NCBI RefSeq assembly: GCF_001194135.2
Contig: NC_068982.1
Location: forward strand, 114,708,026-114,772,025
Length of the DNA: 64,000 bases
Direction: 5' to 3'
Origin: Octopus bimaculoides
Taxonomy: Eukaryota
Made by a program: the position numbers and the translations under genes
In this document: positions 1 through 64,000 of the stretch, in pieces
How the letters are laid out: every line of letters begins with the position of its first letter
How positions within the stretch are numbered: position 1 is the stretch's first letter
Notes under the pieces: model-generated
What the model was told of the DNA's origin: nothing
The model's database searches: none
Seen by the model: the letters and a program-made list of their open reading frames with translations, nothing else

Positions 1-1304
1 GTGGTTTAGACACCGATCACCCAACTGGGCTACATGCTACCAATTGTGAGTAGAATATAACAGGTACTTTTTCAGGTACCTGTTACTTTGTTTTCAACAT
101 ATTAATGCAGAGGTCGGAGAAATTTTTAACCAATTACCCGCAAAATATATTTGCTTACGCCGATGTTACCCCCTTGATTTGAAAGGAAGAAAATCATAGA
201 TTCTTTGAATGCGAAAGGTTTATTGAAACTAGTTATATAGAGAATACAATTATAAAAACAAAAAGCATAAAACGAATGCAATCAAACACATTGATATCCT
301 CATTATGAAACGAAAGGATTTTTCTAGAAACTTTTTCACTTGAAGTTTTGTTACAATTACATCAAAATTGGGGCATTTTGATACCTGAGCAATTTGGATA
401 CAGTCTTCGGGGTCCAATCTATTGCTCTGCTTTGCTTTTATGTCCATTAGAGTGGGAAATCCTTGTTTGTAAAGGTAGGTTGTTGCAAAAGGCAGTAACT
501 TTTTTGACTACCTCTTCAGGCCAGAAGAAAAATTTCTGTCGTAACAAGGAATACAATTTTTTTTATATATAATTTTACTCTAATGAGTCCTCATTATCCC
601 CAAGAATTTCCTTTTTTACCCCACTTAGGGTAATTTACCCTATTTCGCCGACCTTTCTATTAATGGGTTAAATCTATCTCCACTTAAAGAAACAAAGAAC
701 GACAAATTTAGCAGAATTGTAACCCAAGCTCACGCTGATAGACGTATATGTATACATATTCGCACAGACATATGCATAGCAAATAAATATAAAAGACACA
801 TACATACACGTTCACAGATATACAATGACATTTATACAGATACGGTAAACACGCGCGCACATACGCACAGACATGCACGCACATAAATATATTTACGGTT
901 AAAAATACACGTATACACATTGAAATACATTTTCTCACACACACAAAAGCACATTCACACACCAACACACGACGCATTCACATACACACACGTAAGCAAG
1001 CATACAAGCACAATCACACATATTCATACACATTCACACATAAACACGGACACACACACATAAACACACATATACACACACACTAACATTCACATATACA
1101 AACACATTCGTACACATACACACACACACACACTCTAAGTTCGTTCATACATCATAAACGCAAAGTGAATACTAATAATTGCTAACGTGTGGGTGAGGTG
1201 AATGCGTTAAAATATCAGTGTGTATGAATAAATGTATGTGTGAATAAATGTGTGCGTGAGAATATTGTTTTCCCTGTTTATATCAATATGTATATTTGTA
1301 TATT

Positions 1305-1359
<55 letters not shown>

Positions 1360-1430
1360 NNNNNNNNNNNNNNNNNNNNNNNNNNNNNNNNNNNNNNNNN
1401 NNNNNNNNNNNNNNNNNNNNNNNNNNNNNN

Positions 1431-1478
<48 letters not shown>
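1305..1478. repeat. (AT)n and (GT)n microsatellites flanking an assembly gap
   Basis: Direct reading. N run at 1360-1430. The same pattern (microsatellite collapsing into Ns) occurs at most gaps in the window. Confidence 0.95.
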
Positions 1479-1481
<3 letters not shown>

Positions 1482-2066
1482 ATTTAAGCCCGCGTATAAT
1501 TAATTTGCAATTTGAAGTTTTAATGAATCTCTCCTTTGCCGACGTTAATTCCAGCCAGAACTACAGAGAGACTGTAAGGTGCGATATATTCCATATTTGT
1601 ATTCAGTGAAGCTATGTTCCCCTCTTTTATATATATATATATATTTTTGACATCTATTGCACAAACAGCAATATGCATGGAATAGAAAGGAGTCATATAT
1701 TTATCCTTTCCAAAAAAAACAACTTATGTACATAACCTTAGTTATGTGAGTAAAATGTTTCTACCGCAACTAAGTGGTTTCGGGTTCGATTGCACTGCGT
1801 GGCACCATGGGTATATATATATTCTAACAAAGCCTTCTGTGTGAAATTTAACAGACAGTAAGTGTTTGGATGCCCGTTGGAGAAATCTGTTTTTCTTCTT
1901 TGGGCGGTAGCCTTAATTCGTCACCTTGTTCAAAATCACTACCACCTGGACATTAAGAACCTTTGGAAGAGTTCATTCTATTGCAAATATTCCTGCCAGG
2001 TCTGGGAATAACTACCTTCCTTTATCCCACTAGCCATGGGCTCTGCTGTTCCTCTTTCGCTTAACT

Positions 2067-2441
2067 GTTGTTGTTGGCACTCCGTCGCTTACGACGTCGA
2101 GGGTTCCAGTTGATCCGATCAACGGAACAGCCTGCTCGTGAAATTAACGCGCAAGTGGCTGAGCACTCCACAGACACGTGTACCCTTAACGTAGTTCTCG
2201 GGGATATTCAGCGTGACACGGCTGACCCTTTGAATTACAGGCACAACAGAAACAGAAAGTAAAAGTGAGAGAAAGCTGTGGTGAAAGAGTACAGCAGGGT
2301 TCGTCACCATCCCCTGCCGGAGCCTCGTGGAGCTTTAGGTGTTTTCGCTCAATAAACACTCACAACGCCCGGTCTTCGAATCGAAACCGCGATCCTATGA
2401 CCGCAAGTCCGCTGCTCTAACCACTGGGTCATTGCGCCTCC
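2067..2441 (-). mobile_element. tRNA-derived SINE, full length with target-site duplication
   Basis: Minus-strand head GGAGGCGCAATGACCCAGTGGTTAGAGCAGCG...GGTTTCGATTC has A/B-box-like motifs. Short (CAA)n tail. 11-bp TSD TTCGCTTAACT at 2056-2066 and 2442-2452. Body shared with the copy at 7815-8118. Confidence 0.85.
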
Positions 2442-3059
2442 TTCGCTTAACTACTTAACAAATAAATTCTTTTATAATACATTCCCATTATTTTCATTTT
2501 TTTTCTGTGATTTTCATCGGTCACAAACTCCAGAAGACAGATATTATCGAAACAAGTATTTACAAACACGTACCTTCAGAGTCTTTGAGTTCGCTACTAG
2601 GCATGTCCATTTCGAGGGTTTTCTTCTTTTTTTATTTAACATCATTTTTACTTATTTCCAACGGTTTTACATATCTTCCAACGGTTGCGGATAAATAAAT
2701 TACATAAGAATGTGGTTATTGAAGGAAAAGATTTTATGAATGTGATTTTTCACATATAGGCTAAAATCTCAGGTCTGAAACTTTTGGTAACTGCTACTGG
2801 CGTATCATTGTGTATATATCGGACATTTTCAACCGAGAGGTGAACGAGTGTCTCACTGTCCATGTGATATTAATGTTCCAGGATCATAGAGATATTAGAG
2901 GAATAACACTGGAATCTAAAGCATTGCAATTCAAAGCATATGAACTATATCGAGTTCTTTTTGGTCTCGTATATTTTTCCAACTCGGCATAATTTTCCAT
3001 ATTTCGTATGTATATTTCGTGTGCAAGATTCTTGATGTGGATACGTGTGTTGAAAGAAA

Positions 3060-3226
3060 TACAATTAAACCTTGGGAGAGGCATTATGCCGGTAATAAAC
3101 ACACGCACTGGTTCAGTCCTTTATTAATTTATATAGTTTTTAGTTAAAACTATATAAATTAATAAAGGACTGAACCAGTGCGTGTGTTTATTACCGGCAT
3201 AATCCCTCTCCCAAGGTTTAATTGTA
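3060..3226. repeat. near-perfect palindrome (81-bp arms, 5-nt loop)
   Basis: 3060-3140 is the reverse complement of 3146-3226 with one mismatch. Loop TAGTT at 3141-3145. Confidence 0.95.
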
Positions 3227-5682
3227 TAATTTTCCATATTTGAGTTCAAAACAGTGAGTATATTCTCTTCAAGTAGTAAAATATGATTTGTAGCATCATA
3301 ATCTGGTTAAACAGGGGAATACTTTAAGATTCCTCTAAAAAAAAAAATGGTTGGCTCTTTAAATTATCCATTTCTGGTTGCTTTCCTGATGATTCTATTT
3401 GATGAATAAAGAATCAACACCAATTTATGCGTGCAGGTTTGACTGTGTACTTAAGAGGTTTGCGTCAAAATTACTTGAATTTTTGATTGGATCTCACCGC
3501 GCAGGAATCTGGACATCTTTAGTCCCAACTCTGACATATTAGGAGCAATGCTATTCATCACTGTATTGTTACAATAATAGAATATACACTGCTAAAAGTA
3601 GTGTGATGATGAAAGAAACATACCCAAATGCAAAAGGCATTCCAAAATGCTTGAGCAAGTGAAACAATTTGCTTATTGAACCTATTCTAAACATTGCCCG
3701 AGCAAGCTGCTGCTTTTGTTGTTGTTGTTGCTGCTGCTCCTGCTGCTGCTGCTGATGATGATGATGATGGTGATGGTGATGATGATGATGATGATGATGA
3801 TGCTTCTCTTACTGCTGCAGTAAATTATCCCTAGATCAGCCTTGATTCAACAAATCTGTGATCAAAAACGTTGAGACCATGATCCTCCCTCTCGTAAGGC
3901 AAAATGTTTGTAGGACTATATATATAGTCATCGATACACACATATGTAGGATGTAGTTTCAATGAGACTTGGCTGCTATTTCTGATTGTTCGATAACCAC
4001 GTATAAGCTCGTAACATTTCTCTTCCGCTTAGCTTCTTTTTTTTCTCAACAACTGCAAGGCTTTCCATTTATGTACGCTAAACTTGATTGACCAAGTTTT
4101 CTCTTAGATAGCAAGAGAAAACCTTTTGAGAGTCTTGTCTTCAACAAATCAATCTGAGGATGGTGAAGTGTTCGTGGTGGGAGACAAGCAGAGATCCGAA
4201 ACACACACATATAGATATATACATATACGACGGTCTTCTTTCAGCTTTCATCTCCTAAATGCATAAGGCTATAGTAGAAAACAGAGCAAGAACATGGAAA
4301 AAATTCGTGTTGCTATTGTCGCGATTAAATGGAGCCGCTTAAAACGGTCGTACTGCAGTACTATTTGCCATGTTGTTGCTTATTTTGATTATGCGTGTGT
4401 ATTATATAAGTATATCAGATATATGCATACATGTATTATATATCAGCTTTTATCTTCTATTTGTTTCAACGATATGACTTCGGCCGTGCTGTAGCACCGA
4501 ATAAAATGGTTTAGGCAAAAAATCAACCCCCAATAATCATACATATTATTAACTGCAAACCGAACTAATGCATTTAACAGGTTATTTATTGTTCAGCACT
4601 CGTTGTTGTGTATGGCCACAGCTTGTCTTTTTCATTTGTATATTTTCATCTGTTATCGTGTTTCTGTCTTCATTTGTGACCTATAAGCTTAAATTTTTCG
4701 TGGAGTTTTTTCTTAAATGGCTTAAACCCATCATTTACACATAATTTTGTTTGTATATTCTTTTTTGCTCTTGATCATTCATCACAGTTTTCTTCCCTTA
4801 TTTTAGTTTTCATAATGCATGCTTTTGAGAGTTAAGTTGTACCACAAAGATCTTTCTTTAAACAAGTATTCCGTATCTACTGCGTTGATGTCAAAGATTT
4901 TCATTAATATTTGGAGAAAATCATTAAAACACTTCTGCCCCCCAACTGAACGATTTTCTTGAAATGACTCACTGTAAAAGATCGTTTAGTGTTTGCTATA
5001 ACTGGAGTTCTAATCAATCGAATTTGATTTGGGGGGGGGGGGCTGTTAGAAAAAAAATTTTAAGTTATCAATGACGAACAATGAATTATCTGGATACAAA
5101 CTCCATTTGCTCTTCTTTTTTTTTTTGTTAATAAAGAGAGAGGAAGATATTTCTGGAGGGGCTAGTATTTGTCATTTTGGGAGAACCATTGCAGACTGAT
5201 ATGTGCTCGTAACATACTGAACCTTTCTAAAACGAATCAAAAAACAATGAACCTTAAACAGTTGTTTCTAGGTTAGACAGTTGAGGTTCTGGATAACGTG
5301 TCGTTAACATCTGTCTTCTCTCTGTTGAATAGGAAACTACTGATTCAAAGCTAAATTTTCCTTTGTGATTCATTGTTGTATACTTTCAGACGGTTTTAGA
5401 TGGATTTTTTAATCAAATGCTTTTCAAAAGTCACGAAATATTTTGTCTACTTGCTCTTCGTGATTTGGTATCTGCTTCAAGATAATTATGAATTATATTT
5501 GAATTATTTCACATTATCACTGCAACAGAGTTTTCGTTCGTCGGAAATGTTACAAGTTTTTTTCGCTATTTTTTTTAATTTTTTTTACATGATATTTTTT
5601 ACTAACGCTTTTATATACGGATTATATCACCTGAATTACTATTCCAGTTTATGTTGGATGGAGTAGGATTAATATTAGCTTC

Positions 5683-5728
<46 letters not shown>

Positions 5729-7814
5729 ATCTATGGGGATTACTTAATACAGTTTTGAAGTGTAAAGGTGATTTTTTAAAAATTATTTTTCAAAAAAATG
5801 TTATGAAATCTTTCATCAGGATGTTACTAACCTTTTTGGGAAGAAGTTTTTTTCTAGTATGTGAGCACTTTCGTTTAACTTCTCTAAACACACACACAAA
5901 CACACACACAAGCACGCACGCGCGCGCGCGCGTATATGTATATATATATATATATTAACAATAATTCTAAGATAGAATTTATAAGTATTTAATACATCGC
6001 TACGCACATTTCCACAAATCACATGATTTTGACATCAGAGTCGGTTTCCTTGGGATAAATATTTATAAATTACAGCCCTAGAACTATTGTTATTATTATA
6101 TTTATCCTGCATTATATCGGTATAACCATGATGAAACCCCGAAAAACTAACTTACTAGTTAGTATTAGTAGACATTAGCCGGCATAATGTAATAGGAGCT
6201 TTATTTGTATACCCCTAACGTTGCCATAAACGAATTTAAACGATATATATATATATATATATATATATANNNNNNNNNNNNNNNNNNNNNNNNNNNNNNN
6301 NNNNNNNNNNNNNNNNNNNNNNNNNNNNNNNNNNNNNNNNNNNNNNNNNNNNNNNNNNNNNNNNNNNNNNNNNNNNNNNNNNNNNNNNNNNNNNNNNNNN
6401 NNNNNNNNNNNNNNNNNNNNNNNNNNNNNNNNNNNNNNNNNNNNNNNNNNNNNNNNNNNNNNNNNNNNNNNNNNNNNNNNNNNNNNNNNNNNNNNNNNNN
6501 NNNNNNNNNNNNNNNNNNNNNNNNNNNNNNNNNNNNNNNNNNNNNNNNNNNNNNNNNNNNNNNNNNNNNNNNNNNNNNNNNNNNNNNNNNNNNNNNNNNN
6601 NNNNNNNNNNNNNNNNNNNNNNNNNNNNNNNNNNNNNNNNNNNNNNNNNNNNNNNNNNNNNNNNNNNNNNNNNNNNNNNNNNNNNNNNNNNNNNNNNNNN
6701 NNNNNNNNNNNNNNNNNNNNNNNNNNNNNNNNNNNNNNNNNNNNNNNNNNNNNNNNNNNNNNNNNNNNNNNNNNNNNNNNNNNNNNNNNNNNNNNNNNNN
6801 NNATGTATGTATGTATGCATGCATGCATGCACGTATGTATGTGTGTATGTATGTATGTATGAATGTATTCATTACGAATGTGTCGTAGCAATTCGATATC
6901 GTCGTAAAAGTGTTATGCTATTTCCAATGTTAAGACTTGGAATGGTAAAACGTTGTGAGAATGGCACAACTTATATAAAATTGGATAAACTCAGTATGTT
7001 CAGAAGTGAATATGTCTTCACTTATTAGCGATCTTTTCACGATAGTAATGACTTTCTAACAATCCTCATTGTGTGTTGGGGTGGTGTCCAGGAACTAAAA
7101 GCGGTATTCTGGTGGGAACTTATTCTCTCCGTTCGTTTATAATTAGTAAATTAAGATACCCGTCCTTAATTTTCATCTCCACAATTTCTTTTATGTCTCA
7201 TGATATTTTAGAGATTGGCTATCGTCAGTTTCATTTCAGTAGTTATTGTTACAGTTGATTGTCCCGAGATCAATCCTTACCAAAGTGACCAATTGGCCCC
7301 TTAAGGGTGACCCGGTGGATTTTTTCATATATAATAGCGCAGTTGTTGTAGCTAATTGCCAGGCCAGCTCGGATCCTGCAGGCTAATAATCAAAAGCGTT
7401 ATAACCGTGACCAAATCATTTCTTTTCAGGCTTAGTGCATCTAAGTCAACATGATCTAAGATGGTAGATCGTGATTTGAAGATTTTGTTGCTATTTTTTG
7501 CAAGTCGAGTGACCACATAGATGCTACTGCCCTAATTTGAAAATTTGTTACACATTATGAACCTGCGTATGTTTCTTTGGTCATCCCACGAGCTTTGATA
7601 GTATATATCCTATGACTGGAATGATATATAAAATATTAGTATGATCCCTACAGAGTTTGGAGTAAATGCTAAGAATTGCATCGAGAGGATCACATCCATT
7701 GATGACATCAGAGTATCTAAAAGAAGATGCGAGCTAATTCCATCTTAAACAGTTCAAGAAAAAGTCACAATGTAATTTTGTGGAGAACTCAACTGGTATT
7801 CCGTCGGTTACGAC

Positions 7815-8118
7815 TATGATGGTCCCGGTTGATCCGATCAACAGAACAGCCTGCTTGTAAAATTAACGTGCAAGTGGCTGAGCACCCCACAGACACGCGT
7901 ACACTTAACGTAGTTCTCAAGGAGCTTCAGTGTGACACAGAATATGACGAGGCTGCCTCCATTTGAATTGCAGGTACTACTCATATTTGCCAGCTGAGTG
8001 GATTGGAGCAATGTGAAATAAAGTGTCTTGCTCAAGAACAAAACGAGCCACCGGGAATCGAACTCACGAACTTAACAATAGTACACCGAATACCATAACC
8101 ACTAAATCACGCACCTTC
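7815..8118 (-). mobile_element. tRNA-derived SINE, diverged, shares 3' body with 2067-2441
   Basis: Shared body TTGATCCGATCAAC(G/A)GAACAGCCTGCT...CACAGACAC(G)TGTAC. The tRNA-like head differs (GGGAATCGAACTCACG on the + strand). A related head occurs at ~37340-37445. Confidence 0.75.
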
Positions 8119-8387
8119 ATTTATGAAGAATATATCTTGTATTAAAAGAGTGGATGATTAGAAACGGTAGAGTGTCGAACTTGATACTTTGTGGTACATA
8201 GTTATGCTTCTCTAGGTTCTTAGTCAAACTCACACTATAGCATACTTTGCCTTTCCGTCCTTCACAGCCGATAAAATAGGTATCAGCAATTTACTAGAGT
8301 TCACTTAGTAGACTACACTCTTTCTTTAAAAAATTATAAGCTTGTGTTGAAAATTATAAATTTATGCTTCAATATTTTGTTTATGTC

Positions 8388-8830
8388 AAGGCCGCGAGCT
8401 GGCAGAATCGTTACTTCGCCGGGCTAAATGCTTAATGGCATTTCGTCCGTCTTTGCGTTCTGAGTTCAAATTCTGCCGAAGTCGACTTTGTCTTTTATCC
8501 ACTCGGTTTCGATAAAATAAGTACCATTTGAATACTGGGTTCGATGTAATCAACTAGTTTCCTCCCCCAAAATGTTAGGCCTTGTGCCTATAGTAGAAAG
8601 TATCATTGGTCAGCATAAAGGTGGCAAGCTGGTAGAATTGTTAGCACGCCAGACAAAATGCTTAGCAGCATTTCGTCCGTTTTTACGTTTTGACTTTAAA
8701 TTCCACCGAAATCCACTTTGCCTTTCATCCTTTCAGGGTCGATTAAATAAGTACCAGTGAACACTGGGGCCGATGTAATCGGTTGACCTCCTTTTTCCGA
8801 AATTACTGGCCTTGTGCCAAAATTTGAAAC
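8388..8830 (+). mobile_element. two adjacent copies of SINE family A (AAGGCGGCGAGCTGGCAGAA... head)
   Basis: Both copies contain GAGTTCAAATT(C)CGCCGAGGTCGACTTTGCCTTTCATCC...AAGTACCAG-like sequence, as in the 18086-18483 copy. Confidence 0.8.
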
Positions 8831-9325
8831 CCATATTTTGCTTGTGTGATTAATGTCCTTTTTATTTGTTGTTTCATGAACGAAGTTTTGCATTTTTGTT
8901 TTAGGATAAGTACGAAATAAACAGATATAAGGAAAAGAGGTTGTGTGGCAAATACTTAATATTCGACTTAAACTTCATAGTTTTGAAAGTAGATGTAACC
9001 AGCTGAGGTTATTTCTCGTGCGTTGGAAGAAAATTCTTTAAAAATTACCTTGCCTCAAACTAATAACTATACTCTCCCTTTCAGCAACGTTACAGAGAAT
9101 ATTACCAATATTAGACATGAAGTTTTCTAATATCTTTTAAGTGCAAGACTTTTCGTCATTTATCAAAGAAATGAATAGAAAAAGGCACTAAAAGAAAAAA
9201 AACAATAAATATCTTAATCAAATCAAATTACTTTCGTTTCGCTTTCGCTTGTAGGAGAGTAATATAAATTGTGACGTTTTCGTTAATTATTTAAGATTAA
9301 TTAACTTTCGTGCCAGATAGTTCAG

Positions 9326-9409
9326 AATGCGCGGGCGCACATACGCACACATACACACATACACACGCACGTGCACAGACACACACATACACACATACGC
9401 ACACATACA

Positions 9410-9459
<50 letters not shown>

Positions 9460-9600
9460 CACACACAGATACATACATACATAAAACAGATTAAAGACGT
9501 AGCACATACATACATGCATACATACATTCATACATACATACATACATACATACATACATACATGCATACACACACACACATATACATACATACATACATA
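9326..9600. repeat. compound (CA)/(TA)/(CATA)n microsatellite
   Basis: Direct reading. Source of the HT/YI/CV-repeat pseudo-ORFs. Confidence 0.95.
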
Positions 9601-10443
9601 CGCACTACAGCCATAAAGGATACTCATCAAACAGTGATCATATGAGGTGGTGGACCTATAACCCCATCCCAAGAGAAGGAGATTATTACAAGAGTCGTCA
9701 TCAGTTCAGACGTTAGAAGTCTAATCAACTCGACATCCTCCGTGCAAAGAAGAAAGATAGTCGCGGCAGAGTTGCAGGAATAGCAATCCGACTTATTCAA
9801 TTAGCAGCTGCACCAGATGCATCAGCTGCAATAGATGTAGAAGTAAGAGAAAGACAATGATTTATCATTACCGTTATTATTGCTTCTCTATTATGCTTTC
9901 TTTTTCCTCCGCTGCATTATCAGGATTGTTTACGTGTACTTCAAGAGTATGGTGTATTGTTTTATGTGAGTCTCTTTCAAGAATTCACTTTGTGATCGAA
10001 CTCATATAAGATACACCTAGTTATCTCCCTTTTTTATTAGCATAAGTACAAAAAAAATTATTATTTTAACTGTTTTCTTATTTATTATTTCCGAACTACG
10101 TTCACACGCTTTAACCATTGTAATCAATGTAAACATTCATATGACTGGAGTTAATAACTCACAGACGCATAAATGGAAATAATTAGTAGCATAATTAGAA
10201 ATACTTATGCAGTGAAGAAAATCAGCTTAAGTTCAATGACTAATATTAATTTAATCAACTTGGAAAATACAAGAGACATCTCTGAATATGTTTTGGTTCT
10301 ATTAGACTTCTTCAGTAAAGTTCCACTTCCCACACAGATATACAATATCATACATGTGTAGCGTGAAAAATTAGCATATTTAAAAAGACTAGTATTGTTT
10401 ATAAAACATACTGTGAAGTGAAAAACTTCGATTCAATGAAATG

Positions 10444-10484
<41 letters not shown>

Positions 10485-11012
10485 NNNNNNNNNNNNNNNN
10501 NNNNNNNNNNNNNNNNNNNNNNNNNNNNNNNNNNNNNNNNNNNNNNNNNNNNNNNNNNNNNNNNNNNCAAGAAAAATAAGTTCAATAAAATTAATTAATT
10601 GAATTTTTTTTTTAATATAAAAGTACTGCAGACGAGAGTGAATTTAGTCTTTAAACTAACTGGTGAAAAACAAGAGATGTCTCAGTCTTATTAAAACTTC
10701 TTAGCGAAGCATTTCTATGCTGTAGGCTATATTTAAAAGTGATTAGTATATTGAGAGAACACGGGGAATGTAGTGACATTGTAGCTGAGGGAAGCGTTTC
10801 TGTATACTGTACTAAATATACACGCGGTACACATGTGTAATACAGGGAGTTAAACAAACTTTAATTAAATTACATTACTTATGCACTCAGTACATAAAAA
10901 CTCTCTCTATGGTTATTTAGAATCTAAAAGTAGCAACCTAGCGGTAATTCCAATAAAATCAACTAACTGAATTTTAAAAAAATTAAACGATATAGTTAAC
11001 AAAGAATCTTGT

Positions 11013-11723
11013 CGGATCTTTCTGAATTGACGGACACCACTTGTTTTCTTAACGCAACACTTTCAAACTTGGGATACTGGTAGAATGTGTCATATAAAAC
11101 ATCTTTTTCTCTTAGCCTTCTCAACAAAAATGTATATATTGCAAGTTAGTTCATGTTAAAATTGTCGTATTTCTGTAATTTCAACCAATCACTGATGTCT
11201 GAATACAGTTACTGCTGTTTTTGTAAACAATAATTTTTGCCGGTGTCAAGATCGTTATTCCCTAGGGTTAGGGTTAGGGTTAGGGTTAGGGTTATGAGTT
11301 AGGTTATGGCAAAAATAATCATAACCCTAACCATAATCCTAAAACTAACCCTAACCCTAAAACCCTAAAGCTAAAACCAGTACAAATGCACGAACGATGT
11401 TATAAATAACAGTACCGCTAATAGTTGTTGTTGACAAACAACGGCACTAATTTTATTCAAGGGAAAAGATCCCATTACACTGCACATCGTGTGGTGTTCA
11501 CAATTCACAGCAGTAATTATTTTCACCTCCATTGACGTCAGTGATTGGTTGAAATTACCGAAATACGACAATTTTTTACATGAAATGACTTCGAATAAAA
11601 AAATTTTTTATCTGTTCTATAACACAAAATATACAAGTATACGAAGTTTGAAAGTGTTTCAGTACCAAAAACACTACATAAAACATAAATGAAAAGTGGT
11701 GCCCGTCAATTCAGAAAGATCCG
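11013..11723. mobile_element. foldback (MITE-like) element with long imperfect inverted arms and a central TTAGGG/CCCTAA core
   Basis: CGGATCTTTCTGAATTGACGGACACCACT (11013-) pairs with AGTGGTGCCCGTCAATTCAGAAAGATCCG (-11723). A second inverted block AAAATTGTCGTATTTCTGTAATTTCAACCAATCACTGA (~11158-11196) pairs with ~11537-11575. (TAGGGT)n at ~11262-11295 faces (ACCCTA)n at ~11324-11368. Confidence 0.75.
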
Positions 11724-12189
11724 TCTTGTCTTTAAAGCTAACTGGTGAAAGCAAGTCTTATCAGACCTCTTCGGCATTGTACAGTCTACCCAATTGACAA
11801 GATTTCAATTAGCTGCTTTTACTGGAGTCAACCCCTTGCTTGTTTTCAGATTTTTAAACACTCCTAGCGAGAGGTTATGCATGAACAACCGATCGAAGTT
11901 TTTGACTTACTTTATTACATATATGAGACACCCACTCTATTCATACTTACTATACAGAATGTTTCCTTTGAGAAATTTCCCTCAGCCCTCTTATTTCTAA
12001 TTAGGTATTTTACATTCAATACAAATATTCCGACACCAACCTATTTTTATGGAGTTTACATTGTTTAATCTATGAAGATACTTTCCATCTATGATCTCTA
12101 TTTTATATGTTACGTCTCATTCTCTCCTAATCATTATATTTTGAAAACTTCTCATCTTCTTTCAAAACTGCCCTGGTCAAAAGAAATCG

Positions 12190-12425
12190 ATATAATGACT
12201 AATAAATACTGTTTCCTGATACTATCCTAAATTATAAAATCTAGAGATTTCCATAATTTCCCTATCAGTTTGTACAGGCATGTCCAAATGTATTTTTGTC
12301 TGTTCATTTTCAATAATACTTGTTGGTGAATATTTATATCATTCATCGTCTGCCCTGATATGATAGTATTTTCATATTGCCCAATTAATATATCTACATT
12401 ATCTGTCATGCCTGTCTATGCATTC
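12190..12425 (-). mobile_element. degenerate R4/Dong-like non-LTR retrotransposon fragment (region before the RLE endonuclease)
   Basis: Minus-strand reading HDR*CRYINWAI*KYYHI...YKYSPTSIIENEQTKIHLDMPVQTDREI resembles the RHD-x-V-x3-IHW...ENE-x2-KILWD-x2-IQTDR motif of RLE-type LINEs. Many stops. Confidence 0.55.
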
Positions 12426-15400
12426 TGATTTGTATAAGAATGGATAATATAACCGACTGCATTTTAAGATTCGTTTCACGTTCTCTATGTTATATTTCTA
12501 TCTTGCTTGCTTATATGTTTCATACAGTTTCTTATGTTTTCTTTTGGTCTTGTGATGTTCCGGTAATAAAACATTCTACTTCTCTGCCTTTAGATGAGAA
12601 ATACTAAATCGTATCTTCCCAGTCGCATCCATTGTTAGATTTATTATTTTACTGTGACTAAAAATTTGGATAAATTATTTTGAGAGCTAATCTAGAATTC
12701 AACATAGAACAGATTTATGTAATTAAGATAATTTAATCTTTATCTGTGTGCGATCTTTCTCGAAACGCAGAACTATTGGTTAATTTTCACTGGACAGCCA
12801 ACCATCATCCGCTATCTTTCAGGCTAACCACCTCTTGGTGCTTGACCTTTTTTTTTCTTTTCAAAGGGAAACGATTGCGTTACTCAACCTATACAACCAA
12901 CCTTTCCTCCTACCACCAAGGACACCAACTCTTCTGAGATAAATCGATTTATCATTTTTGATATACATTGTATAGTATGTATCGTTTCCTTAATTTGAAC
13001 TGTGGTAGATTGAATAAAGGATATTTTTTACTATCCGACGTAGACTTTCAAAATAGTTACACGCAGTTTTTGGATTTTGTAATTTTCTCTTCAATTTTTC
13101 ATTTTTCTGAATTTCATTTCTTAACACTGTAAACAGGAGGTTGATCTGGTTCTACTTTAGACTGCAGAAAAGACTGCAGAGTAAGAGAGAGGGTAAATGA
13201 ATGAAATAGAGAGTCTAAGTATTGCCTAGCAGAAATGAACAACGTCCTACGCATCCGTCACAGAGCAAATATTAAAAAGGAAAAAAAAAACGAGAAAATA
13301 TCAGAAGAATGACGAATGCAAGCGTCTGTGAATCTCCAAATCAAACATCACAAAGGCAAGAAAATTACTGGAGAAATGCTAATACAAGAGAATGTTAAAC
13401 TCCTGAGAAAGAAATAACTAAGTAAGAAACTGAAAGAAAATTCACTAACACAATGACGCTTCAAAAAAAAGAAACATGAAAGATGAGAAATTATTTCAAT
13501 ACAAAACAATTCATGAGTTTGAAATAGCAAGAATAGAAACTATTTAGGAAATATGGATGTTAAAATGTTCAAAATGTAATACAAAGATATAATGAAAGGA
13601 AAGGTTTCAAGCAACTCAGAAACAAATCGTAAATTCAATGTATGTTGTAGTAATAGAGGGAACTTGCAAAAACTAACACTTTTAAAATTCTTTTTCGTGT
13701 TTGCAATATTATATCTGAAACCAGTGCATTTGTAGTTAGGATGTTGTAAAATTCGAGGTTCTGAGAAAATTTTGACCAGTTTTCGTTTAGGTTGAAGTGT
13801 TTTATTATTAAATCCATATTATGTTTCTTTTTCAATAATATCCATTAATTTATGTCTGCTCCTAGCTGGTTGTTACCAATAATTTTAAACCATTTCCGTA
13901 CAAGAAATGACGAACTTATTTCTCGTAGGCAGTGTAACTTCCTCCTGTCTGATTCCGCTATTTTCTTAGAATTGTTCGTGCAGAGAAATAGAAATAGTAT
14001 AAATCACGCTGGATATATTCCTAATTGCAAAAGTTTTGATTTCAATTTTACTTCTTTTTTAATGATATTGCATTTTCCAGTTTTTCTTCGTTTAACTAAC
14101 GTAACACTTCATTATTACAGCAACCTTATTTCCATGGAATATTCCCCATACCTAGGCCTGATACCATCAAATGTTTTATAGGTTATACAGTTATATAGTT
14201 TTGAAATTTTCCCTCTAGTTGATTTCAATATTAGTAGCTTGTTTGCTAGTTTCTTTTTTTTTGGGGGGGGGGGTATTCTGCGTCTATATATTCTCATATC
14301 TATATCTATATTCTATTTCTGTTGTTAGAGGTGTTATTATTGTTGAATGTCTCTGTCAACTAATGGCAGACTAAAGATACTAAATCAGCCAATCGAGCAA
14401 TTTGTATATAGTGAATCGTCTCCCCGTGTGTAGTATATACTTTTGCGTAGGGAGAGTAGTTAAAAGGATGTAACTGTTTCAGGACAGTTATCTCAGAGAG
14501 TACGACGCTCGCTTAGCCAATACGGGAGACAATTCTCGTTACGTTTTGAAGGTTGTGGTCGTGAACGTAACATAGTCACCGTGAACGCGTTGTCTAAATA
14601 TTTAAAACTTGAAATTGTTTTACTGCACATTATCAATCAAGTGGCGAATTTGTTGAGAGCTGTGTTAATGTTACACTGAAGATATCAAGTGAAGTGGTTC
14701 TCTTTTGTGTTGTTACCGTCGTTGTTATGTTTGTATTTCGTGGGTTGCTTTTCCTTTTTATTTTCAGATATTACTACCGTTAGTTATGCACTTAATAAAA
14801 CATACTTTACAGGGAAGCATAGCATTGAATACTGTCTGTATTGTTTGTAACGCAATCAAAGTTTCACTCAATATTACCTATGAAATAACGTTTCTTATAA
14901 AAGAGCCACATTTACTTTCTTTCTGACACTGTCTGCATGAGATGGCCTCAAAGAACTCAGCATGCTGACATTCCATTCAATGTTCTATCGATTCCTTAAT
15001 AAATAGCAAGAAATTAATGCACTGCAATGAAATTTTGTAGACAGCCATAGGGTTGCATTTCTCAACAGATATTTATAAATGTTTCCTATTATATTTCAAT
15101 TGCTAAATATGAATCTATAATTATTGTGTGTGCGTGTGTAGTTTCGGATAACTACCTATGTTTTATGATCATGTGAGTATGTGTCATTTTGTCTCCATGA
15201 ATATGATTTAATATTTCTTTGGGTATTTTTATATAATCGTGCGTAAAATTATGAGTGAATTTTTCTTCGTGTATGTACATACATGGTTCGGTCTTTATAC
15301 CTATCTACAATGCATGTATAAGTGTATTTTCATACATACTAGTACTTCACGTTTGTCTATTAGATAAGTTATGAGAAGAATTTGTCTGCTTTATTCCCAT

Positions 15401-16489
15401 CTATTCAAAACTTCTTTAATATTCAATTTCTTTTGGCTGCTCGTCATACATAAAAGATATTTATATCTAGTTTTTTTTATAACTAAATATGATTCTTTTA
15501 TATGATAGTTAGTAGAAATTCTGTGTATTAGGCGTCTGGTCGGGAGTCTCATGATAATTGTTTATATTAAACTGCCGTCATATGGTGGATTTGACATATA
15601 ACATCCTCAGTAGATATGTTTTTAGGATAATACAAGATGTACATCATGATAATGTGTTTCTGTTCAAGCATTTACATGCATGTGTATGTTGCAATCTCTT
15701 GGAGTGCAGTTCGACTGCCTGTCTGTCAAAGTTGCGTTCTTGTAGTAGGATTGGACTGTTTTACAATCACACAGTTTGTAAGAAAGAACATTGATCCATC
15801 GGCGTGGTGGGGGAATTACAGCAGTTTAAATGCAACATTAACAGCATCAATCTCATCGGTCTTGATGTGACTTCAAAAGTCATGAGCAGTTCCCCCTTCC
15901 TTTAGACCAAGCCAGTAAAAAATGAAAATCATTAATTCTTCGGAAATGGTGAGCACATTCTTTTATAGTTGATGACGGCGTTTTCCAGACCTTCAGAATA
16001 AGTTGTTAGCAGACCAGAGTTTTGGCCCGAATGCTTGGAGCGTCATCATTTTTTTTTATTCTTAACGAATAGCAACTATATTTATAAATGTCATTTTATC
16101 TAATTGCCATTTCTATCTGTTTAACTTCATTTTAAATCTGTTTTGTGCTTAAATATATTTCTGGAGGTCGTTCGCTGTTACCACTTCTGTGGATAGCACT
16201 TCCTCTCGCTAAGCCAAAGGTGGCCATATTGAACTACAAATAAATGACGACAGATACATGTTTACTAAAATATATGCACGGAACAAGAATGTCTGAGGAT
16301 TAATATGTCGTTTCGATCCCAAGTTAACGGATGTAGACTCTCAGATATTCAGATGTGATTCGTTCATAAAAAGAAACCAATGCTGTGTCATCCAATAATC
16401 TTGGAAGAAAATATTTTCGATGCTGTGCTCAGTGAAACAGGGCCGTTCACAGGAAACGGCAATAACAATGTCAGCAACAATAATAATAA

Positions 16490-16685
16490 GGCCAGCAGTT
16501 TTAGGAAGGAGGGGCTAGTCGGTTACATCGACTCCCAGGGTTCAACTGGTACTTATTTTATCGATTTCGAAAGGATGAAAGACAAAGTCGACCTCAGTGG
16601 AATGTGAATTTGGAATATAAAGAACCGAAAGAAATGCCGCTAAGCATTTTGTCAGACGTGTTAACGATTCTGCCAACTTACCGCC
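16490..16685 (-). mobile_element. SINE family A
   Basis: Reverse complement of the family A body (GGATGAAAGACAAAGTCGACCTC...AATGCCGCTAAGCATTT). Confidence 0.75.
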
Positions 16686-18085
16686 ATAGTAATAGTATAT
16701 ATATATATATATATATATATANNNNNNNNNNNNNNNNNNNNNNNNNNNNNNNNNNNNNNNNNNNNNNNNNNNNNNNNNNNNNNNNNNNNNNNNNNNNNNN
16801 NNNNNNNNNNNNNNNNNNNNNNNNNNNNNNNNNNNNNNNNNNNNNNNNNNNNNNNNNNNNNNNNNNNNNNNNNNNNNNNNNNNNNNNNNNNNNNNNNNNN
16901 NNNNNNNNNNNNNNNNNNNNNNNNNNNNNNNNNNNNNNNNNNNNNNNNNNNNNNNNNNNNNNNNNNNNNNNNNNNNNNNNNNNNNNNNNNNNNNNNNNNN
17001 NNNNNNNNNNNNNNNNNNNNNNNNNNNNNNNNNNNNNNNNNNNNNNNNNNNNNNNNNNNNNNNNNNNNNNNNNNNNNNNNNNNNNNNNNNNNNNNNNNNN
17101 NNNNNNNNNNNNNNNNNNNNNNNNNNNNNNNNNNNNNNNNNNNNNNNNNNNNNNNNNNNNNNNNNNNNNNNNNNNNNNNNNNNNNNNNNNNNNNNNNNNN
17201 NNNNNNNNNNNNNNNNNNNNNNNNNNNNNNNNNNNNNNNNNNNNNNNNNNNNNNNNNNNNNNNNNNNNNNNNNNNNNNNNNNNNNNNNNNNNNNNNNNNN
17301 NNNNNNNNNNNNNNNNNNNNNNNNNNNNNNNNNNNNNNNNNNNNNNNNNNNNNNNNNNNNNNNNNNNNNNNNNNNNNNNNNNNNNNNNNNNNNNNNNNNN
17401 NNNNNNNNNNNNNNNNNNNNNNNNNNNNNNNNNNNNNNNNNNNNNNNNNNNNNNNNNNNNNNNNNNNNNNNNNNNNNNNNNNNNNNNNNNNNNNNNNNNN
17501 NNNNNNNNNNNNNNNNNNNNNNNNNNNNNNNNNNNNNNNNNNNNNNNNNNNNNNNNNNNNNNNNNNNNNNNNNNNNNNNNNNNNNNNNNNNNNNNNNNNN
17601 NNNNNNNNNNNNNNNNNNNNNNNNNNNNNNNNNNNNNNNNNGTGGTGGTGGTGGTGGTGGTGGTGGTGGTGGTGGTGATATTAGTAGTAGTAGTAGTAGT
17701 AGTAGTAGTAGCAGTAGTAGTGTTACGGGAGTAATACTGCGGTAATTATGTTTAATGCTATACTGCAGTGGAACATTTAGCACTCTTCTATTTCTATTCA
17801 TAAATACACTGATATTACAAAATATTGTTAAAATATGTAATTAAAACAAATTGATTGACACATTCTTTTAATTAGTTTATCTAAAACTGACCTTCTAAAC
17901 TATTGGCTCACCTCTGCTCAAACAATTGCCCGCCTAAGGAGAGGCAAAGTTGATGAGTGGATAAAGTAGAGTTTCTCAACGTTTTTGTTCCACGTCCAAC
18001 AACGACTTTGTGAAAAAAGACATGCGCCCCACCATATACAGATTAAGTTAGTATTATAATATATAATGTAATATTTTGTGTGTGT

Positions 18086-18483
18086 AAGGCGGCGAGCTGG
18101 CAGAAATGTTAGCATGCAGGGCGAAATGCTTCGCGGTATTTCGTCTGCCGTTACGTTCTGAGTTCAAATTCCGCCGAGGTCGACTTTGCCTTTCATCCTT
18201 TCGGGGGTCGATAAATTGAGTACCAGTTACGCACTGGGGTCGATGTAATCGACTTAATCCGTTCGTCTGTTCTTGTTTGTTCCCTCTATGTTTAGCCCCT
18301 TGTGGGCAATAACGAAATAGGTATTTCGTCTGTCTTTATGTTCTGAATTCAAATTCCGCTGAGGTCGACTTTGCCTTTCATCCTTTCGGGGTCATAAATT
18401 AAGTACCAGTTGTGTACTGGGGTCGATCTAATCGACTAGCCCTCTCTCCAAAAATTTTGGGTCTTGCGCCTAGAGTAGAAAAG
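18086..18483 (+). mobile_element. SINE family A, dimeric (body duplicated, two different tails), with TSD
   Basis: The core TTCTGA(G/A)TTCAAATTCCGC(C/T)GAGGTCGACTTTGCCTTTCATCCTTTCGGGG occurs twice. Flanking repeat AATATTTTGTG at 18070-18080 and 18484-18494. CpGs are intact. Confidence 0.85.
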
Positions 18484-18490
18484 AATATTT

Positions 18491-18535
<45 letters not shown>

Positions 18536-19360
18536 ATATATCTAGTTTTTTTTTATTTGCAACTAATATGGAGAGTTTGTGTCCTCATGATTCAAGTTCC
18601 ACACCAATGTAACCTTCAGGTGAGAACAGTGGCATAAAAGTCGAATCACGAAACAAACTCTCCATTTCAGTTTCCATTAAAAAAAAAAACATACGGTCTA
18701 CAACATATACTGAATACTCTATCTCATTCGCACCACATAAACAAACGTACGTATAAGTTTGCATGTGTGCGCGCGAGTTCGTGTTTTTTAAATATTTTTA
18801 TAAAGTTAGAAACATGCAAGTTATAAAAATTAATAATACAGGTTGATGATTAGTACTATTACCTGGTATTTCAATATTTCATGTGTAGAACCCCTTCTTC
18901 AGGAAATTAAACGAGAAAAGATGTTAATTGTTGATGTCTCTGCTCTGCAGCGTGTGTATGAAGCGCTGCTTTGCGTTGCTCTAGTATCCAATCAACTGCG
19001 TGCAATTCAGATCTGTTATTAATTCTCGGGCTGCACTTGTTAATTAAAATAGCTTCTTTTATTCTCAAATTTCCAATGTTTTTTTTTTCTGTGGCTTCAA
19101 TAAAAACTTGGATGATTTGACTGTGGCATTTGCGTTGGTGCTTTTTGATGAAAGAAGTATTAAAATGGAAGTTTTCTCCAGCCCATATGTAAACTTGTCT
19201 GTTGATACTTCCGATGTAGAAATTATTACATTTGCTTCACGTGATCTATGCACCACGTTGAACTGCAGATATATTTTCATCTTTGATCAGGCAGTTAGAA
19301 AATGTGAATATGGTGTTGTTTTGTCTTTGCTCGTTGTTAGTTAGTGCGCTAGTCATGTAT

Positions 19361-19720
19361 TCAATTGCTCTGTGCGGATCTCACAGCGGGTTTCAGCAGT
19401 TGTTTTTCACTAAAATGTAGCAGTTTCAGAAAACACATGTTATCCCCGGGTGCATAGGTTTTGTTAGATGGTCTGGTCATATCCTGGCGCTTAGTGAAAG
19501 AGTATGGATAGCCACAGTATAAAGTATATACATAGCCATAGTCCATCAGAACTTTTCGGAATTGTATAGTATTGGTGTTTTTGCTTCCTGCCTTGTTGCA
19601 CATACTGCATATCCTGTGGATCTCATTTCTGATGTAGACCATCTTAGCTCTGGTGAGCAGGGATGAATTACAATGTACAAATAGGCTCCTATATGCCGCT
19701 TTCTGTAAAAGTTTGTGCAA
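19361..19720 (-). mobile_element. Penelope-like element fragment (RT C-terminal region)
   Basis: ORF-track peptide ...LFVHCNSSLLTRAKMVYIRNEIHRICS...FRKVLMDYGY...FLKLLHFSE resembles the PLE thumb/linker pattern (H.S.H....K...I...I.R...ICS...L..NGYP...KLPY). Motif resemblance only. Confidence 0.5.
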
Positions 19721-20711
19721 ATAGATCTGTTCCCTGTGATTTTGAATTCAAAATCAAGTATTAACCGGTATTAATGGGATGCTCCACCTCAAATTTTATG
19801 AGTGAAAGAGACCCTGTGGTTCTCCATTTGGGGAACTTACATGTTCTAGAAGTATTATTCTTGCAAAATACTTAGGCTTAACGGCCTGCCAGGCAGCTCT
19901 GTCGCTTGACTTTTAGAGGCCCCCTGCAACTTTTTGTTTCGAGGCCTCATCCTTTCCATCAAAATTCATAATCTACGCACCTCTTATTCATAGCTATATT
20001 TTTTCTTTATTCTATCTGAAGTTCAATATTTTACGTTATCCTAAAGAACATCTTTAAAAGTACAACACGTTAAATTTATTTAGATCTATTACAAATTTCA
20101 ATAAGTAAAACTTCCAGATATGAATAAAAGAGCACTTTTATAATCCAGACAATTTTCAAAGACAAACACGGCGCACATTTCGCTTCGCGAAATCATCGAT
20201 CAGTTCAGAATAATGAAGCTGAGTGCTAAGTTCGTGTTCAATAGATATCATAGACAATCCACAAAGTCTGGTACATGTTCGTGGTACAACGTAATATTTT
20301 TACAAGAACTTTTTCAGGTACAATGTATTACCATTTCATTTCTTGAAATTTTCAGTTAGCAGTTTAATTCTTGTTCAACATCTTAACCAAAGTAAATTGA
20401 TGACTCATCTCCGTAAATTGATGACTCATCTTAACATAGGACCCCTTAACCGCGGAGGACCCCTGCAACCGCAGGAGTTGCCGGGGCTTAGCGACGGCCA
20501 GGTAGTTTGCTAGCCAGCATCTTAAGGTGGAGTCGTGTACGATTTCTACGAATGAATGACGGGTAACGGAGACGAAATCTTTTCTAACGCCGATGGTAGT
20601 TAGAACGGTGTGTGTGAAAGGGCTTTTGCCGTTGAAGTCATATTATATTATTTGTGTTAGGTTTGTGTGCAGTAAAGTGATTGATATGTACTAACGTATT
20701 CTTTGTGGCAG

Positions 20712-20830
20712 TCTTTGACAACAGAAATTATAATATATGTCGCTTACAGATTGCACGAAAATTACCATTCCTTAGCGTGTCATCCAGATTTATTATATGA
20801 TTATAATGAATGTCCCAGAGAGAGATTCAG
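20712..20830 (+). other. possible isolated exon (119 nt)
   Basis: TACTAAC at 20689-20695, acceptor ..CTTTGTGGCAG, donor CAG|GTAAAG, and one frame open. No recognisable protein. Confidence 0.2.
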
Positions 20831-21314
20831 GTAAAGGTGAAATCATTCTAACCCAGCCATCAAACAAATGAGATTGAGTTTATACAATCCGAAATAATGT
20901 ACGAGTTTTTTTGCTTTTCTTTTTTCTTTTTTTTTGCTTCATTTTTTGTGATTTTTGTATACGAAAGTGAATCTGCTTCAAGTAATACCAAGAAATTTCA
21001 TTTCTATAATACACTGAATATTAAACAGAACATTGTTTAAACAATTGTGGTATGTTGATACTCGACTGTGGACATTAAATGATGTCAAGAGAAATAACTC
21101 CACAAATATTTGCTCTAACGTGAGATTATTTTATGATAGTGTACAAGTAATAAACAGAGAATAGCAATTTTTTTATGTCAATGTCTTTGCATAAACTGGC
21201 GGAAGTACTGGTCTGAGACTGGAATTTCTAACATTCATGAATTAAAGATATAAAACTATAAACTCTATGGCGTGGCGTCATGTAATTGTTTCAATTCTTA
21301 AAGGGATTGTAACA

Positions 21315-21344
<30 letters not shown>

Positions 21345-21345
<1 letters not shown>

Positions 21346-21980
21346 GTGGCTCTGATGCAGTACCAGGCAGTGGTAATGCCCTGATGCAGTACCAAGCAGT
21401 GGTAATGCCCTGATGCAGTACCAGGCAGTGACTGTGCCCTGATGCAGTACCAGGCAGTGGTTCTCATGGCTTCTGATCTTAACTGATTGGAAGTGTTATC
21501 ATGTACATTGTTTTGTCTTTGTATAAAAGATGGGCTACAGCAAATACTATGCTCAACACTACAGATTTGCTTGTCAGCTGTTTGACCTTAACCAGTTGAG
21601 CATGTCCCTTTGTGGATGACGACATACGCATCTCTGATCACGAGCAGAAGTAGTGAGGGAGCATCATAGCCATGTGTTGAAAGGAATTCTTTGGGGTTTG
21701 GATAATTCACCTTTGGAAACATAGGTGCTTTGTTCAACATCCTTAAACAACCCTTATTCATGGACTTTTTGAGCGGGATGGGCTACTCGACCTGAAGAAA
21801 ATTCTAACTGGGTCCCACCTGTAAGGTCATGTGCTGCTTATCTTGATATGAGCTAACTATGTCGCGCACATATGCTTGTGATGCATGTGCCTGGTGTACT
21901 CTTATCAGATGGGTAGTCATGATGGGTATACTGGAATTCGTATAATTTACCCCAGTGTCACTTTGATGGCATGCACTCAA
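21345..21980. mobile_element. interspersed non-coding repeat embedded in (AAT)n, with four 29-bp subrepeats at one end
   Basis: (AAT)n on both sides. Unit GCCCTGATGCAGTACCAGGCAGTGGTAAT x4 at 21349-21464. No ORF. Confidence 0.55.
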
Positions 21981-22152
<172 letters not shown>

Positions 22153-24245
22153 ACAATAGTACAGAAGGCGATGGTAGGTTGTTGGTGATGCTGCTGCTGC
22201 TACCGCCGCCGCTGCTATTTTCTAATCTCAGGTCAAACCTGATTGAGTAGACCTATGAGCAAAAGCATTCCAACCGTTAGTATCCCGCTCCTTTCCTGTA
22301 TACCAGAAACGCGTTATACAAGATATTTCTTTTCTAGGGTGTTAGGGTATCTTTGGAAGGAGATTTGGCTGCTATTTCTAGCAAAGTGGGAGACTACAAA
22401 GACGTCCCCTCGAGTGTTGTGGGTTAGTAGACTCGGTAGAGTGTGAGATAAAAAAAAAACTTGCGGTCTTTAATTACAACCTCTTACATTCTAAGTTACA
22501 ATTCCACCGAGGTCAACTTCGCTTGTCGTCCAACTGGGATTAATAAAATAAAGTACCAGTCAAGTGCTGAGGTCGTATTATAGAGATGGTGGTGAGGTGA
22601 GATGCTGCTGTTCTAGTTGCTGGTGATAATGTCGGTGATGTGGCGGTGATGGTATCGTTATGGTCGTTGTTGCTTTTATAGTTGTTTGTTCCCAGCGGAC
22701 CTATGATCAATAAAGTTCCAAATACAACCACCTTTTGTCAGTACGCTCTTTTTCCAAGAAGATGAAGTGAGGTTTAGGAGTGATTTGGCTGCTATATTCA
22801 GCAGATTGAACGTTGTATATTTGCGCAGTAAGACAAATGAAATACATCGAGCGAAAAACCTGAACCGGATCTTGGCAAAACTCTATGGTGCCTTTGTTGA
22901 TTGTATAAGATATTCAACAGTAATGCGTGGATAACTCTCGCTCAACGAGACGAAAGGTTGGAGAGAAATATCACTGCACGAGTAAGTCCACCTACATCTA
23001 TGTAAAGTATCTCAGGTGAAACGACTTTTATCTTACCACTTTTAAGTAGTTGCAATGCAGAGTGACGAGCAATGCATTGGATTTCACTCTTCTTTCTTAC
23101 TATTTGTCTTTCTTTTTTCTGAAGTGGGAAATTCAGCCGTAATAGACATGAGCCGTATCAAGCAAGAGAGGTTTGTTTCTTATCGACCTAATGTTGCAGA
23201 AACGAAGATAAGCTTCGTCCCTGTGGATCCAGCTGGTTCACGAAAGGCTTTGCAAGTTAGCTTCTCTCTGGAGATTAAACTCATCAAAAAATTTTGAAAG
23301 ATACAGATGTGTGGTACTGTTAATAACAGCTTGTTATGTTTTGTGTCTGTAGTTTTCGAAGTTGCATTTTTCCATTTATACAATTTTTGGAATACGGATT
23401 TAACAACTTGAAGCTCGAAAGGTAAAGTAAAAAATGTACCACTTTTAAAACCAGATTCCTGGTTACAGGCAGTGTAATGCCGTGTTTATCATAAAAGAGG
23501 ATTAGTGCTGGCGAGATTGTCAGGATTAAAAAGTGAGAGGACAATTTACCAAGTTTAATAAGTATAAATTGGCTTCAACTCTTTTTTTATTGTATCTCTG
23601 ATGAAATACACTGCCTTTGTTTCAATTGATTTTGAAAAGAACGTGGTGTTTCGAACATAAATTAGCCCGAAATTTTAAGAGAAGATTTAAAACAGTTAGT
23701 TTGCTTAAAAACAGTAAGTTTTATAGAACCAAAGGCGGTCCACAAGTAGGTTGGTAAATATGTTCAACACCATGGCGAAAAAAGAACAATGATATAGAAG
23801 CAATCCCTATCGTTTTCTCATTAGTAATGTGACGGGGATGATCAGATTTTTCACCTATATTTGCCGGCGGTGGTGCTGGGTATCTATCAATTTGCGAACC
23901 ACAGGTGAAATGTACTGTAACTAAAATCACATACTACGATCCCGAGGTAATGACATTATGCTGCTACCTGTATAACGTCATGTTACAGTGTAATTACACT
24001 ATGTAATTACACCTGTAGATGACGTTTTGTCATAGCAGTGACATTACGATGCTCTCCATATGACACCATGTTACTGTGTAATACGGATACATTGATATCT
24101 GTATATGACGTCATGCCACAAGATAATGACACGATGTTCATATCACAGCATAAAATCATATCACAACCTAGTGACAAAACCTCATATAGTAACACAACAT
24201 CGATAGCTGTATCGTAAGCTATGTCACAATATAATAACACGCGCT

Positions 24246-24460
24246 AAAGCGGCAAGCTGGCAGAATCGTTAGTACGCCGGGCAAAATGCTTAGCGGCATT
24301 TCGTCCACCTTTACGTTCTGAATTCAAATTCCACCGGGGTAGATTTTGCCGTTCATCCTTTCAGGGTCGATAAGATAAGTATCAGTTGAGAACTGGGGTC
24401 GATTTAATCGACTCACACCCACCTCCTCGAAATTGCTAGCCTTGTACCAGAATTTGAAAC
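24246..24460 (+). mobile_element. SINE family A
   Basis: AAAGCGGCAAGCTGGCAGAATCGTTAG...GAATTCAAATTCCACCGGGG...CCTTGTACCAGAATTTGAAACC. Confidence 0.8.
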
Positions 24461-24886
24461 CATTATAATAGCACTCGTAATAACACTTGTACAAATTTCT
24501 GTATATGGTATATCAAGTCGTAATGGCACTACATCGGTCTCTGAATTGACGTTATATCATGACGTAATGGCATACAGCTATATCTGTATCTGACGCTATC
24601 TTATGTCGTACTGACACTGATACTAGTATCTGACCTCAATAAATCTTAAAACTCTAATAAACGTCACGGAACATTATTCCATTTTTTTCATTAGCATATC
24701 GCCCCATTGGCCTATTGGTTCTTTCTTGACTCGATCCCCAGATTCAATACATTTTGCCACGAAGCTTTCATATATCTCTGATATTGTTATATTCTTTTTA
24801 TTTATTGAACATTCGATTTTTTTTTCTCATACTTAATTTCAATCTGAATCTTTATTTACATCTATCTGATCTGCCTTTCCCCCTTC

Positions 24887-24921
<35 letters not shown>

Positions 24922-25163
24922 TATATATATATTTATATATATCATATTTATATATACGTACATACATAAGCACGCGAAAGCGCGCGCGCACACACACATG
25001 TACGTATATATACACATGTGTGCACACATATATACATAGATACATACATAACACATTATTTTCGATTCATATCTATATTAGATACTTTATTTATAACATG
25101 ACTAATTTGCATCATTCATGCTTCACTATTTTCCCCGAGTTATACATACATACTTATATATAT

Positions 25164-25208
<45 letters not shown>

Positions 25209-25216
25209 TGTGTGTG

Positions 25217-25262
<46 letters not shown>

Positions 25263-25435
25263 TATGTGTGTGTATCACTGGGTGTATACATATATATATA
25301 TATNNNNNNNNNNNNNNNNNNNNNNNNNNNNNTATATATACACATATATATATATATATGTATATCATATATATATATATATACATATATGTCTATATAT
25401 ACATATATGTACGTATATATATCCATATATACATA

Positions 25436-25475
<40 letters not shown>

Positions 25476-26526
25476 ACACAGTAGTGTATAATTTCTTTCC
25501 ACCATTTTTCACTCTTACATCATAATTCTTTCTAATTGCCTTTTGATGTTCGCATAGAATCCCTTTGGAATTTTACCATCTCTTTCATTTGCAGTCCACT
25601 ATCTCGTTAGGGCTTTGACTCAAGTGATACTACTGAATAAAGAGTTGTGGAATAAACCGAAAGTAAGAAGATTCGTCGATATTTTTGTTGTTGGTGGTGG
25701 TGTTGTTGAGAGGGTGTTGTTGTTGTCACTGCTGTTATTTTTGTTTTTGCTTTTTGTGCTTGGTTTGTTTGTTTGTTTGTTTTTTGTTTTGTTTTTTCTT
25801 TCTTGTTCTAAAATGGTTATGTTCAGTATGAAACAAATTATTGAGACTTCGATATTTACAGAAAATTTACGCAAAACAAGTAAAGAATTGTGTTTTTATA
25901 ACATAGTGCTGTAAATATATCTATAGGTTGTTGTTTATTTTCTTTTTCTACCATAAAATAGACGAATGTAAAACTTGCTGTGAGGAAAATAGCATATGAA
26001 GGTAATTTTCACTGGACTACAATTATATCTTTATAATCAACATTTCGGGACATGCACATGTACGCAAATGCATGCAAATGAACCCAAAATGATAACCAAA
26101 TATCTAAATATTTCCCTTTGTCATAGAAACGTCATATTCAAAGAAAATGTTATGTTTATTAATCCTTTAGTTTGCTTTGGGTTGTTGCTGTTGTTCTTGT
26201 TCTTGTTTTGCTTTGAGAATACTGAATCTAAAATTAGAGAAACTTGCCTGGTCTTTAATCTCTTATGCGATTCTTTTGCTTTGCATACTGCCAATTGGTC
26301 GCTTGCTGATTTCAATTATGTGGAGAAGAAGGTAAAGTAAATAAATAGAATCGTTATGTTGTGTTTTTGCCGCAAGGCAAGCCCAGGGCTAAGATGATCT
26401 TTTAACCAACAAATATGTCTTTAACGTTTCATCTTGGTATCCATCATATCTCATTCATATCTATTTTACTTTTAATGGCTGCCATAGAGTAGAAGATGAG
26501 CAGTTTCCAGTCCGTAAATCCGTAAT

Positions 26527-26621
<95 letters not shown>

Positions 26622-27744
26622 GGTGGTGGTGGTGGTGNNNNNNNNNNNNNNNNNNNNNNNNNNNNNNNNNNNNNNNNNNNNNNNNNNNNNNNNNNNNNNN
26701 NNNNNNNNNNNNNNNNNNNNNNNNNNNNNNNNNNNNNNNNNNNNNNNNNNNNNNNNNNNNNNNNNNNNNNNNNNNNNNNNNNNNNNNNNNNNNNNNNNNN
26801 NNNNNNNNGAGGAGGAGGAGCAGCAGCAGCAGGAGGAGCAGGAGGAGCAGGAGGAGCAGGAGGAGCAGGAGGATGAGCTGTTTAACTACAGTTCATCTCT
26901 GAACTGGCTGAGCAGATATAAAAGCGTTCATACATATTGTGTCAGGATGCAAATTGGTGCAGACATAGTTAACATAGTTATATTGTTAAAAGTTCGTTTT
27001 GCAATCATGTAATTCTGGATTTTCACCCTACCACATGGTATCGTAGGCAAGTACCTTCTTCCAAAGCCTTGGGTTGACCCAGATTTTTTGTGAGAAATTG
27101 GACTGATGGAGACCGTGAGGAAACACTCCAAACTATTTCGCGTATTTGACTTAATCCGCCACTACATTTAAAACCAATATCTAACATTTAGGTATCTTTG
27201 ACGGAGTGGCTTTTGTATCAAACATTTGGTCTCCCGGTAATTCCTTAGTCGTGACTCCTTCTCCTTCTACTTCCCCAGTAGTGTAACTTAAGTGAAGCGG
27301 GGGCAGACCGTCCCAGACGACGCTTTTATAGGAGTGGCAGTTTCGGGTCTGCTGTATAAACAGTATAGGCTTGGGGATCCAGAGGCCAGCAAACACAAAG
27401 GCTGAACCGGGTGGCACATACTCTAGCTACGCCACTGCTATTCCCGAACGCCATAAGTGGGAGCCCTTCAAAATGAACGTGGGCATTGCTCTTTTACATC
27501 TGACTAAGCCAATACATTGTGTGTTCCCTTTTTAAGACGGCAGAGGGTTGTTTTAAGGTGATTTGGCTGCTATTTCTAGTAGGTTGTGTCCACTTAGAGA
27601 TTCCATTTATGGTTCGTCGACAACATAGTTTCGGTTGTCTATTGAAACTATTTCATTCCATCTACGCCATTGGTGCTGTTAAGAAAGCCTTGAACATCTA
27701 CCAATACCTTAAATATTCAAAGTTCCACGCCTATCTGGAGCAAT

Positions 27745-28150
27745 AGGAAGACATGGTTGTGTGGTTGTACGTGGTCTTGTGTTCAGTCTCGCTAGGTGAT
27801 ACCTTAGGCAGGTGACTTCTGCTGTAGCCCTAGGCCGACCAAAGCCTTGTGAGTGGATTTGGTAGACAAAATTAAAAGAAGCCCGTCGTATATATTGTGT
27901 GTATGTATGTATGTATGTATAAATGTGTGTGTGTATCTACGTGTGTGTCTATGTTTGTGTTTGTCCCGCTTGGTAACTGGTGTTGGTTTGTTTACATCCC
28001 CATAACATAACGGCTCTGCAAAAGAGACCGATATAATAAATACTAGTCTTCAGCCATAAGTATCAGTGTCAAATTGCTCGACTAAATCTTTCAAAGCAGT
28101 TCCCCAGCATGTCCGTAGGCCAATGACTGAAAAAGGGTTACAGATAAAAG
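27745..28150 (+). mobile_element. SINE family B (tRNA-like head, internal TG/TA microsatellite)
   Basis: GGAAGACATGGTTGTGTGG...CCAAAGCCTTGTGAGTGGATTTGGTAGAC...AAGAAGCCCGTCGTATA. Homologous to 45410-45590 and 46850-47235, with partial copies near 1740-1900 and 43860-43990. Confidence 0.75.
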
Positions 28151-28439
28151 ATCCAATTCTGATAATTACAACACCATACTGATTTAAGAGAGATAATATA
28201 TCAATAAAGTTCCCTCAAACTAAAACTCAATTTGTTATATTACACTTCCCCTTTACAACTGAAATGAAGACTTTTTGGCTTATTGAGATACTGGTGATTT
28301 GCAAATTTAGACAGAATATGAGATTCGGAGTAGATGCATAATGATATTGTAAGCATGTATGATCAATAATACTTTTAGTATTATCAATAATAATTGAAAC
28401 CCTTTCATCCTGTCCTCTTAACGGAAATTGCTTCACAAG

Positions 28440-28790
28440 TAACATTATCTATAGCGTAACTGTAACAACGAAAACTACCACACCAATCACAGCCACATAT
28501 ATAGGATCAGCAGCAAATCGGTTCAAAACATGATACAACCAACACACGTACTTTCCGCAATCCAAACAAGAAAAATGATACTTCACAATTTAAATGTACA
28601 TGGACACTAAAGTTAAAAAAAGAAACAGTTAAGATTTAATTGGAAATACAGTCCCAAACAAAAACCATGCAAAATAAAAAATCTCTGTACCGCTGAATCC
28701 TACCAAATACTCTTCTTTGAGACCCAAATACTAAACTCTGAGTTAGTCTCTTCCTACAAACGCAAAATCTTTGAAACTCTAAGATGTCTC
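28440..28790 (+). mobile_element. Penelope-like GIY-YIG endonuclease relic
   Basis: Reads ...TATYIGSAANRFKT*YNQH...WKY...PCK...LCTAE...LNSELVSSYKRK, matching the YIG...FK.RY..H / LC..E / LN.ELxS pattern of PLE endonucleases. Contains stops and frameshifts. Confidence 0.55.
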
Positions 28791-29319
28791 AAGCCTATAA
28801 ATTTTTCTAATGGTTAAACATGAAAACTAGCACTCCTTCTACCCTACATTAAATAATAATTCTACCAACAACAGACACTATGGCTTTTTACTCAAAGACT
28901 CTACTACGATTAATTTCGATAACTATCAACTACAATACCCACAAAAACTTTCTACCTAATGACCCATTTGAAAAATGAACGAAATAGAAGAATAAGTATC
29001 CCTGTGTATTACACTTTTAAAGACGTGTATTCAAAGAATTTTATATACATCTCCATATATTCCTACCGATAATGCCATACATCAAATACCAAGCCAATCA
29101 TATGCATACACGACTCCACATAGTTCACATATAAGGATGATCATATATATACCACGAGCATAAAGATTTATCCGGATATCTATAGCGGTACATGTCACTT
29201 ATTTTTTAAGGTAACGTAGATAATTTTACACAACTTTTTAGGGGCGTACATTCAGTAAATGCACTAACACACCTACGTGTGAATGAATATATATCTATAC
29301 AAAATTTAGGGAATGGAGT

Positions 29320-29423
29320 AGATAAAGTCCAGACTGTATGTTTCAGTCCAGATAAAGTCCAGACTGCATGTTTCAGTCCAGATAAAGTCCAGACTGCATG
29401 TTTCAGTCCAGACTGAATGTTTC
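29320..29423. repeat. 30-bp minisatellite, about 3.5 copies
   Basis: Unit AGATAAAGTCCAGACTGCATGTTTCAGTCC. Confidence 0.9.
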
Positions 29424-29984
29424 ATAGATAGCGTAAGATCAGAAGTAGTAAATTAACCAAACGTGGAGTAGACCGCTAGCTACTTTTCAAGCCAAGGATA
29501 CCTTGATTATATCAAGTTTACATTGTCGTTAGGAAATTCCATGTAAACTCATTGGGGATTCGATCGAATGAAGGACAATCACGCAATATCACTGTATGTA
29601 ATAATGCAAACAACAAAACCACCATAGATCAAGAACCTTTTAACAAGTTCAACTTTACGAGAATGAAGAACAACACAAAACAACAAGACCACAAGATATA
29701 AGATTCACAGACAAAAAGCATATCAGTCATATATTTTCATCACTAGCTGCCTAACAGATATTACTATGATTTCGATACACATGTATGCATATGCATAGTT
29801 AGATCACTTTATAAAGGTATGTGTATGCATTTGAGGATGAGTGGATATGCATATGAGTGAACTGAAGTATGCATGCATATGTATAGTTGTAATATATATG
29901 TGTGTGTATTTGTATAACATATATTTGTGTACATTTTGTGGGTATACATACATTTGTATATACACAAATATATAAACATATATA

Positions 29985-30853
29985 CGTAGTCTGATCAATA
30001 AGTATTCGGACTGTTGCCATAGTAACGAAGCTAAAACACGCAGAGTGAGGCTGCTTGGCACAAATTGACCTTAAACCCTCATGTGCATGCGCACTAAGTT
30101 TTAACCTTCTAGCTCACTTCTGCTGTTTACAGCAGTGCTTGGAAGGAAGTTGTGTAACGTGTGATTGTTGCATTGACCACGACAAAATTGAGAAGAAAAT
30201 CTGCATCAAATTTTGCCAAAAGCTTTGCAATACCTACTCAGAGACCTTCCCAAAATTTTCAAAAAGTTTTCAGCATTCTCGACACAATCAAGGAGATCTT
30301 GTGCAGCTGAAACCCGAGCGTCTTTTTGGTCAGCTGAAAGCAGTTTGGCACAAACTTGGCGTCTCATACCCAAATCTTCACTGATAATGGACTGAAATGA
30401 ACCGTAACTAATCTGCACATCCTCTGATAACTCATGGATAGTGATTAGACGATTTCCCCTCACAGCTGCACGCACATCTGCGATGTTTTTCTCAGTTCTG
30501 CTGGTTGTGGATCGTCACTATCGACATTTTTTCGGTCATCTTGGAAACGTCTGAACCACTCGTACACTTGTGTGCGTCTCATACACCCTTCTCTATGCAC
30601 TTTCTGCAACTTTGCGTAGGTCTCTGAGCAGGTATCGCCATGACAACTTTCTCTGTCATGGTGAATGCAACGATCACACGCTACACACCTTCCTCCCAAG
30701 CACTACTGCAAACAGCGGAAGTGGGCTAAAATGTTAAAACTTAGTGCGCATGTACAACACTGTTCAGGGTCAATCTTTGCCAAGCGGCTTTACTCTGCGT
30801 GCTTTAGCTTCGTTACTATGGCAACAGTCTGGATACTTATTGATCAGACCTCA
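29985..30853. mobile_element. non-autonomous mariner derivative built from two 5' ends in inverted orientation
   Basis: TA on both flanks (29983-84, 30854-55). About 200-bp inverted arms starting CG(T/A)(A/G)GTCTGATCAATAAGTAT. Transposase N-terminal HTH fragments (...TQVYEWFRRFQD...; ...NRLITIHELSEDVQISYGS...LGMRRQVCAKLLS) on the minus strand, and IEKKICIKFCQKL on the plus strand. Confidence 0.85.
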
Positions 30854-30873
30854 TATGTATTTATACACGTATG

Positions 30874-30958
<85 letters not shown>

Positions 30959-30967
30959 GGAGAATTC

Positions 30968-31004
<37 letters not shown>

Positions 31005-34000
31005 AAGAATAACTTCAGTTAAATAAAGATTTTACATCCTCAATTTCAATGAGAGTGCTTAGATCAATCTGAGACCACGATAGAAGATATTTGTCTAAGA
31101 TGCGGCCCAGTGAGATTGCTTAACCATACGACAATGTCTATGCTCATCTTTTCTATCAATATCGTAATATATTTTTGAATAAACCCTTAAAAATATTTTT
31201 TTCTAATTGTCAACATTTTGACAGTTTCTCTGTAACATTTAATTACACATTAACCCGCTTCTATGAATCCAATTAAAATTTAAAGTAAGTTGGCTAATTA
31301 AAGAATAGCATTCCAGACTTTTCTACACAGCGTTTGTTTTCTTCTTTAGATCGCTTTACACTTAATTAAAGCCAATGTTTCGAAGTCTAAACATTTGATA
31401 AAGGAATTCTACTTCTGAAAATTCAATTAAAGAGTATCTCTCGCGCTAAAACTATTGTTATGTTTGTTTTTTAGATTGTTTTAGCCATAACGGCCAAAAC
31501 CATGCTGGAATGCTACATTCAGTTATATAACTAATAGTTTTATAAATCAGTAACAAAAATAACCGGGACATTGTGACGCTGAACTAAATGTCTTGTAGTA
31601 TTTTAGTTACACTTCTCAATGTTTAGTGAGTTCAAACCCCTGCGAGGATGACTTTATTTTTCATTCCTTTGCAGTTTGTATGACTGGTTTCTAACAGAGA
31701 AGCAGGGCCACAAACGTGTAAGGAGGAGTATGATTGATTATATCTTCTTCAGTATTTATTTTATCAACTCCGAAAAGAAGAAAATCAAAGTTGAATTTGA
31801 CACGTTTCGAAATAAATTAACTCTAATATACTGGGTGACATGCAAACCATATTGTGTACAAAAATCGATCTTGTGACAATTTAAAACATTACTACTGCCA
31901 AAAATAAATGCCAAGTCACTCTCCTGATGATGCTAAGGTCTTTCAGAAAAGCATAACCGTCGCACTTCCCATTATTACCCTTCCTCATAAAATTATGTAT
32001 TTACACCCAATCTAGAACTGCTACCACTACAACGACCTATGATCCATTATTTTTTTCTTTCATTTGGAGGAGGGTAGGTTTAACATGCTACTCAAATTAA
32101 ATCATCACCTGGTACTTCGATATCTTTAGTTTGAGTGGAAGGCCTGACATTTTATCCAATTTAATATCACCTCCTGATTCGTGGATGCTTTTAGTTTAGA
32201 TAGTTGAACTAACGTCCATTCAGTTTAACGCAATTATCGAGTTGCCAGGATGCCTCGGATTCAGATGGGTGACCTAATATGCTATCAAGATAAACACCAC
32301 CACTTGGTTCTTTGATTCCTTTAATTTGGATGGTTGACCAAACATACTACCTAGTTCACCATCATCTGGTCCTTGCGTGACTTTAGTAAAATTCACTTTG
32401 TTAGAAGTATTCGAACGAGACTCCTGATTACCTTCACGAGACTTCCTGATTCATTTTCCTTTCAGTCAATTATTAAACATGCTCCAGCCGAATAAATGCT
32501 GCATCAATCTCATTAGCCAAGAGGAAGCCTACAGAAGCCGCAACTCTCTTCTCTCGATTATCTTGAAGAATGAAAAAGGTCAGAGAAACAAATGTTAATC
32601 GAGATTAAGATTTAATACAGACATAAGTAAGCGTGGGTATGTATGTACGTATACATTGTGCATGTACACGTATGTAGCTGGCTGGCTAGATGAATGGATG
32701 GATGGATGTCTATCTCCCATCTATGACTTAAATCGATTTCCCAGAGGAAGAGTAGGCTCCTATTATTTTGACCAAAACCGTGGGGAAGACAACTCTTCTA
32801 GGAGAAAGATACTCTAAACTTCCAGTCAAAATAGTATTGGTCATTTTCCCATACTTGTCACCAGAACCTTTTATGGCAACCAAGAGAGTGGCAAAAGTTT
32901 TGAACAAACTTTTGTTATTTAAATCCAATGACATACAGATATTTCACAATGTGAAACAGGTATCACTTGACAAGATAAGGCAATCATCTTGTATGTATGT
33001 AAAAAGCATTCACAGCATAAGTTGACCAAGGAAAAAATTCGGTTGATGTTGTTTTTTCTTATATTATCAATATCAACCCATGGATATTAGATATTCTACA
33101 GATCAACTTCTTTCAAAATAAATTACTGATGTTAATTACTTAAAGATGCCACCCGATTAATTACAATTACATATATATATATTTTATATAAATACGCTAA
33201 TCTCACACATCTGCTCGTGCGTACAATATTGTGCATATACTGAGAGCCTCTCATCGTTACTTCGGTGAAGAACAGAAAAATATATGCTTCACTGAGGAGT
33301 TTTAATACAATCAAAACATGGCCAGAACTGTATTTGTTAAAAGGATTAAAATAATATTAGTCATTGAGTTAAAGTTGTCTTTACCTCACCAGATAATTAT
33401 TTCTAATTAGATTTTTTATAATCACTACATTATATATGTTAATAGTAATTTAATCTACCTAAATAATGGAGAACTATCACTTTATTGGAGGAGTGCATTA
33501 TGTTGCTAAGACAACAAAATATTCTACCCTCCGTCATTTCTAGTTTACAAGGAGAGTTAGGTACATTATTTAAGGATACAATAACAGTACCTAGAATACT
33601 GTATGGCATTATAGCCAATCAGCACATTTTTTTCCATTTATTATTTCTGATGGTACTATAACAGTTGGGTTCGATCCCACGTTTTGCCGCATAGAAATCA
33701 CAAGTTGATCATGTGCGCAAACCCAATTTCAGTTCAATCAACAGTTTTTGTTCACGTGATAGTCTGGTGGCATGACTAGAACCTTCAGTAAACAGAGCCT
33801 ACAAATACAGCTCATTTGAACGCAAAAACTTTAGATTGGGAGTTCACTCTCAACAACTAGCGATAGGTGAAGAACACACCACGGCAACAACTATGTACTG
33901 ATGTATAAAAATTAGCCCTGATGGTGAATTTCTGACGAAGACTTTCCGAACTTGTAATATACGTCATTTCATCTGAATATTTCTCTTCTTGCACTACATG

Positions 34001-35384
34001 AACACTACCTGTACCTGTATTAATGTAACAATAAATATGTTCATATAATTAAAACGAACCTTCTCCCTGAATATGCAATAGTACTATAATTATCAGAATA
34101 TAAGCTAGCGTCAGTGAGAACATGACAATTAGTGGGACAAAAATTTACTAGATCCGCAAAATAATGAAGTGTGTCTAACCATAGTTTTCCTTATACTCCT
34201 CATACAAATAGTCTACTTTGTACCTGATAGCTTCTGTTAAAATGGGTCACTTAACTGACTATTGTTATTCCCAAAATTTCCTGTGATAATTTTTAAGATT
34301 TGCCCATCACACTTCCCGATAGCTCTCATAAATTTTGCTATTCAATTAGTGTCAGTTACTTGATCAAACTTTCACTGATATTGTATTTTTTATTCGTGGT
34401 ACTTTTGTCTTCCTCTGAGCAATAGACCGTGTAGCATTCCTTCAATTGTTTTATTGCTTTTACTTTATTTGTATTACTTCTCTTTCTGTGCTTGTTTGTT
34501 TGTTTTTTAATAATTCGCGCGTTAAAATCAGATAAATCTTTTGAGATGAGGGGAAAAATCAGGAAGTCTTTGATCAAACTGTAACTCGTACAAAGACTCA
34601 AAAGAAAATATAAAATTTATTGTTTCATGTAAAATTATCTTCATGGACAAGAATTTTGTAATAGGCAGAAAGGAAATTAATGACTTTCACAGATGTTGGT
34701 TCCTGGTTACCTCAGACATATTTCTACTTATTGATTGCTGTACTGTTTCACTCGACATGACTGCGAACAGTTTTATCGACCAATCACTCCTCTCAGAACC
34801 TTTAAAAGCTAATAAATCTCATCAATTGATGTCAACCTGACTACTAAACTTACTCACAGCATACTTCAGGGCAAAATTTTACAGATTCACTGATATTAAT
34901 ATGTCATATCCCTATTTGTTGTCGATTTAAGGACATCGACCTCTGCATAACAATGCAAGTTTAGTTGCAACATGTAACATTACAAAGATTCTTATATCAA
35001 TATATATACATACAACGAGAGTCAAAGGTAATATAACAGAATAGACATATTTGTTGCAGCAAAAATGTATATCTTCTATCTTTCTTTTATTTGGTTCAAT
35101 CAATAGACTGCAGCTATGCTGGGACATCGCCTTGAAGAATTTTAATCGAACGAATTGGCCCCAATACATATTTTTTTAACTTAGTACTTATTCTATTGGT
35201 TCATTTTACCGAACCCGAATATCAAGGAACCTTTTTATCCTCATCATTTTTCACCATCCTCATCATTTTAACATCCACTTTTCCATCAAAAGTGTGTCAG
35301 CCACAACCATCCAGTCTTTCCTTTTCAGAGATTCAGTGATACAGCATACAGACCACATTGTCTAATCTCTTTTATAGTATAAGC

Positions 35385-35770
35385 ACAAGGCCAGAAGTTC
35401 ATGGGGAGGGGCTAATCGATTACATTGACTCCAGTGCTTGACTAGGCTGCTATTTCTAGCTTGGTTCATTTTGTTTTGTTTGAAGCAGGGGCAGAGTTTT
35501 TCCTATATTTTTTATTCATCCTCACCAGACTAAAAAGTATCTTTGATATTGTTATAGCCATCAATATTGTTTCACCCCAAGTCAGAAACAGTTTCACCTT
35601 GATCAGAAATCAAGCAGATCTAAAAATCCCTTTTGCTACAGGCACAGCGCCTGAAATTTCCGTAAGGATGAAAGGCAAAATCGACCTCGGTGGAATTTGA
35701 ACCCGCAACGTGTAGCCAGAAGAAATGCCGCTAAGCATTTTGTCCGACACGCTAACGATTCTGCCAGTTC
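35385..35770 (-). mobile_element. SINE family A interrupted by about 200 bp of unrelated sequence
   Basis: Tail at 35385-35450 and head/body at 35655-35770, separated by non-SINE sequence. Confidence 0.6.
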
Positions 35771-36301
35771 GTAACCTACTACATTAGCCATGACTCACTA
35801 ATTTAGCTAAATAGGTGCAAGGGACGGTCCGGCCTTGAAGCCTATACTTTTTTTTTTTCTGTGCCTCACTTTTTTATGTATAATGTGTTTGTCATTTTAC
35901 AAACACAAGGGCCGCTCTAAACAGCATAAACACTCCTTGTGACACTGAAGTGATAATCTCGTCTTTTTAATGATCTCTAAGATAGNNNNNNNNNNNNNNN
36001 NNNNNNNNNNNNNNNNNNNNNNNNNNNNNNNNNNNNNNNNNNNNNNNNNNNNNNNNNNNNNNNNNNNNNNNNNNNNNNNNNNNNNNNNNNNNNNNNNNNN
36101 NNNNNNNNNNNNNNNNNNNNNNNNNNNNNNNNNNNNNNNNNNNNNNNNNNNNNNNNNNNNNNNNNNNNNNNNNNNNNNNNNNNNNNNNNNNNNNNNNNNN
36201 NNNNNNNNNNNNNNNNNNNNNNNNNNNNNNNNNNNNNNNNNNNNNNNNNNNNNNNNNNNNNNNNNNNNNNNTTTTATTTGCTTTTTTCATTTTAAATTTG
36301 C

Positions 36302-36592
36302 TTTAACCCTAACCCTAACCCTAACCCTAACCCTACGGTTAGGGTTAATTGTTTCAGAATCGTTTGTTTATGTAGTCGGCACTTAATGTATATCGGCTGA
36401 ATGGACGTCAGTGATTGGTTGAAATTACAGAAATACGACAACTTTAACATGGAATAATTTATGGATTTCTTTTTTTTTTAAGAAGACTAAGAGAAAAAGA
36501 TGTTTTATATGACACATTCTACCAGTGTTCCAAGTTTCAAAGTGTTTCGTTAATGAAAAATGTGGCCCCCGTTTTAAAAAAGATCCGTCCTT
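36302..36592. mobile_element. second (right-half) copy of the telomere-repeat foldback element
   Basis: (TAACCC)n, then GACGTCAGTGATTGGTTGAAATTACAGAAATACGACAA, AAGAGAAAAAGATGTTTTATATGACACATTCTACCAG and AAAGATCCGTC, all shared with 11013-11723. The left half is probably in the gap 35986-36271. Confidence 0.75.
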
Positions 36593-36837
36593 TCTTATTT
36601 GAAGCAGTAAGTTGTGATTTATGGTAGATTTAGCCGCCACTTCTAGGAGATTGAGCAATTACAAGGTCCCGTAAGTGGTTCATTGCAACTTACATATTGA
36701 CAAATTATACTGAGTGTATTATATATAATATAATAAATAATTTCTAACGTTGGGTGAAGGCCATAATTTTGTAAAGACGAATTATTTCTGTAAGAACTTC
36801 CAGATATTAATTGTTTCAATAATTATGATAGAATGAA

Positions 36838-37130
36838 GGCAACAAGGTGGTAGAACCGTTAGCATGTTATGCAAAGTGCTTAGCGGAAATTCGTCCGTCT
36901 TTACGGTATAAATTCAAATTCCGCTGAGGTCGACTTTGCCTTTCACCTTTTCGGAGGTCGATAAAATTATCGCTCTTTGAACTCCCCGATCGATGTAATC
37001 GATTTATACCCCTCCCCGAAACTACTGGCCTTGTGCCAAAATTTGAAATCAATAATTATGATAGAATGAAAGTGGCGAGCTGGCAGAATCGTCAGCATGC
37101 TGGGCAAAATGCTTAGCGGCATTCTTTCTG
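36838..37130 (+). mobile_element. tandem SINE family A copies with a 22-bp direct repeat
   Basis: TCAATAATTATGATAGAATGAA at 36816-36837 and 37049-37070 precedes each SINE head. Confidence 0.75.
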
Positions 37131-37519
37131 GTCCGTACCCTCCCCTGTCGCCGTTAAATAGATTACTGGAACTTCGGTTACTATGACTAGACCTGAGACG
37201 AATACTGAAGAAGTTTCCCGTTGCCTTCTCCAAGTAGGTAGGATTTGAACTCAGAATGTTGAGAGTCGGAAAATATACCATAAAATCTTTCTGCAGATGC
37301 GCCAACGATTCTGCCAGTCTCCCACCCGCAAAGGTACGTAAAATGAAGTGTTTTGTTCAAGAACACAACGCGCCGCCCGGTTGAGGAATCGAACTCACAA
37401 TTTAGTGATCGTGGGTGCAACACTCTAAACACCAGGCCACGCACCTTGACCTGAAGAATTTTACCATACAGGTAATCAGTGATTTCATCAGCCACCAAAG
37501 ACACTAGAACATCAAGGTG

Positions 37520-38420
37520 AAATAGGTTTCTTTATTAGCCACACAGGGCTCAACACAGAGGGGACAAAATACAAATGTAGAGTTTTTCTTTTCGAGGGGA
37601 TCGAAAACAAAGCAGAAAAAAAACAAAAGTGGGGACAACGATGAAAAAAAACATCGCAAAACGTTTGGGGTATTTACAAAAAATACGAAATAATACAAAA
37701 AATTCCCAATAAATGGGGAGGTTATCCGTGGAAAGAAAAACCTACGAAAAGACCACGGTAACCTCGGTCTTTAGCGTCACAGTTTGTTAAATAAAATTTC
37801 TTTTATTTAAGCAAGAAACGTGAGTAACTCTCTGTTTACAAAATTTTAAAACGTTTTATNNNNNNNNNNNNNNNNNNNNNNNNNNNNNNNNNNNNNNNNN
37901 NNNNNNNNNNNNNNNNNNNNNNNNNNNNNNNNNNNNNNNNNNNNNNNNNNNNNNNNNNNNNNNNNNNNNNNNNNNNNNNNNNNNNNNNNNNNNNNNNNNN
38001 NNNNNNNNNNNNNNNNNNNNNNNNNNNNNNNNNNNNNNNNNNNNNNNNNNNNNNNNNNNNNNNNNNNNNNNNNNNNNNNNNNNNNNNNNNNNNCACCAGA
38101 TGCATTCTTTGGCCATAGCCACAAGTACGATAAATACAGCTCTTCCTTCCCGTTTAAAGGAAGGAGGCGTGACGATATTGACGATAGACTCGGTTGATAA
38201 ACCGACTCGTCCCACACGCGACAGCAGTCGTTCGACATAAGCCCACAGCTCCGAAATGGTTGGACACTGCACGAGTGCGTGCAGAACGGTTTCATCGCTC
38301 TGACCGCATCTCGGGCAGGTCGGCCCCGCATTTCGCGAGCCGTGTCTATAGAGCTTATCCCGAACGGGTAGCGCCTCTCGAGGTGAAATAACGACTTATT
38401 GTACATAGAACCCTCTTTCT
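37520..38420 (-). mobile_element. 5'-truncated Tx1/L1-clade LINE (ORF2 C-terminal zinc knuckle plus 3' UTR), spanning a gap
   Basis: Minus strand REALPVRDKLYRHG...CPRCGQSDETVLHALVQCPTISELWAYV (C-x2-C-x7-H-x3-C, zf-RVT type). The 3' end has AATAAAGAAACC near 37530. Confidence 0.8.
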
Positions 38421-41400
38421 GAGACTGCGGAACTAAGTCATTAAATATGCTAACGTTGACTCAACTATTAAAAAAATTAGAATAAAATGGAGGTTGGAAC
38501 TTAATGAAGTTAGTTAATTTTAATTAATTATAAAAAAAATTAATACTTGTTTACTTCATCAAGTGGTGGAAACAATCATTATCTTAATTACTAATAGTGG
38601 TGGAAAAGAGCATGGGAGACAACCCCGAAATTTTGATTACACATTTACTCAGCTAAACAAATAATCATTTTTTCCGATGCCTTGTTGAATATTTATTCGA
38701 CTTCATTATCATCATCGTCGTCGTCGTCAACGTTTTAATATTTGTTTTGTTTTCTATACTGAAATTAGATGAAGAGGTTTGCAACACTCATCCCAATCAT
38801 TCATCAGCCCATTTGAGAAACCCGTCTTCCTATGGTATGACCTCAGAACGACTTCCTCATCCCTAACAGTACATACCCATTTCCAATTAGCATTCATCAA
38901 CCGTCCATATCATATGCTTATACCATTGCCGTCGTCACTCCATAATTATTTAAAGTTCAGAAACCGGGATGCGCGCCAACCCAGACTGTTTGGTTACTCG
39001 ATTTCTCGAGTTGGTTCCTGCGTGTCGTGTTCTCTTCTCTGAAAAGCCGGCTGGGTTAACGACTCGTATTATTGGTCGACTACATGGTCAAGGCGGATGA
39101 GGAAGATCTCGCAGAGATGGTGACTGACTGGGACAGTGCTTGGAGGGATGCTCAAGACGATCCGAGCAAATACCGAAAATGATGAATGCAGCGATTCACT
39201 GCAACGGCACATGCGCCCATACCTAACCTAACCAGCTATTCTTAATTCACCTGCATTCTTATATATATATAAGATGTTAGAGTCTGATTTGAGGAAGTTT
39301 TGATAACTGTTTCCAGTAGGTTAAGTTACTGAGTCGGTGCTATCTGCTTGGCTCTGCTAGATGAAAAACGTGTTGTTTTCAACGAGTATAACAGCTCTCT
39401 GAATTTTTAATCCTTCTTTTAACGGCTCTGAACTTCTACACTTTTCTGTTCAACCTAATACACTTTCACTACAACCATCCTACGTACAGGTTATGTCAAT
39501 TAGGTTACACAGCTTAATTTCATATGGGATTCTACTGCCAACTGCTCCGTACATGTGGCGCAACTGAAGTTCTAGTTCCTGGCTCCCTGATCAATCTGCT
39601 ACAGATCTCACTGCACTTTTTGTCTACCCATTGCTCGAACGGAGTACACAATATCAATTTCCCTGACTACGCTTCCTACATATATGAAAGTGGTATTCCG
39701 GCGTAAATAAAACAACCTAAAGAACTAAGGAGATACTATACACTGCTTCTCCTTTCCTAGATAACAATGAGATTTTCTCATCTACCAGATGAGTATATTC
39801 TGTAATCAGTTTTCAGCTTCTAACTACTACGAAACTCTTACATTATATATTTTTATATAAACGTCATATATTTCAACATAAACAGAATTTCATCTGTTTA
39901 ATTTAAACTTGGAACTAACACGCTTTCTCTCTAAATACAAATAAATTATACCTTTCCTCAATCAACGTTTGATGTAATCTGTTATGTGTGTATAAACATA
40001 TGATGTAATCTATTAAGTGTATATAAACATATCGTGTCTTGTTATGAAGAATGCCTCGTGTTAAAACCTATGTTAATGCGTGCATGTGAAAAGGAGCACA
40101 ACTGTTTTTATAACTAGACAAAATGCTAATAAGGTGATACGTCTAATTCAGAAAACCTATGGTAGATAAAACAGGCTTGGGGAAAATCTATGGAAACCTA
40201 AAAACACGCGTCTTCTTCCAGACTATGGTAGATTGTAAACAATCACCACAGCAACACAAAATATTATATGTTTGTAAATATATAAAAGATTCTACATATT
40301 ATGTAAGGTGAATTTTATAATTAATCTTTATCAATCCTTGTCAAATCATCTATACATTCTGCACATAACTAATTAAGATTCTATGCCAAATTCGGAAACG
40401 ACACAAGACCAATAGTGTTTACATACATGTAGAAGTCAGTTGCCGAACATATTTAAATATTTCTGTCAAAATCAGTTGGTAAGAGAATATGTATGGGCGG
40501 ACAACCGTTTTGAAATTTACGTTTCTACCCAAATTATTAAACTTGCGCCTATAGTTGTCTGCTAAAAATCCATCTCCTTGCCTTATTATTTTCTTATTTA
40601 CTTCCGTCCCATGGTCCGTCCTTAGATAGATTCATAAGTATATCAGTTTTCCTAAAAAACGGTTACTCACTCTTTGCCCAACTCTTCTCCATTTCTGTGG
40701 GAAAATGATACAGTGAGTAGTTGCGCACGCGCACATACACACACACACACACACATTGAATTATCAACTTAATTAGGGAAGACTACTCAAATATATATTA
40801 CAATATATGGTTAATTTAAACAATATTATTTCGCGGTTCGTGTTTCATGTCACAACGATCTTCAGGTGAGAACTGTTACAAGTCGGTGAGGTGGTTTATT
40901 TCTATTCGTTAAGTGAGAGTGGTTTTCCTCTGTTTGTGTCTGCTCATTGGTTTATTTTGCCCATTGCTTTTTTTTTTTTTATTCGTCCGTAGATTATCTT
41001 TTCTGGTCTTTCCATTGGTTATTGTTTTGTGGCCTTTCGTTGAATTTGTTACAGACGACGTGTATTTGAATTTCTGTATTTTGTTTTGTTCTTTTATTTT
41101 CATTTGTTGTTTATTTATTAATTTATCTTTTAATGTCTCTGCTCTTATAGCTACTGACAATGTTGCTGCTGCTGCTACTACTACTGCTACTATTGCTACT
41201 GCTTCGTCCATTTTGAGACAAATAGATATCATATCCTGTAGATTTCAATTAATAAACATTACAGAATCTGTTATGAAACTATTTCTGGCGCATTAAAGAA
41301 GTTCTGGTTCCACATCAGCAAGAGAACACATGTTGTGACTGTTCCTTTTTAGTTTTAGTGCTTTTACTCTGAAGAGAAGTACCTTTGATCCTTTACAGGG

Positions 41401-42379
41401 CCTCTGAGAGTGGTAAGAAAGGAGGAGGAAATTGTTCTCAAACTGGGGACCTGATCTGAATGCTAGCAACAGAGAGGACTCCATTAAAAGAAGCCCAAGG
41501 TACAAGGTGATAGTATTAATCTGGGCAATTAAGTCTAACACTCAAGGTGAAGTCTAACACTCAAGATTGTTGTTGTCGTTACTTTTGTCATTGCTGCTGG
41601 TAGTGTCTTTGTCATTGTTGTTGATTAACCCCATGACAACCGTGACTGAGTGGATGTATGATTGAAGACATTCCCATCATGATCATGAAATCTTTTTTGT
41701 ATATCAAACACTATATGGTCCAAAGTGCCCTTATCTGTGAAGACGAGTCCAATTCGAAGGTTACAACAAAAACAATTTCCTCATTGATTCAGTCAAATCA
41801 CTCAGAGATTCACAATATATGTATATTGCTACACTAGCACTGTAAATATACTTTGGAATATTGTCTTATTCCAAGTGGAATCCTTCAAGTATTTATGTTT
41901 TATTTTGGAACCTGCTTAATAAAGTTTAGTCACTCTTTCTTCAGAACAATTTTATATATTTTCATGAACACCAAGATAATTGTACACCCATGTATTTGTG
42001 AATGTTCATTTATATAAGTCTATAGATATGTAGAGAGGAGAAATAATGTAAAATTCCCCACATGGTACTCCAATAAATAAAGGTACATGTTTGAAAGGTA
42101 TCTCTAAATAAATATCAGTTCAAATACCATCCGTCAAGGAAAAGATTTTGTTGTGATATTCATGTACTGCCCATAGTTGTTAGAATTAGTGAAATAGTTC
42201 TATTTAAAGTCAAACGTTGATCAAAGACTGAGTAAACTCAGAACTTAGCACCTCCCCCTTCATACATAGAGAATTTATGAATATGAGAAAACATGCCAAG
42301 CTAAGTGAACTTGTAATAGCCTTTGCATACAGACATGTCCCCTGCATCTGTCTTCAGCTGAGTGATCCTAACCTTGTGG

Positions 42380-42610
42380 GATTGTGATTGCTGGTGCCAC
42401 ATAAAAAGCACCCATGGCAGTGCCATGTAAATGCACACATGCAAGTACTGTGTAAGAGCACCCAGACATTGTGTAAAAGAAGGGCATCCAGCTGTAAAAA
42501 CCATGCCAAAACAGACATGGAGCCCAGGCAGCTCTTCAGCTGGCCAACTCCTGTGAAACTGTCCAACCCATGCCAGCATGAAGAACAAAAGTTAGATGAT
42601 GATGATGATG
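42380..42610 (+). mobile_element. RTE 3'-tail / RTE-dependent SINE family C
   Basis: ...AAGGGCATCCAGCTGTAAAAACC...TGTCCAACCCATGCCAGCATG...(GAT)n tail. Same as the 3' end of the RTE at 60690-61100. Confidence 0.7.
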
Positions 42611-43214
42611 ATGATGAGGAGGAGGAGGAGGAGGAGGAGGAGGAAAATATATGTAGCCTATATAGTAAATACATAAATAGGGCAAATTTAATTATTTCTC
42701 TATATATTAAAAAAAATAATGATTTTTTTTAACCCATGATGAGGAATATTGAATGTAGAAAATGCATGAGAAAGAGTGAGTCCACTCCAAGACTGCCCAA
42801 GCTGACAGCAGCATGATAAATAGTGTGATTAAGGAAATGAAGGTAGGGAAAATAACTGGTCCATCAAGGATAGTTGTTGTAACATTCAAAATATAAAGAA
42901 AGATAGTTGAATTTGCCCTGTTCATACATCTAATACATAGGTTACACACACACACACACATAAATTCTTTACATGAAATACATCTTTATGCCACCCACCA
43001 AATAGGGCGGGGTTGACTTTTAAATGAGATTGACTTTTATTCTAGTATATATATAGTTAGTTGATGTGTGTGTATTTCTGCATGAAAGAGTACCCAATGA
43101 ACTTCTTGAGTTGTGTATTCAATATGCTATGTGCATTTTGTTAGGCATTTGATGAACACGTTTTGAGCAGTGACAGAGTAAATCATCAGCTTTGAATGAA
43201 CCATTTGAGCATGG

Positions 43215-43440
43215 TCGATGCCAGTACCACCTGACTGGCCCTCATGCCGGTGACACGTAAAAGCACCCACTACACTCTCGGAGTGGTTGGCATTAGGAAG
43301 GGCATCCAGCTGTAAAAATTTTGCCAGATCAGATTGGAGCCTGGTGCAGCCTTCTGGCTCGCCAGCCCCCAATCAAACCGTCCAACCCATGCCAGCATGG
43401 AAAGGGGACGTTAAAGGACGATGATGATGATGATGATGAT
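43215..43440 (+). mobile_element. RTE 3'-tail / family C
   Basis: CACGTAAAAGCACCCACTACACTCTCGGAGTGGTTGGCATTAGGAAGGGCATCCAGCTG...CCATGCCAGCATGG...(GAT)n. Confidence 0.75.
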
Positions 43441-46400
43441 ATATGCACGTACACACACACACACTTATATATACACACACTTACACACACATGAGTAATT
43501 GTGAAGTAAACTTCTTCATGCTGCATCCGCTTTATGCAGCACAGCCGTATGCTTAAGAAGTTTGCTTTGCAATCACAAGATCTCTAGTTCAAATCAAATG
43601 CAAAGGTTGACACAAGCCCCTTGTGACTATACAGAAGCCCATCAGATAGACAGTAGTTATCATTCAAAGATCTAGCCTTCTCATGCATTTTGTCATGCTG
43701 ATTCTGTCTGAGAATTATGTTAAGGATACACATCTGTGAAAGGTTCAGTCCTTACATGCTAATTCAGCAAACAGGAGATTCAGTTGATCCAACAATTGAA
43801 TACTTAGTGTCAAAACCAACAGAGAGCAATTTACTTATATATATATATATATACAAACATATAATGGGTTTTCACAGTTTCCACCTATTAGATTTCACTC
43901 TCAAAATTTTGGTCAACCTAAGATTATTAGAGAAGACACTTCCCCACTGTGCTATGTCATGTCATCAAATCTGGTACAATGTGGATGTGAAATGAACCCC
44001 TTATCTATACAATTTTCTTGGGTGAGCTGGGAATCAGAACCTTTGTTTCAAACATGATGTTTCAAGTTTTATAAGCACTACAAAATTATTATTGAGCAAT
44101 AAAAAGTTTCTGTTGCAAATTCAACAGAGGAAAAATGCATATAAACAGGTGTACAAAAGAAAATAATCAAAAGATAAGCATGAAAACATGAAATCAAATT
44201 AATACAATACTCCTTCCAAATTATCTTTGTATTTCATAACTATTTTCAGAAGTTTAATCATATCAGTACTTATTCAGTATTAAGAAATCTTGTATAAAAT
44301 TTAGAGAAAAAAAAACAATGATATTGAAAAAAAAAAGCGCTATGTTATTTTGACAAAAAAAAAAGTTACAAGAAAATATATATTAATTTTTTTCAGTCAT
44401 TGTTCCTCAGTATTCCTAGAATCACTATGTTAGTGTGGCATGCTGACTATAAAGAATAAATACAAGGGAAGTAACTGGCCAAAATGAAAGCTAAGTTCTA
44501 TGAGACAAGGGAAATAATGAGAGCAAACGCTATAACTATCAATATGAATATTTAAACACATTTTATGAATTCAGATAAGTGCAGTGAAAGTTTATTTTAA
44601 TGTATCACACAATACTCAGATATTTGAGTGCAGTAAACCATGAAAAACAAGGAAAAAATGTATGTGTGGATTCATTTCTCACATGTAGTAAATTAACAGG
44701 TAAGCAATGAATTAACAGATTTTTTAGTGCACTGAATGGAATGCCTTGCAGTATTTGTTTCAGCTCTCTGCTCTGTGGGTTCAACTTTGGCATTAATCCC
44801 AATCAGGATTTCAGTAAATAAATTACAGTTTAGGACAGTAGATTGGTAGAATATCAGAAAAGATAATTTGCAGTATCTCATCTGGCTGTTTGCATTTTGA
44901 ATTCAAATTCCACAGACAATGACAAGGACTAAATTACCTACCAAAAGGACCATAATAGATTATGAAAGCTGCATGAGGTTGAAGAGTGTTGTGATCATCT
45001 GCTACCACAGTCAACAATGATGATTCTCACATTCACACAGTATTATAAGCAATATATATATTTCCTAAGACATAAGGTCAATCTTTAAATGGGCAAGTAT
45101 AGGATTGTTCCAATTAACCATGTTATTAGTGTGTGAACCCAGAACAATGAAGCATTCTGTCTTGTTGGGATACACCAGCCATCTCCACAATATTTTGGTA
45201 TTGTTCACAAAGTGTGATGCAATAATATATAATTACTGAACCACTGCCATTTTTTTCCACGTCATAAAGGATATGAACAAAAACTAGACACAGGAAGAAA
45301 TAGCATTGTGATGTGGGGTGGCTGGTGAATGAAAACAAAACTGTTTAATTGTTCTGAGTTCAAATCTCATTAGGTATGGGATTACTTGTCGATTACTTGT
45401 TGACAGCTACAGGCCTGGCTATGTGGTTAAGAAATTCATTTTAGAATTATGTGATTTTGAATTCAGTCCCACTGTGAAGCACCTTGGGCAAGTGTCTTCT
45501 GCTGTAATCCTGGACCAACAAGGTCTTGTCATTGGATTTGGCAGACATGCACTGTGAGGACACCTGTAGTGTGTGTGTGTGTGTGTGTGTGTATATTTAT
45601 ATATATATATAAACTTAATATATATTATATGTAAACTTAATATTACTAAACGTTGAAAGGAGTACAGCTAAGTATTCTGATGTAGATTCATACATATCTC
45701 TTTTTTTTCCAGAATAAATTGAGTTATGATGGAGCAATGAATAAAATAAATCTATGTGCCACAAAAACATGAGTTATGAGGTCTCCAGCAAGGTTGGTGG
45801 GAGGTAAGAAGGAAGTAATCCTCAGACAAGAACCCGAGGATCAGGTGATGGTGTTAAATCAGGTGCTGGATTAAATCTACCACTCAACTGAGAAGCATGT
45901 TGGAAGTTTGCAGATGAAGAACCCCTCAATATTATTCACAGCCTTTCAACACTTTTCATCACATTGTACATGAACCCTGCACAAACTCATCTTCTCCTCT
46001 TGGTACATGAATCTTAACATATTTCATATTTTTAAGTGACACAGACTTTTAATCCTAATTCAACAAAGTCTGTGATATGGAATCAAAAACTTTACATTAC
46101 TCTTTTTTTTAGCTTCAATGCTGGCAACAGAGTGGATTCACTAAAAGGTACCTGTGAGGTAACTGATGATGTTTAACAAGGTTTCAGTTAGGTTTTTATC
46201 TTCAACCCAACATTTGGAATGGTTCCTCTGACAGATTTTCACAGTTTCCATTTATCTAATTTTTCTCACAAGGCTCTGCTTGACCAAAGGCTACAACTAA
46301 AAGACACATACATGCTCAAGACGCATACCCAGTATGTAATTTGTGAATTATGATTTAATCACACACCATGATAGGTACAAGCATAGTTACGTGGTAAGAA

Positions 46401-46849
46401 ATTTGCATAGTTTTCTTTCTTTTTTTTTTCTTTTAAAGAATCAGAAGGATACAAAGAGACTTTCATGTGATGTTCTTCAATGAGGTACACAGCTGTTTGG
46501 TACTGTATTCAAATCTGACAACAAAAACAAAGGGTTCTACTTCTACTTTATCATTGCATGAAGGACGTCCAGCAGTAAAGAACTACTACTTGAAAAAATA
46601 TCACTGCTATGCATAACATACCAGCTTCAAGAGATCTGAAAACCTGTCCCCAAATTCACTCCCTTACAGTTACATGAGCAAGCTGGCCTTAACAAAGAGT
46701 CTGAGGATGAGGTGGTTTCCTTGGTCTTGTTTCTTTAGTTAACTTGTAGTGACATACTAATGTTAAAAAAGGAGAAAAAATAATACAAAAGCACCCAAAG
46801 TTGGAAATACATTATCCAGATACTATAAATTAAAGTATATTATGCTGCA

Positions 46850-47235
46850 GGAATGGCTGTGTGGTAAGTAGCTTGCTTACCAATCACATGTTCCCAAGTT
46901 CAGTCCCACTGTGTGGCACCTTGGGCAAGTGTCTTCTACTATAACTTCAGGCTGACCAACGCCTTGTGAGTGGAATTGGTAGATGGAAACTGAAAGAAGC
47001 CCGTTGTATATGTATATATATATGTATGTGTGTGCATATGTTTGTGTGTTTGTGTTTATCCCCACAACATCACTTCACTACTGATGCTGGTGTGTTTACG
47101 TTCCTGTAATTTAGCAGTTTGACAAAAGAGCCTGGTAGAATAAATATTAGGCTTACAAAGAGTAAGTCCTGGGGTCGATTTGCTTGACTGCATGGCTGCA
47201 ATCAAATGACTAAAACAAGTAAAAGAATAAAAGAA
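46850..47235 (+). mobile_element. SINE family B, CpG-decayed
   Basis: Homologous to 27745-28150, with several CG replaced by TG/CA. Confidence 0.75.
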
Positions 47236-48166
47236 TATTGTTGAGCAGCAGGTCAGCTTGATTGATCAGACCTATGATCAAAGGTTTCCATCCAGGACCA
47301 TCAGGTATGTTTTTTTAAGACAGTGTATCTAGAAATGCATTATCCAATGTGTCCTTCCTTGGAGAGACAATAGGAAGGTGTATGATTTGATGCCAAAACA
47401 GACAATTGGAGCCTGGTGCTACTCACCAGCTGGCCAGCTCCTGTCAAACCGTCCAACCCATGCCAGCATGGAAAATAGATTTTAAATGATAATGATGATA
47501 ATGATGTATAATGACCTGTAGAGATATATTTGTACTGAGAAATAATAAATCTTTAATTTTACAAATTCATAGTTATGCAACTTGTATTAAATTACTGTTT
47601 TGAATCTTAAGGATTAAACTAGGTGAGGGTGTTAATGAGTTTCTATAGACTTCACATAACAGGTCCTTTAAATTTGAATGTTGACAGGATTTTGCTTTCA
47701 ATTAAGAGGCTCTCACATAGAAACTTGACATAGAAACTTGACATAGAAACTCCATTGTTGGTTCAAAGTAAATATTAATCAGACTATTAACTTCATTTTT
47801 TCAGGTGGTACCACAATATTTTTGACATGCACACTTCTTTCAATTCATATTTCATCCACACTCTTTCACATAATTCAAAGTCTCTTATTGAAAGTAAATG
47901 TCAAAGCATTAAATATAATATTAACCAAAAACCCCAATGAAAATACTCAAGCATAAATTTAAAACCTACTATGACTGCAATGTGATGATTCCTCAACACA
48001 AAATATAAAGTGTGGCACCTGAAGATGATCAGAAAATATGCCAACCAACAGGTAAACAAATACTGAAAAAATTGTTATGAATAGTCTGATTATGAATCTT
48101 TAAAATGTAGAAATATAAATTAAATTTAAAAAATGACATTAAGAAACACAGAAATGTGTAACAAAT

Positions 48167-48172
48167 TTTATT
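48167..48172 (-). promoter_or_regulatory. candidate SELENOF polyadenylation signal
   Basis: Minus-strand AATAAA followed by a T/GT-rich tract (TTTCTGTGTTTCTT), about 400 nt after the stop and downstream of the SECIS. Confidence 0.55.
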
Positions 48173-48349
48173 AATAATCCATGTGACCAGAAATAAATAT
48201 AAGAAAATTACATATCATGAAATACTATTAAAAAAAGAAAATTCATGATAAAAATAAATGGAATATTATATTCTTATTTAGTACCCACAATGATGGATTT
48301 AAGAGAGAAAAGATATAAAAATAGGCAGCTCTGAAATTCAAGTAATTGC

Positions 48350-48416
48350 TTTCTCATTTTGTATCCAACCTTACAACCTTAAATTAAGTTTTTAGTAAGA
48401 TTTTCATAGAGAGAAA
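48350..48416 (-). promoter_or_regulatory. SECIS element (type II-like) in the SELENOF 3' UTR
   Basis: Minus strand TTTCTC-TCT-ATGA-A-AATCTTAC-T-AAAAA-CTTA-ATT-TAAG-GTT-GTAAGGTT-GGAT-ACAAAAT-GAGAAA. Helix I is TTTCTC/GAGAAA, the core is ATGAA/GGAT, helix II is AATCTTAC/GTAAGGTT, with apical A run and mini-stem. Confidence 0.75.
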
Positions 48417-48576
48417 TCATTTACTAAAATGCTAATATTTTACGACCAGACCAGCCAACTGTAACATTAAGTATATGTGGTAGATGGTAAACTTTGAGAT
48501 TACCAAACTAGTCAGCAATATTAGCTACTTTGAATAGCAGAGCTGGTGAATAGATGCTTTGTGTTTTTTTGCATTT

Positions 48577-48755
48577 TTACTTCATTAAACGTTCATGAAA
48601 GAAGGCCTCCACAGAATCAGTGTTCCACTTCTCAATTCCTAGGGTTTCGACTATTTCTCTGTTCTCATTTAACAAATGGATAGTCGGATCAGCACCACGT
48701 GTGTACTTAATTTTAAGACCTGGAAATTGTTGTGTACGAGCGCTTTTCACAAAAG
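48577..48755 (-). CDS. SELENOF: selenoprotein F (Sep15), last coding exon
   Basis: Acceptor TTTGTCATTTCAG, phase 1. Reads (A)FVKSARTQQFPGLKIKYTRGADPTIHLLNENREIVETLGIEKWNTDSVEAFFHERLMK*, matching vertebrate AFVRSDKPKLFRGLQIKYVRGSDPVLKLLDD...LSILKWNTDSVEEFLSEKL. Confidence 0.95.
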
Positions 48756-49557
48756 CTGAAATGACAAATGAAATGATTCAGTAATTTTGTTAAGAAAATT
48801 AAACCAGACTTCTGTAATTCATTAGTTCTTAAAGTAATTATAAGTTAATTCACACAGTTATTCATCCTCATAAAATATTGTAACATTGCTTTTTAAGAGA
48901 CTGAGTTACAAAATTATATAATAAATATATATATATATATATATATATANNNNNNNNNNNNNNNNNNNNNNNNNNNNNNNNNNNNNNNNNNNNNNNNNNN
49001 NNNNNNNNNNNNNNNNNNNNNNNNNNNNNNNNNNNNNNNNNNNNNNNNNNNNNNNNNNNNNNNNNNNNNNNNNNNNNNNNNNNNNNNNNNNNNNNNNNNN
49101 NNNNNNNNNNNNNNNNNNNNNNNNNNNNNNNNNNNNNNNNNNNNNNNNNNNNNNNNNNNNNNNNNNNNNNNNNNNNNNNNNNNNNNNNNNNNNNNNNNNN
49201 NNNNNNNNNNNNNATATATATATATATATACCTAATATGAAATCTACATAAAGATACCATTACTGTTCTTATAAATAAGTTTAATTAATCTATAAGCTTA
49301 AATATTTAACATCATCTTATAGAAGATTTTAACATAAACAACTTTATAGATTATTTAGATGATTTCTTATTTAAAGAGTCTGTAATTAAATATCTTCAAC
49401 ATGGATGGAGTAATACATTCCATTAATGGAAGTTTTTGGTGATAAAATCAAATAAACAGACTAAAATGTTAAGTGTAAACAGCCAGAGTAGCTAATGCAA
49501 CAACACTCTATAAAAAATTCCTCCAGAACAACAAGGAAATTCTTGAGTTTGACTTAC

Positions 49558-49621
49558 CTTGAACCTGTGGATACCTTCCTAATTTTCATCCGCATACAAT
49601 TAGTTCAGCATAGGGATACAT
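49558..49621 (-). CDS. SELENOF: selenoprotein F (Sep15), Sec-containing exon (64 nt)
   Basis: Acceptor TTTTGTTATATTTCAAAG, donor AAG|GTAAGT. Reads MYPYAELIVCG-TGA-KLGRYPQVQ, the CxU motif of Sep15 (human LYAGAILEVCGUKLGRFPQVQ). Splices in frame to 48755. Confidence 0.95.
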
Positions 49622-49876
49622 CTTTGAAATATAACAAAAACATAACAAAACTTTTAAGTAAAGATAATATCAAAAATATTTGATACAGGTTAAATTTATT
49701 TAATCAACAGCTATATACAGATTAAGTTCCAACAAAAATGGAGGCTTAAACATATCTAAGTGACATTTATGTTTTTTGATATCCATAATAAAAACCAAGC
49801 AAATATCAATGGATAACTTCTCTGCAACTAACAGAGTACTACATAAAAGTTGCTGTAACAGACTGAATAACATATT

Positions 49877-49931
<55 letters not shown>

Positions 49932-50906
49932 ATGCATCTCCATTACTACCATAGGCAGTAATGGAGATAAACACAGGTAAGCCTGATATAAATATATTTA
50001 CATGTAGCACAAAATAAATACAGAATAAGGTAAGGTAATATGTAATTTCATAACTCAACAGTTGTTTCAGGAAACCTAGATTTACATGATAATCATGATA
50101 ATCATAAATTGCAGATGAAATGCACAAAAAGTCATGGGTATGTAACCTGTAACTAGTCACATGAAGAAATTACAATAAGTCCAGTTCTCCTCATCAAGAG
50201 AAGATGTAACCCATGCCAGATGGAAAAGTGAACACAAATTGCTGCTGCTGCTGGTGGCCATCAATTTTGCATTGTATGCATGTATGTATAGACAGGCAGT
50301 CACATTCCTAGATATCACAGAATGAGTGGTATATTCTATAATCATCAATATCAAAGTTTTATATCCACTTTACCATCAGGCTCAAGTTGGGCAGTTTTAC
50401 TCAAGTAGTGTTTTAGAGTCAGATACCACTCTTGATGCAACCCTTTTCATCACTTCTTACAGTATATAGGAATGTGATATGTCTATTCTAAAACAAGCAT
50501 AACACACTGTAACTGAAAATTCTATAAAATTGAATTAATTGTTGATTATCTCAAAAAACTTATTGATTTGAGAAGCTACAGACAATGCTAGAGAACTCTA
50601 GCTCTGTATCATATATGTTTAATGCTGTCAGATACCAATACATGTCTGATGTTGAATACTTGTACACTTTGATGCTAAAAACTACTTTTAATGTTAGATA
50701 TTACATAACTATACATACATTTGATATTAAACATCTGAACACTTTGATGTTATTTAATAACTACCATTATCGTCATTGTTTCACATCTGTTTTCCATGCT
50801 GGCATGAGTTGGACTAACAATATTTGATGCTAAATACCTGTACACTGTATTTGAAGTTAGAAAAACCTTTACCCTTTCACGTTAAATACTAATATATATA
50901 CATATA

Positions 50907-52097
50907 CAGTGTGTCCCAAAAAATGTATACACACTTTATTCCTTTTCAGATTTACCCCATTTGAAATAATGATGGAAACTAAACTAAGCTTTGAACAAAG
51001 GAAATTTATCCAAAAGTGTTTCTGGAAGTTGAAAAACACAGTCCAAGTACAAAAATGGTTTAGGTGGGAATTTCAAACAGATCTGCCGAAGTAGCTTACC
51101 ACTAATTGAATTACAGATAGATTTGAAACAGATGGAACTATTTAGAATGTCCACAAGAAACATTCCAGAAGACCATGGATATTAATGAGCCTGACAAAGC
51201 AAGAAAGGGTACTAGAAACATACTGCCAGAGTTCAAGAAAATCTGTGTGGCAAGTGAGTTGTGAGATAGGAACTGTACCTTGAAATACAGTCATTGGAAA
51301 AGTGACATTCCAAGAATAATCTAAGATCTCAATGAAAATGGTCCAAATCAAAGACAGTTGTTTTGCAAGTTGTATTTGGCAAGATGTGTAGACGATGCAC
51401 ATTTTCCAACAAAGACTGTTTGGAGTGATGAGGCTACATACAAATTAAATGGCTTGATTAACTGCCACAGTTGTACCTATTGGGGACCCAAGGAACCACA
51501 TACTAAGGAGGAACATCATGTAAATTTACCAGTAGTTACATAATAGTGATGCTTATCATTAAAAGGATTAATTGGCCCATTCTTTTTGGTGGCACTGTGA
51601 CTGAATATCATGCCAAGTCTTCAAGAGGACTTAGAAGATGTGGAGTTTTATTTTGAATAAGACAGGATACACCAACACTACAATTGTAATGTAAGGGCTT
51701 ATCGTGATGAGGCTTTGCTAAACAGGTGGATCAGACAAAGCAATTCAGATGAATACCCGCCACAGTTGCCAGACCTCACATCACTAGACTTTTTTCTATG
51801 GGGATACTTAGATGATAAAATTTATTGTACAAAACTAGCAACACTCAATGAACTGAAGACAGCCACTGAATGAGAATGCACATAAATACCAAACAAAATG
51901 TTTCTTGATATTTGCAATTCCATTGTTTCATGTTACCAGCAGTGCCTGGACCAGAATGGACATCACTTTGAAAACAGGTGATCATAAAAAAAAAATTCTG
52001 TTTGTAGATTCTATTAAATTTTGAAACTGAACTCTATTTTAATAAGCACTGACTTTTATATCATTCTATGTGTATACATTTTTGAGGGGATACCCTG
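50907..52097 (+). mobile_element. defective IS630-Tc1-mariner element, DD41D (rosa-like)
   Basis: TA flanks (50905-06, 52098-99). TIRs CAGTGTGTCCCAAAAAATGTATACACA / CAGGGTATCCCCTCAAAAATGTATACACA. Motifs [12 protein letters not shown] and PDLTSLDFFLWGYL. 41 codons lie between the Asp at 51661 and the Asp at 51787. Stops and frameshifts elsewhere. Confidence 0.85.
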
Positions 52098-53239
52098 TAT
52101 ATATAATGATGATGATGATATTTGATGTTAAATACTTGTACACTTTTAAGTTATTAAATGGTATTTTTTTAATGTCAAATGTGAAATCATTATGTAACTA
52201 CAAATATTGATGTTATTAGATAAGTACACATGTTTGATGTTATGATGATCAGATCCCAAATGGAGTCTTTATCGATGGGAGAAGTGAATATCTAACAGAA
52301 GCAGTTGATAGTCAACTAAAATTTCAAAGATTGACTACATCCACCAGCAAAACCGCAATACAAAACAGTATATAAAATATAAGTAAAAAATATTTGTTCA
52401 TATACTGTATAGTCTCTAAGTTGAAATCCCATCAGACTTAGTTTTGTGTTTCACTCTACTAGAGATGATATGTAGCAGTAGCATAAAGAGGTTGATTCAA
52501 ATAACAATAAATACTTCATTCAACAATTCATCTTAACTTAAGGAAGAAATTAATATGTGTAAATTTTACTTTATCTTATATATTAATTACATGCAAAAGC
52601 AAAACATTTAATCATTATATGAAATCTTAGGGAACAGTGTACTATTTTGGGAATAATAGTTTGGCCACATTTGTCATGTTGGATTTTACAACTGATATTA
52701 TCATCATCACAATTTTATATGTGCTTTTTTATGCTGGCATGAATTTGGGGTTTTCCTGCGGCACAGTTTTACAGCTAGATGCACTTCTTGTTGCCCACCC
52801 TTACAATATGCATGGACACTGTGTACCTATTCTAAAACCACAGTAAGCTATTACTAAACAGAGTAATAAAAACTCAAATACAATAAGTCCTTTACAAAAG
52901 AATACATTAGTTTGCATCTATTAGTTCAGAAGATAATTCTAGGTCTAAACTAGGATGACCTACATTTCATTGATACAGATACAAACAAAAATGTGAACAG
53001 TTAGAATATCTTCTGCAGTGTGTCAGTCAGTACATCATCACATTAAACACCAAAATAGTTTCTGAATTTCCAGACTACAAGTTGTGATATCTCAAGCATC
53101 CTGGTATCTATTTTAACTAATGTTAGGTTAAACTTGGTAGCTTGTAAAACTTCCAGAATGGTTCATGTAAGAAAAAGTGAGTAAATATACAGTTAGAGTC
53201 TTTTCTTCAATTATTTAGGAATATTTCTCAAATTGAGAA

Positions 53240-53371
53240 TTTCCAAAAATTGCACCTAACCTGTACCCTCCGGGTACAGTGGTGCGCTCAATTATTAATT
53301 GCAGGTGTCAGCAGTCTTGCCCTCAGTAAACCCTCCTTGAGCAAGCTCCCAACCCCCTGACGAGGACGGTT
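53240..53371 (-). ncRNA. RNU4ATAC: U4atac minor-spliceosomal snRNA
   Basis: 5' AACCGTCCTCGTCAGGGGG (human AACCATCCTTTTCTTGGGG). K-turn stem-loop CTTGCTC-AAG-GA-GG-GTTTA-CT-GA-GGGCAAG. TGAGGGCAAGACTGCTGACACCTG (human TGAGGGCAGTACTGCTAACGCCTG). 3' stem-loop GCACC/CTGTACCC-GGA-GGGTACAG/GGTGC. Sm site AATTTTTGG (human GGTGCAATTTTTGGAAA). About 132 nt; the exact 3' end is uncertain. Confidence 0.9.
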
Positions 53372-54682
53372 AACTATATTTTGTCGTATTCTAATATATA
53401 CACTGAGCAAAATGTACATTTGTAGGTATTGACTAACGGAGTAGTCATCGCCATTAATGTACAGCGAAATATTGCGCTTAACAAATTATATCAACTTAAT
53501 TTAAAGAACATAATTAATCATTTTCGTAGATGTAACGTTTTGAATTAAACTGAAAAATAATTATTTAAGACTTTTTTCTGAAAGTTTACTTAAAAATATT
53601 ATTATTACTTCCCTTGACACGACACTTCCGCTTAATATGGGTTTCCTCCCTTAGCTTAGAATTTCTAAGAAATATTTATTCCACGTATTAATTTTCCACG
53701 TATTAATTTTCTCTCTCTCTCTCCGTCTCTCTCCACACACACATTCCTTCACACTTATTCTATCCCGCCCTTCTCGTTAACTGCCTGCTAAAATCATATA
53801 AATATTTATCGAGATGTTATATGAATGTACGTCACTCGGAAATTTGGCTGCGGCATTACGTGTTGTATATTCATACCCACCACCGCGATTCATTACATAT
53901 CTTAGTCAAATCACTTAATTCTACATGCCTTACTAATAAACTTAGTTGTTGTTGTTTAGTCCCATGTCAGCTCTGATCAAAAGGCATTAGAGCCGTGACA
54001 ACCACATTATGTTTTTTCACCTCCGTCGGACAAAATGTATTGCAATATTTGTTCTAGTTCAATACGTTCCGAGATCAACTTCATCCTTATGGAGGCCGGG
54101 GCAATAAAATAGAGTACCAGTTAAGTACTTGAGCTGAAGGTATTGATTAACCCGTCGTTTCAAAATTGATGGCCCGGTGCCTAAAATAGAAACATTGAAG
54201 ACGGTAGGGGGTGATCTAAGGGTTATCTGTCTGCTTTTTCTAGCAAATAGATAGAGCAGTTTTGAAATGACTTTTTTTATTTGATTTTTTATTTTTTTAT
54301 TTACTTATTTTGATTTTCCTGATTTTCATACAAATATAAATCATGGTTCTGGAAAAAAATTTAGTTAATGTTTACTTTAACTACCGGTCACCAAAACAAA
54401 CAAAAAAAACGAGTGTAATAGGTGTAAAAAAAAATGTGTATTAAACGAATGTGAAAACAAAAATTTGCGCCAACGAACGGGGGGGGGCGGAGAAAGGATT
54501 TTCGGAAAATTCGCAAGATCCGATTTTTCCCCTCATAACTTTTAGGAAAATGGATATCTTCTAGTGAAATTTTAAATAAATACCTTTCAAACGGCATAGA
54601 TTACGATTATAAAGAACGGGATGCTACAAATCAATATGACATATAATTTAAATTTTAATATATGTTCACGACATAATTTTCG

Positions 54683-54700
<18 letters not shown>
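53372..54700. promoter_or_regulatory. CpG-retaining region upstream of U4atac (candidate promoter)
   Basis: CpGs are frequent here but sparse in the flanks (by eye). CACTTCCG (ETS-like) at 53623-30, CCCGCCC at 53764-70, TACGTCA at 53828-34, and ATGGCG about 80 nt upstream of the snRNA start. Confidence 0.45.
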
Positions 54701-54723
<23 letters not shown>

Positions 54724-54827
54724 GAAGAAGAATGGAACGAACGAAACTGTTTATAATAAATATCATGCATGCTCTCATTGATATGCTAATTTTAGTACAT
54801 GCTTTTTGTGTGTTTGCACATATATAT

Positions 54828-55540
54828 NNNNNNNNNNNNNNNNNNNNNNNNNNNNNNNNNNNNNNNNNNNNNNNNNNNNNNNNNNNNNNNNNNNNNNNNN
54901 NNNNNNNNNNNNNNNNNNNNNNNNNNNNNNNNNNNNNNNNNNNNNNNNNNNNNNNNNNNNNNNNNNNNNNNNNNNNNNNNNNNNNNNNNNNNNNNNNNNN
55001 NNNNNNNNNNNNNNNNNNNNNNNNNNNNNNNNNNNNNNNNNNNNNNNNNNNNNNNNNNNNNNNNNNNNNNNNNNNNNNNNNNNNNNNNNNNNNNNNNNNN
55101 NNNNNNNNNNNNNNNNNNNNNNNNNNNNNNNNNNNNNNNNNNNNNNNNNNNNNNNNNNNNNNNNNNNNNNNNNNNNNNNNNNNNNNNNNNNNNNNNNNNN
55201 NNNNNNNNNNNNNNNNNNNNNNNNNNNNNNNNNNNNNNNNNNNNNNNNNNNNNNNNNNNNNNNNNNNNNNNNNNNNNNNNNNNNNNNNNNNNNNNNNNNN
55301 NNNNNNNNNNNNNNNNNNNNNNNNNNNNNNNNNNNNNNNNNNNNNNNNNNNNNNNNNNNNNNNNNNNNNNNNNNNNNNNNNNNNNNNNNNNNNNNNNNNN
55401 NNNNNNNNNNNNNNNNNNNNNNNNNNNNNNNNNNNNNNNNNNNNNNNNNNNNNNNNNNNNNNNNNNNNNNNNNNNNNNNNNNNNNNNNNNNNNNNNNNNN
55501 NNNNNNNNNNNNNNNNNNNNNNNNNNNNNNNNNNNNNNNN
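54828..55540. other. assembly gap (713 N)
   Basis: Direct reading. One possible hiding place for the missing 5' SELENOF exons. Confidence 0.99.
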
Positions 55541-55848
55541 GCCTGTGTTAGAATGGGGGCAGCTGATGAAGGAAAATGTTCTCTATGTGGCCTGTGTGTT
55601 TTCTGTACTCTGGTTATTATTATTTTTTTTGTCTACGTTTTGTTTGCAATGTCCTGTACCCAGATATGCACCTATATATACAGGTAGATGTAGGTATGCA
55701 CATACTTGTACGTATATATGCATATACTCATTTATATTTGTTTTATATATATATATAGACAGAGAGAGAGAGATTTGCATTATGAAAATGCTACCACTCC
55801 TTAAAAATCTGGCCTTATAATAAATGAAAATAAATTAATACTCTATAA

Positions 55849-56209
55849 CAGTGGTTCTCAACCATATCTTACCTGTAGAACCCTTTGATTACGGTTTTAC
55901 TCAGGTAGACCCCCTACAGCCAATTAATGTTTAAAAACTAATTTTATAGACACTTCTTTCAAAATTCCTATTTTGTTTACCACATGTTCACTTGTGCAGG
56001 TTTGCAATAGCACTCTCCAAGGGAACATGTTGAACTTTGTGGAGCGTTAAAAAAAGAAACCTAATTGTTTTGCTTTTTTTTATGGGGGGGGTGTAATAAA
56101 TACGTGTAAGGCAAAATTTTTTTCTTTGATCCCTAAAATACAACTGCAAACCCCCAAAAAATATTATATGAACCCTCAGGGCTTATATGGTGCCTTGTTA
56201 AGACCACAG
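55849..56209. mobile_element. hAT-type MITE
   Basis: Starts CAGTGGTTCTCAACC and ends ...GTTAAGACCACAG. 8-bp TSD CTCTATAA (55841-48) / CTCTATAC (56210-17). Confidence 0.75.
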
Positions 56210-56877
56210 CTCTATACAGTAATTACACTCTGAGTTCAAATCCTGCTAGGATCAACTTTTCCTTTCATTCTTCTAGGGTACAAATAAGCATAAATCAAGT
56301 ACTATGATCAATTCAATCAACTTTTCCCTTGCCTCTTAATTTGCAGCCTCAACATGATAAAGAGCTACAGAATAACTGCTTATAGTATCTGCAGAGAACT
56401 AGTTTAGTAATCAGACTAGTAAAAAATGACAGCTGCATCAAAAATTTAGCTAAGGGAGCACTCTAAATAGTTGCTCATCCTTGTAAAAATAACAGCCATT
56501 CTCTTCAAATCCCACCTTACTGTGTTAAAAAAAATGAAAGGGCATACTGCACAATATAGTTCTACATATAAAAAGACAGGAAGGTCATGGATGAAATGCC
56601 TTGGATAACAGATCTACTCAATGATCAGGAGTTGGTACAGAAAATTTTAACTCTAAACCCTCTATTTGTAATTAAGCTTATATTTCTTATTAACTGAGAG
56701 CATACAACATACATGGCCAATCTGAATCATCAGGGAATTTTTTAGCAGCATGATATATTTGAGTTGGGGTTTAAATGCTGCATAGCTTGTCACTAAATTT
56801 TTCTGTAATATTTATTGAAGTTACAAACAATTACATGGAAAAATGCAAGCATGAAAAGTCATATTCTTAAGATTATA

Positions 56878-57298
56878 AACATGGAAAAGGACAGGACAAG
56901 TTATTACACCTGTAAAAGTATAGGACAAGCTATTACTTCTAGTAAAGTAAAGATTAAGAAACTTTTTACTTAAAATATCGCAGCAAAGAATGCCAGTTCT
57001 AATTTATCACTCTTTACAGCTCTCATCATTAAAATTTATTGTACAAAACTGTTCAGCTAATTTCTAAGTTTGTCTAATTAGTCACTTTTTTCTGTATTTA
57101 AGGTAGTAAATTAACCAAATTCTACTTGAATAAGTATAGTGTTATTTGTAAACTATAATAAAATAAATTTTAATATTCAAATTTTAATTTTAGCTGCAAT
57201 ATTTTAAGTAAAAGTTTCTTATTCTTTACTTTACTTGAAGTAATAGCTTGTCCTATACTTTTACAGGTGTAATAACTTGACCTGTACTTTTCCAGGTT
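56878..57298. mobile_element. TA-flanked MITE with about 107-bp inverted arms
   Basis: AACATGGAAAAGGACAGGACAAGTTATTACACCTGTAAAAGTATAGGACAAGCTATTACTTC... (56878-56984) is the reverse complement of 57193-57298. TA at 56876-77 and 57299-300. Confidence 0.75.
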
Positions 57299-59800
57299 TA
57301 CATGGCTTGCACAGCTCTCACTAACCATTCATCTATCCCTAGTTTCCTCATTGACCACCAGATAAGGGATTGGGGGACCCTGTCAAAGGCTTTTTCCATA
57401 TCAACGAAAGCCAGATACAGAGGTTTATCCTTGGCTAGGTATTTCTCCTGCAGTTGTCTTACCAGAAATATAGCATCAGTGGTGCTTTTCCCTGGCACGA
57501 ACCCAAACTGCATCTCATCTAAACTGATTCGTTCCCTAATTAGTTGAGCTATGACCCTCTCCGTGACTTTCATTACCTGATCCAACAACTTGATACCTCT
57601 GTAATTATTTGTATCTAAAGCGTCACCTTTACCTTTGTAGCAGTTGACAATGGTGCTGCTACACCAGTCATTGGGTATGACTCCTTCATGTATCACCTGG
57701 TTAACTATACGGGTGACTAGGCTATAGCCAATAGACAGATATTTTGAGCATCTCTGCAGTGATTCCTGATGGGCCGGAGGCTTTCTCTGTCTTCATACTC
57801 TTGATTGCTTTATCTACCAAGGTACTGTCAATTCGGATAGCTGGTCCCTCTGTTGGGTCGACATTCGGCAGACTCTTTCTCCCATTCATTCTCTTTATTG
57901 AGCAACCTTTCATAGTAATGTCTCCAAACCTCTCTCTCTCTCTTTGCAGCCTTGTTTAGTGCAAGTGAACCATCATCCATGCAGACACATTTCTCTCCAA
58001 CATCACGATTCCCTCTCACACACTGTCTTGCAACACAAAATACTCAAGTCTTTGGTCCTCACAGCACAGAACATTGGCAAATTTTTTCTTATCTGCTTCC
58101 CCTCTAGCTGAATAAACCTGTCTCCTAGCTTCCCTTCTGGCAGTCTGATACAATTCCCTGCTACCACCGTTCTTCCAATCCTTCCAAGCCTGTTTCTTTT
58201 GTCAAATAGCCCTATCAACAACAATGTTCCACCACCACATTATTTTGGGTCGAGAGGGGACTTTGCATCATCCACAGAGCTGCTCAGTGGCCCTCAGCAG
58301 GTTGTCCTGTAGAAACATCTAATTTTCTTCCACATCGTGTGAAGTTATATCCCCTTCTATTTCATCAAAGGCTTCGAGTAATACATCTCTAAATCTCTGT
58401 CCATTCGCAGGATCTTTAAGCTTCCAGACCCTTCTCCTCCATGCTGGTCCTCTTCTGGGCATCCATTTAGCCCTGATCCTGACATTGCTAACTACCAGTC
58501 TATGTTGTGGGATACATTTTTCGCCTGGGAAGGTTTTGGCATTTATAAGTAGCCGTTTTCCCCTTTTTCTGGTGAGGATGTAGTCAATTTGGCTAAGTGT
58601 GTCTGCCAGAACAGTAGGTGACTAGGTGACTGGCAGGTTTCCTGAAGTTAGTATTGCAAACCATAAGATCATTTGCATCGCAGAACTCCAGCAGCCTGGT
58701 AGCCTCCATGTACACCATGGAAGCCCCCTGTATGTTATCCAACATGTCCAATGAAGTCACCAGCCACAAAGAGGAGGTCCCTGTCATTCGTCAACGAGGT
58801 AGTCTGCAAGAGGGTGTCATAAAATCGGTCCTTCTGTCCATCAGGTAGCCCCGGCTGAGGGGAACAGGCCGAGATAATGTTTGCTAACCCATGATGAAGC
58901 ACTAATCTAATCTTAAGTACTCTGTCACATACTCTGACTACCTCGATTACCTTATCAACTCATTTCTCAGCATGAAGTATACGCACGTCCCTGACTCCGT
59001 CAGTGTTCTTTGCCCAGAAAATCTTGTACCTGTGTTTTTTGCCTGTGAGGAACCTAGCAGAACCTCCTCTCCACCTTACTTCTAGGATGCAGCACAAATC
59101 GACACATCTCCGTTCAAGCATCTCAAAAATCTCACCAGACCTACTTTTCAGTGTGCCGACGTTGAGAGTACCAACCCTGAGGGTGTAGGAGGTATGGGCC
59201 TATGAGACCCTGGGACAGGGGACAGCAGCATCATGTACCTGAATAGAAAGCTCACATTTGGCAGAATTCATAAACAAACAATAGCCTTCATTTCAACCTG
59301 CATACACTACACCATCATATCTATGCACTATATGATCACTACCTTACATAGGAGATAAACCCTAAGTAGGGGTGGGGATGGCATAAAGGCTTTAGAAGTG
59401 TGCATGGGAGACAACCAAAGAATGACACAGGATAGGAACTTCCAGTACAGGTGGAGGGGGTCAGAGGGTCGGTGGGCGGGCGTACTATGAACTAACAAAT
59501 TTAGACGGGAGCATCTTCTGGATACGTATTCTTTCGGCGGAGGTATTAAAAATCGAGTAGGGGAATCCAAGTGCATGCACTAGTTTATATAGGATAGGGG
59601 TGGGGGAAGTCTTGGCGAAGCAAGTGGTAATCGAAAGAGAGACAGATAGACAGACAGAGTGAGGCCGAGAGAGAGAGAGACAGACAGAGTGAGGCCGAGA
59701 GACAGTGAGGCAAAGAGAGAGAGGGGGTACCAGAGTTAGGGTGGTCAGAACACGAGGGAGAAAAATATTCTTTTGGGATTTGGGTAGCATAATTTAAAGA
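57299..59800 (-). mobile_element. RTE-clade LINE, 5' part (5' region, APE endonuclease, start of RT), defective
   Basis: TLRVGTLNVGTL (EN start, ~59170); ...CNTNFRKPASHLVTY; NYRGIKLLDQVMKVTERV...FGFVPGKSTTDAIF...AFVDMEKAFDRVP. Contains frameshifts. The 5' boundary is approximate. Confidence 0.85.
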
Positions 59801-60559
59801 AACAGCAAATGTCAATAATAGTAAAATAGAATTGAAAAAAAAGTTTTCAGTCAGCCAATCTATAACAAAATTTGAGAAATAAGTGACTGTGTGATAAACT
59901 TGAATGAATGAATATGTGGTGGTTAAGGATATGATGAACTAAGGTTATCTTCAGGCAACAACAAGGATGACGAAACTATATTTACATATTTACATGGTAA
60001 TGAAATAGAAGAGTAGATGAACAAGGTTGAAAAGACAAAATTTCTTATCTGAGCATCTTCTGAGATTCGTATCCTTTCACATATATATATATGTATATAC
60101 ATACATATATATATAATATACATACATATATATATATATATATANNNNNNNNNNNNNNNNNNNNNNNNNNNNNNNNNNNNNNNNNNNNNNNNNNNNNNNN
60201 NNNNNNNNNNNNNNNNNNNNNNNNNNNNNNNNNNNNNNNNNNNNGGAAATGTATAACTGCTGTCATTCACAGAAAAACTATTGTTTTACTGTGAAAAAAG
60301 TGCTGTTGAAGTGTTAAGTGAAATTTATCGATCAAGGATCAAATCCACAGTATGCCTGCATGAAACCACAACAAATACATTGTGGAATAAAAAATTTATC
60401 TACTATCATGGAAAAAGTGTAACTGTAAAAATGCAGAATTATTGGAGTAATAGGCATTCAAAAAAGTATGTATGTATAGAAATGTATAAATGAAATCTTT
60501 AAGGTTTAAGATTCAAATTAAGGAAGTGCAATAATAATAATACAGTTCTATATTTAAGA

Positions 60560-60680
60560 GATGAGGAATTATGTACATTATTTACAAGTGACGGATATTT
60601 GTCCTCATCTTGTTTGTTGTTAACACAACGTTTCGGCTGATATACCCTCCAGCCTTCATCAGGTGTCTTGGGAAATTTTG
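60560..60680 (-). mobile_element. Penelope-like terminal repeat relic with hammerhead-like core
   Basis: Minus strand CTGATGA-A-GGCTG-GAGGGTATAT-CAGCC-GAAAC at 60662-60630. Confidence 0.4.
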
Positions 60681-60689
60681 CACCAGGCT

Positions 60690-63300
60690 CCAATCTGAGC
60701 TGGCAATATTTCTACAGCTGGATGTTCTTCCTAACGCCAATCACTAAGAGTGTAGTGGGTGCTTTTTACGTGTCAGTGGCACAGAAGCCAGTCAAGGGGT
60801 ACTGGCATTGGCCACATTCGGATGGTGCTTTTTGCATACCACTGGCACAGGGGCCAATCAGGCGGTCTTGACATCAATCCTGTTCAGATAATGGTATTTA
60901 TGTGCCACCGGCACGGGAGCCAGTCAGGGGATACTGGCCACAGCTATGATATTGGTTTTATTTGACTCAACAGGTCTTCTCAAGCGTATCATATCACCCG
61001 ACACATCGTGTACACTTAACTGGGCCAGATAAACATGGCTGCAATCTCACTTTAGTTGCCGAGTCTTCTCAAGCTCAGCATATCTCCAAAGTTCTCGGTC
61101 TCCGGTCATTTCCTCTGTGAGGCCCAATGTTCAAAGGTCATGCTTCAACACCTCATCCCATGTCTTCCTGGGTCTACCTCTTCGATAGGTTCCTTCCACA
61201 GTTAGGGAGTGGCACTTCCTCACACAGCTGTCCTCATCCGTGCGTAACACACGACCATACCAGCGCAGTTGTCTCTTGCACACCACATTTGATGCTTCTT
61301 GTGCCCAACTTTTCTCTCAGGGCACTTACACTCTGTCGTGTATGCACACTGACATTGCACATCCAGCAGAGCATATTAGCTTCATTTCTTTCAAGCCCAT
61401 GCATGTCTTCAGCAGTCATGGCCCATTTTTTACTGACATGTAGCATGACTGTTTGCATGCAGGCATCATACAGTCTACCTTTCATCCTGAGCAAGAGGCC
61501 CTTAGTTGCCAGCAGACATAAAAGCTCCCTGAACTTTGCCCAGACTATTCTTATTCTAGCCGCTACACTCTCAGAGCAACCACCCCCACTACAAACTTGG
61601 TCGCCTAGGTCGTGGAAGCTATTAATTACTTCCAGTTTCTCCACCAAGCATATAATGGAATCTGTTTTCTGTACAACTTCAGTGTTTATTGCCCCTGTGC
61701 ATCTGTTACACACAAAAACTATCTTCCCATTTAACCTTCCTTTGATATTGCTGCACCTTTTATTTGTCCATAGCTTACACCGAGTACACCGTATGGAGTT
61801 TCTACCCACGCCTTTTCTACAGATCGAACAGAGCCATCTACCTGAAGGGGTTTGTGATTTGACAGCCTTCCTACTTACTAAGACTTTGGTTTTTGCTAGG
61901 TTAACCCTAAGGCCCTTCACTTCTAGACCTTGCTTCCACACCCTAAACTTCGTCTCTAGTTCTGGCAATGACTCAGCTATTAGAGTAAGGTCATCAGTAT
62001 AGAGAAGCTCCCAGGGGCAGCCTGTCTTGAATTCCTGTTATTGCCTAGAAGACTATGATGAATAAGAGTGGGGATGACTATACTCATTACCAACCCTCAC
62101 CTTACTGACAACATCCCTCTATCTCTAGTTTCTGCATTGACCACCAGATAAGGGATCAGGGGACTCTGTCAAAGGCTTTCTCCAAGTCAACAAAAGCCAA
62201 ATACAGAGGTTTATCTTTTGCTAATTGTCTTACCAGAAATACAGCATCAGTGGTGCTTCTGCTTTGCACAAAACTAAACTGCATCTCATCTAGGCTAAGT
62301 CTCTCCCTAATTAGTTGGGCTATGACTCTGTAACTGTCATCACTTGATCCAATAATTTGATACCCCTGTAGTTATTGCTATCTAAAGCATCGCGTTTACC
62401 CTCATAGCAGTTGATTATGGTGCTGCTACACCAGTCATTGGGTATCACTCCTTCATGAACTACCTGATTTACAACATGACCATAACCCACACCACCCAAT
62501 ATTTTAAGCATCTCAGCGGCGACTTCTGATGAGCCAGGTGCTTTCTCTGTCTTCATATCCTTAATTGCTTTATCTACCAGGGTACTGTCGATTTGGATAG
62601 CTGGTCCCTCAACTGGGTCAACATTTGGCAGACTCTCCTCCTCCCATTCATTCTCTATATTCAGCAGTCTTTCATATAATGGCATCTCCAAGCCTCTTTC
62701 TTTGCAGAATCATTAAACGCAAGGGCACCATCATCCATGCAGACACACTTCTCTCCTATAACATCACAGTTTTCTCTCAAACACTGTCTTGCAATCCGAA
62801 ATACTTCAGTTCTTTAGTCATCACATCGCTAGACATTGGCAAACTTCTTTTCTGCTTCTCCCTTAGCTATGTATACCTGTCGCCCAGCCTCCCTTCTGGC
62901 TACCTGGTACAGTTCCCTGCTACCCCCACTCTTCCAGGCTTTCCAGGTGCCTAGTCCCCTCTTCATTTCTGGTACCAATTTCATGGCCCCCATGTACACC
63001 ATGGGAGATATCAGGTTGCTGTCCAACATGCCCATTAAAATCTCCAGCTACAAAGATAAGATCATTGTCACTCGTCTTTGAGGTAGCCTGCAGAAGAATA
63101 TCATAAAAGTGATCCTTCTGTTCATTTGGTAGGCCCGCTTGTTGGGTGTAGGCAGAGATAATTGTAGTAATATCATTCTGCAAGACCAGCCTGAGTTTAA
63201 GTACTCTATTGCACACCCTCACTACCTCTATGACCTTATCCACCCATTTCTCTGCAAGAAGTATGCCCACACCCCCTATTCCATCACTATTACCTTCCCT
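60690..63300 (-). mobile_element. RTE-clade LINE, internally deleted (EN part, RT pieces, PHD-like finger, C-terminus, 3' UTR)
   Basis: GVGILLAEKWVDKV...AGDFNGHVG; NYRGIKLLDQV; LLYTDDLTL; KGLRVNLAKTKV...CSIC...CTRC...CNRC; ARIRIVWAKFRELL. The 3' UTR equals family C. Confidence 0.85.
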
Positions 63301-63611
63301 GTACATATATATATATATATATATATATTTATTACTTATATATATGCATCTTAAAACAATTCATTGAGAGCTGTACCAAGTCAGCTATCATAAAATCTCC
63401 ATATCAACCAATAAGAGGGAAATTTTAGGTAAAACACTATAAAATAAATTACTCAATGAACACTGAGAAATTCCTGAGGTAGATCCAGCGACAAATGTGT
63501 AAATACTGTGGATGACATCAGGTAGTCATAGGCAGTGAACGTGTTTCATCAGCTAACTACTAGGAACATACTCAATACTTAAATAATTATTTATCTATTT
63601 TACATATATAT

Positions 63612-64000
63612 GGGTTCGTGCCAGGTAAAAGCACCACTGATGCCATATTTCTGGTGAGACAGCTGCAGGAGAAATATCTAGCCACGGATAAACCTCTGTA
63701 CCTGGCCTTCGTTGACATGGAGAAAGCCTTTGACAGGGTCCCCCGATCCCTTATCTGGTGGTCAATGAGGAAACTTGGGATAGAAGAATGGTTAGTGAGA
63801 GCTGTGCGAGCCATGTACAGAGATGCTGTCAGTAAGGTGAAGGTTGGAAATGAGTACCGTAATGAATTCCGGGTAGAGGTAGGGGTCCACCAAGGTTCCG
63901 TCCTCAGCCCCCTCCTATTTATCATAGTCCTCCAGGCGATCACAGAGGAATTCAAGACAGGTTGCCCCTGGGAGCTCCTCTATGCTGATGACCTTGCACT
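63612..64000 (+). mobile_element. RTE-clade LINE, RT domain, uninterrupted to the window edge (5'-truncated)
   Basis: GFVPGKSTTDAIFLVRQLQEKY...AFVDMEKAFDRVP...GVHQGSVLSPLLF...ELLYADDLA with no stops. Opposite orientation to the two neighbouring RTE copies. Confidence 0.9.

What the first reader, a model, noticed from the sequence alone, without database searches (positions are those of the whole stretch)
48350..48416. SECIS element that licenses the in-frame UGA
Seen: ATGAA/GGAT non-Watson-Crick core, 8-bp helix II (AATCTTAC/GTAAGGTT), A run starting 10 nt after ATGA, apical mini-stem CTTA/TAAG, and helix I TTTCTC/GAGAAA. It lies about 160 nt after the stop on the coding strand. Established: this is the eukaryotic SECIS architecture bound by SBP2, and the type II form occurs in vertebrate SEP15. 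Helix II is somewhat shorter than the usual 11-12 bp and very AU-rich, so efficiency might be low.
Basis: partly seen in the sequence, partly recalled or inferred. Interest (0 to 1): 0.7.

Follow-up and report, generated by a model that had tools for sequence, protein, structure and literature searches.

The report
SECIS element of an octopus-like SELENOF gene
This is a genuine but ordinary selenocysteine-insertion hairpin. It sits in the 3' untranslated region of a selenoprotein F (Sep15) gene and lets the ribosome read the gene's in-frame UGA as selenocysteine.

Summary
On the minus strand, 48416-48350 folds as a type II eukaryotic SECIS. It has helix I, an AUGA/GA core, a helix II register of 11 positions (9 paired), an A-run bulge and a 4-bp mini-stem.

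It starts 160 nt after the TAA stop of the last exon of a SELENOF/Sep15 gene. The preceding exon carries TGA at the family's conserved Sec position (VCG-U-KLGRYPQVQ).

Rfam SECIS_1 scores it 32.6 bits, just under the gathering score of 35. It is the only SECIS_1 match in the 64 kb on either strand, and orthologous SELENOF SECIS elements score 22.9-43.1.

The closest relative's RNA contigs (L005/L006) carry the same element (43.1 bits) as a conserved island in an otherwise unalignable 3' UTR. One mini-stem pair shows a compensatory A-U to C-G change.

Across 12 SELENOF SECIS elements, all 11 helix II pairs covary (85.7% paired against 35-41% for slid controls).

Coding sequence after the UGA is under purifying selection (dN/dS about 0.10).

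Helix II keeps the family's spacing, so it is not short in that sense. It is AU-rich, and its efficiency was not tested.

This is a known kind of element where one would expect it, so interest is low.

The parts
48350..48416 (-). Complete SECIS element (helix I to helix I)
   Evidence: Rfam SECIS_1 matches 48351-48415, model positions 1-64 of 64, 32.6 bits. My SELENOF-SECIS model R1 matches 48360-48417 at 45.5 bits. The MFE fold reproduces the stem-loop.
48411..48416 (-). Helix I, 5' arm (UUUCUC)
   Evidence: Pairs with 48355-48350 in the Rfam alignment and in the MFE fold. UUCUC/GAGAA is identical in L005.
48350..48355 (-). Helix I, 3' arm (GAGAAA)
   Evidence: As for the 5' arm. The fold extends helix I outward with bulges to about 48430/48336 in the window, and similarly in L005.
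48404..48407 (-). AUGA, 5' half of the non-Watson-Crick core quartet
   Evidence: Read directly. ATGA is present in 11 of 12 aligned SELENOF SECIS elements; L009 has TTGA.
48363..48366 (-). GGAU, 3' half of the core (GA at 48365-48364)
   Evidence: Read directly. GA is invariant in alignments A1/A2.
48393..48403 (-). Helix II, 5' strand (11 positions; contiguous pairs 48402-48395)
   Evidence: 9 of 11 positions pair with 48376-48366. The same columns covary in 12 SELENOF SECIS elements.
48366..48376 (-). Helix II, 3' strand
   Evidence: All differences from L005 in this helix are G-U/A-U swaps or lie at the helix ends.
48389..48393 (-). A-run holding the conserved unpaired AAR motif (A48393 may pair with U48376)
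   Evidence: AAA/AAAA occupies the same alignment columns in all 12 sequences.
48378..48388 (-). Type II mini-stem CUUA/UAAG with a 3-nt AUU loop
   Evidence: The C-G closing pair is present in 12 of 12 sequences. The fourth pair is A-U here and C-G in L005, a compensatory change.
48326..48349 (-). Conserved 3' flank of the SECIS (GCAAUUACUUGAAUUUCAGAGCUG)
   Evidence: The BLASTN block between the window and L005 runs 48415-48326 (76.6% over 94 nt). The rest of the 3' UTR does not align. Part of this flank forms the extension of helix I.
48417..48576 (-). 3' UTR spacer between the stop codon and the SECIS (160 nt)
   Evidence: Read directly. Not alignable with L005.
48577..48755 (-). Last coding exon of SELENOF (..AFVKSARTQQFPGLKIKYTRGADPTIHLLNENREIVETLGIEKWNTDSVEAFFHERLMK, stop TAA 48579-48577)
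   Evidence: tblastn against Sep15 sequences, 54-77% identity. The acceptor AG is at 48757-48756. Pfam Sep15_SelM scores 96.2 bits.
49558..49621 (-). Sec-encoding exon (MYPYAELIVCG-U-KLGRYPQVQ); in-frame TGA at 49588-49586
   Evidence: The TGA aligns with the Sec/TGA of every orthologue. The acceptor AG is at 49623-49622 and the donor GT at 49557-49556.
48167..48172 (-). First canonical AATAAA downstream of the SECIS (candidate poly(A) signal, inferred only)
   Evidence: Pattern search. No transcript data exist for this species.

Best explanation
The stem-loop at 48416-48350 (minus strand) is the functional type II SECIS element of a selenoprotein F (SELENOF/Sep15) mRNA.

Proposed mechanism: in the mRNA the element lies about 367 nt after the UGA codon (49588-49586) and 160 nt after the TAA stop. 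The AUGA/GA tandem sheared pairs form a kink-turn. SBP2 binds the kink-turn and recruits eEFSec with Sec-tRNA(Sec). The ribosome then inserts selenocysteine at the UGA of the CGU redox motif instead of terminating.

Shown here:
- the sequence and fold anatomy;
- the location and strand;
- uniqueness in the window;
- conservation and covariation with orthologous elements;
- purifying selection on the reading frame after the UGA.

Inferred from established knowledge of eukaryotic Sec insertion: SBP2/eEFSec binding and actual Sec incorporation.
For: 1. Gene context. The two exons encode a Sep15/SelM redox domain (Pfam PF08806, 96.2 bits). TGA sits exactly where all orthologues have Sec/TGA. All 75 homologues found carry PF08806.

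2. Covariance model. Rfam SECIS_1 aligns full length (1-64 of 64) to 48351-48415 on the minus strand at 32.6 bits. It is the only SECIS_1 hit in the 64 kb at E<=10, with E=0.014 summed over 4227 families.

3. Chance. My pattern scan finds 1 hit in the window, against a mean of 0.1 per whole-window surrogate on both strands.

4. Orthologous element. L005/L006 RNA contigs carry a SECIS of 43.1 bits, above the gathering score. It aligns to 48415-48326 at 76.6% identity, while the flanking 3' UTR is unalignable. Synonymous sites in the coding sequence differ at pS=0.64.

5. Structure-preserving substitutions. Between the window and L005, CUUA/UAAG becomes CUUC/GAAG, and helix II shows G-U/A-U swaps.

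6. Family-wide covariation. In 12 SELENOF SECIS elements, 85.7% of cells are paired against 35-41% for slid controls. All 11 helix II pairs show double changes, and 0 of 500 shuffles reach the observed covariation.

7. Selection after the UGA. dN/dS is about 0.10 for the 68 codons after the UGA, so they are translated.

8. Type II definition. The element has an extra short helix (4 bp), an internal A bulge and a small apical loop. This matches the description in PMC13059024.
Against: - The Rfam score (32.6) is 2.4 bits under the curated gathering score (35), so the default scan does not report the element.
- The element is very AU-rich (26% GC). It has an A.G and a U.U in the helix II register.
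- No transcript from this species shows that the 3' UTR reaches it.
- The taxon of the only close relative is unknown.
- The N-terminal SELENOF exons are not in the window, so gene integrity cannot be fully verified.
- The covariation alignment was fitted to the model structure, and the window was among the training sequences of model R1.
Confidence: 0.93

Rival explanations
1. The element is a relic SECIS of an incomplete or pseudogenised SELENOF copy. The hairpin would be SECIS-derived, but the locus would no longer make a selenoprotein.
For: No exon for the signal peptide or the Cys-rich N-terminal domain was found anywhere in the window (tblastn; profile search of the six-frame translation). 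The relative's contigs L005/L006 also lack the N-terminal part and carry intron-like sequence with a U4atac gene instead. The assembly has gaps, one of them inside the intron at 48950-49213.
Against: - Both exons are intact, with AG/GT splice sites and no frameshift.
- dN/dS is 0.10 against a relative whose synonymous sites are near saturation.
- The SECIS is conserved well above the neutral level.
- Only about 14 kb lies upstream of the Sec exon in the window, and that stretch contains retrotransposon fragments and N-runs. The 5' exons may therefore simply lie outside the window.
Confidence: 0.04
2. The element is a chance AU-rich hairpin, and the real SECIS lies elsewhere or further downstream.
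For: The sequence is 26% GC in a 24% GC neighbourhood. AU-rich DNA forms many hairpins. A looser version of my scan found three other ATGA...GA hairpins in 48100-48650. The Rfam score is below the gathering score.
Against: - There is only one SECIS_1 hit in 128 kb of searched strand.
- The stricter pattern is expected 0.1 times per window.
- The relative's element above the gathering score aligns to exactly this site.
- No other candidate was found by Rfam or by model R1.
Confidence: 0.02
3. The element is a different kink-turn RNA, for example a C/D-box snoRNA embedded in the UTR.
For: Weak Rfam matches overlap or lie near the site: ceN113 at 48340-48426 (17.2 bits, E=4.5) and snR69 at 48510-48589 (18.9 bits, E=1.2).
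Against: The scores are far below the gathering scores (40 and 50) and the E-values are above 1. No C/D boxes with a terminal stem are present. The SECIS model explains every conserved position.
Confidence: 0.01

Closest known systems
Eukaryotic SECIS element, Rfam RF00031 (SECIS_1), type II / form 2
   Same: It has the AUGA...GA quartet, helix I plus an internal loop, and a helix II register of 11 positions. It also has unpaired A's followed by a short extra helix and a small apical loop. It lies in the 3' UTR downstream of an in-frame UGA.
   Different: It scores 2.4 bits under Rfam's gathering score. It is unusually AU-rich (26% GC). It has A.G next to the core and U.U near the top of helix II. 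Helix I continues outward in a long, bulged extension.
SELENOF (Sep15) SECIS elements of other invertebrates (loci L001, L005, L009, L012, L014, L015, L018-L021)
   Same: The spacing from ATGA to AAA is the same. The mini-stem is closed by the same C-G pair. The host gene and strand are the same. The sequence is nearly identical to L005.
   Different: The distance from the stop codon varies widely, from about 125 nt in L005 and 160 nt here to about 690 nt in L001. The mini-stem here starts CU rather than the commoner CC. One relative (L009) has UUGA instead of AUGA.
Vertebrate SEP15/SELENOF gene
   Same: It has the CxU redox motif with Sec encoded by TGA, a C-terminal Sep15/SelM domain (54% identity to the human sequence as I recalled it), and a single 3' UTR SECIS.
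   Different: The N-terminal UGGT-binding Cys-rich exons were not seen in the window. I did not check the SECIS type of vertebrate SEP15.

Membership tests
Eukaryotic SECIS element (Rfam RF00031) | Non-Watson-Crick core: 5' AUGA opposite 3' GA (tandem sheared G.A pairs) | tested here: met
   ATGA is at 48407-48404 and GA at 48365-48364. Rfam aligns both to the model's AUGA and GA. The sheared geometry itself is inferred.
Eukaryotic SECIS element (Rfam RF00031) | Helix II of fixed length separating the core from the conserved unpaired AAR motif | tested here: met
   The register is 11 positions, 9 of them paired, followed by AAAA. The columns are the same as in 11 other SELENOF SECIS elements.
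Eukaryotic SECIS element (Rfam RF00031) | Helix I below an internal loop that flanks the core | tested here: met
   UUUCUC pairs with GAGAAA, with loops of 3 and 7 nt. This appears in the Rfam alignment and in the MFE fold.
Eukaryotic SECIS element (Rfam RF00031) | Location in the 3' UTR, on the coding strand, of an mRNA with an in-frame UGA at a known Sec position | tested here: met
   The element starts 160 nt after the TAA of SELENOF. TGA at 49588-49586 aligns with Sec in all orthologues. That the 3' UTR extends this far is inferred, since no transcript is available for this species.
Eukaryotic SECIS element (Rfam RF00031) | Covariance-model score at or above the curated gathering score (a database cut-off, not a property of the RNA) | tested here: inconclusive
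   The score is 32.6 bits against 35, so the element is not reported at gathering. E=0.014 for the window across all 4227 families. Elements found in the 3' UTRs of orthologous SELENOF transcripts score 22.9, 24.7, 26.1, 30.4 and 43.1. The cut-off is therefore conservative for this gene family.
Eukaryotic SECIS element (Rfam RF00031) | Structure maintained in evolution (compensatory changes) | tested here: met
   85.7% of cells are paired against 35-41% for slid controls. 13 of 14 pairs show double changes, and 0 of 500 shuffles reach the observed covariation. Between the window and L005, a mini-stem A-U becomes C-G. Caveat: the alignment was fitted to the model.
Eukaryotic SECIS element (Rfam RF00031) | Binds SBP2 and supports Sec insertion at UGA | not testable with these tools
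   This needs an EMSA or a read-through/75Se assay. Indirect support comes from dN/dS of 0.10 downstream of the UGA.
Type II (form 2) SECIS | Additional short helix (2-7 bp) above an internal A bulge, with a small apical loop (definition as in PMC13059024) | tested here: met
   CUUA/UAAG forms 4 bp with a 3-nt loop, after AAAA. The same helix appears in the L005 MFE fold. The window's MFE fold prefers a one-base-shifted AACUU/AGGUU pairing that is not conserved in L005.
SELENOF / Sep15 (Pfam PF08806 Sep15_SelM) | Sep15/SelM thioredoxin-like redox domain with a CxU motif | tested here: met
   PF08806 scores 96.2 bits against a cut-off of 26. The motif C-G-TGA is present.
SELENOF / Sep15 (Pfam PF08806 Sep15_SelM) | N-terminal signal peptide and Cys-rich (UGGT-binding) domain, which distinguishes Sep15 from SelM | tested here: inconclusive
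   It was not found in the window. The exons probably lie beyond 64000 or in assembly gaps. The C-terminal part is 61-77% identical to Sep15 orthologues that do have this domain.

The most novel reading that the evidence does not exclude
The conserved island is larger than a canonical SECIS. It continues 3' to 48326 (AAUUUCAGAGCUG, shared with L005). The upstream intron also hosts a U4atac snRNA gene, which the relative's RNA contigs link directly to the Sec exon. The most novel reading not excluded has two parts. First, the 3' extension could be a separate regulatory element, for example a binding site that tunes Sec insertion or mRNA stability. Second, an alternative transcript reading through from the U4atac region could yield an N-terminally truncated SELENOF message in cephalopod-like lineages.
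Probability: 0.08. Interest if true: 0.35.

Novelty: new member of a known kind. Interest (0 to 1): 0.15.

Why it matters
The element confirms that the in-frame TGA at 49588-49586 is a selenocysteine codon and not a stop. The gene should therefore be annotated as a selenoprotein. Standard pipelines often get this wrong, and no annotated octopus protein turned up among the homologues.

It also gives a worked example of a true invertebrate SECIS falling just under Rfam's threshold. Orthologous SELENOF elements scored 22.9-43.1 bits. Scans run at the gathering score will therefore miss such elements, while gene context and comparative data recover them.

Beyond annotation, nothing here changes what is known about Sec insertion.

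Tried and rejected
- Rfam at gathering threshold reported only U4atac, not the SECIS. The E-value mode was needed.

- An exact look-up of the post-UGA ORF that a gene caller would predict (MKSARTQQ...LMK), intended to fetch other octopod contigs, found nothing on record.

- A paper search for the SRA run accessions of the relatives, intended to learn their taxa, returned no papers.

- A third protein search used a profile of N-terminal SELENOF halves to find cephalopod transcripts. None of the 17 unnamed hit sequences I inspected ended in the window's YPYAELIVCG or L005's YSYAELVVCG.

- The search for the N-terminal exons in the window by tblastn and by profile HMM on six-frame pieces found nothing. 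The best weak hit (44047-43955, E about 0.1) lies downstream of the gene. It lacks the conserved cysteines and splice sites, and I rejected it as noise.

- The window's MFE fold gives an alternative apex pairing, AACUU/AGGUU. I rejected it in favour of CUUA/UAAG because only the latter is kept in L005 and in the family alignment.

- snoRNA and miRNA matches around the site all had E>0.8 and scores far under the gathering scores.

- MAFFT could not align the 3' arms of helix I across distant relatives. Helix I was therefore left out of model R1 and of the covariation count.

- SECIS elements were not located in L007, L008, L017 or L022-L024. Those contigs may be too short or the elements too divergent.

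Full report
**Observation**

- Helix I is UUUCUC (48416-48411) with GAGAAA (48355-48350).
- AUGA is at 48407-48404, followed by A.
- Helix II is AAUCUUAC (48402-48395) with GUAAGGUU (48374-48367).
- An A-run lies at 48393-48389, beginning 10 nt after AUGA.
- The mini-stem is CUUA (48388-48385) with UAAG (48381-48378), around an AUU loop.
- GGAU is at 48366-48363.

The stop codon TAA of the upstream reading frame is at 48579-48577, so 160 nt separate it from helix I. The minimum-free-energy (MFE) fold of 48340-48426 reproduces the two-helix stem-loop (-17.4 kcal/mol, z = -2.98 against dinucleotide shuffles).

**Gene context**

tblastn with a Sep15 sequence, and later with eleven orthologous transcripts, finds two exons on the minus strand.
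- Exon 49621-49558 encodes MYPYAELIVCG-TGA-KLGRYPQVQ.
- Exon 48755-48577 encodes AFVKSARTQQFPGLKIKYTRGADPTIHLLNENREIVETLGIEKWNTDSVEAFFHERLMK-stop.

Splice signals are in place: AG at 49623-22, GT at 49557-56 and AG at 48757-56. The TGA (49588-49586) sits exactly where every orthologue has its Sec TGA. The joined peptide matches Pfam Sep15_SelM at 96.2 bits against a cut-off of 26. All 75 database homologues carry that domain.

In the spliced mRNA the SECIS begins about 367 nt after the UGA (28 + 179 + 160 nt). Mammalian selenoprotein mRNAs average 872 nt for this spacing (PMC3316567).

**Is it more than chance?**

At Rfam's gathering thresholds the window yields only a U4atac snRNA. With E-value reporting, SECIS_1 (RF00031) aligns over its full length to 48351-48415 on the minus strand at 32.6 bits. 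That is 2.4 bits under the gathering score of 35.

In a permissive scan of the entire window, this is the only SECIS_1 match on either strand up to E = 10. Its E-value of 0.014 is multiplied over 4227 families. For the single family I infer it to be about 3e-6.

An explicit pattern scan (ATGA, at least 9 of 11 helix II pairs, AAA, GA, helix I of at least 5 bp) hits only this site. First-order Markov surrogates of the whole window give a mean of 0.1 hits on both strands together.

**Comparative evidence**

I fetched RNA-like contigs encoding close SELENOF homologues. The nearest are L005/L006 (80% protein identity). They match the window in four collinear blocks:
- a U4atac gene;
- the Sec exon (87% nucleotide identity);
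- the last exon (76%);
- a 94-nt block covering the SECIS and its 3' flank (48415-48326, 76.6%).

The remainder of the 3' UTR does not align. In the same species pair, synonymous sites differ at pS = 0.64 and dN/dS after the UGA is about 0.10. The SECIS block is therefore conserved far above the neutral level, and the frame after the UGA is under protein-level selection.

The L005 element scores 43.1 bits with Rfam, above the gathering score. Its differences from the window preserve the structure. The mini-stem CUUA/UAAG becomes CUUC/GAAG, a double compensatory change. Two helix II pairs switch between A-U and G-U. The A.G next to the core becomes A-U. Both RNAs fold into the same shape with a long, bulged extension of helix I.

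**Family-wide structure**

I built a covariance model (R1) from eight SELENOF SECIS elements. It covers helix II and the mini-stem only, because MAFFT could not align the helix I 3' arms.

R1 found further elements that were not in its training set, L019 (43.3 bits) and L018 (27.8 bits). It found no second hit in the window.

On the 12-sequence alignment:
- 85.7% of cells form standard pairs, against 35-41% when partners are slid by 1-3 columns;
- all 11 helix II pairs show changes on both sides;
- none of 500 shuffles reaches the observed covariation.

The alignment is fitted to the model and the window was a training sequence, so these numbers lean towards the structure. The slid controls and the independent hits argue that the signal is real.

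The window's element occupies the same register as all the others. Eleven positions lie between AUGA and the A motif.

Rfam scores for the orthologous elements that were reported are 22.9, 24.7, 26.1, 30.4 and 43.1 bits. A sub-threshold 32.6 is therefore typical for this gene family.

**Mechanism**

The anatomy fits the published description of type II SECIS elements. That description specifies a core of AUGA opposite GA, a conserved AAR, an extra short helix of 2-7 bp, an internal bulge and a small apical loop (PMC13059024; PMC3316567).

The best-supported explanation is the standard one. The kink-turn core is bound by SBP2, which recruits eEFSec with Sec-tRNA(Sec). This recodes the UGA of the CGU motif as selenocysteine. 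These binding steps are inferred from established knowledge, and nothing here tests them.

**Rivals**

- Relic SECIS in a broken gene copy. The missing N-terminal exons favour this. The intact exons, the dN/dS of 0.10 and the presence of gaps and retrotransposon fragments in the upstream 14 kb argue against it.
- Chance hairpin. Uniqueness and orthologous conservation argue against it.
- snoRNA-like kink-turn RNA. Only noise-level matches support it.

**Organism and novelty**

A retrotransposon ORF at 61234-61968 has Octopus bimaculoides proteins as 5 of its 6 source-named relatives (68-78% identity); the sixth is a metagenome bin labelled Herbaspirillum. No octopus SELENOF protein appeared among the homologues. 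Full-text searches found no paper on cephalopod SECIS elements or selenoproteomes.

The element is therefore a new, probably unannotated member of a thoroughly known kind. Its value is in annotation: the TGA is Sec, and the gene is a selenoprotein. It also serves as a reminder that gathering-score scans miss real invertebrate SECIS elements.

Noticed in passing
window 53239-53370 (-); L005 251-379, L006 219-347: There is a full-length U4atac minor-spliceosomal snRNA gene (Rfam 83.3 bits, gathering 53). It is on the same strand as SELENOF, 3.6 kb upstream of the Sec exon. The closest relative's RNA contigs also carry a U4atac (70.7 bits), about 120 nt upstream of the Sec exon within one contig. 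The U4atac-SELENOF linkage is therefore conserved. Those contigs look like retained-intron or alternative-5' transcripts that lack the N-terminal domain.
   Followed up: partly
window 48326-48349 (-): Sequence conservation with L005 continues 3' of SECIS helix I (GCAAUUACUUGAAUUUCAGAGCUG). Part of it pairs as an extension of helix I. The terminal AAUUUCAGAGCUG has no assigned role.
   Followed up: partly
window 49622-64000 (-): The SELENOF exons for the signal peptide and the Cys-rich N-terminal domain were not found in the window by tblastn or by a profile search. They may lie beyond the window end or in assembly gaps.
   Followed up: yes
window 48950-49213 and ten other N-runs (1360-1430, 6270-6802, 10485-10567, 16722-17641, 25304-25332, 26638-26808, 35986-36271, 37860-38093, 54828-55540, 60145-60244): These are assembly gaps. 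One lies inside the intron between the Sec exon and the last exon, so the two exons are joined across a scaffold gap.
   Followed up: yes
window 3503-3604 (-): A U6 snRNA-like match scores 38.1 bits, below the gathering score of 44. It may be a divergent or decayed U6-family copy.
   Followed up: no
window 3086-3200 (both strands): A near-perfect palindromic hairpin matches the plant miRNA family MIR2593 equally on both strands (92.3 bits, gathering 96.2). It is more likely a MITE-like inverted repeat than a miRNA.
   Followed up: no
window 57298-63955 (-): There are fragments of a non-LTR retrotransposon (reverse transcriptase plus PHD-finger ORFs). Five of the six relatives that carry a source name are Octopus bimaculoides proteins at 68-78% identity, which hints at the source organism.
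   Followed up: partly
window about 1100-1500, 5700-6900, 9300-9600, 24900-25500, 29850-31000, 49870-49940, 55670-55750: Many (TG/TA)n-type simple repeats give spurious sub-threshold matches to mir-297, mir-466, mir-3149 and mir-1277.
   Followed up: no
L009 967-1007, and the same sequence in L010 and L011: The SELENOF SECIS of this marine metatranscriptome species appears to use UUGA instead of AUGA in the core. It has 12 of 12 helix II pairs, and model R1 gives it only 16.7 bits.
   Followed up: partly

What the first reader, a model, noticed from the sequence alone, without database searches (positions are those of the whole stretch)
48577..49621. Hidden selenoprotein: SELENOF with Sec recoding, absent from the ORF track
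Seen: two exons with canonical splice sites give 80 aa, YPYAELIVCG-U-KLGRYPQVQAFVKS...KWNTDSVEAFFHERLMK, with TGA at 49588-49586. Established: Sep15/SELENOF is an ER thioredoxin-like CxU protein that partners UGGT in glycoprotein folding control; some invertebrate orthologues have Cys instead of Sec. Here Sec is retained. Standard pipelines would tend to truncate or mis-splice this gene at the TGA.
Basis: partly seen in the sequence, partly recalled or inferred. Interest (0 to 1): 0.8.

Follow-up and report, generated by a model that had tools for sequence, protein, structure and literature searches.

The report
Octopus selenoprotein F gene, 3' half
The window holds the last two coding exons and the 3' UTR of an ordinary, expressed selenoprotein F (Sep15) gene, probably from an octopus, whose in-frame TGA encodes selenocysteine; the call is correct, but it is a known gene family behaving as expected.

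Summary
On the minus strand, exon 49621..49558 (64 nt) and exon 48755..48577 (179 nt) join in frame to give 80 codons, with TGA at 49588-49586 in a C-G-U motif.

- **Family:** the translation matches the Pfam Sep15/SelM domain (E 1e-27). It matches fly Sep15 (PDB 2a4h, E 3e-23) far better than SelM (E 8e-6).
- **Expression:** RNA contigs from seven runs (four source-organism datasets, three closely related species) join 48755|49558 exactly and keep the TGA. DNA contigs keep it too.
- **Gap:** the N gap lies inside the intron, between (TA)n runs, and does not affect the frame.
- **SECIS:** a canonical AUGA..AAA..GA element sits at 48415..48351, 161 nt after the stop. It is the only conserved island in the 3' UTR, and changes in relatives preserve the pairing.
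- **Relatives:** all 12 related contigs examined that span the site carry TGA at the same position.

Two corrections. The ATG at 49621 is not the start codon. The mRNA continues 5' into coding sequence that is not in the window, so about half the protein (signal peptide and Cys-rich domain) is missing here.

Verdict: a real and correctly read SELENOF gene, and a known kind of gene. Its value is for annotation. All seven named database models from other invertebrates skip this exon.

The parts
49558..49621 (-). Sec-containing coding exon (64 nt): M-YPYAELIVCG-U-KLGRYPQVQ plus the first base of an Ala codon. Phase-0 acceptor AG at 49623-49622; donor GTAAGT at 49557-49552.
   Evidence: RNA contigs cover 49558-49625 with no differences in 7 runs. 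The organism's DNA contig covers 49214-49700 with no differences.
49586..49588 (-). TGA = selenocysteine codon of the C-G-U redox motif. It lies 28 nt before the last exon-exon junction.
   Evidence: It is unchanged in RNA and DNA contigs. TGA is at the homologous position in L001-L005, L006, L007/8, L010/11, L012-L015.
48756..49557 (-). Last intron (nominal 802 nt, GT..AG). It contains the assembly gap 48950-49213, flanked by (TA)n. The true length is unknown.
   Evidence: The joint 48755|49558 is seen in X4, X7, X8, X13 and in X33, X37, X38.
48577..48755 (-). Last coding exon (179 nt including the TAA stop at 48579-48577): the rest of the thioredoxin-like Sep15 domain, ...AFVKSARTQQFPGL...KWNTDSVEAFFHERLMK*.
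   Evidence: Both substitutions in organism H (48709, 48724) fall at third codon positions and are synonymous (with codon positions counted by hand from the sequence).
48155..48576 (-). 3' UTR (about 420 nt). The mRNA contigs end at 48155-48187.
   Evidence: pieces table.
48351..48415 (-). SECIS element. Helix 1 is UUUCUC/GAGAAA; the internal loop is 3/7 nt; the core is AUGA (48407-48404) opposite GGAU; helix 2 is 9 bp; there is an AAA(AA) motif and an apical mini-stem (form 2).
   Evidence: Rfam SECIS_1 scores 32.6 bits, E 0.0022. The fold z-score is -2.6. The architecture scan is. The region is homologous to L007 864-928 (43.1 bits, above the gathering score). Changes in the related species are G.U wobble or fall in loops.
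48167..48172 (-). AATAAA polyadenylation signal, 12 nt before the longest contigs end.

Best explanation
This is the 3' half of the orthologue of selenoprotein F (SELENOF/Sep15). The animal is most likely an octopus, Octopus bimaculoides or a close relative.

The two exons encode the thioredoxin-like redox domain, whose active site is Cys-Gly-Sec. The UGA in the 64-nt exon is read as selenocysteine. The form-2 SECIS element in the 3' UTR lies about 370 nt downstream of the UGA in the mRNA. It would recruit SBP2, eEFSec and Sec-tRNA to the ribosome. Translation then continues for 68 more codons to the TAA.

- **Shown here:** the exon structure, the splice junction, the TGA in both DNA and mRNA, expression, the presence and conservation of the SECIS, and conservation of the coding sequence beyond the TGA.
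- **Inferred from established knowledge of the family:** actual Sec insertion, ER residence, and partnership with UGGT in glycoprotein folding control.

The signal peptide and the Cys-rich UGGT-binding domain are encoded by exons outside the window. They lie either beyond position 64000 or inside an assembly gap.
For: - **Domain:** PF08806 scores E 1.2e-27.
- **Sep15 rather than SelM:** fly Sep15 (2a4h) scores E 2.8e-23 against SelM (2a2p) at E 8.3e-6, and the motif is CxU rather than CxxU.
- **Spliced mRNA:** four RNA datasets of the same organism hold the spliced mRNA with joint 48755|49558, no base differences, and word depths up to 737.
- **Related species:** three closely related species (organisms H, I, J) show the same joint and an identical Sec exon.
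- **Selection:** in organism H the coding part of exon B differs only at two synonymous sites. The 3' UTR carries about 11 substitutions and 6 indels.
- **DNA:** genomic contigs of the organism (X25) reproduce 49214-49700 exactly, so the TGA is not an assembly error.
- **TGA in relatives:** it is at the same position in every related contig that spans the site. Full-length relatives (L012, L014) are about 151-155 aa, with a signal peptide and a Cys-rich domain.
- **Upstream match:** the 30 letters of mRNA 5' of exon A translate in frame to QMDQEGEKAL(K), which matches ...CCQEDVNTDQALK of L010.
- **SECIS:** it scores 32.6 bits, E 0.0022, on the correct strand in the 3' UTR. It is the only part of the 3' UTR that aligns with L007, where it scores 43.1 bits. 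The window, L007 and L014 share the same architecture, with fully compensatory helix 1 in L014. Three of 9 helix-2 pairs show double changes. All four substitutions in the related species give G.U pairs or fall in loops.
Against: - The SECIS scores 2.4 bits below Rfam's gathering score.
- No protein-level evidence of Sec insertion exists here (no ribosome profiling, mass spectrometry or 75Se labelling).
- The N-terminal half was not found in the window. Full SELENOF architecture is therefore seen only through 30 nt of transcript and through relatives.
- All RNA evidence comes from assembled contigs. These hide minority variants such as A-to-I editing.
- The species assignment rests on transposon-protein similarity, not on an exact match.
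Confidence: 0.93

Rival explanations
1. The TGA is a true stop. On this reading the locus is a pseudogene, or it yields only a truncated product ending at ...VCG, and the downstream frame is a relic.
For: TGA is a stop by default, and no protein-level data were available. The UGA lies only 28 nt before the last junction. A terminated mRNA could therefore escape EJC-dependent decay and still look well expressed.
Against: - The downstream 68 codons score as a Sep15 domain.
- Those codons show only synonymous changes in organism H, while the UTR diverges.
- TGA is conserved at this exact codon in 12 related contigs.
- A conserved SECIS follows the stop.
Confidence: 0.02
2. The Sec codon is partly rewritten in the mRNA. 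In coleoid cephalopods, which edit A-to-I heavily, the last A of UGA could be edited to give UGG (Trp) in some tissues. A Trp isoform would then be made alongside the Sec form.
For: Nothing direct. Assembled contigs drop minority variants, so cannot exclude it. Extensive recoding by editing in cephalopods is established knowledge of my own and was not tested here.
Against: Every RNA contig, in 7 runs from 4 species, carries TGA. The conserved SECIS argues that Sec decoding is the selected outcome.
Confidence: 0.04
3. The gene is a SELENOM-type paralogue (the same Pfam domain without the UGGT-binding domain) rather than SELENOF.
For: PF08806 covers both families. The N-terminal domain is not in the window.
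Against: - The motif is CxU, not CxxU.
- phmmer E is 2.8e-23 to Sep15 against 8.3e-6 to SelM.
- The upstream mRNA letters align with the end of the Cys-rich domain of full-length relatives.
Confidence: 0.01

Closest known systems
Vertebrate SELENOF (Sep15, the 15-kDa selenoprotein)
   Same: It has the Sep15/SelM thioredoxin-like domain and the C-G-U active site. The single in-frame UGA sits in a short internal exon. One SECIS lies in the 3' UTR, and the C-terminal ...KWNTDSVE.F motif is present.
   Different: This is an orthologue from a mollusc. Only the last two coding exons lie in the window. The 3' side of the SECIS core reads GGAU here, against the commoner UGAU, which the relative L007 has.
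Drosophila Sep15 (PDB 2a4h)
   Same: It is the best solved-structure match (E 2.8e-23, residues 2-79 aligned), with the same domain.
   Different: The fly protein has C-T-C, with Cys in place of Sec, and so needs no SECIS. The window keeps Sec.
SELENOM (PDB 2a2p)
   Same: Same Pfam family and thioredoxin-like fold.
   Different: SELENOM has CxxU and no Cys-rich N-terminal domain. The match is much weaker (E 8.3e-6).
Mollusc and other invertebrate SELENOF transcripts found here (L001-L015)
   Same: They carry TGA at the identical codon. They share 70-80% amino-acid identity over the domain. L007, L014 and L010 have a SECIS of the same architecture.
   Different: The middle residue of CxU varies: G, N, Q or A. 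Some relatives (L001, L003-5, L012, L013, L015) have no Rfam-detectable SECIS. L003-5 show only a UUGA-core candidate.

Membership tests
SELENOF (Sep15) | Sep15/SelM thioredoxin-like redox domain (PF08806) | tested here: met
   E 1.2e-27, 96.2 bits against a cut-off of 26; residues 7-78 cover profile positions 4-74 of 75.
SELENOF (Sep15) | CxU active-site motif (SELENOM has CxxU), and closer to Sep15 than to SelM | tested here: met
   TGC-GGA-TGA at 49594-49586. 2a4h Sep15 scores E 2.8e-23 against 2a2p SelM at E 8.3e-6.
SELENOF (Sep15) | In-frame UGA present in the genome and the mRNA, and conserved in orthologues | tested here: met
   DNA contigs and RNA contigs of 7 runs carry it. TGA is at the same codon in 12 related contigs.
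SELENOF (Sep15) | N-terminal signal peptide and Cys-rich UGGT-binding domain | tested here: inconclusive
   Not encoded anywhere in the sequenced part of the window. Only 30 nt of the upstream exon are visible, as a loose end of the mRNA contigs: QMDQEGEKAL(K), which aligns with the end of the Cys-rich domain of L010 and L012.
SELENOF (Sep15) | Selenocysteine actually inserted; ER residence; binding to UGGT | not testable with these tools
   Needs 75Se labelling, mass spectrometry or ribosome profiling, plus cell biology.
Eukaryotic SECIS element (Rfam RF00031) | AUGA / GA non-Watson-Crick core, helix 2 of about 9-11 bp, unpaired AA(A) motif, helix 1 below an internal loop, located in the 3' UTR | tested here: met
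   AUGA is at 48407-48404, opposite GGAU. Helix 2 is 9 bp; AAAAA follows; helix 1 is 6 bp with a 3/7 loop; the core AUGA starts at UTR position 170 and the element begins 161 nt after the stop.
Eukaryotic SECIS element (Rfam RF00031) | Scores as a family member with the covariance model | tested here: inconclusive
   32.6 bits, E 0.0022, which is 2.4 bits under the gathering score of 35. The homologous element of L007 scores 43.1 bits and that of L014 scores 32.2.
Eukaryotic SECIS element (Rfam RF00031) | Structure conserved through compensatory change | tested here: met
   Helix 1 reads tttctc/gagaaa in the window and cacatt/aatgtg in L014. Three of 9 helix-2 pairs show double changes. Substitutions in the related species at 48399 and 48395 give G.U, and those at 48409 and 48357 lie in loops. 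There are only 4-6 sequences, so the statistics are weak.

The most novel reading that the evidence does not exclude
The most novel reading not excluded concerns the neighbourhood, not the selenoprotein itself.

A U4atac minor-spliceosome snRNA gene (53370..53239, same strand) sits inside the intron that precedes the Sec exon. In a relative (L007/L008), a U4atac copy lies 115 nt 5' of the two already joined SELENOF exons, with no acceptor site. This suggests a conserved host-gene relationship that produces U4atac-SELENOF chimeric read-through transcripts or a retrocopy made from one.

A second unexcluded reading is partial A-to-I editing of the Sec UGA to UGG in cephalopod tissue.
Probability: 0.15. 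Interest if true: 0.4.

Novelty: already known. Interest (0 to 1): 0.15.

Why it matters
The value is mainly for annotation. The window gives a clean, transcript-supported model of the Sec exon, the last exon and the SECIS of SELENOF in a cephalopod-type genome.

No octopus SELENOF entry turned up in a search of 5.8 billion proteins. No paper in the searched library mentions SELENOF together with cephalopods.

The case also shows the known weakness of annotation pipelines. All 7 named invertebrate models skip or garble this exon. That fits the published figures of only 5-11% of vertebrate selenoprotein genes being well annotated in GenBank and Ensembl (PMC12822975).

It does not change what is known about SELENOF or about Sec decoding.

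Tried and rejected
- **Search for the 5' exons in the window.** The 30 mRNA letters 5' of exon A were searched with up to 2 mismatches and as 10-12-mers. RNA contigs were laid on 50400-56300. tblastn was run with eight N-terminal domains of relatives. Nothing was found. The exons lie beyond 64000 or in the gaps at 54828-55540 or 60145-60244.
- **First SECIS scan.** My first home-made scan had the helix register off by one and found nothing, not even the window's own element. It was corrected.
- **Rfam SECIS_1 on relatives.** It found nothing in L001, L003, L004, L006 or in L012, L013, L015. The covariance model is not sensitive enough for them. Only a UUGA-core candidate was seen in L003-5.
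- **NCBIfam.** No match, as expected, since it is a prokaryote-oriented library.
- **Bridging the N gap with genomic contigs.** Only about 20-letter (TA)n overlaps were found, which are not informative.
- **Follow-up of L007.** Whether L007 is RNA or DNA therefore stays open.
- **Termite origin.** Two 'termite gut metagenome' runs hold the mRNA. I rejected a termite source because the transposon proteins point to Octopus and the nearest SELENOF relatives are molluscan.
- **Literature.** No paper on cephalopod SELENOF was found.

Full report
**1. What is in the sequence**

Read on the minus strand, 49621..49558 is a 64-nt exon. It is preceded by ...ttatatttcaaAG and followed by GTAAGT. Exon 48755..48577 is 179 nt, preceded by ...tgtcatttCAG, and ends in TAA.

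Joined, the two exons give 243 nt, or 80 codons plus stop: MYPYAELIVCG*KLGRYPQVQAFVKSARTQQFPGLKIKYTRGADPTIHLLNENREIVETLGIEKWNTDSVEAFFHERLMK*. The only internal stop is the TGA at 49588-49586, directly after TGC-GGA. All three frames of the 64-nt exon contain a stop. An ordinary gene finder therefore cannot use this exon.

**2. The assembly gap**

The N run at 48950-49213 lies wholly inside the intron between the two exons, and (TA)n flanks it on both sides.

RNA contigs from four datasets of the source organism (X4, X7, X8, X13) join 48755 directly to 49558. The skipped ends are CT..AC on the plus strand, which is GT..AG on the minus strand. There are no base differences over 48155-48755 or 49558-49625. 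Three further runs from closely related species (organisms H, I, J) show the same joint.

The two sides of the gap therefore belong to one transcription unit, and the frame across the splice is as read. Only the intron length (nominally 802 nt) is uncertain. Genomic contigs do not bridge the (TA)n in an informative way.

**3. Is the TGA real?**

Genomic contigs assembled independently from a DNA run of the same organism (X25) reproduce 49214-49700 and 48100-48703 with no differences. All RNA contigs carry the TGA. A base error is excluded as far as contigs can show. Minority variants would not be seen.

**4. Identity**

With Sec replaced by Cys, the 80 residues match Pfam PF08806 (Sep15/SelM redox domain) at E 1.2e-27. 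Among solved structures, Drosophila Sep15 (2a4h) matches at E 2.8e-23 over residues 2-79. SelM (2a2p) matches only at E 8.3e-6 and needs a gap to accommodate its CxxU. The motif here is CxU.

A search of 5.8 billion proteins gave 75 relatives, and I fetched the contigs encoding ten of them. Every contig that spans the site has TGA at the homologous codon: L001-L005, L006, L007/8, L010/11 and L012-L015. Four database proteins show W at that position. Their DNA reads TGA, so W comes from gene calling with a TGA=Trp code.

Full-length relatives (L012 at 155 aa, L014 at 151 aa) have a signal peptide and the Cys-rich domain (...C..C......C..CC...) ahead of the part seen here.

**5. The gene is incomplete in the window**

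The mRNA contigs match the genome up to 49625. They then continue with letters that are not in the window: minus-sense CCAAATGGACCAAGAGGGAGAGAAAGCATT followed by AAAG|ATG. The four letters AAAG happen to match both the intron end and the upstream exon.

In frame, this reads ...QMDQEGEKALK-MYPYAEL. It aligns with ...CCQEDVNTDQALK-VYPFAEL of L010. The intron position (phase 0, just before this codon) is the same in the unspliced relative L009.

The ATG at 49621 is therefore an internal Met, not the start. Neither the 30-mer nor any N-terminal domain of eight relatives is found in the window, and no piece of the mRNA contig lies on 50400-56300. The 5' exons must lie beyond 64000 or in the gaps at 54828-55540 or 60145-60244.

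**6. SECIS**

Rfam SECIS_1 matches 48415..48351 on the minus strand, with the element starting 161 nt after the stop, at 32.6 bits and E 0.0022 for a 10-kb search of all families. This is 2.4 bits below the gathering score.

The element has all the canonical parts:
- Helix 1 is UUUCUC/GAGAAA.
- The internal loop is 3/7 nt.
- The core is AUGA opposite GGAU.
- Helix 2 is 9 bp.
- An AAAAA motif is followed by a small apical stem (form 2).
- The fold z-score is -2.6.

Three further lines lift it above a borderline score.

(a) Between the window and the relative L007, the only alignable part of the 3' UTR is exactly this element (window 48415-48326 against L007 864-956, 77% identity). In L007 it scores 43.1 bits, above the gathering score. 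L014 scores 32.2 and L010 scores 22.9.

(b) The window, L007 and L014 share the same architecture. Helix 1 is completely different in sequence in L014 (cacatt/aatgtg) but still pairs. Three of nine helix-2 pairs show double changes.

(c) In the related species, the 3' UTR carries many substitutions and indels. The four changes inside the SECIS are C>U giving G.U in helix 2 (48399, 48395) or lie in the internal loops (48409, 48357). The changes are, and I mapped the positions by hand onto the alignment.

In the mRNA, the SECIS starts about 370 nt after the UGA. An AATAAA at 48172-48167 precedes the contig ends at 48155.

**7. Selection beyond the UGA**

In organism H, the coding part of exon B differs from the window at two sites only. 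These are 48724 (TTT>TTC) and 48709 (ATT>ATC), and both are synonymous. The roughly 220 nt of aligned 3' UTR shows about 11 substitutions and 6 indels. The Sec exon is identical in all four species. This is the pattern expected if translation continues through the UGA.

**8. Mechanism**

Shown here: the exon structure, splicing, expression, the UGA in DNA and RNA, and conservation of the SECIS and of the downstream coding sequence.

Inferred from established knowledge of eukaryotic Sec decoding and of Sep15:
- The SECIS recruits SBP2, eEFSec and Sec-tRNA, so the UGA is decoded as Sec.
- The product is an ER-resident thioredoxin-like oxidoreductase with a CGU centre.
- Its missing N-terminal Cys-rich domain would bind UGGT.

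The UGA lies 28 nt before the last exon junction. By the vertebrate 50-55-nt rule, that would spare the mRNA from EJC-dependent decay even when Sec insertion fails. This is an inference and was not tested.

**9. Source organism**

A reverse-transcriptase/PHD ORF in the window (61234-61968, minus strand) has its best named relatives among Octopus bimaculoides proteins, at 68-78% identity. The nearest named SELENOF relatives are molluscan.

Two runs labelled 'termite gut metagenome' contain the mRNA at 100%. I take this as cross-sample contamination.

**10. Comparison with what is known, and novelty**

SELENOF/Sep15 is an old, widespread eukaryotic selenoprotein. It is present as a selenoprotein even in green algae and Dictyostelium (PMC2375036). 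Its Sec form is evidently the rule in the molluscan and other invertebrate transcripts examined here. The finding is therefore a correct identification of a known gene with its known recoding mechanism.

The claim that pipelines mishandle it is also established. Only 11% (Ensembl) and 5% (GenBank) of vertebrate selenoprotein genes are well annotated, and many transcripts skip the Sec exon (PMC12822975). It is reproduced here. All seven named database models of the orthologue (Sinanodonta, Tegillarca, Pinctada, Candidula, Batillaria, Trinorchestia, Petrolisthes) lack or garble exactly this exon.

No octopus SELENOF protein appeared in the protein search. No paper in the library pairs SELENOF with cephalopods. 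The particular orthologue may be unannotated, but the kind is known.

**11. Side observation**

A full-length U4atac snRNA gene (83.3 bits, gathering score 53) lies at 53370..53239 on the same strand. It is 3.6 kb 5' of the Sec exon, and so inside the preceding intron.

In the relative L007/L008, a U4atac (70.7 bits) lies 115 nt 5' of the Sec exon. There the Sec exon is already joined to the last exon, and no AG acceptor or open frame precedes it. This points to conserved linkage. It also points either to a chimeric read-through transcript or to a retrocopy made from one.

**12. Verdict**

The biology is ordinary and the interest is low, apart from annotation value.

Noticed in passing
window 53239-53370 (-); L007 251-379; L008 about 219-347: A full-length U4atac minor-spliceosome snRNA gene (83.3 bits, gathering score 53) lies on the same strand as SELENOF, 3.6 kb 5' of the Sec exon, and so inside the preceding intron. 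In the relative L007/L008, a U4atac (70.7 bits) lies only 115 nt 5' of the Sec exon. There the Sec exon is already spliced to the last exon, with no AG acceptor and an in-frame TAA just upstream. This points to conserved linkage plus a chimeric read-through transcript or a retrocopy.
   Followed up: partly
runs X7 and X39, laid on window 48183-49625: Two metatranscriptome runs labelled 'termite gut metagenome' contain the spliced SELENOF mRNA of this organism at 100% identity. This is most likely cross-sample contamination, not a termite gene.
   Followed up: partly
P0017, P0039, P0042, P0045, P0064, P0067, P0070 (alignment A3): All seven named database models of SELENOF from bivalves, gastropods and crustaceans lack or garble the segment homologous to the 64-nt Sec exon. 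This is systematic exon skipping by annotation pipelines.
   Followed up: yes
P0001, P0002, P0003, P0025; loci L001-L006: These database proteins show Trp at the Sec position, but the DNA reads TGA. The gene caller used a TGA=Trp code on eukaryotic transcripts. The middle residue of CxU varies among relatives: G, N, Q or A.
   Followed up: yes
L003 UTR +353..+395; the same element in L004 and L005 at +481: These gastropod-like SELENOF transcripts have the in-frame TGA but no Rfam SECIS hit. The only candidate is a strong hairpin with a non-canonical UUGA core opposite GGAG, and with AAA in the apical region.
   Followed up: partly
L006 2973-3296 (22.8-kb ENA contig): In this relative the Sec exon, the last exon and part of the preceding coding segment are contiguous, with no introns, in a long genomic contig. 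The TGA is intact (C-A-U). This reflects intron loss or a retrogene.
   Followed up: no
window 57298-57696, 61234-61968, 62320-62691, 62920-63306 (all -): There are fragments of non-LTR retrotransposon ORFs (endonuclease, reverse-transcriptase and PHD-finger parts). Their best named relatives are Octopus bimaculoides proteins at 68-78% identity, and these were used to infer the source organism.
   Followed up: partly
window gaps at 1360, 6270, 10485, 16722, 25304, 26638, 35986, 37860, 48950, 54828, 60145: The window has eleven N gaps. The gap at 48950-49213 is flanked by (TA)n, and several others (for example those at 1360, 6270, 16722, 25304 and 60145) adjoin simple-repeat sequence such as TA-rich runs. 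This fits a short-read assembly breaking at simple repeats. A (CA)n run lies at 49878-49937, in the intron 5' of the Sec exon.
   Followed up: no

Follow-up and report, generated by a model that had tools for sequence, protein, structure and literature searches.

A U4atac snRNA gene lying in sense orientation within a SELENOF intron of Octopus

The stretch of Octopus bimaculoides DNA analysed here (64,000 nucleotides, hereafter the window) contains a U4atac snRNA gene at 53239-53370 on the minus strand. By collinearity with O. vulgaris, this gene lies in intron 2 of the selenoprotein gene SELENOF, on the strand of its host. Very probably it is transcribed in sense orientation as its own RNA polymerase II unit, with little or no effect on the host gene.

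The U4atac gene is 132 nt long and matches Rfam family RF00618 over model positions 1-132 of 132 with 83.3 bits, where the gathering score is 53. The covariance model places a 5' stem-loop with kink-turn, the Sm site AAUUUUUGG and a 3' terminal stem-loop with high posterior probability, and both stem-loops are reproduced by a single-sequence fold (-46.2 kcal/mol, z = -2.4). With the same model its O. vulgaris orthologue reaches 83.8 bits; it differs at 6 of the 132 positions (95.5% identity), all of them within nt 62-112. One substitution affects a paired position (C-G to U-G) and the remaining five are unpaired. Many pseudogenes arise from snRNA families, the copy in the window need not be the functional one, and the identity between the two species is barely above neutral. 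Still, it is unlikely that this copy is a non-functional pseudogene and that the working gene lies elsewhere. It is full-length, 30 bits over the Rfam threshold, and has neither truncation nor a poly(A) tail; none of the six substitutions falls in nt 1-61 or in the Sm site, and at the single paired position the pair is kept; and both species have kept a CpG island and an invariant 3' flank at the gene (see below). The only match in the literature for U4atac in octopus was a squid genome paper that gives U4atac as present.

On the strand of U4atac, and 3.6 kb downstream of it, lie the two final coding exons of SELENOF. The Sec exon (49621-49558, minus strand) encodes MYPYAELIVCG-TGA-KLGRYPQVQ with an in-frame TGA and a CxU motif, and it is bordered by an acceptor AG at 49623-49622 and a gtaagt donor. 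The last coding exon, including the stop codon, covers 48755-48577 (minus strand). The Pfam domain Sep15_SelM (PF08806) was detected in the SELENOF sequence of the window with E = 1.2e-27. Compared to O. vulgaris, 7 of the 243 nt in these two exons differ and every change is synonymous; the coding sequence is under purifying selection in both octopus species. A putative SECIS element (RF00031) lies in the 3' UTR at 48415-48351 (minus strand); its score of 32.6 bits (E = 3e-4 over the 1.35 kb searched) falls just short of the gathering score, 35, and the AUGA and GA core is present. It is followed by a polyadenylation signal, AATAAA, at 48172. In the public annotation SELENOF is split at the TGA codon, and its 5' half is lacking in the window.

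An exon for the signal peptide or the Cys-rich, UGGT-binding domain (CxxC...CxxCC) was found nowhere in the sequenced window with regular expressions, tblastn with ten N-termini (human and nine invertebrate), a profile HMM on six frames, or tblastn with the O. vulgaris SELENOF orthologue. Between 49622 and 53220 there is no SELENOF exon, as the earlier note had also read. Two short matches, ECKTCCEEN on the plus strand at 25964-25990 (E = 0.036) and one of 21 aa at 44047-43955, were dismissed as chance, since their location or strand did not suit a SELENOF N-terminus. The transcript contigs (L007 and L008) of the closest C-terminal match (P0004) are non-coding upstream of the Sec exon, and this 5' part is an unspliced or alternative 5' end.

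The complete gene was found in O. vulgaris. A profile search recovered an N-terminal SELENOF protein (P0156) whose C-terminal end, KMYPYAELIVCG, is identical to the peptide of the Sec exon in the window; its locus (L009), taken from a chromosome-level assembly, is free of Ns. Four exons (L009 10001-10084, 15263-15436, 26223-26286 and 27225-27403), with GT-AG borders at all introns, form a continuous reading frame for a 166-aa selenoprotein, of which the first two encode the signal peptide and the Cys-rich domain. U4atac is located at L009 23858-23989 (+), the SELENOF strand, within the 10,786-bp intron 2 that separates the Cys-rich exon from the Sec exon. Exon 2 lies 8.4 kb and exon 1, which has its own CpG-rich region, 13.8 kb upstream of U4atac. 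Same-strand nesting, which had been proposed earlier from the window only, is therefore directly visible in this gap-free locus, with host exons on either side. A protein search with P0156 for other cephalopods returned only P0156 itself.

Since only the downstream side of the host is visible in the window, the nesting in O. bimaculoides is deduced from collinearity. Between 57201 and 42295 the window is collinear with L009, with about 90-95% identity, and within this region 57201 down to 49622 corresponds to L009 19456-26222. Exon 2 of O. vulgaris and its unique flanks (L009 14720-18200, more than 3 kb) have no match in the window. Since the N-terminal domain is missing from the window but present in the O. 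vulgaris orthologue, exons 1 and 2 are expected past 64000, on the far side of a cluster of LINE copies, and their absence would be a limit of the window and not of the gene. The visible host intron, running from the Cys-rich exon outside the window to the Sec exon (49622-64000, minus strand), would then be at least 14.4 kb. The earlier note had put the missing exons either in assembly gaps or beyond 64000 and the intron at more than 5 kb; the position beyond 64000 and a long intron hold, but gap 54828-55540 does not contain the exons and the figure was too low.

This gap lies within the host intron. The sequence on either side of it (54645 and 55712) matches L009 at 22191 and 21454 with order and orientation kept, and the 736 bp of O. 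vulgaris that match it (L009 21455-22190) are AT-rich and microsatellite-rich and contain no SELENOF exon. Collinearity across the gap therefore indicates that there is no misjoin and that no exon is concealed in it. The gap at 48950-49213 is in the last SELENOF intron and has flanks collinear with O. vulgaris, and the gap at 60145-60244 is inside a LINE and SINE cluster that is non-orthologous to O. vulgaris. No gap breaks an exon, so the reading frame is not an issue. A location of the SELENOF exons in gap 54828-55540 or 60145-60244 would give an intron of about 5-10 kb and turn the CpG island that adjoins the first gap into the SELENOF promoter. The size of the island suits a housekeeping promoter, and the gap lengths are estimates only. 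This arrangement is nevertheless very improbable: the O. vulgaris counterpart of the first gap has no exon while exons 1 and 2 are far upstream of U4atac, the unique surroundings of exon 2 are missing from the window, and the second gap sits among LINE and SINE copies. The more specific option of a SELENOF promoter in the island with exon 1 in the adjacent gap was rejected on the distances of exons 1 and 2 in O. vulgaris.

With eleven gaps and many microsatellites in the scaffold, one could suspect that the adjacency of U4atac and the Sec exon is an assembly artefact. We regard such a scaffold misjoin as extremely unlikely, since the independent chromosome-level assembly of the sister species keeps the order and orientation of U4atac, the Sec exon and the last exon. 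The sole break in collinearity (52054-49702) is a transposon-bearing indel. This 2.35-kb stretch, missing from O. vulgaris, includes most of a Mariner-like transposon remnant (50897-52105, plus strand) with 37-nt terminal inverted repeats and transposase-like ORFs; the terminal repeat occurs in both species, with one copy retained in O. vulgaris at L009 26090-26127. On the other side of U4atac, the LINE and SINE cluster (57299-64000) parts the collinear region from exons 1 and 2. It contains a reverse transcriptase domain (RVT_1, E = 2.9e-12) and endonuclease-like ORFs, and its matches to L009 are scattered and just 67-78% identical, so they are paralogous copies.

U4atac lies at the border of a CpG-replete island that extends from the 3' end of the gene upstream into the gap (53240-54827). 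The observed/expected ratio of CpG is 0.8-2.6 in the island versus 0-0.2 on either side. There are no CpGs in 52760-53270 and 52 in 53271-54742, and the sequence is CpG-poor again past the gap; the return to CpG-poor sequence after 55.5 kb had been described before, and the pattern proved sharper than described. The orthologous island of O. vulgaris covers about 21850-23960 of L009 (roughly 2.1 kb), and in both species the island stops where U4atac ends on its 3' side, as would suit an snRNA promoter that works autonomously. CpGs common to both species number 34 in 1434 aligned bp of the island versus 16 in 7085 bp of aligned flanks, a ten-fold difference per kb. An apparent CpG excess in O. 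vulgaris over the window was discarded, as it is due to lineage-specific insertions and a (CAT)n array and the aligned blocks have similar counts. The island is presumably unmethylated. At 2 kb it exceeds a typical snRNA promoter and something else could be inside it.

The proximal upstream region of U4atac (53371-53500, minus strand) is presumed to be an snRNA-type promoter. Reading of the sequence gave a TATA-like element, GTATATATTA, at about -32 to -23 (53402-53393) and a candidate PSE block at about -72 to -45; in autonomous snRNA-type Pol II genes a PSE is expected near -55 and a 3' box 9-19 nt past the 3' end. Between -13 and -130 the identity with O. vulgaris is 95.8%, a level that the neighbouring intron also reaches, and promoter footprinting from two species at about 94% identity has no power; the upstream identity is not above neutral and the promoter elements are therefore putative. 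Downstream, the 27 nt past the predicted 3' end are identical in both species, and this flank (53212-53238, minus strand) contains an A-rich motif, TCTCAATTTGAGAAATATTCCTAAATA, that resembles a 3' box and is tentatively assigned as such. The Sm site holds a T5 run that would terminate RNA polymerase III, and Sm-class snRNAs need a cap. We consider autonomous transcription of U4atac most likely. Intron-encoded small RNAs, too, classically lie in sense orientation in an intron of a housekeeping gene (PMC6619189), and U4atac could be processed from the SELENOF intron like an intronic snoRNA, with no promoter of its own. There is very little to recommend this, because Sm-class snRNAs are capped primary transcripts from their own promoters in every studied system (PMC6619189). 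Moreover, a TATA-like box is present at about -30, the CpG island ends at the gene, and no snoRNA-type Rfam family (box C/D or H/ACA) matched the U4atac region, even at E <= 1.

Transcription of the nested unit might affect SELENOF, as U4atac and its host share a strand. Host polymerases could suffer interference or Integrator-mediated attenuation, or the island, which exceeds a minimal snRNA promoter in size and is kept in two species, could act as an internal promoter with codon 1 of the Sec exon as first ATG; the Sec exon indeed opens with ATG in phase 0. We think that either effect is unlikely. snRNA 3'-end formation needs an snRNA-type promoter (PMC4526738), and polymerases that transcribe the host are thus expected to disregard the 3' box, which counts against strong attenuation of the host. 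The Met of the Sec exon is not conserved, as the matching residue is K, I or L in other molluscs, and purifying selection on the SELENOF coding sequence in both species also argues against an effect. We give little credence to the 2-kb island as an intragenic control point of SELENOF, either through attenuation at the snRNA unit or as the start of a shorter SELENOF transcript. If it were one, transcription of a minor-spliceosome snRNA would be tied to how much of an ER selenoprotein is made, and the shorter transcript would yield the redox domain without signal peptide or UGGT-binding domain.

We thus favour an autonomous, sense-oriented U4atac unit. RNA polymerase II would transcribe it from the proximal upstream promoter, the 3' box would lie just downstream, and the island of about 2 kb around the gene would be spared the loss of CpGs seen in the body of the host gene. 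Polymerases transcribing SELENOF would read through U4atac, and its sequence would leave with the spliced-out intron. Most likely, little or no effect on SELENOF is to be expected. The arrangement itself is probably a by-product of snRNA gene mobility combined with transposon-driven intron expansion in the octopus lineage. The value of these results lies mainly in annotation: the structure of the octopus SELENOF gene is fixed, a U4atac gene of octopus is located, and the assembly gaps appear to be exon-free. The locus also offers a clean case, in two species, of a sense Pol II snRNA gene with a sharply bounded CpG island in a gene body of the methylated type, and it could be a natural test, in an invertebrate that methylates its gene bodies, of how an snRNA unit and transcription of the host are accommodated side by side.

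SELENOF of Pinctada, Batillaria, Tegillarca and Sinanodonta has the same domain order as in octopus (signal peptide, Cys-rich domain, CxU redox domain), the C-terminal part of octopus SELENOF is 55-70% identical to that of other molluscs, and a SECIS was detected in Tegillarca. These other mollusc genes are only 0.5-2.2 kb and contain no snRNA gene, whereas octopus SELENOF is more than 17 kb with transposon-filled introns. No U4atac was found within 10 kb of SELENOF at six non-cephalopod mollusc loci, so the nesting arose after those lineages branched off. This supports the independent nesting that the earlier note had suggested from the human gene. Like octopus U4atac, human RNU4ATAC is a separate gene wholly within an intron of a protein-coding gene, namely intron 2 of CLASP1 (PMC12703291, PMC13484765). 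The hosts differ and the origins are independent, as was said before, but the comparison needs correction on orientation: RNU4ATAC is antisense to CLASP1 (PMC12703291), whereas octopus U4atac is on the SELENOF strand. Intron-encoded snoRNAs and scaRNAs are likewise structured small RNAs on the sense strand of housekeeping-gene introns, but they are promoterless and trimmed from the spliced intron (PMC6619189), in contrast to octopus U4atac, which belongs to a capped Sm-class family and is accompanied by promoter-like sequence and a CpG island of its own. snRNA genes nested in introns are common (PMC3342880, PMC13484765) and include 47 of 120 in C. elegans and some minor snRNAs of Drosophila (PMC3342880). 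With these the octopus gene would share independent transcription within a host intron and a turnover among lineages that leaves the host gene as it was (PMC3342880); it differs as a single cephalopod instance, conserved in at least two Octopus species, and in the conserved CpG island that marks it within a gene body otherwise depleted of CpG. Since snRNA genes often lie nested in introns and the processing of snRNA 3' ends depends on the promoter, the octopus nesting leaves current understanding unchallenged and is a new example of a well-documented arrangement.

The sole above-threshold Rfam match in all 64 kb of the window is the minor-spliceosome snRNA U4atac (RF00618; 53239-53370, minus strand), scoring 83.3 bits (gathering score 53). 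Every one of the 132 model positions is aligned, those of the Sm site (AAUUUUUGG) and of the 5′ and 3′ stem-loops among them, and both stem-loops were recovered by a single-sequence fold. Two exons of SELENOF (selenoprotein F) were located on this strand as well, by tblastn and by reading the sequence directly. The Sec exon (49621-49558; acceptor AG at 49623-49622, donor gtaagt) encodes MYPYAELIVCG-TGA-KLGRYPQVQ, and the last coding exon (48755-48577) terminates with HERLMK-TAA. Since their joined peptide matches Pfam Sep15_SelM (E = 1.2e-27) and they are followed by a minus-strand SECIS element (48415-48351; 32.6 bits, slightly below the gathering score of 35, with the AUGA and GA core intact) and by AATAAA at 48172, we conclude that this strand carries a genuine selenoprotein F gene, whose end lies about 3.6 kb downstream of U4atac. 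CpG is depleted (o/e 0.06-0.3) at 41000-48150, for about 7 kb beyond the polyadenylation signal, where a transcribed gene lacking annotation, or a lengthy read-through region, may lie; in Octopus vulgaris no further gene is annotated within 10 kb past SELENOF, in the matching region.

The earlier note reported that the signal-peptide and Cys-rich exons of SELENOF are absent from the sequenced part of the window, and this was confirmed in four ways. No credible match was obtained in the window with a CxxC...CxxCC regular expression for the Cys-rich exon in six frames, with tblastn of 10 N-termini from molluscs, crustaceans and human, with a Cys-rich-domain profile HMM run on all stop-to-stop frames, or with tblastn of the orthologous O. 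vulgaris N-terminus. The best candidates were dismissed as brief, fortuitous matches that lay past the end of the gene or on the opposite strand.

When the C-terminal half of SELENOF was used in a first protein search, the matches included no cephalopod, and neither protein search using window sequence returned a protein from the window's own exons. Two mollusc Logan transcript contigs of the closest C-terminal match (L007 1-534 and L008 1-502) are SELENOF transcripts with the Sec exon spliced to the last exon; about 500 nt of non-coding sequence replaces the Cys-rich exon upstream, which could stem from intron retention or from internal initiation. The N-terminal halves of homologues were then aligned, headed by a probe terminating in the window's KMYPYAELIVCG, and the resulting profile was used as query. 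Among its matches was a protein of 97 aa labelled ‘Hypothetical predicted protein [Octopus vulgaris]’ (UniRef ‘Selenoprotein F’), whose C-terminal end ...EGEKALKMYPYAELIVCG equals the window Sec exon exactly, up to the TGA. Its locus in a chromosome-level assembly (L009; GCA_951406725.2, OX597815.1:16622517-16658774) comprises 36,258 bp with zero Ns. The four exons, at L009 10001-10084, 15263-15436 (exon 2, Cys-rich), 26223-26286 (exon 3, Sec) and 27225-27403, are separated by GT-AG introns of 5178, 10,786 and 938 bp and encode a protein of 166 aa, in which residue 98 is U. The public gene model (L009 10001-26258) ends at the TGA Sec codon, giving the 97-aa product and leaving the C-terminal redox domain unannotated. 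The O. vulgaris U4atac (L009 23858-23989, plus strand; Rfam, 83.8 bits) lies within intron 2 on the host strand, 8.4 kb past the Cys-rich exon and 2.2 kb ahead of the Sec exon.

Aligned as its reverse complement, the window matches L009 in one collinear chain from window 57201 (L009 19456) down to 42295 (L009 36258), through U4atac and both SELENOF exons, with about 90-95% identity (93-95% in introns) except for one 82% block in the CpG-replete island beside U4atac. Within the two coding exons, 7 of the 243 nt differ between the species, and every difference is synonymous; with the intron identity, this assigns the window to an Octopus species close to O. vulgaris but distinct from it. Together with the gap-free O. 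vulgaris locus, this collinearity supports the proposal that U4atac is nested in a SELENOF intron on the same strand. The missing exons had been placed either in the gaps 54828-55540 and 60145-60244 or past 64000. The flanks of the former (55712 = L009 21454; 54645 = L009 22191) keep order and orientation, and the 736 bp separating them in O. vulgaris, made up of (TC)n/(TA)n repeats and AT-rich DNA, lack any match to SELENOF, which speaks against this gap. The gap at 60145-60244 has no flank match in L009 and lies amid non-orthologous repeats, whereas the one at 48950-49213, in the last intron, is collinear (49274 = L009 26570; 48935 = L009 27042). The window sequence upstream of 57.3 kb contains copies of LINEs and SINEs (RVT_1, E = 2.9e-12), which match L009 at only 67-78% identity and at scattered sites and are therefore paralogous. 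Moreover, L009 14720-18200, with exon 2 and its unique flanks, had zero matches anywhere in the window. The chain, the gap comparison and this missing stretch thus place exons 1-2 past 64000 and not in the gaps, and the predicted host intron in the window's species is at least 14.4 kb, well above the bound of 5 kb suggested earlier. Where inspected, the gaps (at 1360, 6270, 10485, 16722, 25304, 48950, 54828 and 60145) are bordered by microsatellites of the (TA)n, (CA)n or a similar type; gaps beside simple repeats are typical of short-read scaffolds, and the gap pattern suggests an assembly of this kind for the window.

Only one break in the chain, at 52054-49702, occurs between U4atac and the Sec exon. 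This is a transposon-bearing indel, not a misjoin: a mariner-like element at 50897-52105, bounded by 37-nt terminal inverted repeats and carrying decayed transposase ORFs, lies in a 2.35-kb stretch missing from O. vulgaris, which retains one terminal repeat (L009 26090-26127), so that deletion there is likelier than insertion in the window's lineage. Other repeats were also found. Three or more decayed LINEs, in which an endonuclease, RVT_1 and a PHD-like C-terminal region are recognisable, lie at 57299-64000 (two on the minus and one on the plus strand), and related copies with about 70-78% identity occur in SELENOF intron 1 of O. vulgaris (L009 11.0-14.7 kb). A repeat about 240 bp long, SINE-like and resembling the abundant octopus SINE, occurs at 43200-43444, 60679-60924, 47407-47507 and 42479-42620 and at no fewer than eight sites in L009 (75-88% identity), and it is the source of most extra CpGs in the O. 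vulgaris introns. A long (CAT)n-type microsatellite at L009 35098-35955 (286 units, 85% matches, many CpG variants) is absent at the orthologous window site (about 43.2-42.6 kb).

The U4atac genes of the two species differ at six positions (nt 62, 79, 82, 84, 89 and 112), five of them unpaired and the remaining one changing a C-G pair to U-G. Identical in both are nt 1-61, which contain the predicted U6atac-pairing regions and the 5′ stem-loop, the Sm site, and the 27 nt 3′ of the gene, which are A-rich and resemble a 3′ box (candidate). A TATA-like GTATATATTA at about -32 to -23 is a candidate promoter element; identity between the species over -13 to -130 (95.8%) is not above neutral and singles out no promoter element. 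The strongest signal for a working, autonomous U4atac is the CpG pattern. The window has 0 CpGs in 52760-53270 and 52 in 53271-54742, and as the earlier note had observed for the sequence after 55.5 kb, it is CpG-poor once more beyond the gap. The same island covers about 2.1 kb in O. vulgaris (L009 ~21850-23960), and the two species share 34 CpGs over its 1434 aligned bp, compared with 16 over the 7085 bp aligned on its flanks. Where an animal methylates its gene bodies, an island of this kind is a sign of DNA kept free of methylation, as an active promoter would be, and we infer this state for the octopus island. Because Pol III would terminate at the T5 run in the Sm site, transcription by Pol II from a putative snRNA-type promoter is expected. 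In O. vulgaris only, a CpG-free insertion of about 390 bp (L009 23127-23514) splits the island upstream of U4atac. The part of the island corresponding to window 54288-54442 recurs in inverted form (83%) directly downstream of U4atac, at L009 24339-24492.

For the host gene, snRNA 3′-end formation falls sharply once an mRNA-type promoter takes the place of the snRNA-type one (PMC4526738, citing Hernandez and Weiner 1986). Polymerases transcribing SELENOF should therefore pass the U4atac 3′ box, and Integrator attenuation of SELENOF, which the earlier note had raised, is not supported by existing knowledge. Promoter occlusion or polymerase collision is possible but hypothetical.

U4atac is absent within 10 kb on either side of SELENOF in all six other mollusc loci compared (Pinctada, Batillaria, Tegillarca, Sinanodonta and two ENA contigs), which argues that the nesting is not ancestral to molluscs. 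The called SELENOF genes in the four named genera span only 0.5-2.2 kb, and a database search for SELENOF in further cephalopods gave no match. Of the 120 snRNA genes in C. elegans, 47 lie within introns, in arrangements that turn over fast while the host is unchanged (PMC3342880), and the octopus nesting fits this known behaviour of snRNA genes. Introns of protein-coding genes also hold many human snRNA genes (PMC13484765). Human RNU4ATAC does lie in a different host, CLASP1 (intron 2), as previously stated, but on the opposite strand (PMC12703291) and not in sense; octopus U4atac, in SELENOF, is sense to its host, whereas the human gene is antisense. The octopus case is thus a fresh instance of a known arrangement, and its novelty is modest.

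What the first reader, a model, noticed from the sequence alone, without database searches (positions are those of the whole stretch)
53240..53371. Unannotated-looking U4atac snRNA gene (minor spliceosome)
Seen: all expected modules in order on the minus strand: 5' stem II arm (53371-53353), k-turn 5' stem-loop (53345-53316), stem I arm TGCTGACACCT (53313-53303), 3' stem-loop (53285-53252) and Sm site (53251-53243). Established: U4atac chaperones U6atac in U12-type intron splicing, is usually low-copy, binds 15.5K/Snu13 at the k-turn, and is often missed in invertebrate annotations. Intact pairing in every helix argues for a functional gene rather than a pseudogene.
Basis: partly seen in the sequence, partly recalled or inferred. 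Interest (0 to 1): 0.85.

Follow-up and report, generated by a model that had tools for sequence, protein, structure and literature searches.

The report
Genuine octopus U4atac snRNA gene
This is a real, expressed, evolutionarily constrained gene for U4atac, the small RNA that chaperones U6atac in the minor (U12-type) spliceosome, sitting in an intron of an octopus selenoprotein gene; it is an ordinary member of a well-known family that standard Rfam scans find.

Summary
Rfam's U4atac model (RF00618) matches window 53370-53239 (minus strand) over its full length at 83.3 bits (gathering score 53, E 1.2e-12). The gene is transcribed. Contigs from nine RNA runs of the same species and from RNA runs labelled as three related species cover it. 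Nearly all stop within about 10 nt of the predicted +1, and their 3' ends are ragged. DNA contigs show one full-length copy, plus one diverged partial second locus that the four RNA runs tested at 80% likeness do not show. In four runs labelled as three related octopus species, substitutions avoid the stem II arm, the k-turn stem-loop and the Sm site. The two that hit pairing arms are consistent with G.U wobbles. An upstream block (-38 to -76) and a TATATATT core (-30 to -23) are conserved while the sequence between them and around the TATA core has diverged. The lineage is Octopus, and published surveys have already run this model over cephalopod genomes, so novelty is low. Lineage-specific details are a G at k-turn position L3, a conserved stem-loop after the Sm site and a TATA-containing promoter. 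In one run a read-through RNA is spliced into the selenocysteine exon of the host SELENOF-like gene.

The parts
53239..53371 (-). U4atac snRNA, the core covered by the Rfam model. +1 is at 53371 or 53370.
   Evidence: RF00618 at 83.3 bits, full length. RNA contig ends on the 5' side are 53361, 53362, 53362, 53370, 53375 and 53379 in organism A, 53371 in organism B and 53372 in organism C.
53353..53371 (-). 5' arm that pairs with U6atac (stem II): AACCGUCCUCGUCAGGGGG
   Evidence: Sequence. No substitution in organisms C (X35) and D, the two runs whose listing covers it.
53313..53347 (-). 5' stem-loop with a kink-turn. The C-stem is CUUGCUC/GGGCAAG. The 5+2 internal loop is AAGGA (53338-53334) opposite GA (53324-53323). 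The NC-stem is GG/CU and the loop is GUUUA. The L3 bulge nucleotide is G where the consensus has U.
   Evidence: Rfam alignment, MFE fold, and invariant in all four related-species runs.
53303..53313 (-). Stem I arm UGCUGACACCU, which pairs with U6atac
   Evidence: Sequence. G53309 is A in every relative, which matches the Rfam consensus CUAAC. Either base would pair with a U in U6atac (the U6atac partner is from memory).
53286..53302 (-). Single-stranded linker, the most variable part of the RNA
   Evidence: Four of the eight variable sites lie here: 53287, 53289, 53291 and 53292.
53252..53285 (-). 3' stem-loop: GCACC/GGUGC plus CUGUACCC/GGGUACAG
   Evidence: C53282>U opposite G53255 keeps a wobble pair. 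The other two changes are in the internal and apical loops.
53243..53251 (-). Sm site AAUUUUUGG
   Evidence: Fits the consensus PuAU3-4NUGPu quoted in PMC9881141. No substitution listed in any relative.
53218..53244 (-). Stem-loop after and overlapping the Sm site: GGAA/UUCC enclosing UUCUCA-AUU-UGAGAA. It is either a 3'-terminal hairpin of a mature RNA of about 154 nt or a precursor structure.
   Evidence: Folds. In organisms B and C the only change is in the loop (53232). RNA contig X17 ends at 53217. It is not part of the Rfam model. The mature 3' end was not determined.
53199..53210 (-). Candidate 3' box UUGAAGAAAAGA (inference only)
   Evidence: It lies 8-19 nt beyond the post-Sm stem. 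The rule of 9-19 nt past the mature end is from PMC9881141. It is a loose resemblance, not an exact match to the vertebrate consensus.
53393..53400 (-). TATATATT core at -30 to -23
   Evidence: Unchanged in organism D, although six of the sixteen flanking positions changed (53391, 53392, 53401, 53403, 53404, 53408).
53409..53447 (-). Conserved upstream block (-38 to -76), the candidate proximal sequence element. It contains ACTCCGTTAGTCAATACC.
   Evidence: Organism D shows 1 difference in 39 nt here against 14 in the 37 nt between it and +1, Fisher p = 9.6e-5.
52964..53238 (-). Read-through region, ending at a GU donor (AAAU|GUAGGU, cut between 52964 and 52963)
   Evidence: RNA contigs end at 53217, 53200, 53166, 53155, 53140, 53101 and 52964. 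The X18 contig joins 52964 to 49621, skipping 3342 nt with GT..AG on the minus strand.
49558..49621 (-). Selenocysteine-encoding exon of the host SELENOF/Sep15-like gene (…VCG-U-KLGRYPQVQ)
   Evidence: The 49557-48756 intron is spliced in four RNA runs. Pfam Sep15_SelM scores 96.2 bits.
48155..48755 (-). Terminal exon of the host gene. The stop codon ends at 48577 and the SECIS element is at 48415-48351.
   Evidence: Contigs, translation, and SECIS_1 at 32.6 bits with E 1.4e-4 in this stretch.

Best explanation
Window 53371 to about 53239 (minus strand), and possibly on to about 53218, is the functional single-copy U4atac snRNA gene of an octopus. Most likely RNA polymerase II transcribes it from its own promoter, which has a conserved PSE-like block at -38 to -76 and a TATA-like core at -30 to -23. 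It lies inside an intron of a SELENOF-like gene on the same strand. By analogy with the characterised human and fly RNAs, the following would happen. The transcript is cut by Integrator near a downstream 3' box. It receives an Sm ring on AAUUUUUGG. Its kink-turn 5' stem-loop binds Snu13/15.5K and then Prp31. Its 5' arm and its UGCUGAC arm pair with U6atac (stems II and I), keeping U6atac inactive within the U4atac/U6atac.U5 tri-snRNP until Brr2 unwinds the duplex during activation on U12-type introns. What is shown here: the family match, the structural modules, transcription with a sharp 5' boundary, single copy number, purifying selection on the RNA and on an upstream block, and transcription running past T-runs. 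What is inferred: the polymerase, cap and 3' processing, protein binding, U6atac pairing, and the role in splicing.
For: RF00618 matches at 83.3 bits against a gathering score of 53, full length, E 1.2e-12. All modules are present. RNA contigs from nine runs of organism A and from RNA runs of organisms B, C and D cover the gene. Their 5'-side ends cluster at 53361-53379, except X14 (to 53490), the organism D contig (to 53465) and a short X31 fragment. DNA contigs of four runs show one exact copy at flank depth plus one second locus that matches only 37 nt. That second locus is absent from four RNA runs at 80% likeness. It also carries single-base indels between species in the region where the window copy is invariant. 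For organism D, the gene has 6 differences in 124 visible nt against 16 in 77 upstream, p = 7.8e-4. The PSE-like block has 1 in 39 against 14 in 37, p = 9.6e-5. Within the gene, constrained-class sites vary at 2 of 71 against 6 of 36 for the rest, p = 0.017. All 24 intramolecular pairs stay canonical in five distinct orthologue sequences. Transcripts pass T5/T4 runs at 53249, 53176, 53149, 53055 and 52991, which argues against Pol III. Pol II synthesis, 3'-extended precursors and their capture in poly(A)+ libraries are documented for human U4atac (PMC9881141). Cephalopods and other molluscs are known to keep the minor spliceosome.
Against: No small-RNA or total-RNA data, Northern blot or cap/Sm immunoprecipitation was available. 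The mature size and 3' end are therefore unknown, and expression rests on assembled contigs from libraries of unrecorded type. The organism's U6atac could not be retrieved, so the defining intermolecular pairing is untested. Variation among the species is low and gives only one-sided (wobble) changes with no compensatory double change, so the structure is supported by constraint and not by covariation. The kink-turn L3 nucleotide is G where the family consensus is a strongly conserved U, and I found no data on whether Snu13 tolerates this. A TATA box next to a PSE marks Pol III genes in vertebrates and insects.
Confidence: 0.93

Rival explanations
1. The window copy is a non-functional or redundant copy, and the working U4atac is encoded elsewhere, for example at the second U4atac-like locus.
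For: A second single-copy locus shares 37 nt (53332-53296, 4 differences). It has a U4atac-like 5' flank, …UUCUUGGGGCUGGAAGCUU…, and is present in organisms A, C and E.
Against: The second locus matches at 80% or better over only 37 nt. Its visible 5' strand (CUUUACA) cannot pair with GGGCAAG unless the four unseen differences compensate. It shows indels between species in its stem II region. It is not seen in four RNA runs that all contain the window copy. The window copy is invariant in stem II and the k-turn across species.
Confidence: 0.04
2. The RNA signal comes from the host SELENOF-like gene, as intron reads or as a cassette or alternative exon spanning 53362-52964. On this view the U4atac-like sequence is a relic that is not made as a small RNA.
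For: The locus lies in a host intron on the same strand. One contig (X14) runs from 53127 to 53490 across the start site at low depth. The X18 contig is spliced to a host exon. An AG at 53375-53374 could in principle act as an acceptor.
Against: Eight of nine organism A RNA contigs, and those of two other species, stop within about 10 nt of the predicted +1 and do not continue upstream or splice to an upstream exon. Neutral intron sequence would not show the module-specific constraint, the conserved upstream block or an 83-bit covariance-model score.
Confidence: 0.02
3. It is a Pol III-transcribed U4atac-like gene, because it has a PSE-like block plus a TATA box.
For: A conserved TATATATT core lies at -30 to -23 downstream of a conserved block. 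In vertebrates the TATA box is the dominant Pol III determinant, and in insects it marks U6 and U6atac genes (PMC1761439).
Against: The T5 run inside the Sm site would terminate Pol III inside the RNA, yet contigs run through it and through four further T4-T5 runs. Sm-class snRNAs are Pol II products (PMC9881141). From my own knowledge, not checked here, sea-urchin and plant Pol II snRNA genes also use TATA elements.
Confidence: 0.03

Closest known systems
Human U4atac snRNA (RNU4ATAC; Rfam RF00618)
   Same: The order of modules is the same: stem II arm, k-turn 5' stem-loop with a 5+2 internal loop and tandem G.A pairs, stem I arm, linker, 3' stem-loop, and an AAUUUUUGG Sm site. It is low copy. 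It lies inside an intron of a protein-coding gene; the human gene is in CLASP1 intron 2 (PMC12703291). 3'-extended forms appear in poly(A)+ data (PMC9881141).
   Different: The L3 bulge is G, not U. G replaces A in the stem I arm, and this is specific to the window's species. A conserved stem-loop follows the Sm site, whereas human U4atac (130 nt, since its 19-nt 108_126 deletion leaves 111 nt) ends a few nt after the Sm site. The promoter carries a TATA-like core. The gene is on the same strand as its host, whereas the human gene is antisense to CLASP1.
U4 snRNA of the major spliceosome (Rfam clan CL00007)
   Same: It has the same architecture and role: it chaperones U6 through stems I and II, has a k-turn 5' stem-loop bound by Snu13/15.5K, and has an Sm site. 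U4 also has a stem-loop 3' of its Sm site (my own knowledge), like the extra stem seen here.
   Different: Within the clan the U4atac model gives the best score, so no competing U4 hit is kept. The pairing arms read like the U4atac consensus (ACCnUCCU…, CUAACACC) and not like U4.
Chimeric sn-mRNAs formed when Integrator cleavage fails (C. elegans; PMC6390993, as cited in PMC9881141)
   Same: A transcript that starts at an snRNA gene escapes 3' cleavage, reads into the downstream gene and is spliced to its exons. Here, U4atac reads through to 52964 and is joined to the SELENOF exon at 49621.
   Different: Here it is seen in an apparently unperturbed sample, in one run of four examined, and its abundance is unknown. 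The downstream exons belong to the host gene in whose intron the snRNA gene sits.

Membership tests
U4atac snRNA (Rfam RF00618) | Covariance-model score at or above the curated gathering score, over the full model | tested here: met
   83.3 bits against 53, model positions 1-132 of 132, E 1.2e-12.
U4atac snRNA (Rfam RF00618) | 5' stem-loop with a kink-turn: a 5+2 asymmetric internal loop with tandem sheared G.A pairs, flanked by a canonical stem and a short NC-stem | tested here: met
   CUUGCUC-AAGGA-GG-GUUUA-CU-GA-GGGCAAG. The G.A/A.G positions are present. L3 is G where the consensus has U. The element is invariant in related species. Protein binding was not tested.
U4atac snRNA (Rfam RF00618) | Sm-protein binding site (PuAU3-4NUGPu) downstream of the 3' stem-loop | tested here: met
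   AAUUUUUGG at 53251-53243. The consensus is quoted from PMC9881141.
U4atac snRNA (Rfam RF00618) | Complementarity of the 5' arm and the central arm to the same organism's U6atac (stems II and I) | not testable with these tools
   No U6atac is in the window, and no eukaryotic genome collection is searchable. The only indirect support is that the A/G polymorphism at 53309 would pair with U either way, assuming the conserved U6atac GUUAGCA, which I recall from memory.
U4atac snRNA (Rfam RF00618) | Expressed as a discrete, stable small RNA | tested here: inconclusive
   The gene is transcribed in nine runs with a sharp 5' boundary. These are assembled contigs, and they include 3'-extended forms. 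Raw poly(A) RNA-seq reads were too sparse. The mature size was not determined.
U4atac snRNA (Rfam RF00618) | Purifying selection on pairing arms, k-turn and Sm site relative to linker and flanks | tested here: met
   2 of 71 against 6 of 36 variable sites (p = 0.017), and gene against upstream in organism D (p = 7.8e-4). There are no double compensatory changes because divergence is too low.
SNAPc-dependent Pol II snRNA gene | Proximal sequence element at about -55 and a 3' box 9-19 nt beyond the mature end, with no Pol III termination | tested here: inconclusive
   A conserved block lies at -38 to -76 (p = 9.6e-5), and transcripts read through T-runs. No other snRNA promoter from this genome was available to define its PSE, because the U6-like hit at 3503-3604 is a pseudogene. 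The 3' box is only a loose resemblance. A TATA-like core is present.
Minor-spliceosome function | Required for splicing of U12-type introns | not testable with these tools
   This needs knock-down or genetic tests. The literature shows that molluscs, including Octopus, keep minor introns and that the giant squid has all four minor snRNAs.

The most novel reading that the evidence does not exclude
The U4atac gene may double as a tissue-specific alternative first exon and promoter of its host selenoprotein gene. Transcripts that start at the snRNA promoter and escape Integrator cleavage are spliced (52964 to 49621) onto the selenocysteine-encoding exon of SELENOF. That would couple the efficiency of minor-spliceosome snRNA 3' processing to the output of a truncated or non-coding SELENOF isoform in normal tissue. 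A weaker version is that cephalopod Sm-class snRNA genes routinely use PSE-plus-TATA promoters, so that polymerase choice is encoded differently from vertebrates and insects.
Probability: 0.1. Interest if true: 0.45.

Novelty: already known. Interest (0 to 1): 0.15.

Why it matters
The gene matters mainly for annotation. It fixes the position of the octopus U4atac gene and identifies which of two U4atac-like loci is the live one. It also gives candidate promoter and 3'-end elements for a lophotrochozoan Sm-class snRNA gene, a group for which I found no promoter description in the papers retrieved. It does not change what is known about the minor spliceosome. The side observations could interest snRNA-biogenesis specialists if confirmed with proper small-RNA and long-read data. 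These are the G at k-turn L3, the extra post-Sm stem, the TATA-containing promoter, the sense-intronic position in SELENOF and the spliced read-through chimera.

Tried and rejected
1. Raw poly(A) RNA-seq reads (X40-X42) gave only 4-11 reads over 1.2 kb and said nothing about transcript ends.
2. I hoped to use the sub-threshold U6 hit at 3503-3604 as a second snRNA promoter to define the PSE. It is a degenerate pseudogene: ACAGUGA replaces ACAGAGA, there is an internal deletion, and there is no U-tail.
3. The second U4atac-like locus is not in the window, and its full sequence could not be retrieved. Only 30 nt on each side are known, from loose ends.
4. Supplementary tables of the two pan-eukaryotic minor-snRNA surveys are not held or do not mention Octopus, so I could not show that this exact locus was reported.
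5. A look-up of the human PSE consensus in the SNAPc structure paper found nothing. The resemblance of ACTCCGTTAGTCAATA to the vertebrate PSE rests on memory and is not used as evidence.
6. The literature retrieved on the k-turn L3 uridine (U31 of U4) did not say whether G is tolerated.
7. The Fisher test on organisms E and F is withdrawn. The table was truncated, and differences near the ends of aligned pieces are never listed. Only the complete listing is used.
8. The upstream host exon was searched for in the window and not found.
9. I considered that this might be U4 and not U4atac, and rejected it on the clan-resolved Rfam result.

Full report
OBSERVATION. On the minus strand, the window reads 5'-AACCGUCCUCGUCAGGGGGUUGGGAGCUUGCUCAAGGAGGGUUUACUGAGGGCAAGACUGCUGACACCUGCAAUUAAUAAUUGAGCGCACCACUGUACCCGGAGGGUACAGGUUAGGUGCAAUUUUUGGAAAU-3' from 53371 to 53239. 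A scan of the whole window against Rfam 15 gave exactly one match at gathering level. It was U4atac (RF00618) at 53370-53239, minus strand, 83.3 bits against a gathering score of 53, E 1.2e-12, covering model positions 1-132 of 132. The strand folds better than all 200 dinucleotide shuffles, with z = -2.88. In the model's register, three pairs are non-canonical. With a one-base shift at the base of the 5' stem-loop, all 24 intramolecular pairs are canonical.

EXPRESSION. Public runs of the same species ('organism A') hold the sequence. Contigs from nine RNA runs cover the gene. On the RNA's 5' side they end at 53370 (X26), 53375 (X25), 53379 (X17), 53362 (X18, X19) and 53361 (X27). X31 gave only a short internal fragment (53140-53301). 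Only the low-depth X14 contig continues upstream, to 53490. RNA contigs from related species end at 53371 (organism B) and 53372 (organism C), while the organism D contig runs on upstream to 53465. The 3' ends are ragged: 53217, 53200, 53166, 53155, 53140, 53101 and 52964. That is what one expects if these libraries caught 3'-extended or adenylated snRNA species, as documented for human U4atac in poly(A)+ data (PMC9881141). Raw reads from three 2026 poly(A) RNA-seq runs were too few to add anything. The mature 3' end is therefore not determined.

COPY NUMBER. DNA contigs of four runs were laid at 80% likeness. They show one exact full-length copy at the same depth as its flanks, plus one second contig of similar depth that matches only 53296-53332 with four differences. 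In RNA sense, its flanks are UUCUUGGGGCUGGAAGCUUUACAUAACGAU on the 5' side and UUAUUAUCAUUUAUGAAGAGGGCAAUGUCC on the 3' side. The flanks show it is U4atac-derived. However, the visible 5' strand of its stem-loop no longer matches the 3' strand. Its stem II region also differs by single-base indels between organism A and organisms C and E, whereas the window copy is invariant there. It is absent from four RNA runs that all contain the window copy, and it is not in the window.

CONSERVATION. One search gives a complete list of substitutions for four runs labelled as organisms B, C (two runs that differ from each other) and D. Differences within about 17 nt of the ends of aligned pieces are not listed. 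Eight sites vary inside the gene:
- Four are in the linker: 53287, 53289, 53291 and 53292.
- One is in the internal loop of the 3' stem-loop (53259).
- One is in its apical loop (53271).
- C53282>U lies opposite G53255, which keeps a wobble pair.
- G53309 is A in all relatives. This restores the family consensus CUAAC and would pair with a U of U6atac in either state.

No change is listed in 53310-53371 (stem II arm and k-turn stem-loop) or in the Sm site. Sites in constrained classes vary at 2 of 71, against 6 of 36 for the rest (p = 0.017). All 24 pairs are canonical in all five distinct sequences. There is no double compensatory change, because divergence is too low. For the most distant species (D), the gene has 6 differences in 124 visible positions against 16 in 77 upstream (p = 7.8e-4). 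I withdraw the statistic on organisms E and F printed, because the table was truncated.

PROMOTER, 3' END AND POLYMERASE. In organism D, 14 of the 37 positions between +1 and -37 have changed. Only 1 of the 39 positions from 53409 to 53447 (-38 to -76) has changed (p = 9.6e-5). This block is the candidate PSE. The TATATATT core at 53400-53393 is untouched although six of its sixteen flanking positions changed. In vertebrates and insects, a TATA box beside a PSE marks Pol III genes (PMC1761439). Here, however, the RNA contains a T5 run in its Sm site, and contigs run through that and through four more T4-T5 runs. Pol II is therefore the better reading, as for human U4atac. After the Sm site, the sequence GGAA-A-UUCUCA-AUU-UGAGAA-AUA-UUCC (53244-53218) forms a stem-loop. 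In organisms B and C its only change is in the loop (53232). Its reconstruction in organism D is not verified. It may be a 3'-terminal hairpin of a mature RNA of about 154 nt, and contig X17 ends at 53217. Alternatively, it may be a precursor structure overlapping the Sm site, of the kind proposed for major pre-snRNAs (PMC10584915). UUGAAGAAAAGA at 53210-53199 is a possible 3' box, by position only.

CONTEXT. The deep X18 contig (429 nt) runs from 53362 to 52964 and then continues with 30 nt that match 49621-49592 exactly. The junction skips 3342 nt with GT..AG ends on the minus strand. The exon 49621-49558 is spliced to a terminal exon at 48755 to about 48155 in all four RNA runs examined. 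Together they encode MYPYAELIVCG-U-KLGRYPQVQAFVKS…HERLMK*, which matches Pfam Sep15_SelM at 96.2 bits. A SECIS element lies at 48415-48351 in the 3' UTR (32.6 bits, E 1.4e-4). In the other three runs, and in a second contig of X18 itself, this exon is joined to an upstream exon that is not in the window. No assembly gap lies between 49626 and 53238. U4atac therefore sits in an intron of a SELENOF-like gene on the same strand, and in one run a read-through U4atac transcript is spliced onto the selenocysteine exon. The contig's depth of 115 is a mean over the whole contig and may be inflated by mature snRNA reads, so the abundance of the chimera is unknown. Human RNU4ATAC is also intronic, in CLASP1 intron 2, but antisense to its host (PMC12703291).

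LINEAGE AND NOVELTY. A retroelement ORF at 61234-61968 has named relatives only from Octopus bimaculoides. The window is also a gap-rich, AT-rich draft with 2015 DNA and RNA runs. The source is therefore an octopus, probably that species or a congener; this is an inference. All four minor snRNAs were found with Rfam models in the giant squid genome (PMC6962438). Pan-eukaryotic surveys ran RF00618 over thousands of genomes, used Octopus sinensis in their comparisons, and noted relative minor-intron enrichment in molluscs (PMC10639083; PMC11347168). The gene is thus an expected orthologue that routine annotation finds. I could not check whether this exact locus already carries an annotation.

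VERDICT. This is a genuine, expressed, single-copy, constrained U4atac gene (confidence 0.93).

Noticed in passing
window 48155-48755 and 49558-49621, minus strand: These are the two last exons of a SELENOF/Sep15-like selenoprotein gene. It has an in-frame UGA in the CGU redox motif, and Pfam Sep15_SelM scores 96.2 bits. A SECIS element at 48415-48351 scores just below Rfam's gathering score (32.6 against 35). The gene is highly expressed, with depth up to about 1800 in X17. Its upstream exons are not in the window.
   Followed up: yes
window 52964 joined to 49621, minus strand (run X18): A read-through U4atac transcript is spliced (GU…AG, 3342-nt intron) onto the selenocysteine exon of the host gene, giving an sn-mRNA-like chimera. 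It was seen in one of the four runs examined, and its abundance is unknown.
   Followed up: partly
elsewhere in the genome (not in the window); matches window 53296-53332: A second single-copy U4atac-derived locus is present in organism A and in organisms C and E. It is diverged, with indels between species, and is not seen in RNA. It is a probable pseudogene.
   Followed up: partly
window 3503-3604, minus strand: A U6-like sequence scores 38.1 bits against a gathering score of 44. ACAGUGA replaces ACAGAGA, there is a 5-nt deletion, and there is no terminal U-run. It is a U6 pseudogene.
   Followed up: yes
window 3086-3200, both strands: A near-perfect palindrome scores 92.3 bits on both strands against the plant MIR2593 model (gathering score 96.2). 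It is most likely an inverted-repeat or MITE-like hairpin and not a homologue of that miRNA.
   Followed up: no
window 57298-57696 and 61234-63306, minus strand: These are fragments of a non-LTR retroelement (reverse transcriptase plus PHD finger). Their closest named relatives are Octopus bimaculoides proteins at 63-78% identity.
   Followed up: partly
window 48886-49083, 49876-50073, 50668-50865, 54626-54726: Simple or dispersed repeats reach enormous depth in RNA contigs, up to about 170,000. They produce many spurious 'joints'. The numerous mir-297, mir-3149 and mir-466 sub-threshold Rfam hits are (TA/CA)n repeats of the same kind.
   Followed up: no
window 53338-53334: The k-turn bulge reads AAG. 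L3 is G where U is strongly conserved in the U4atac consensus. The G is unchanged in all four related-species runs.
   Followed up: partly
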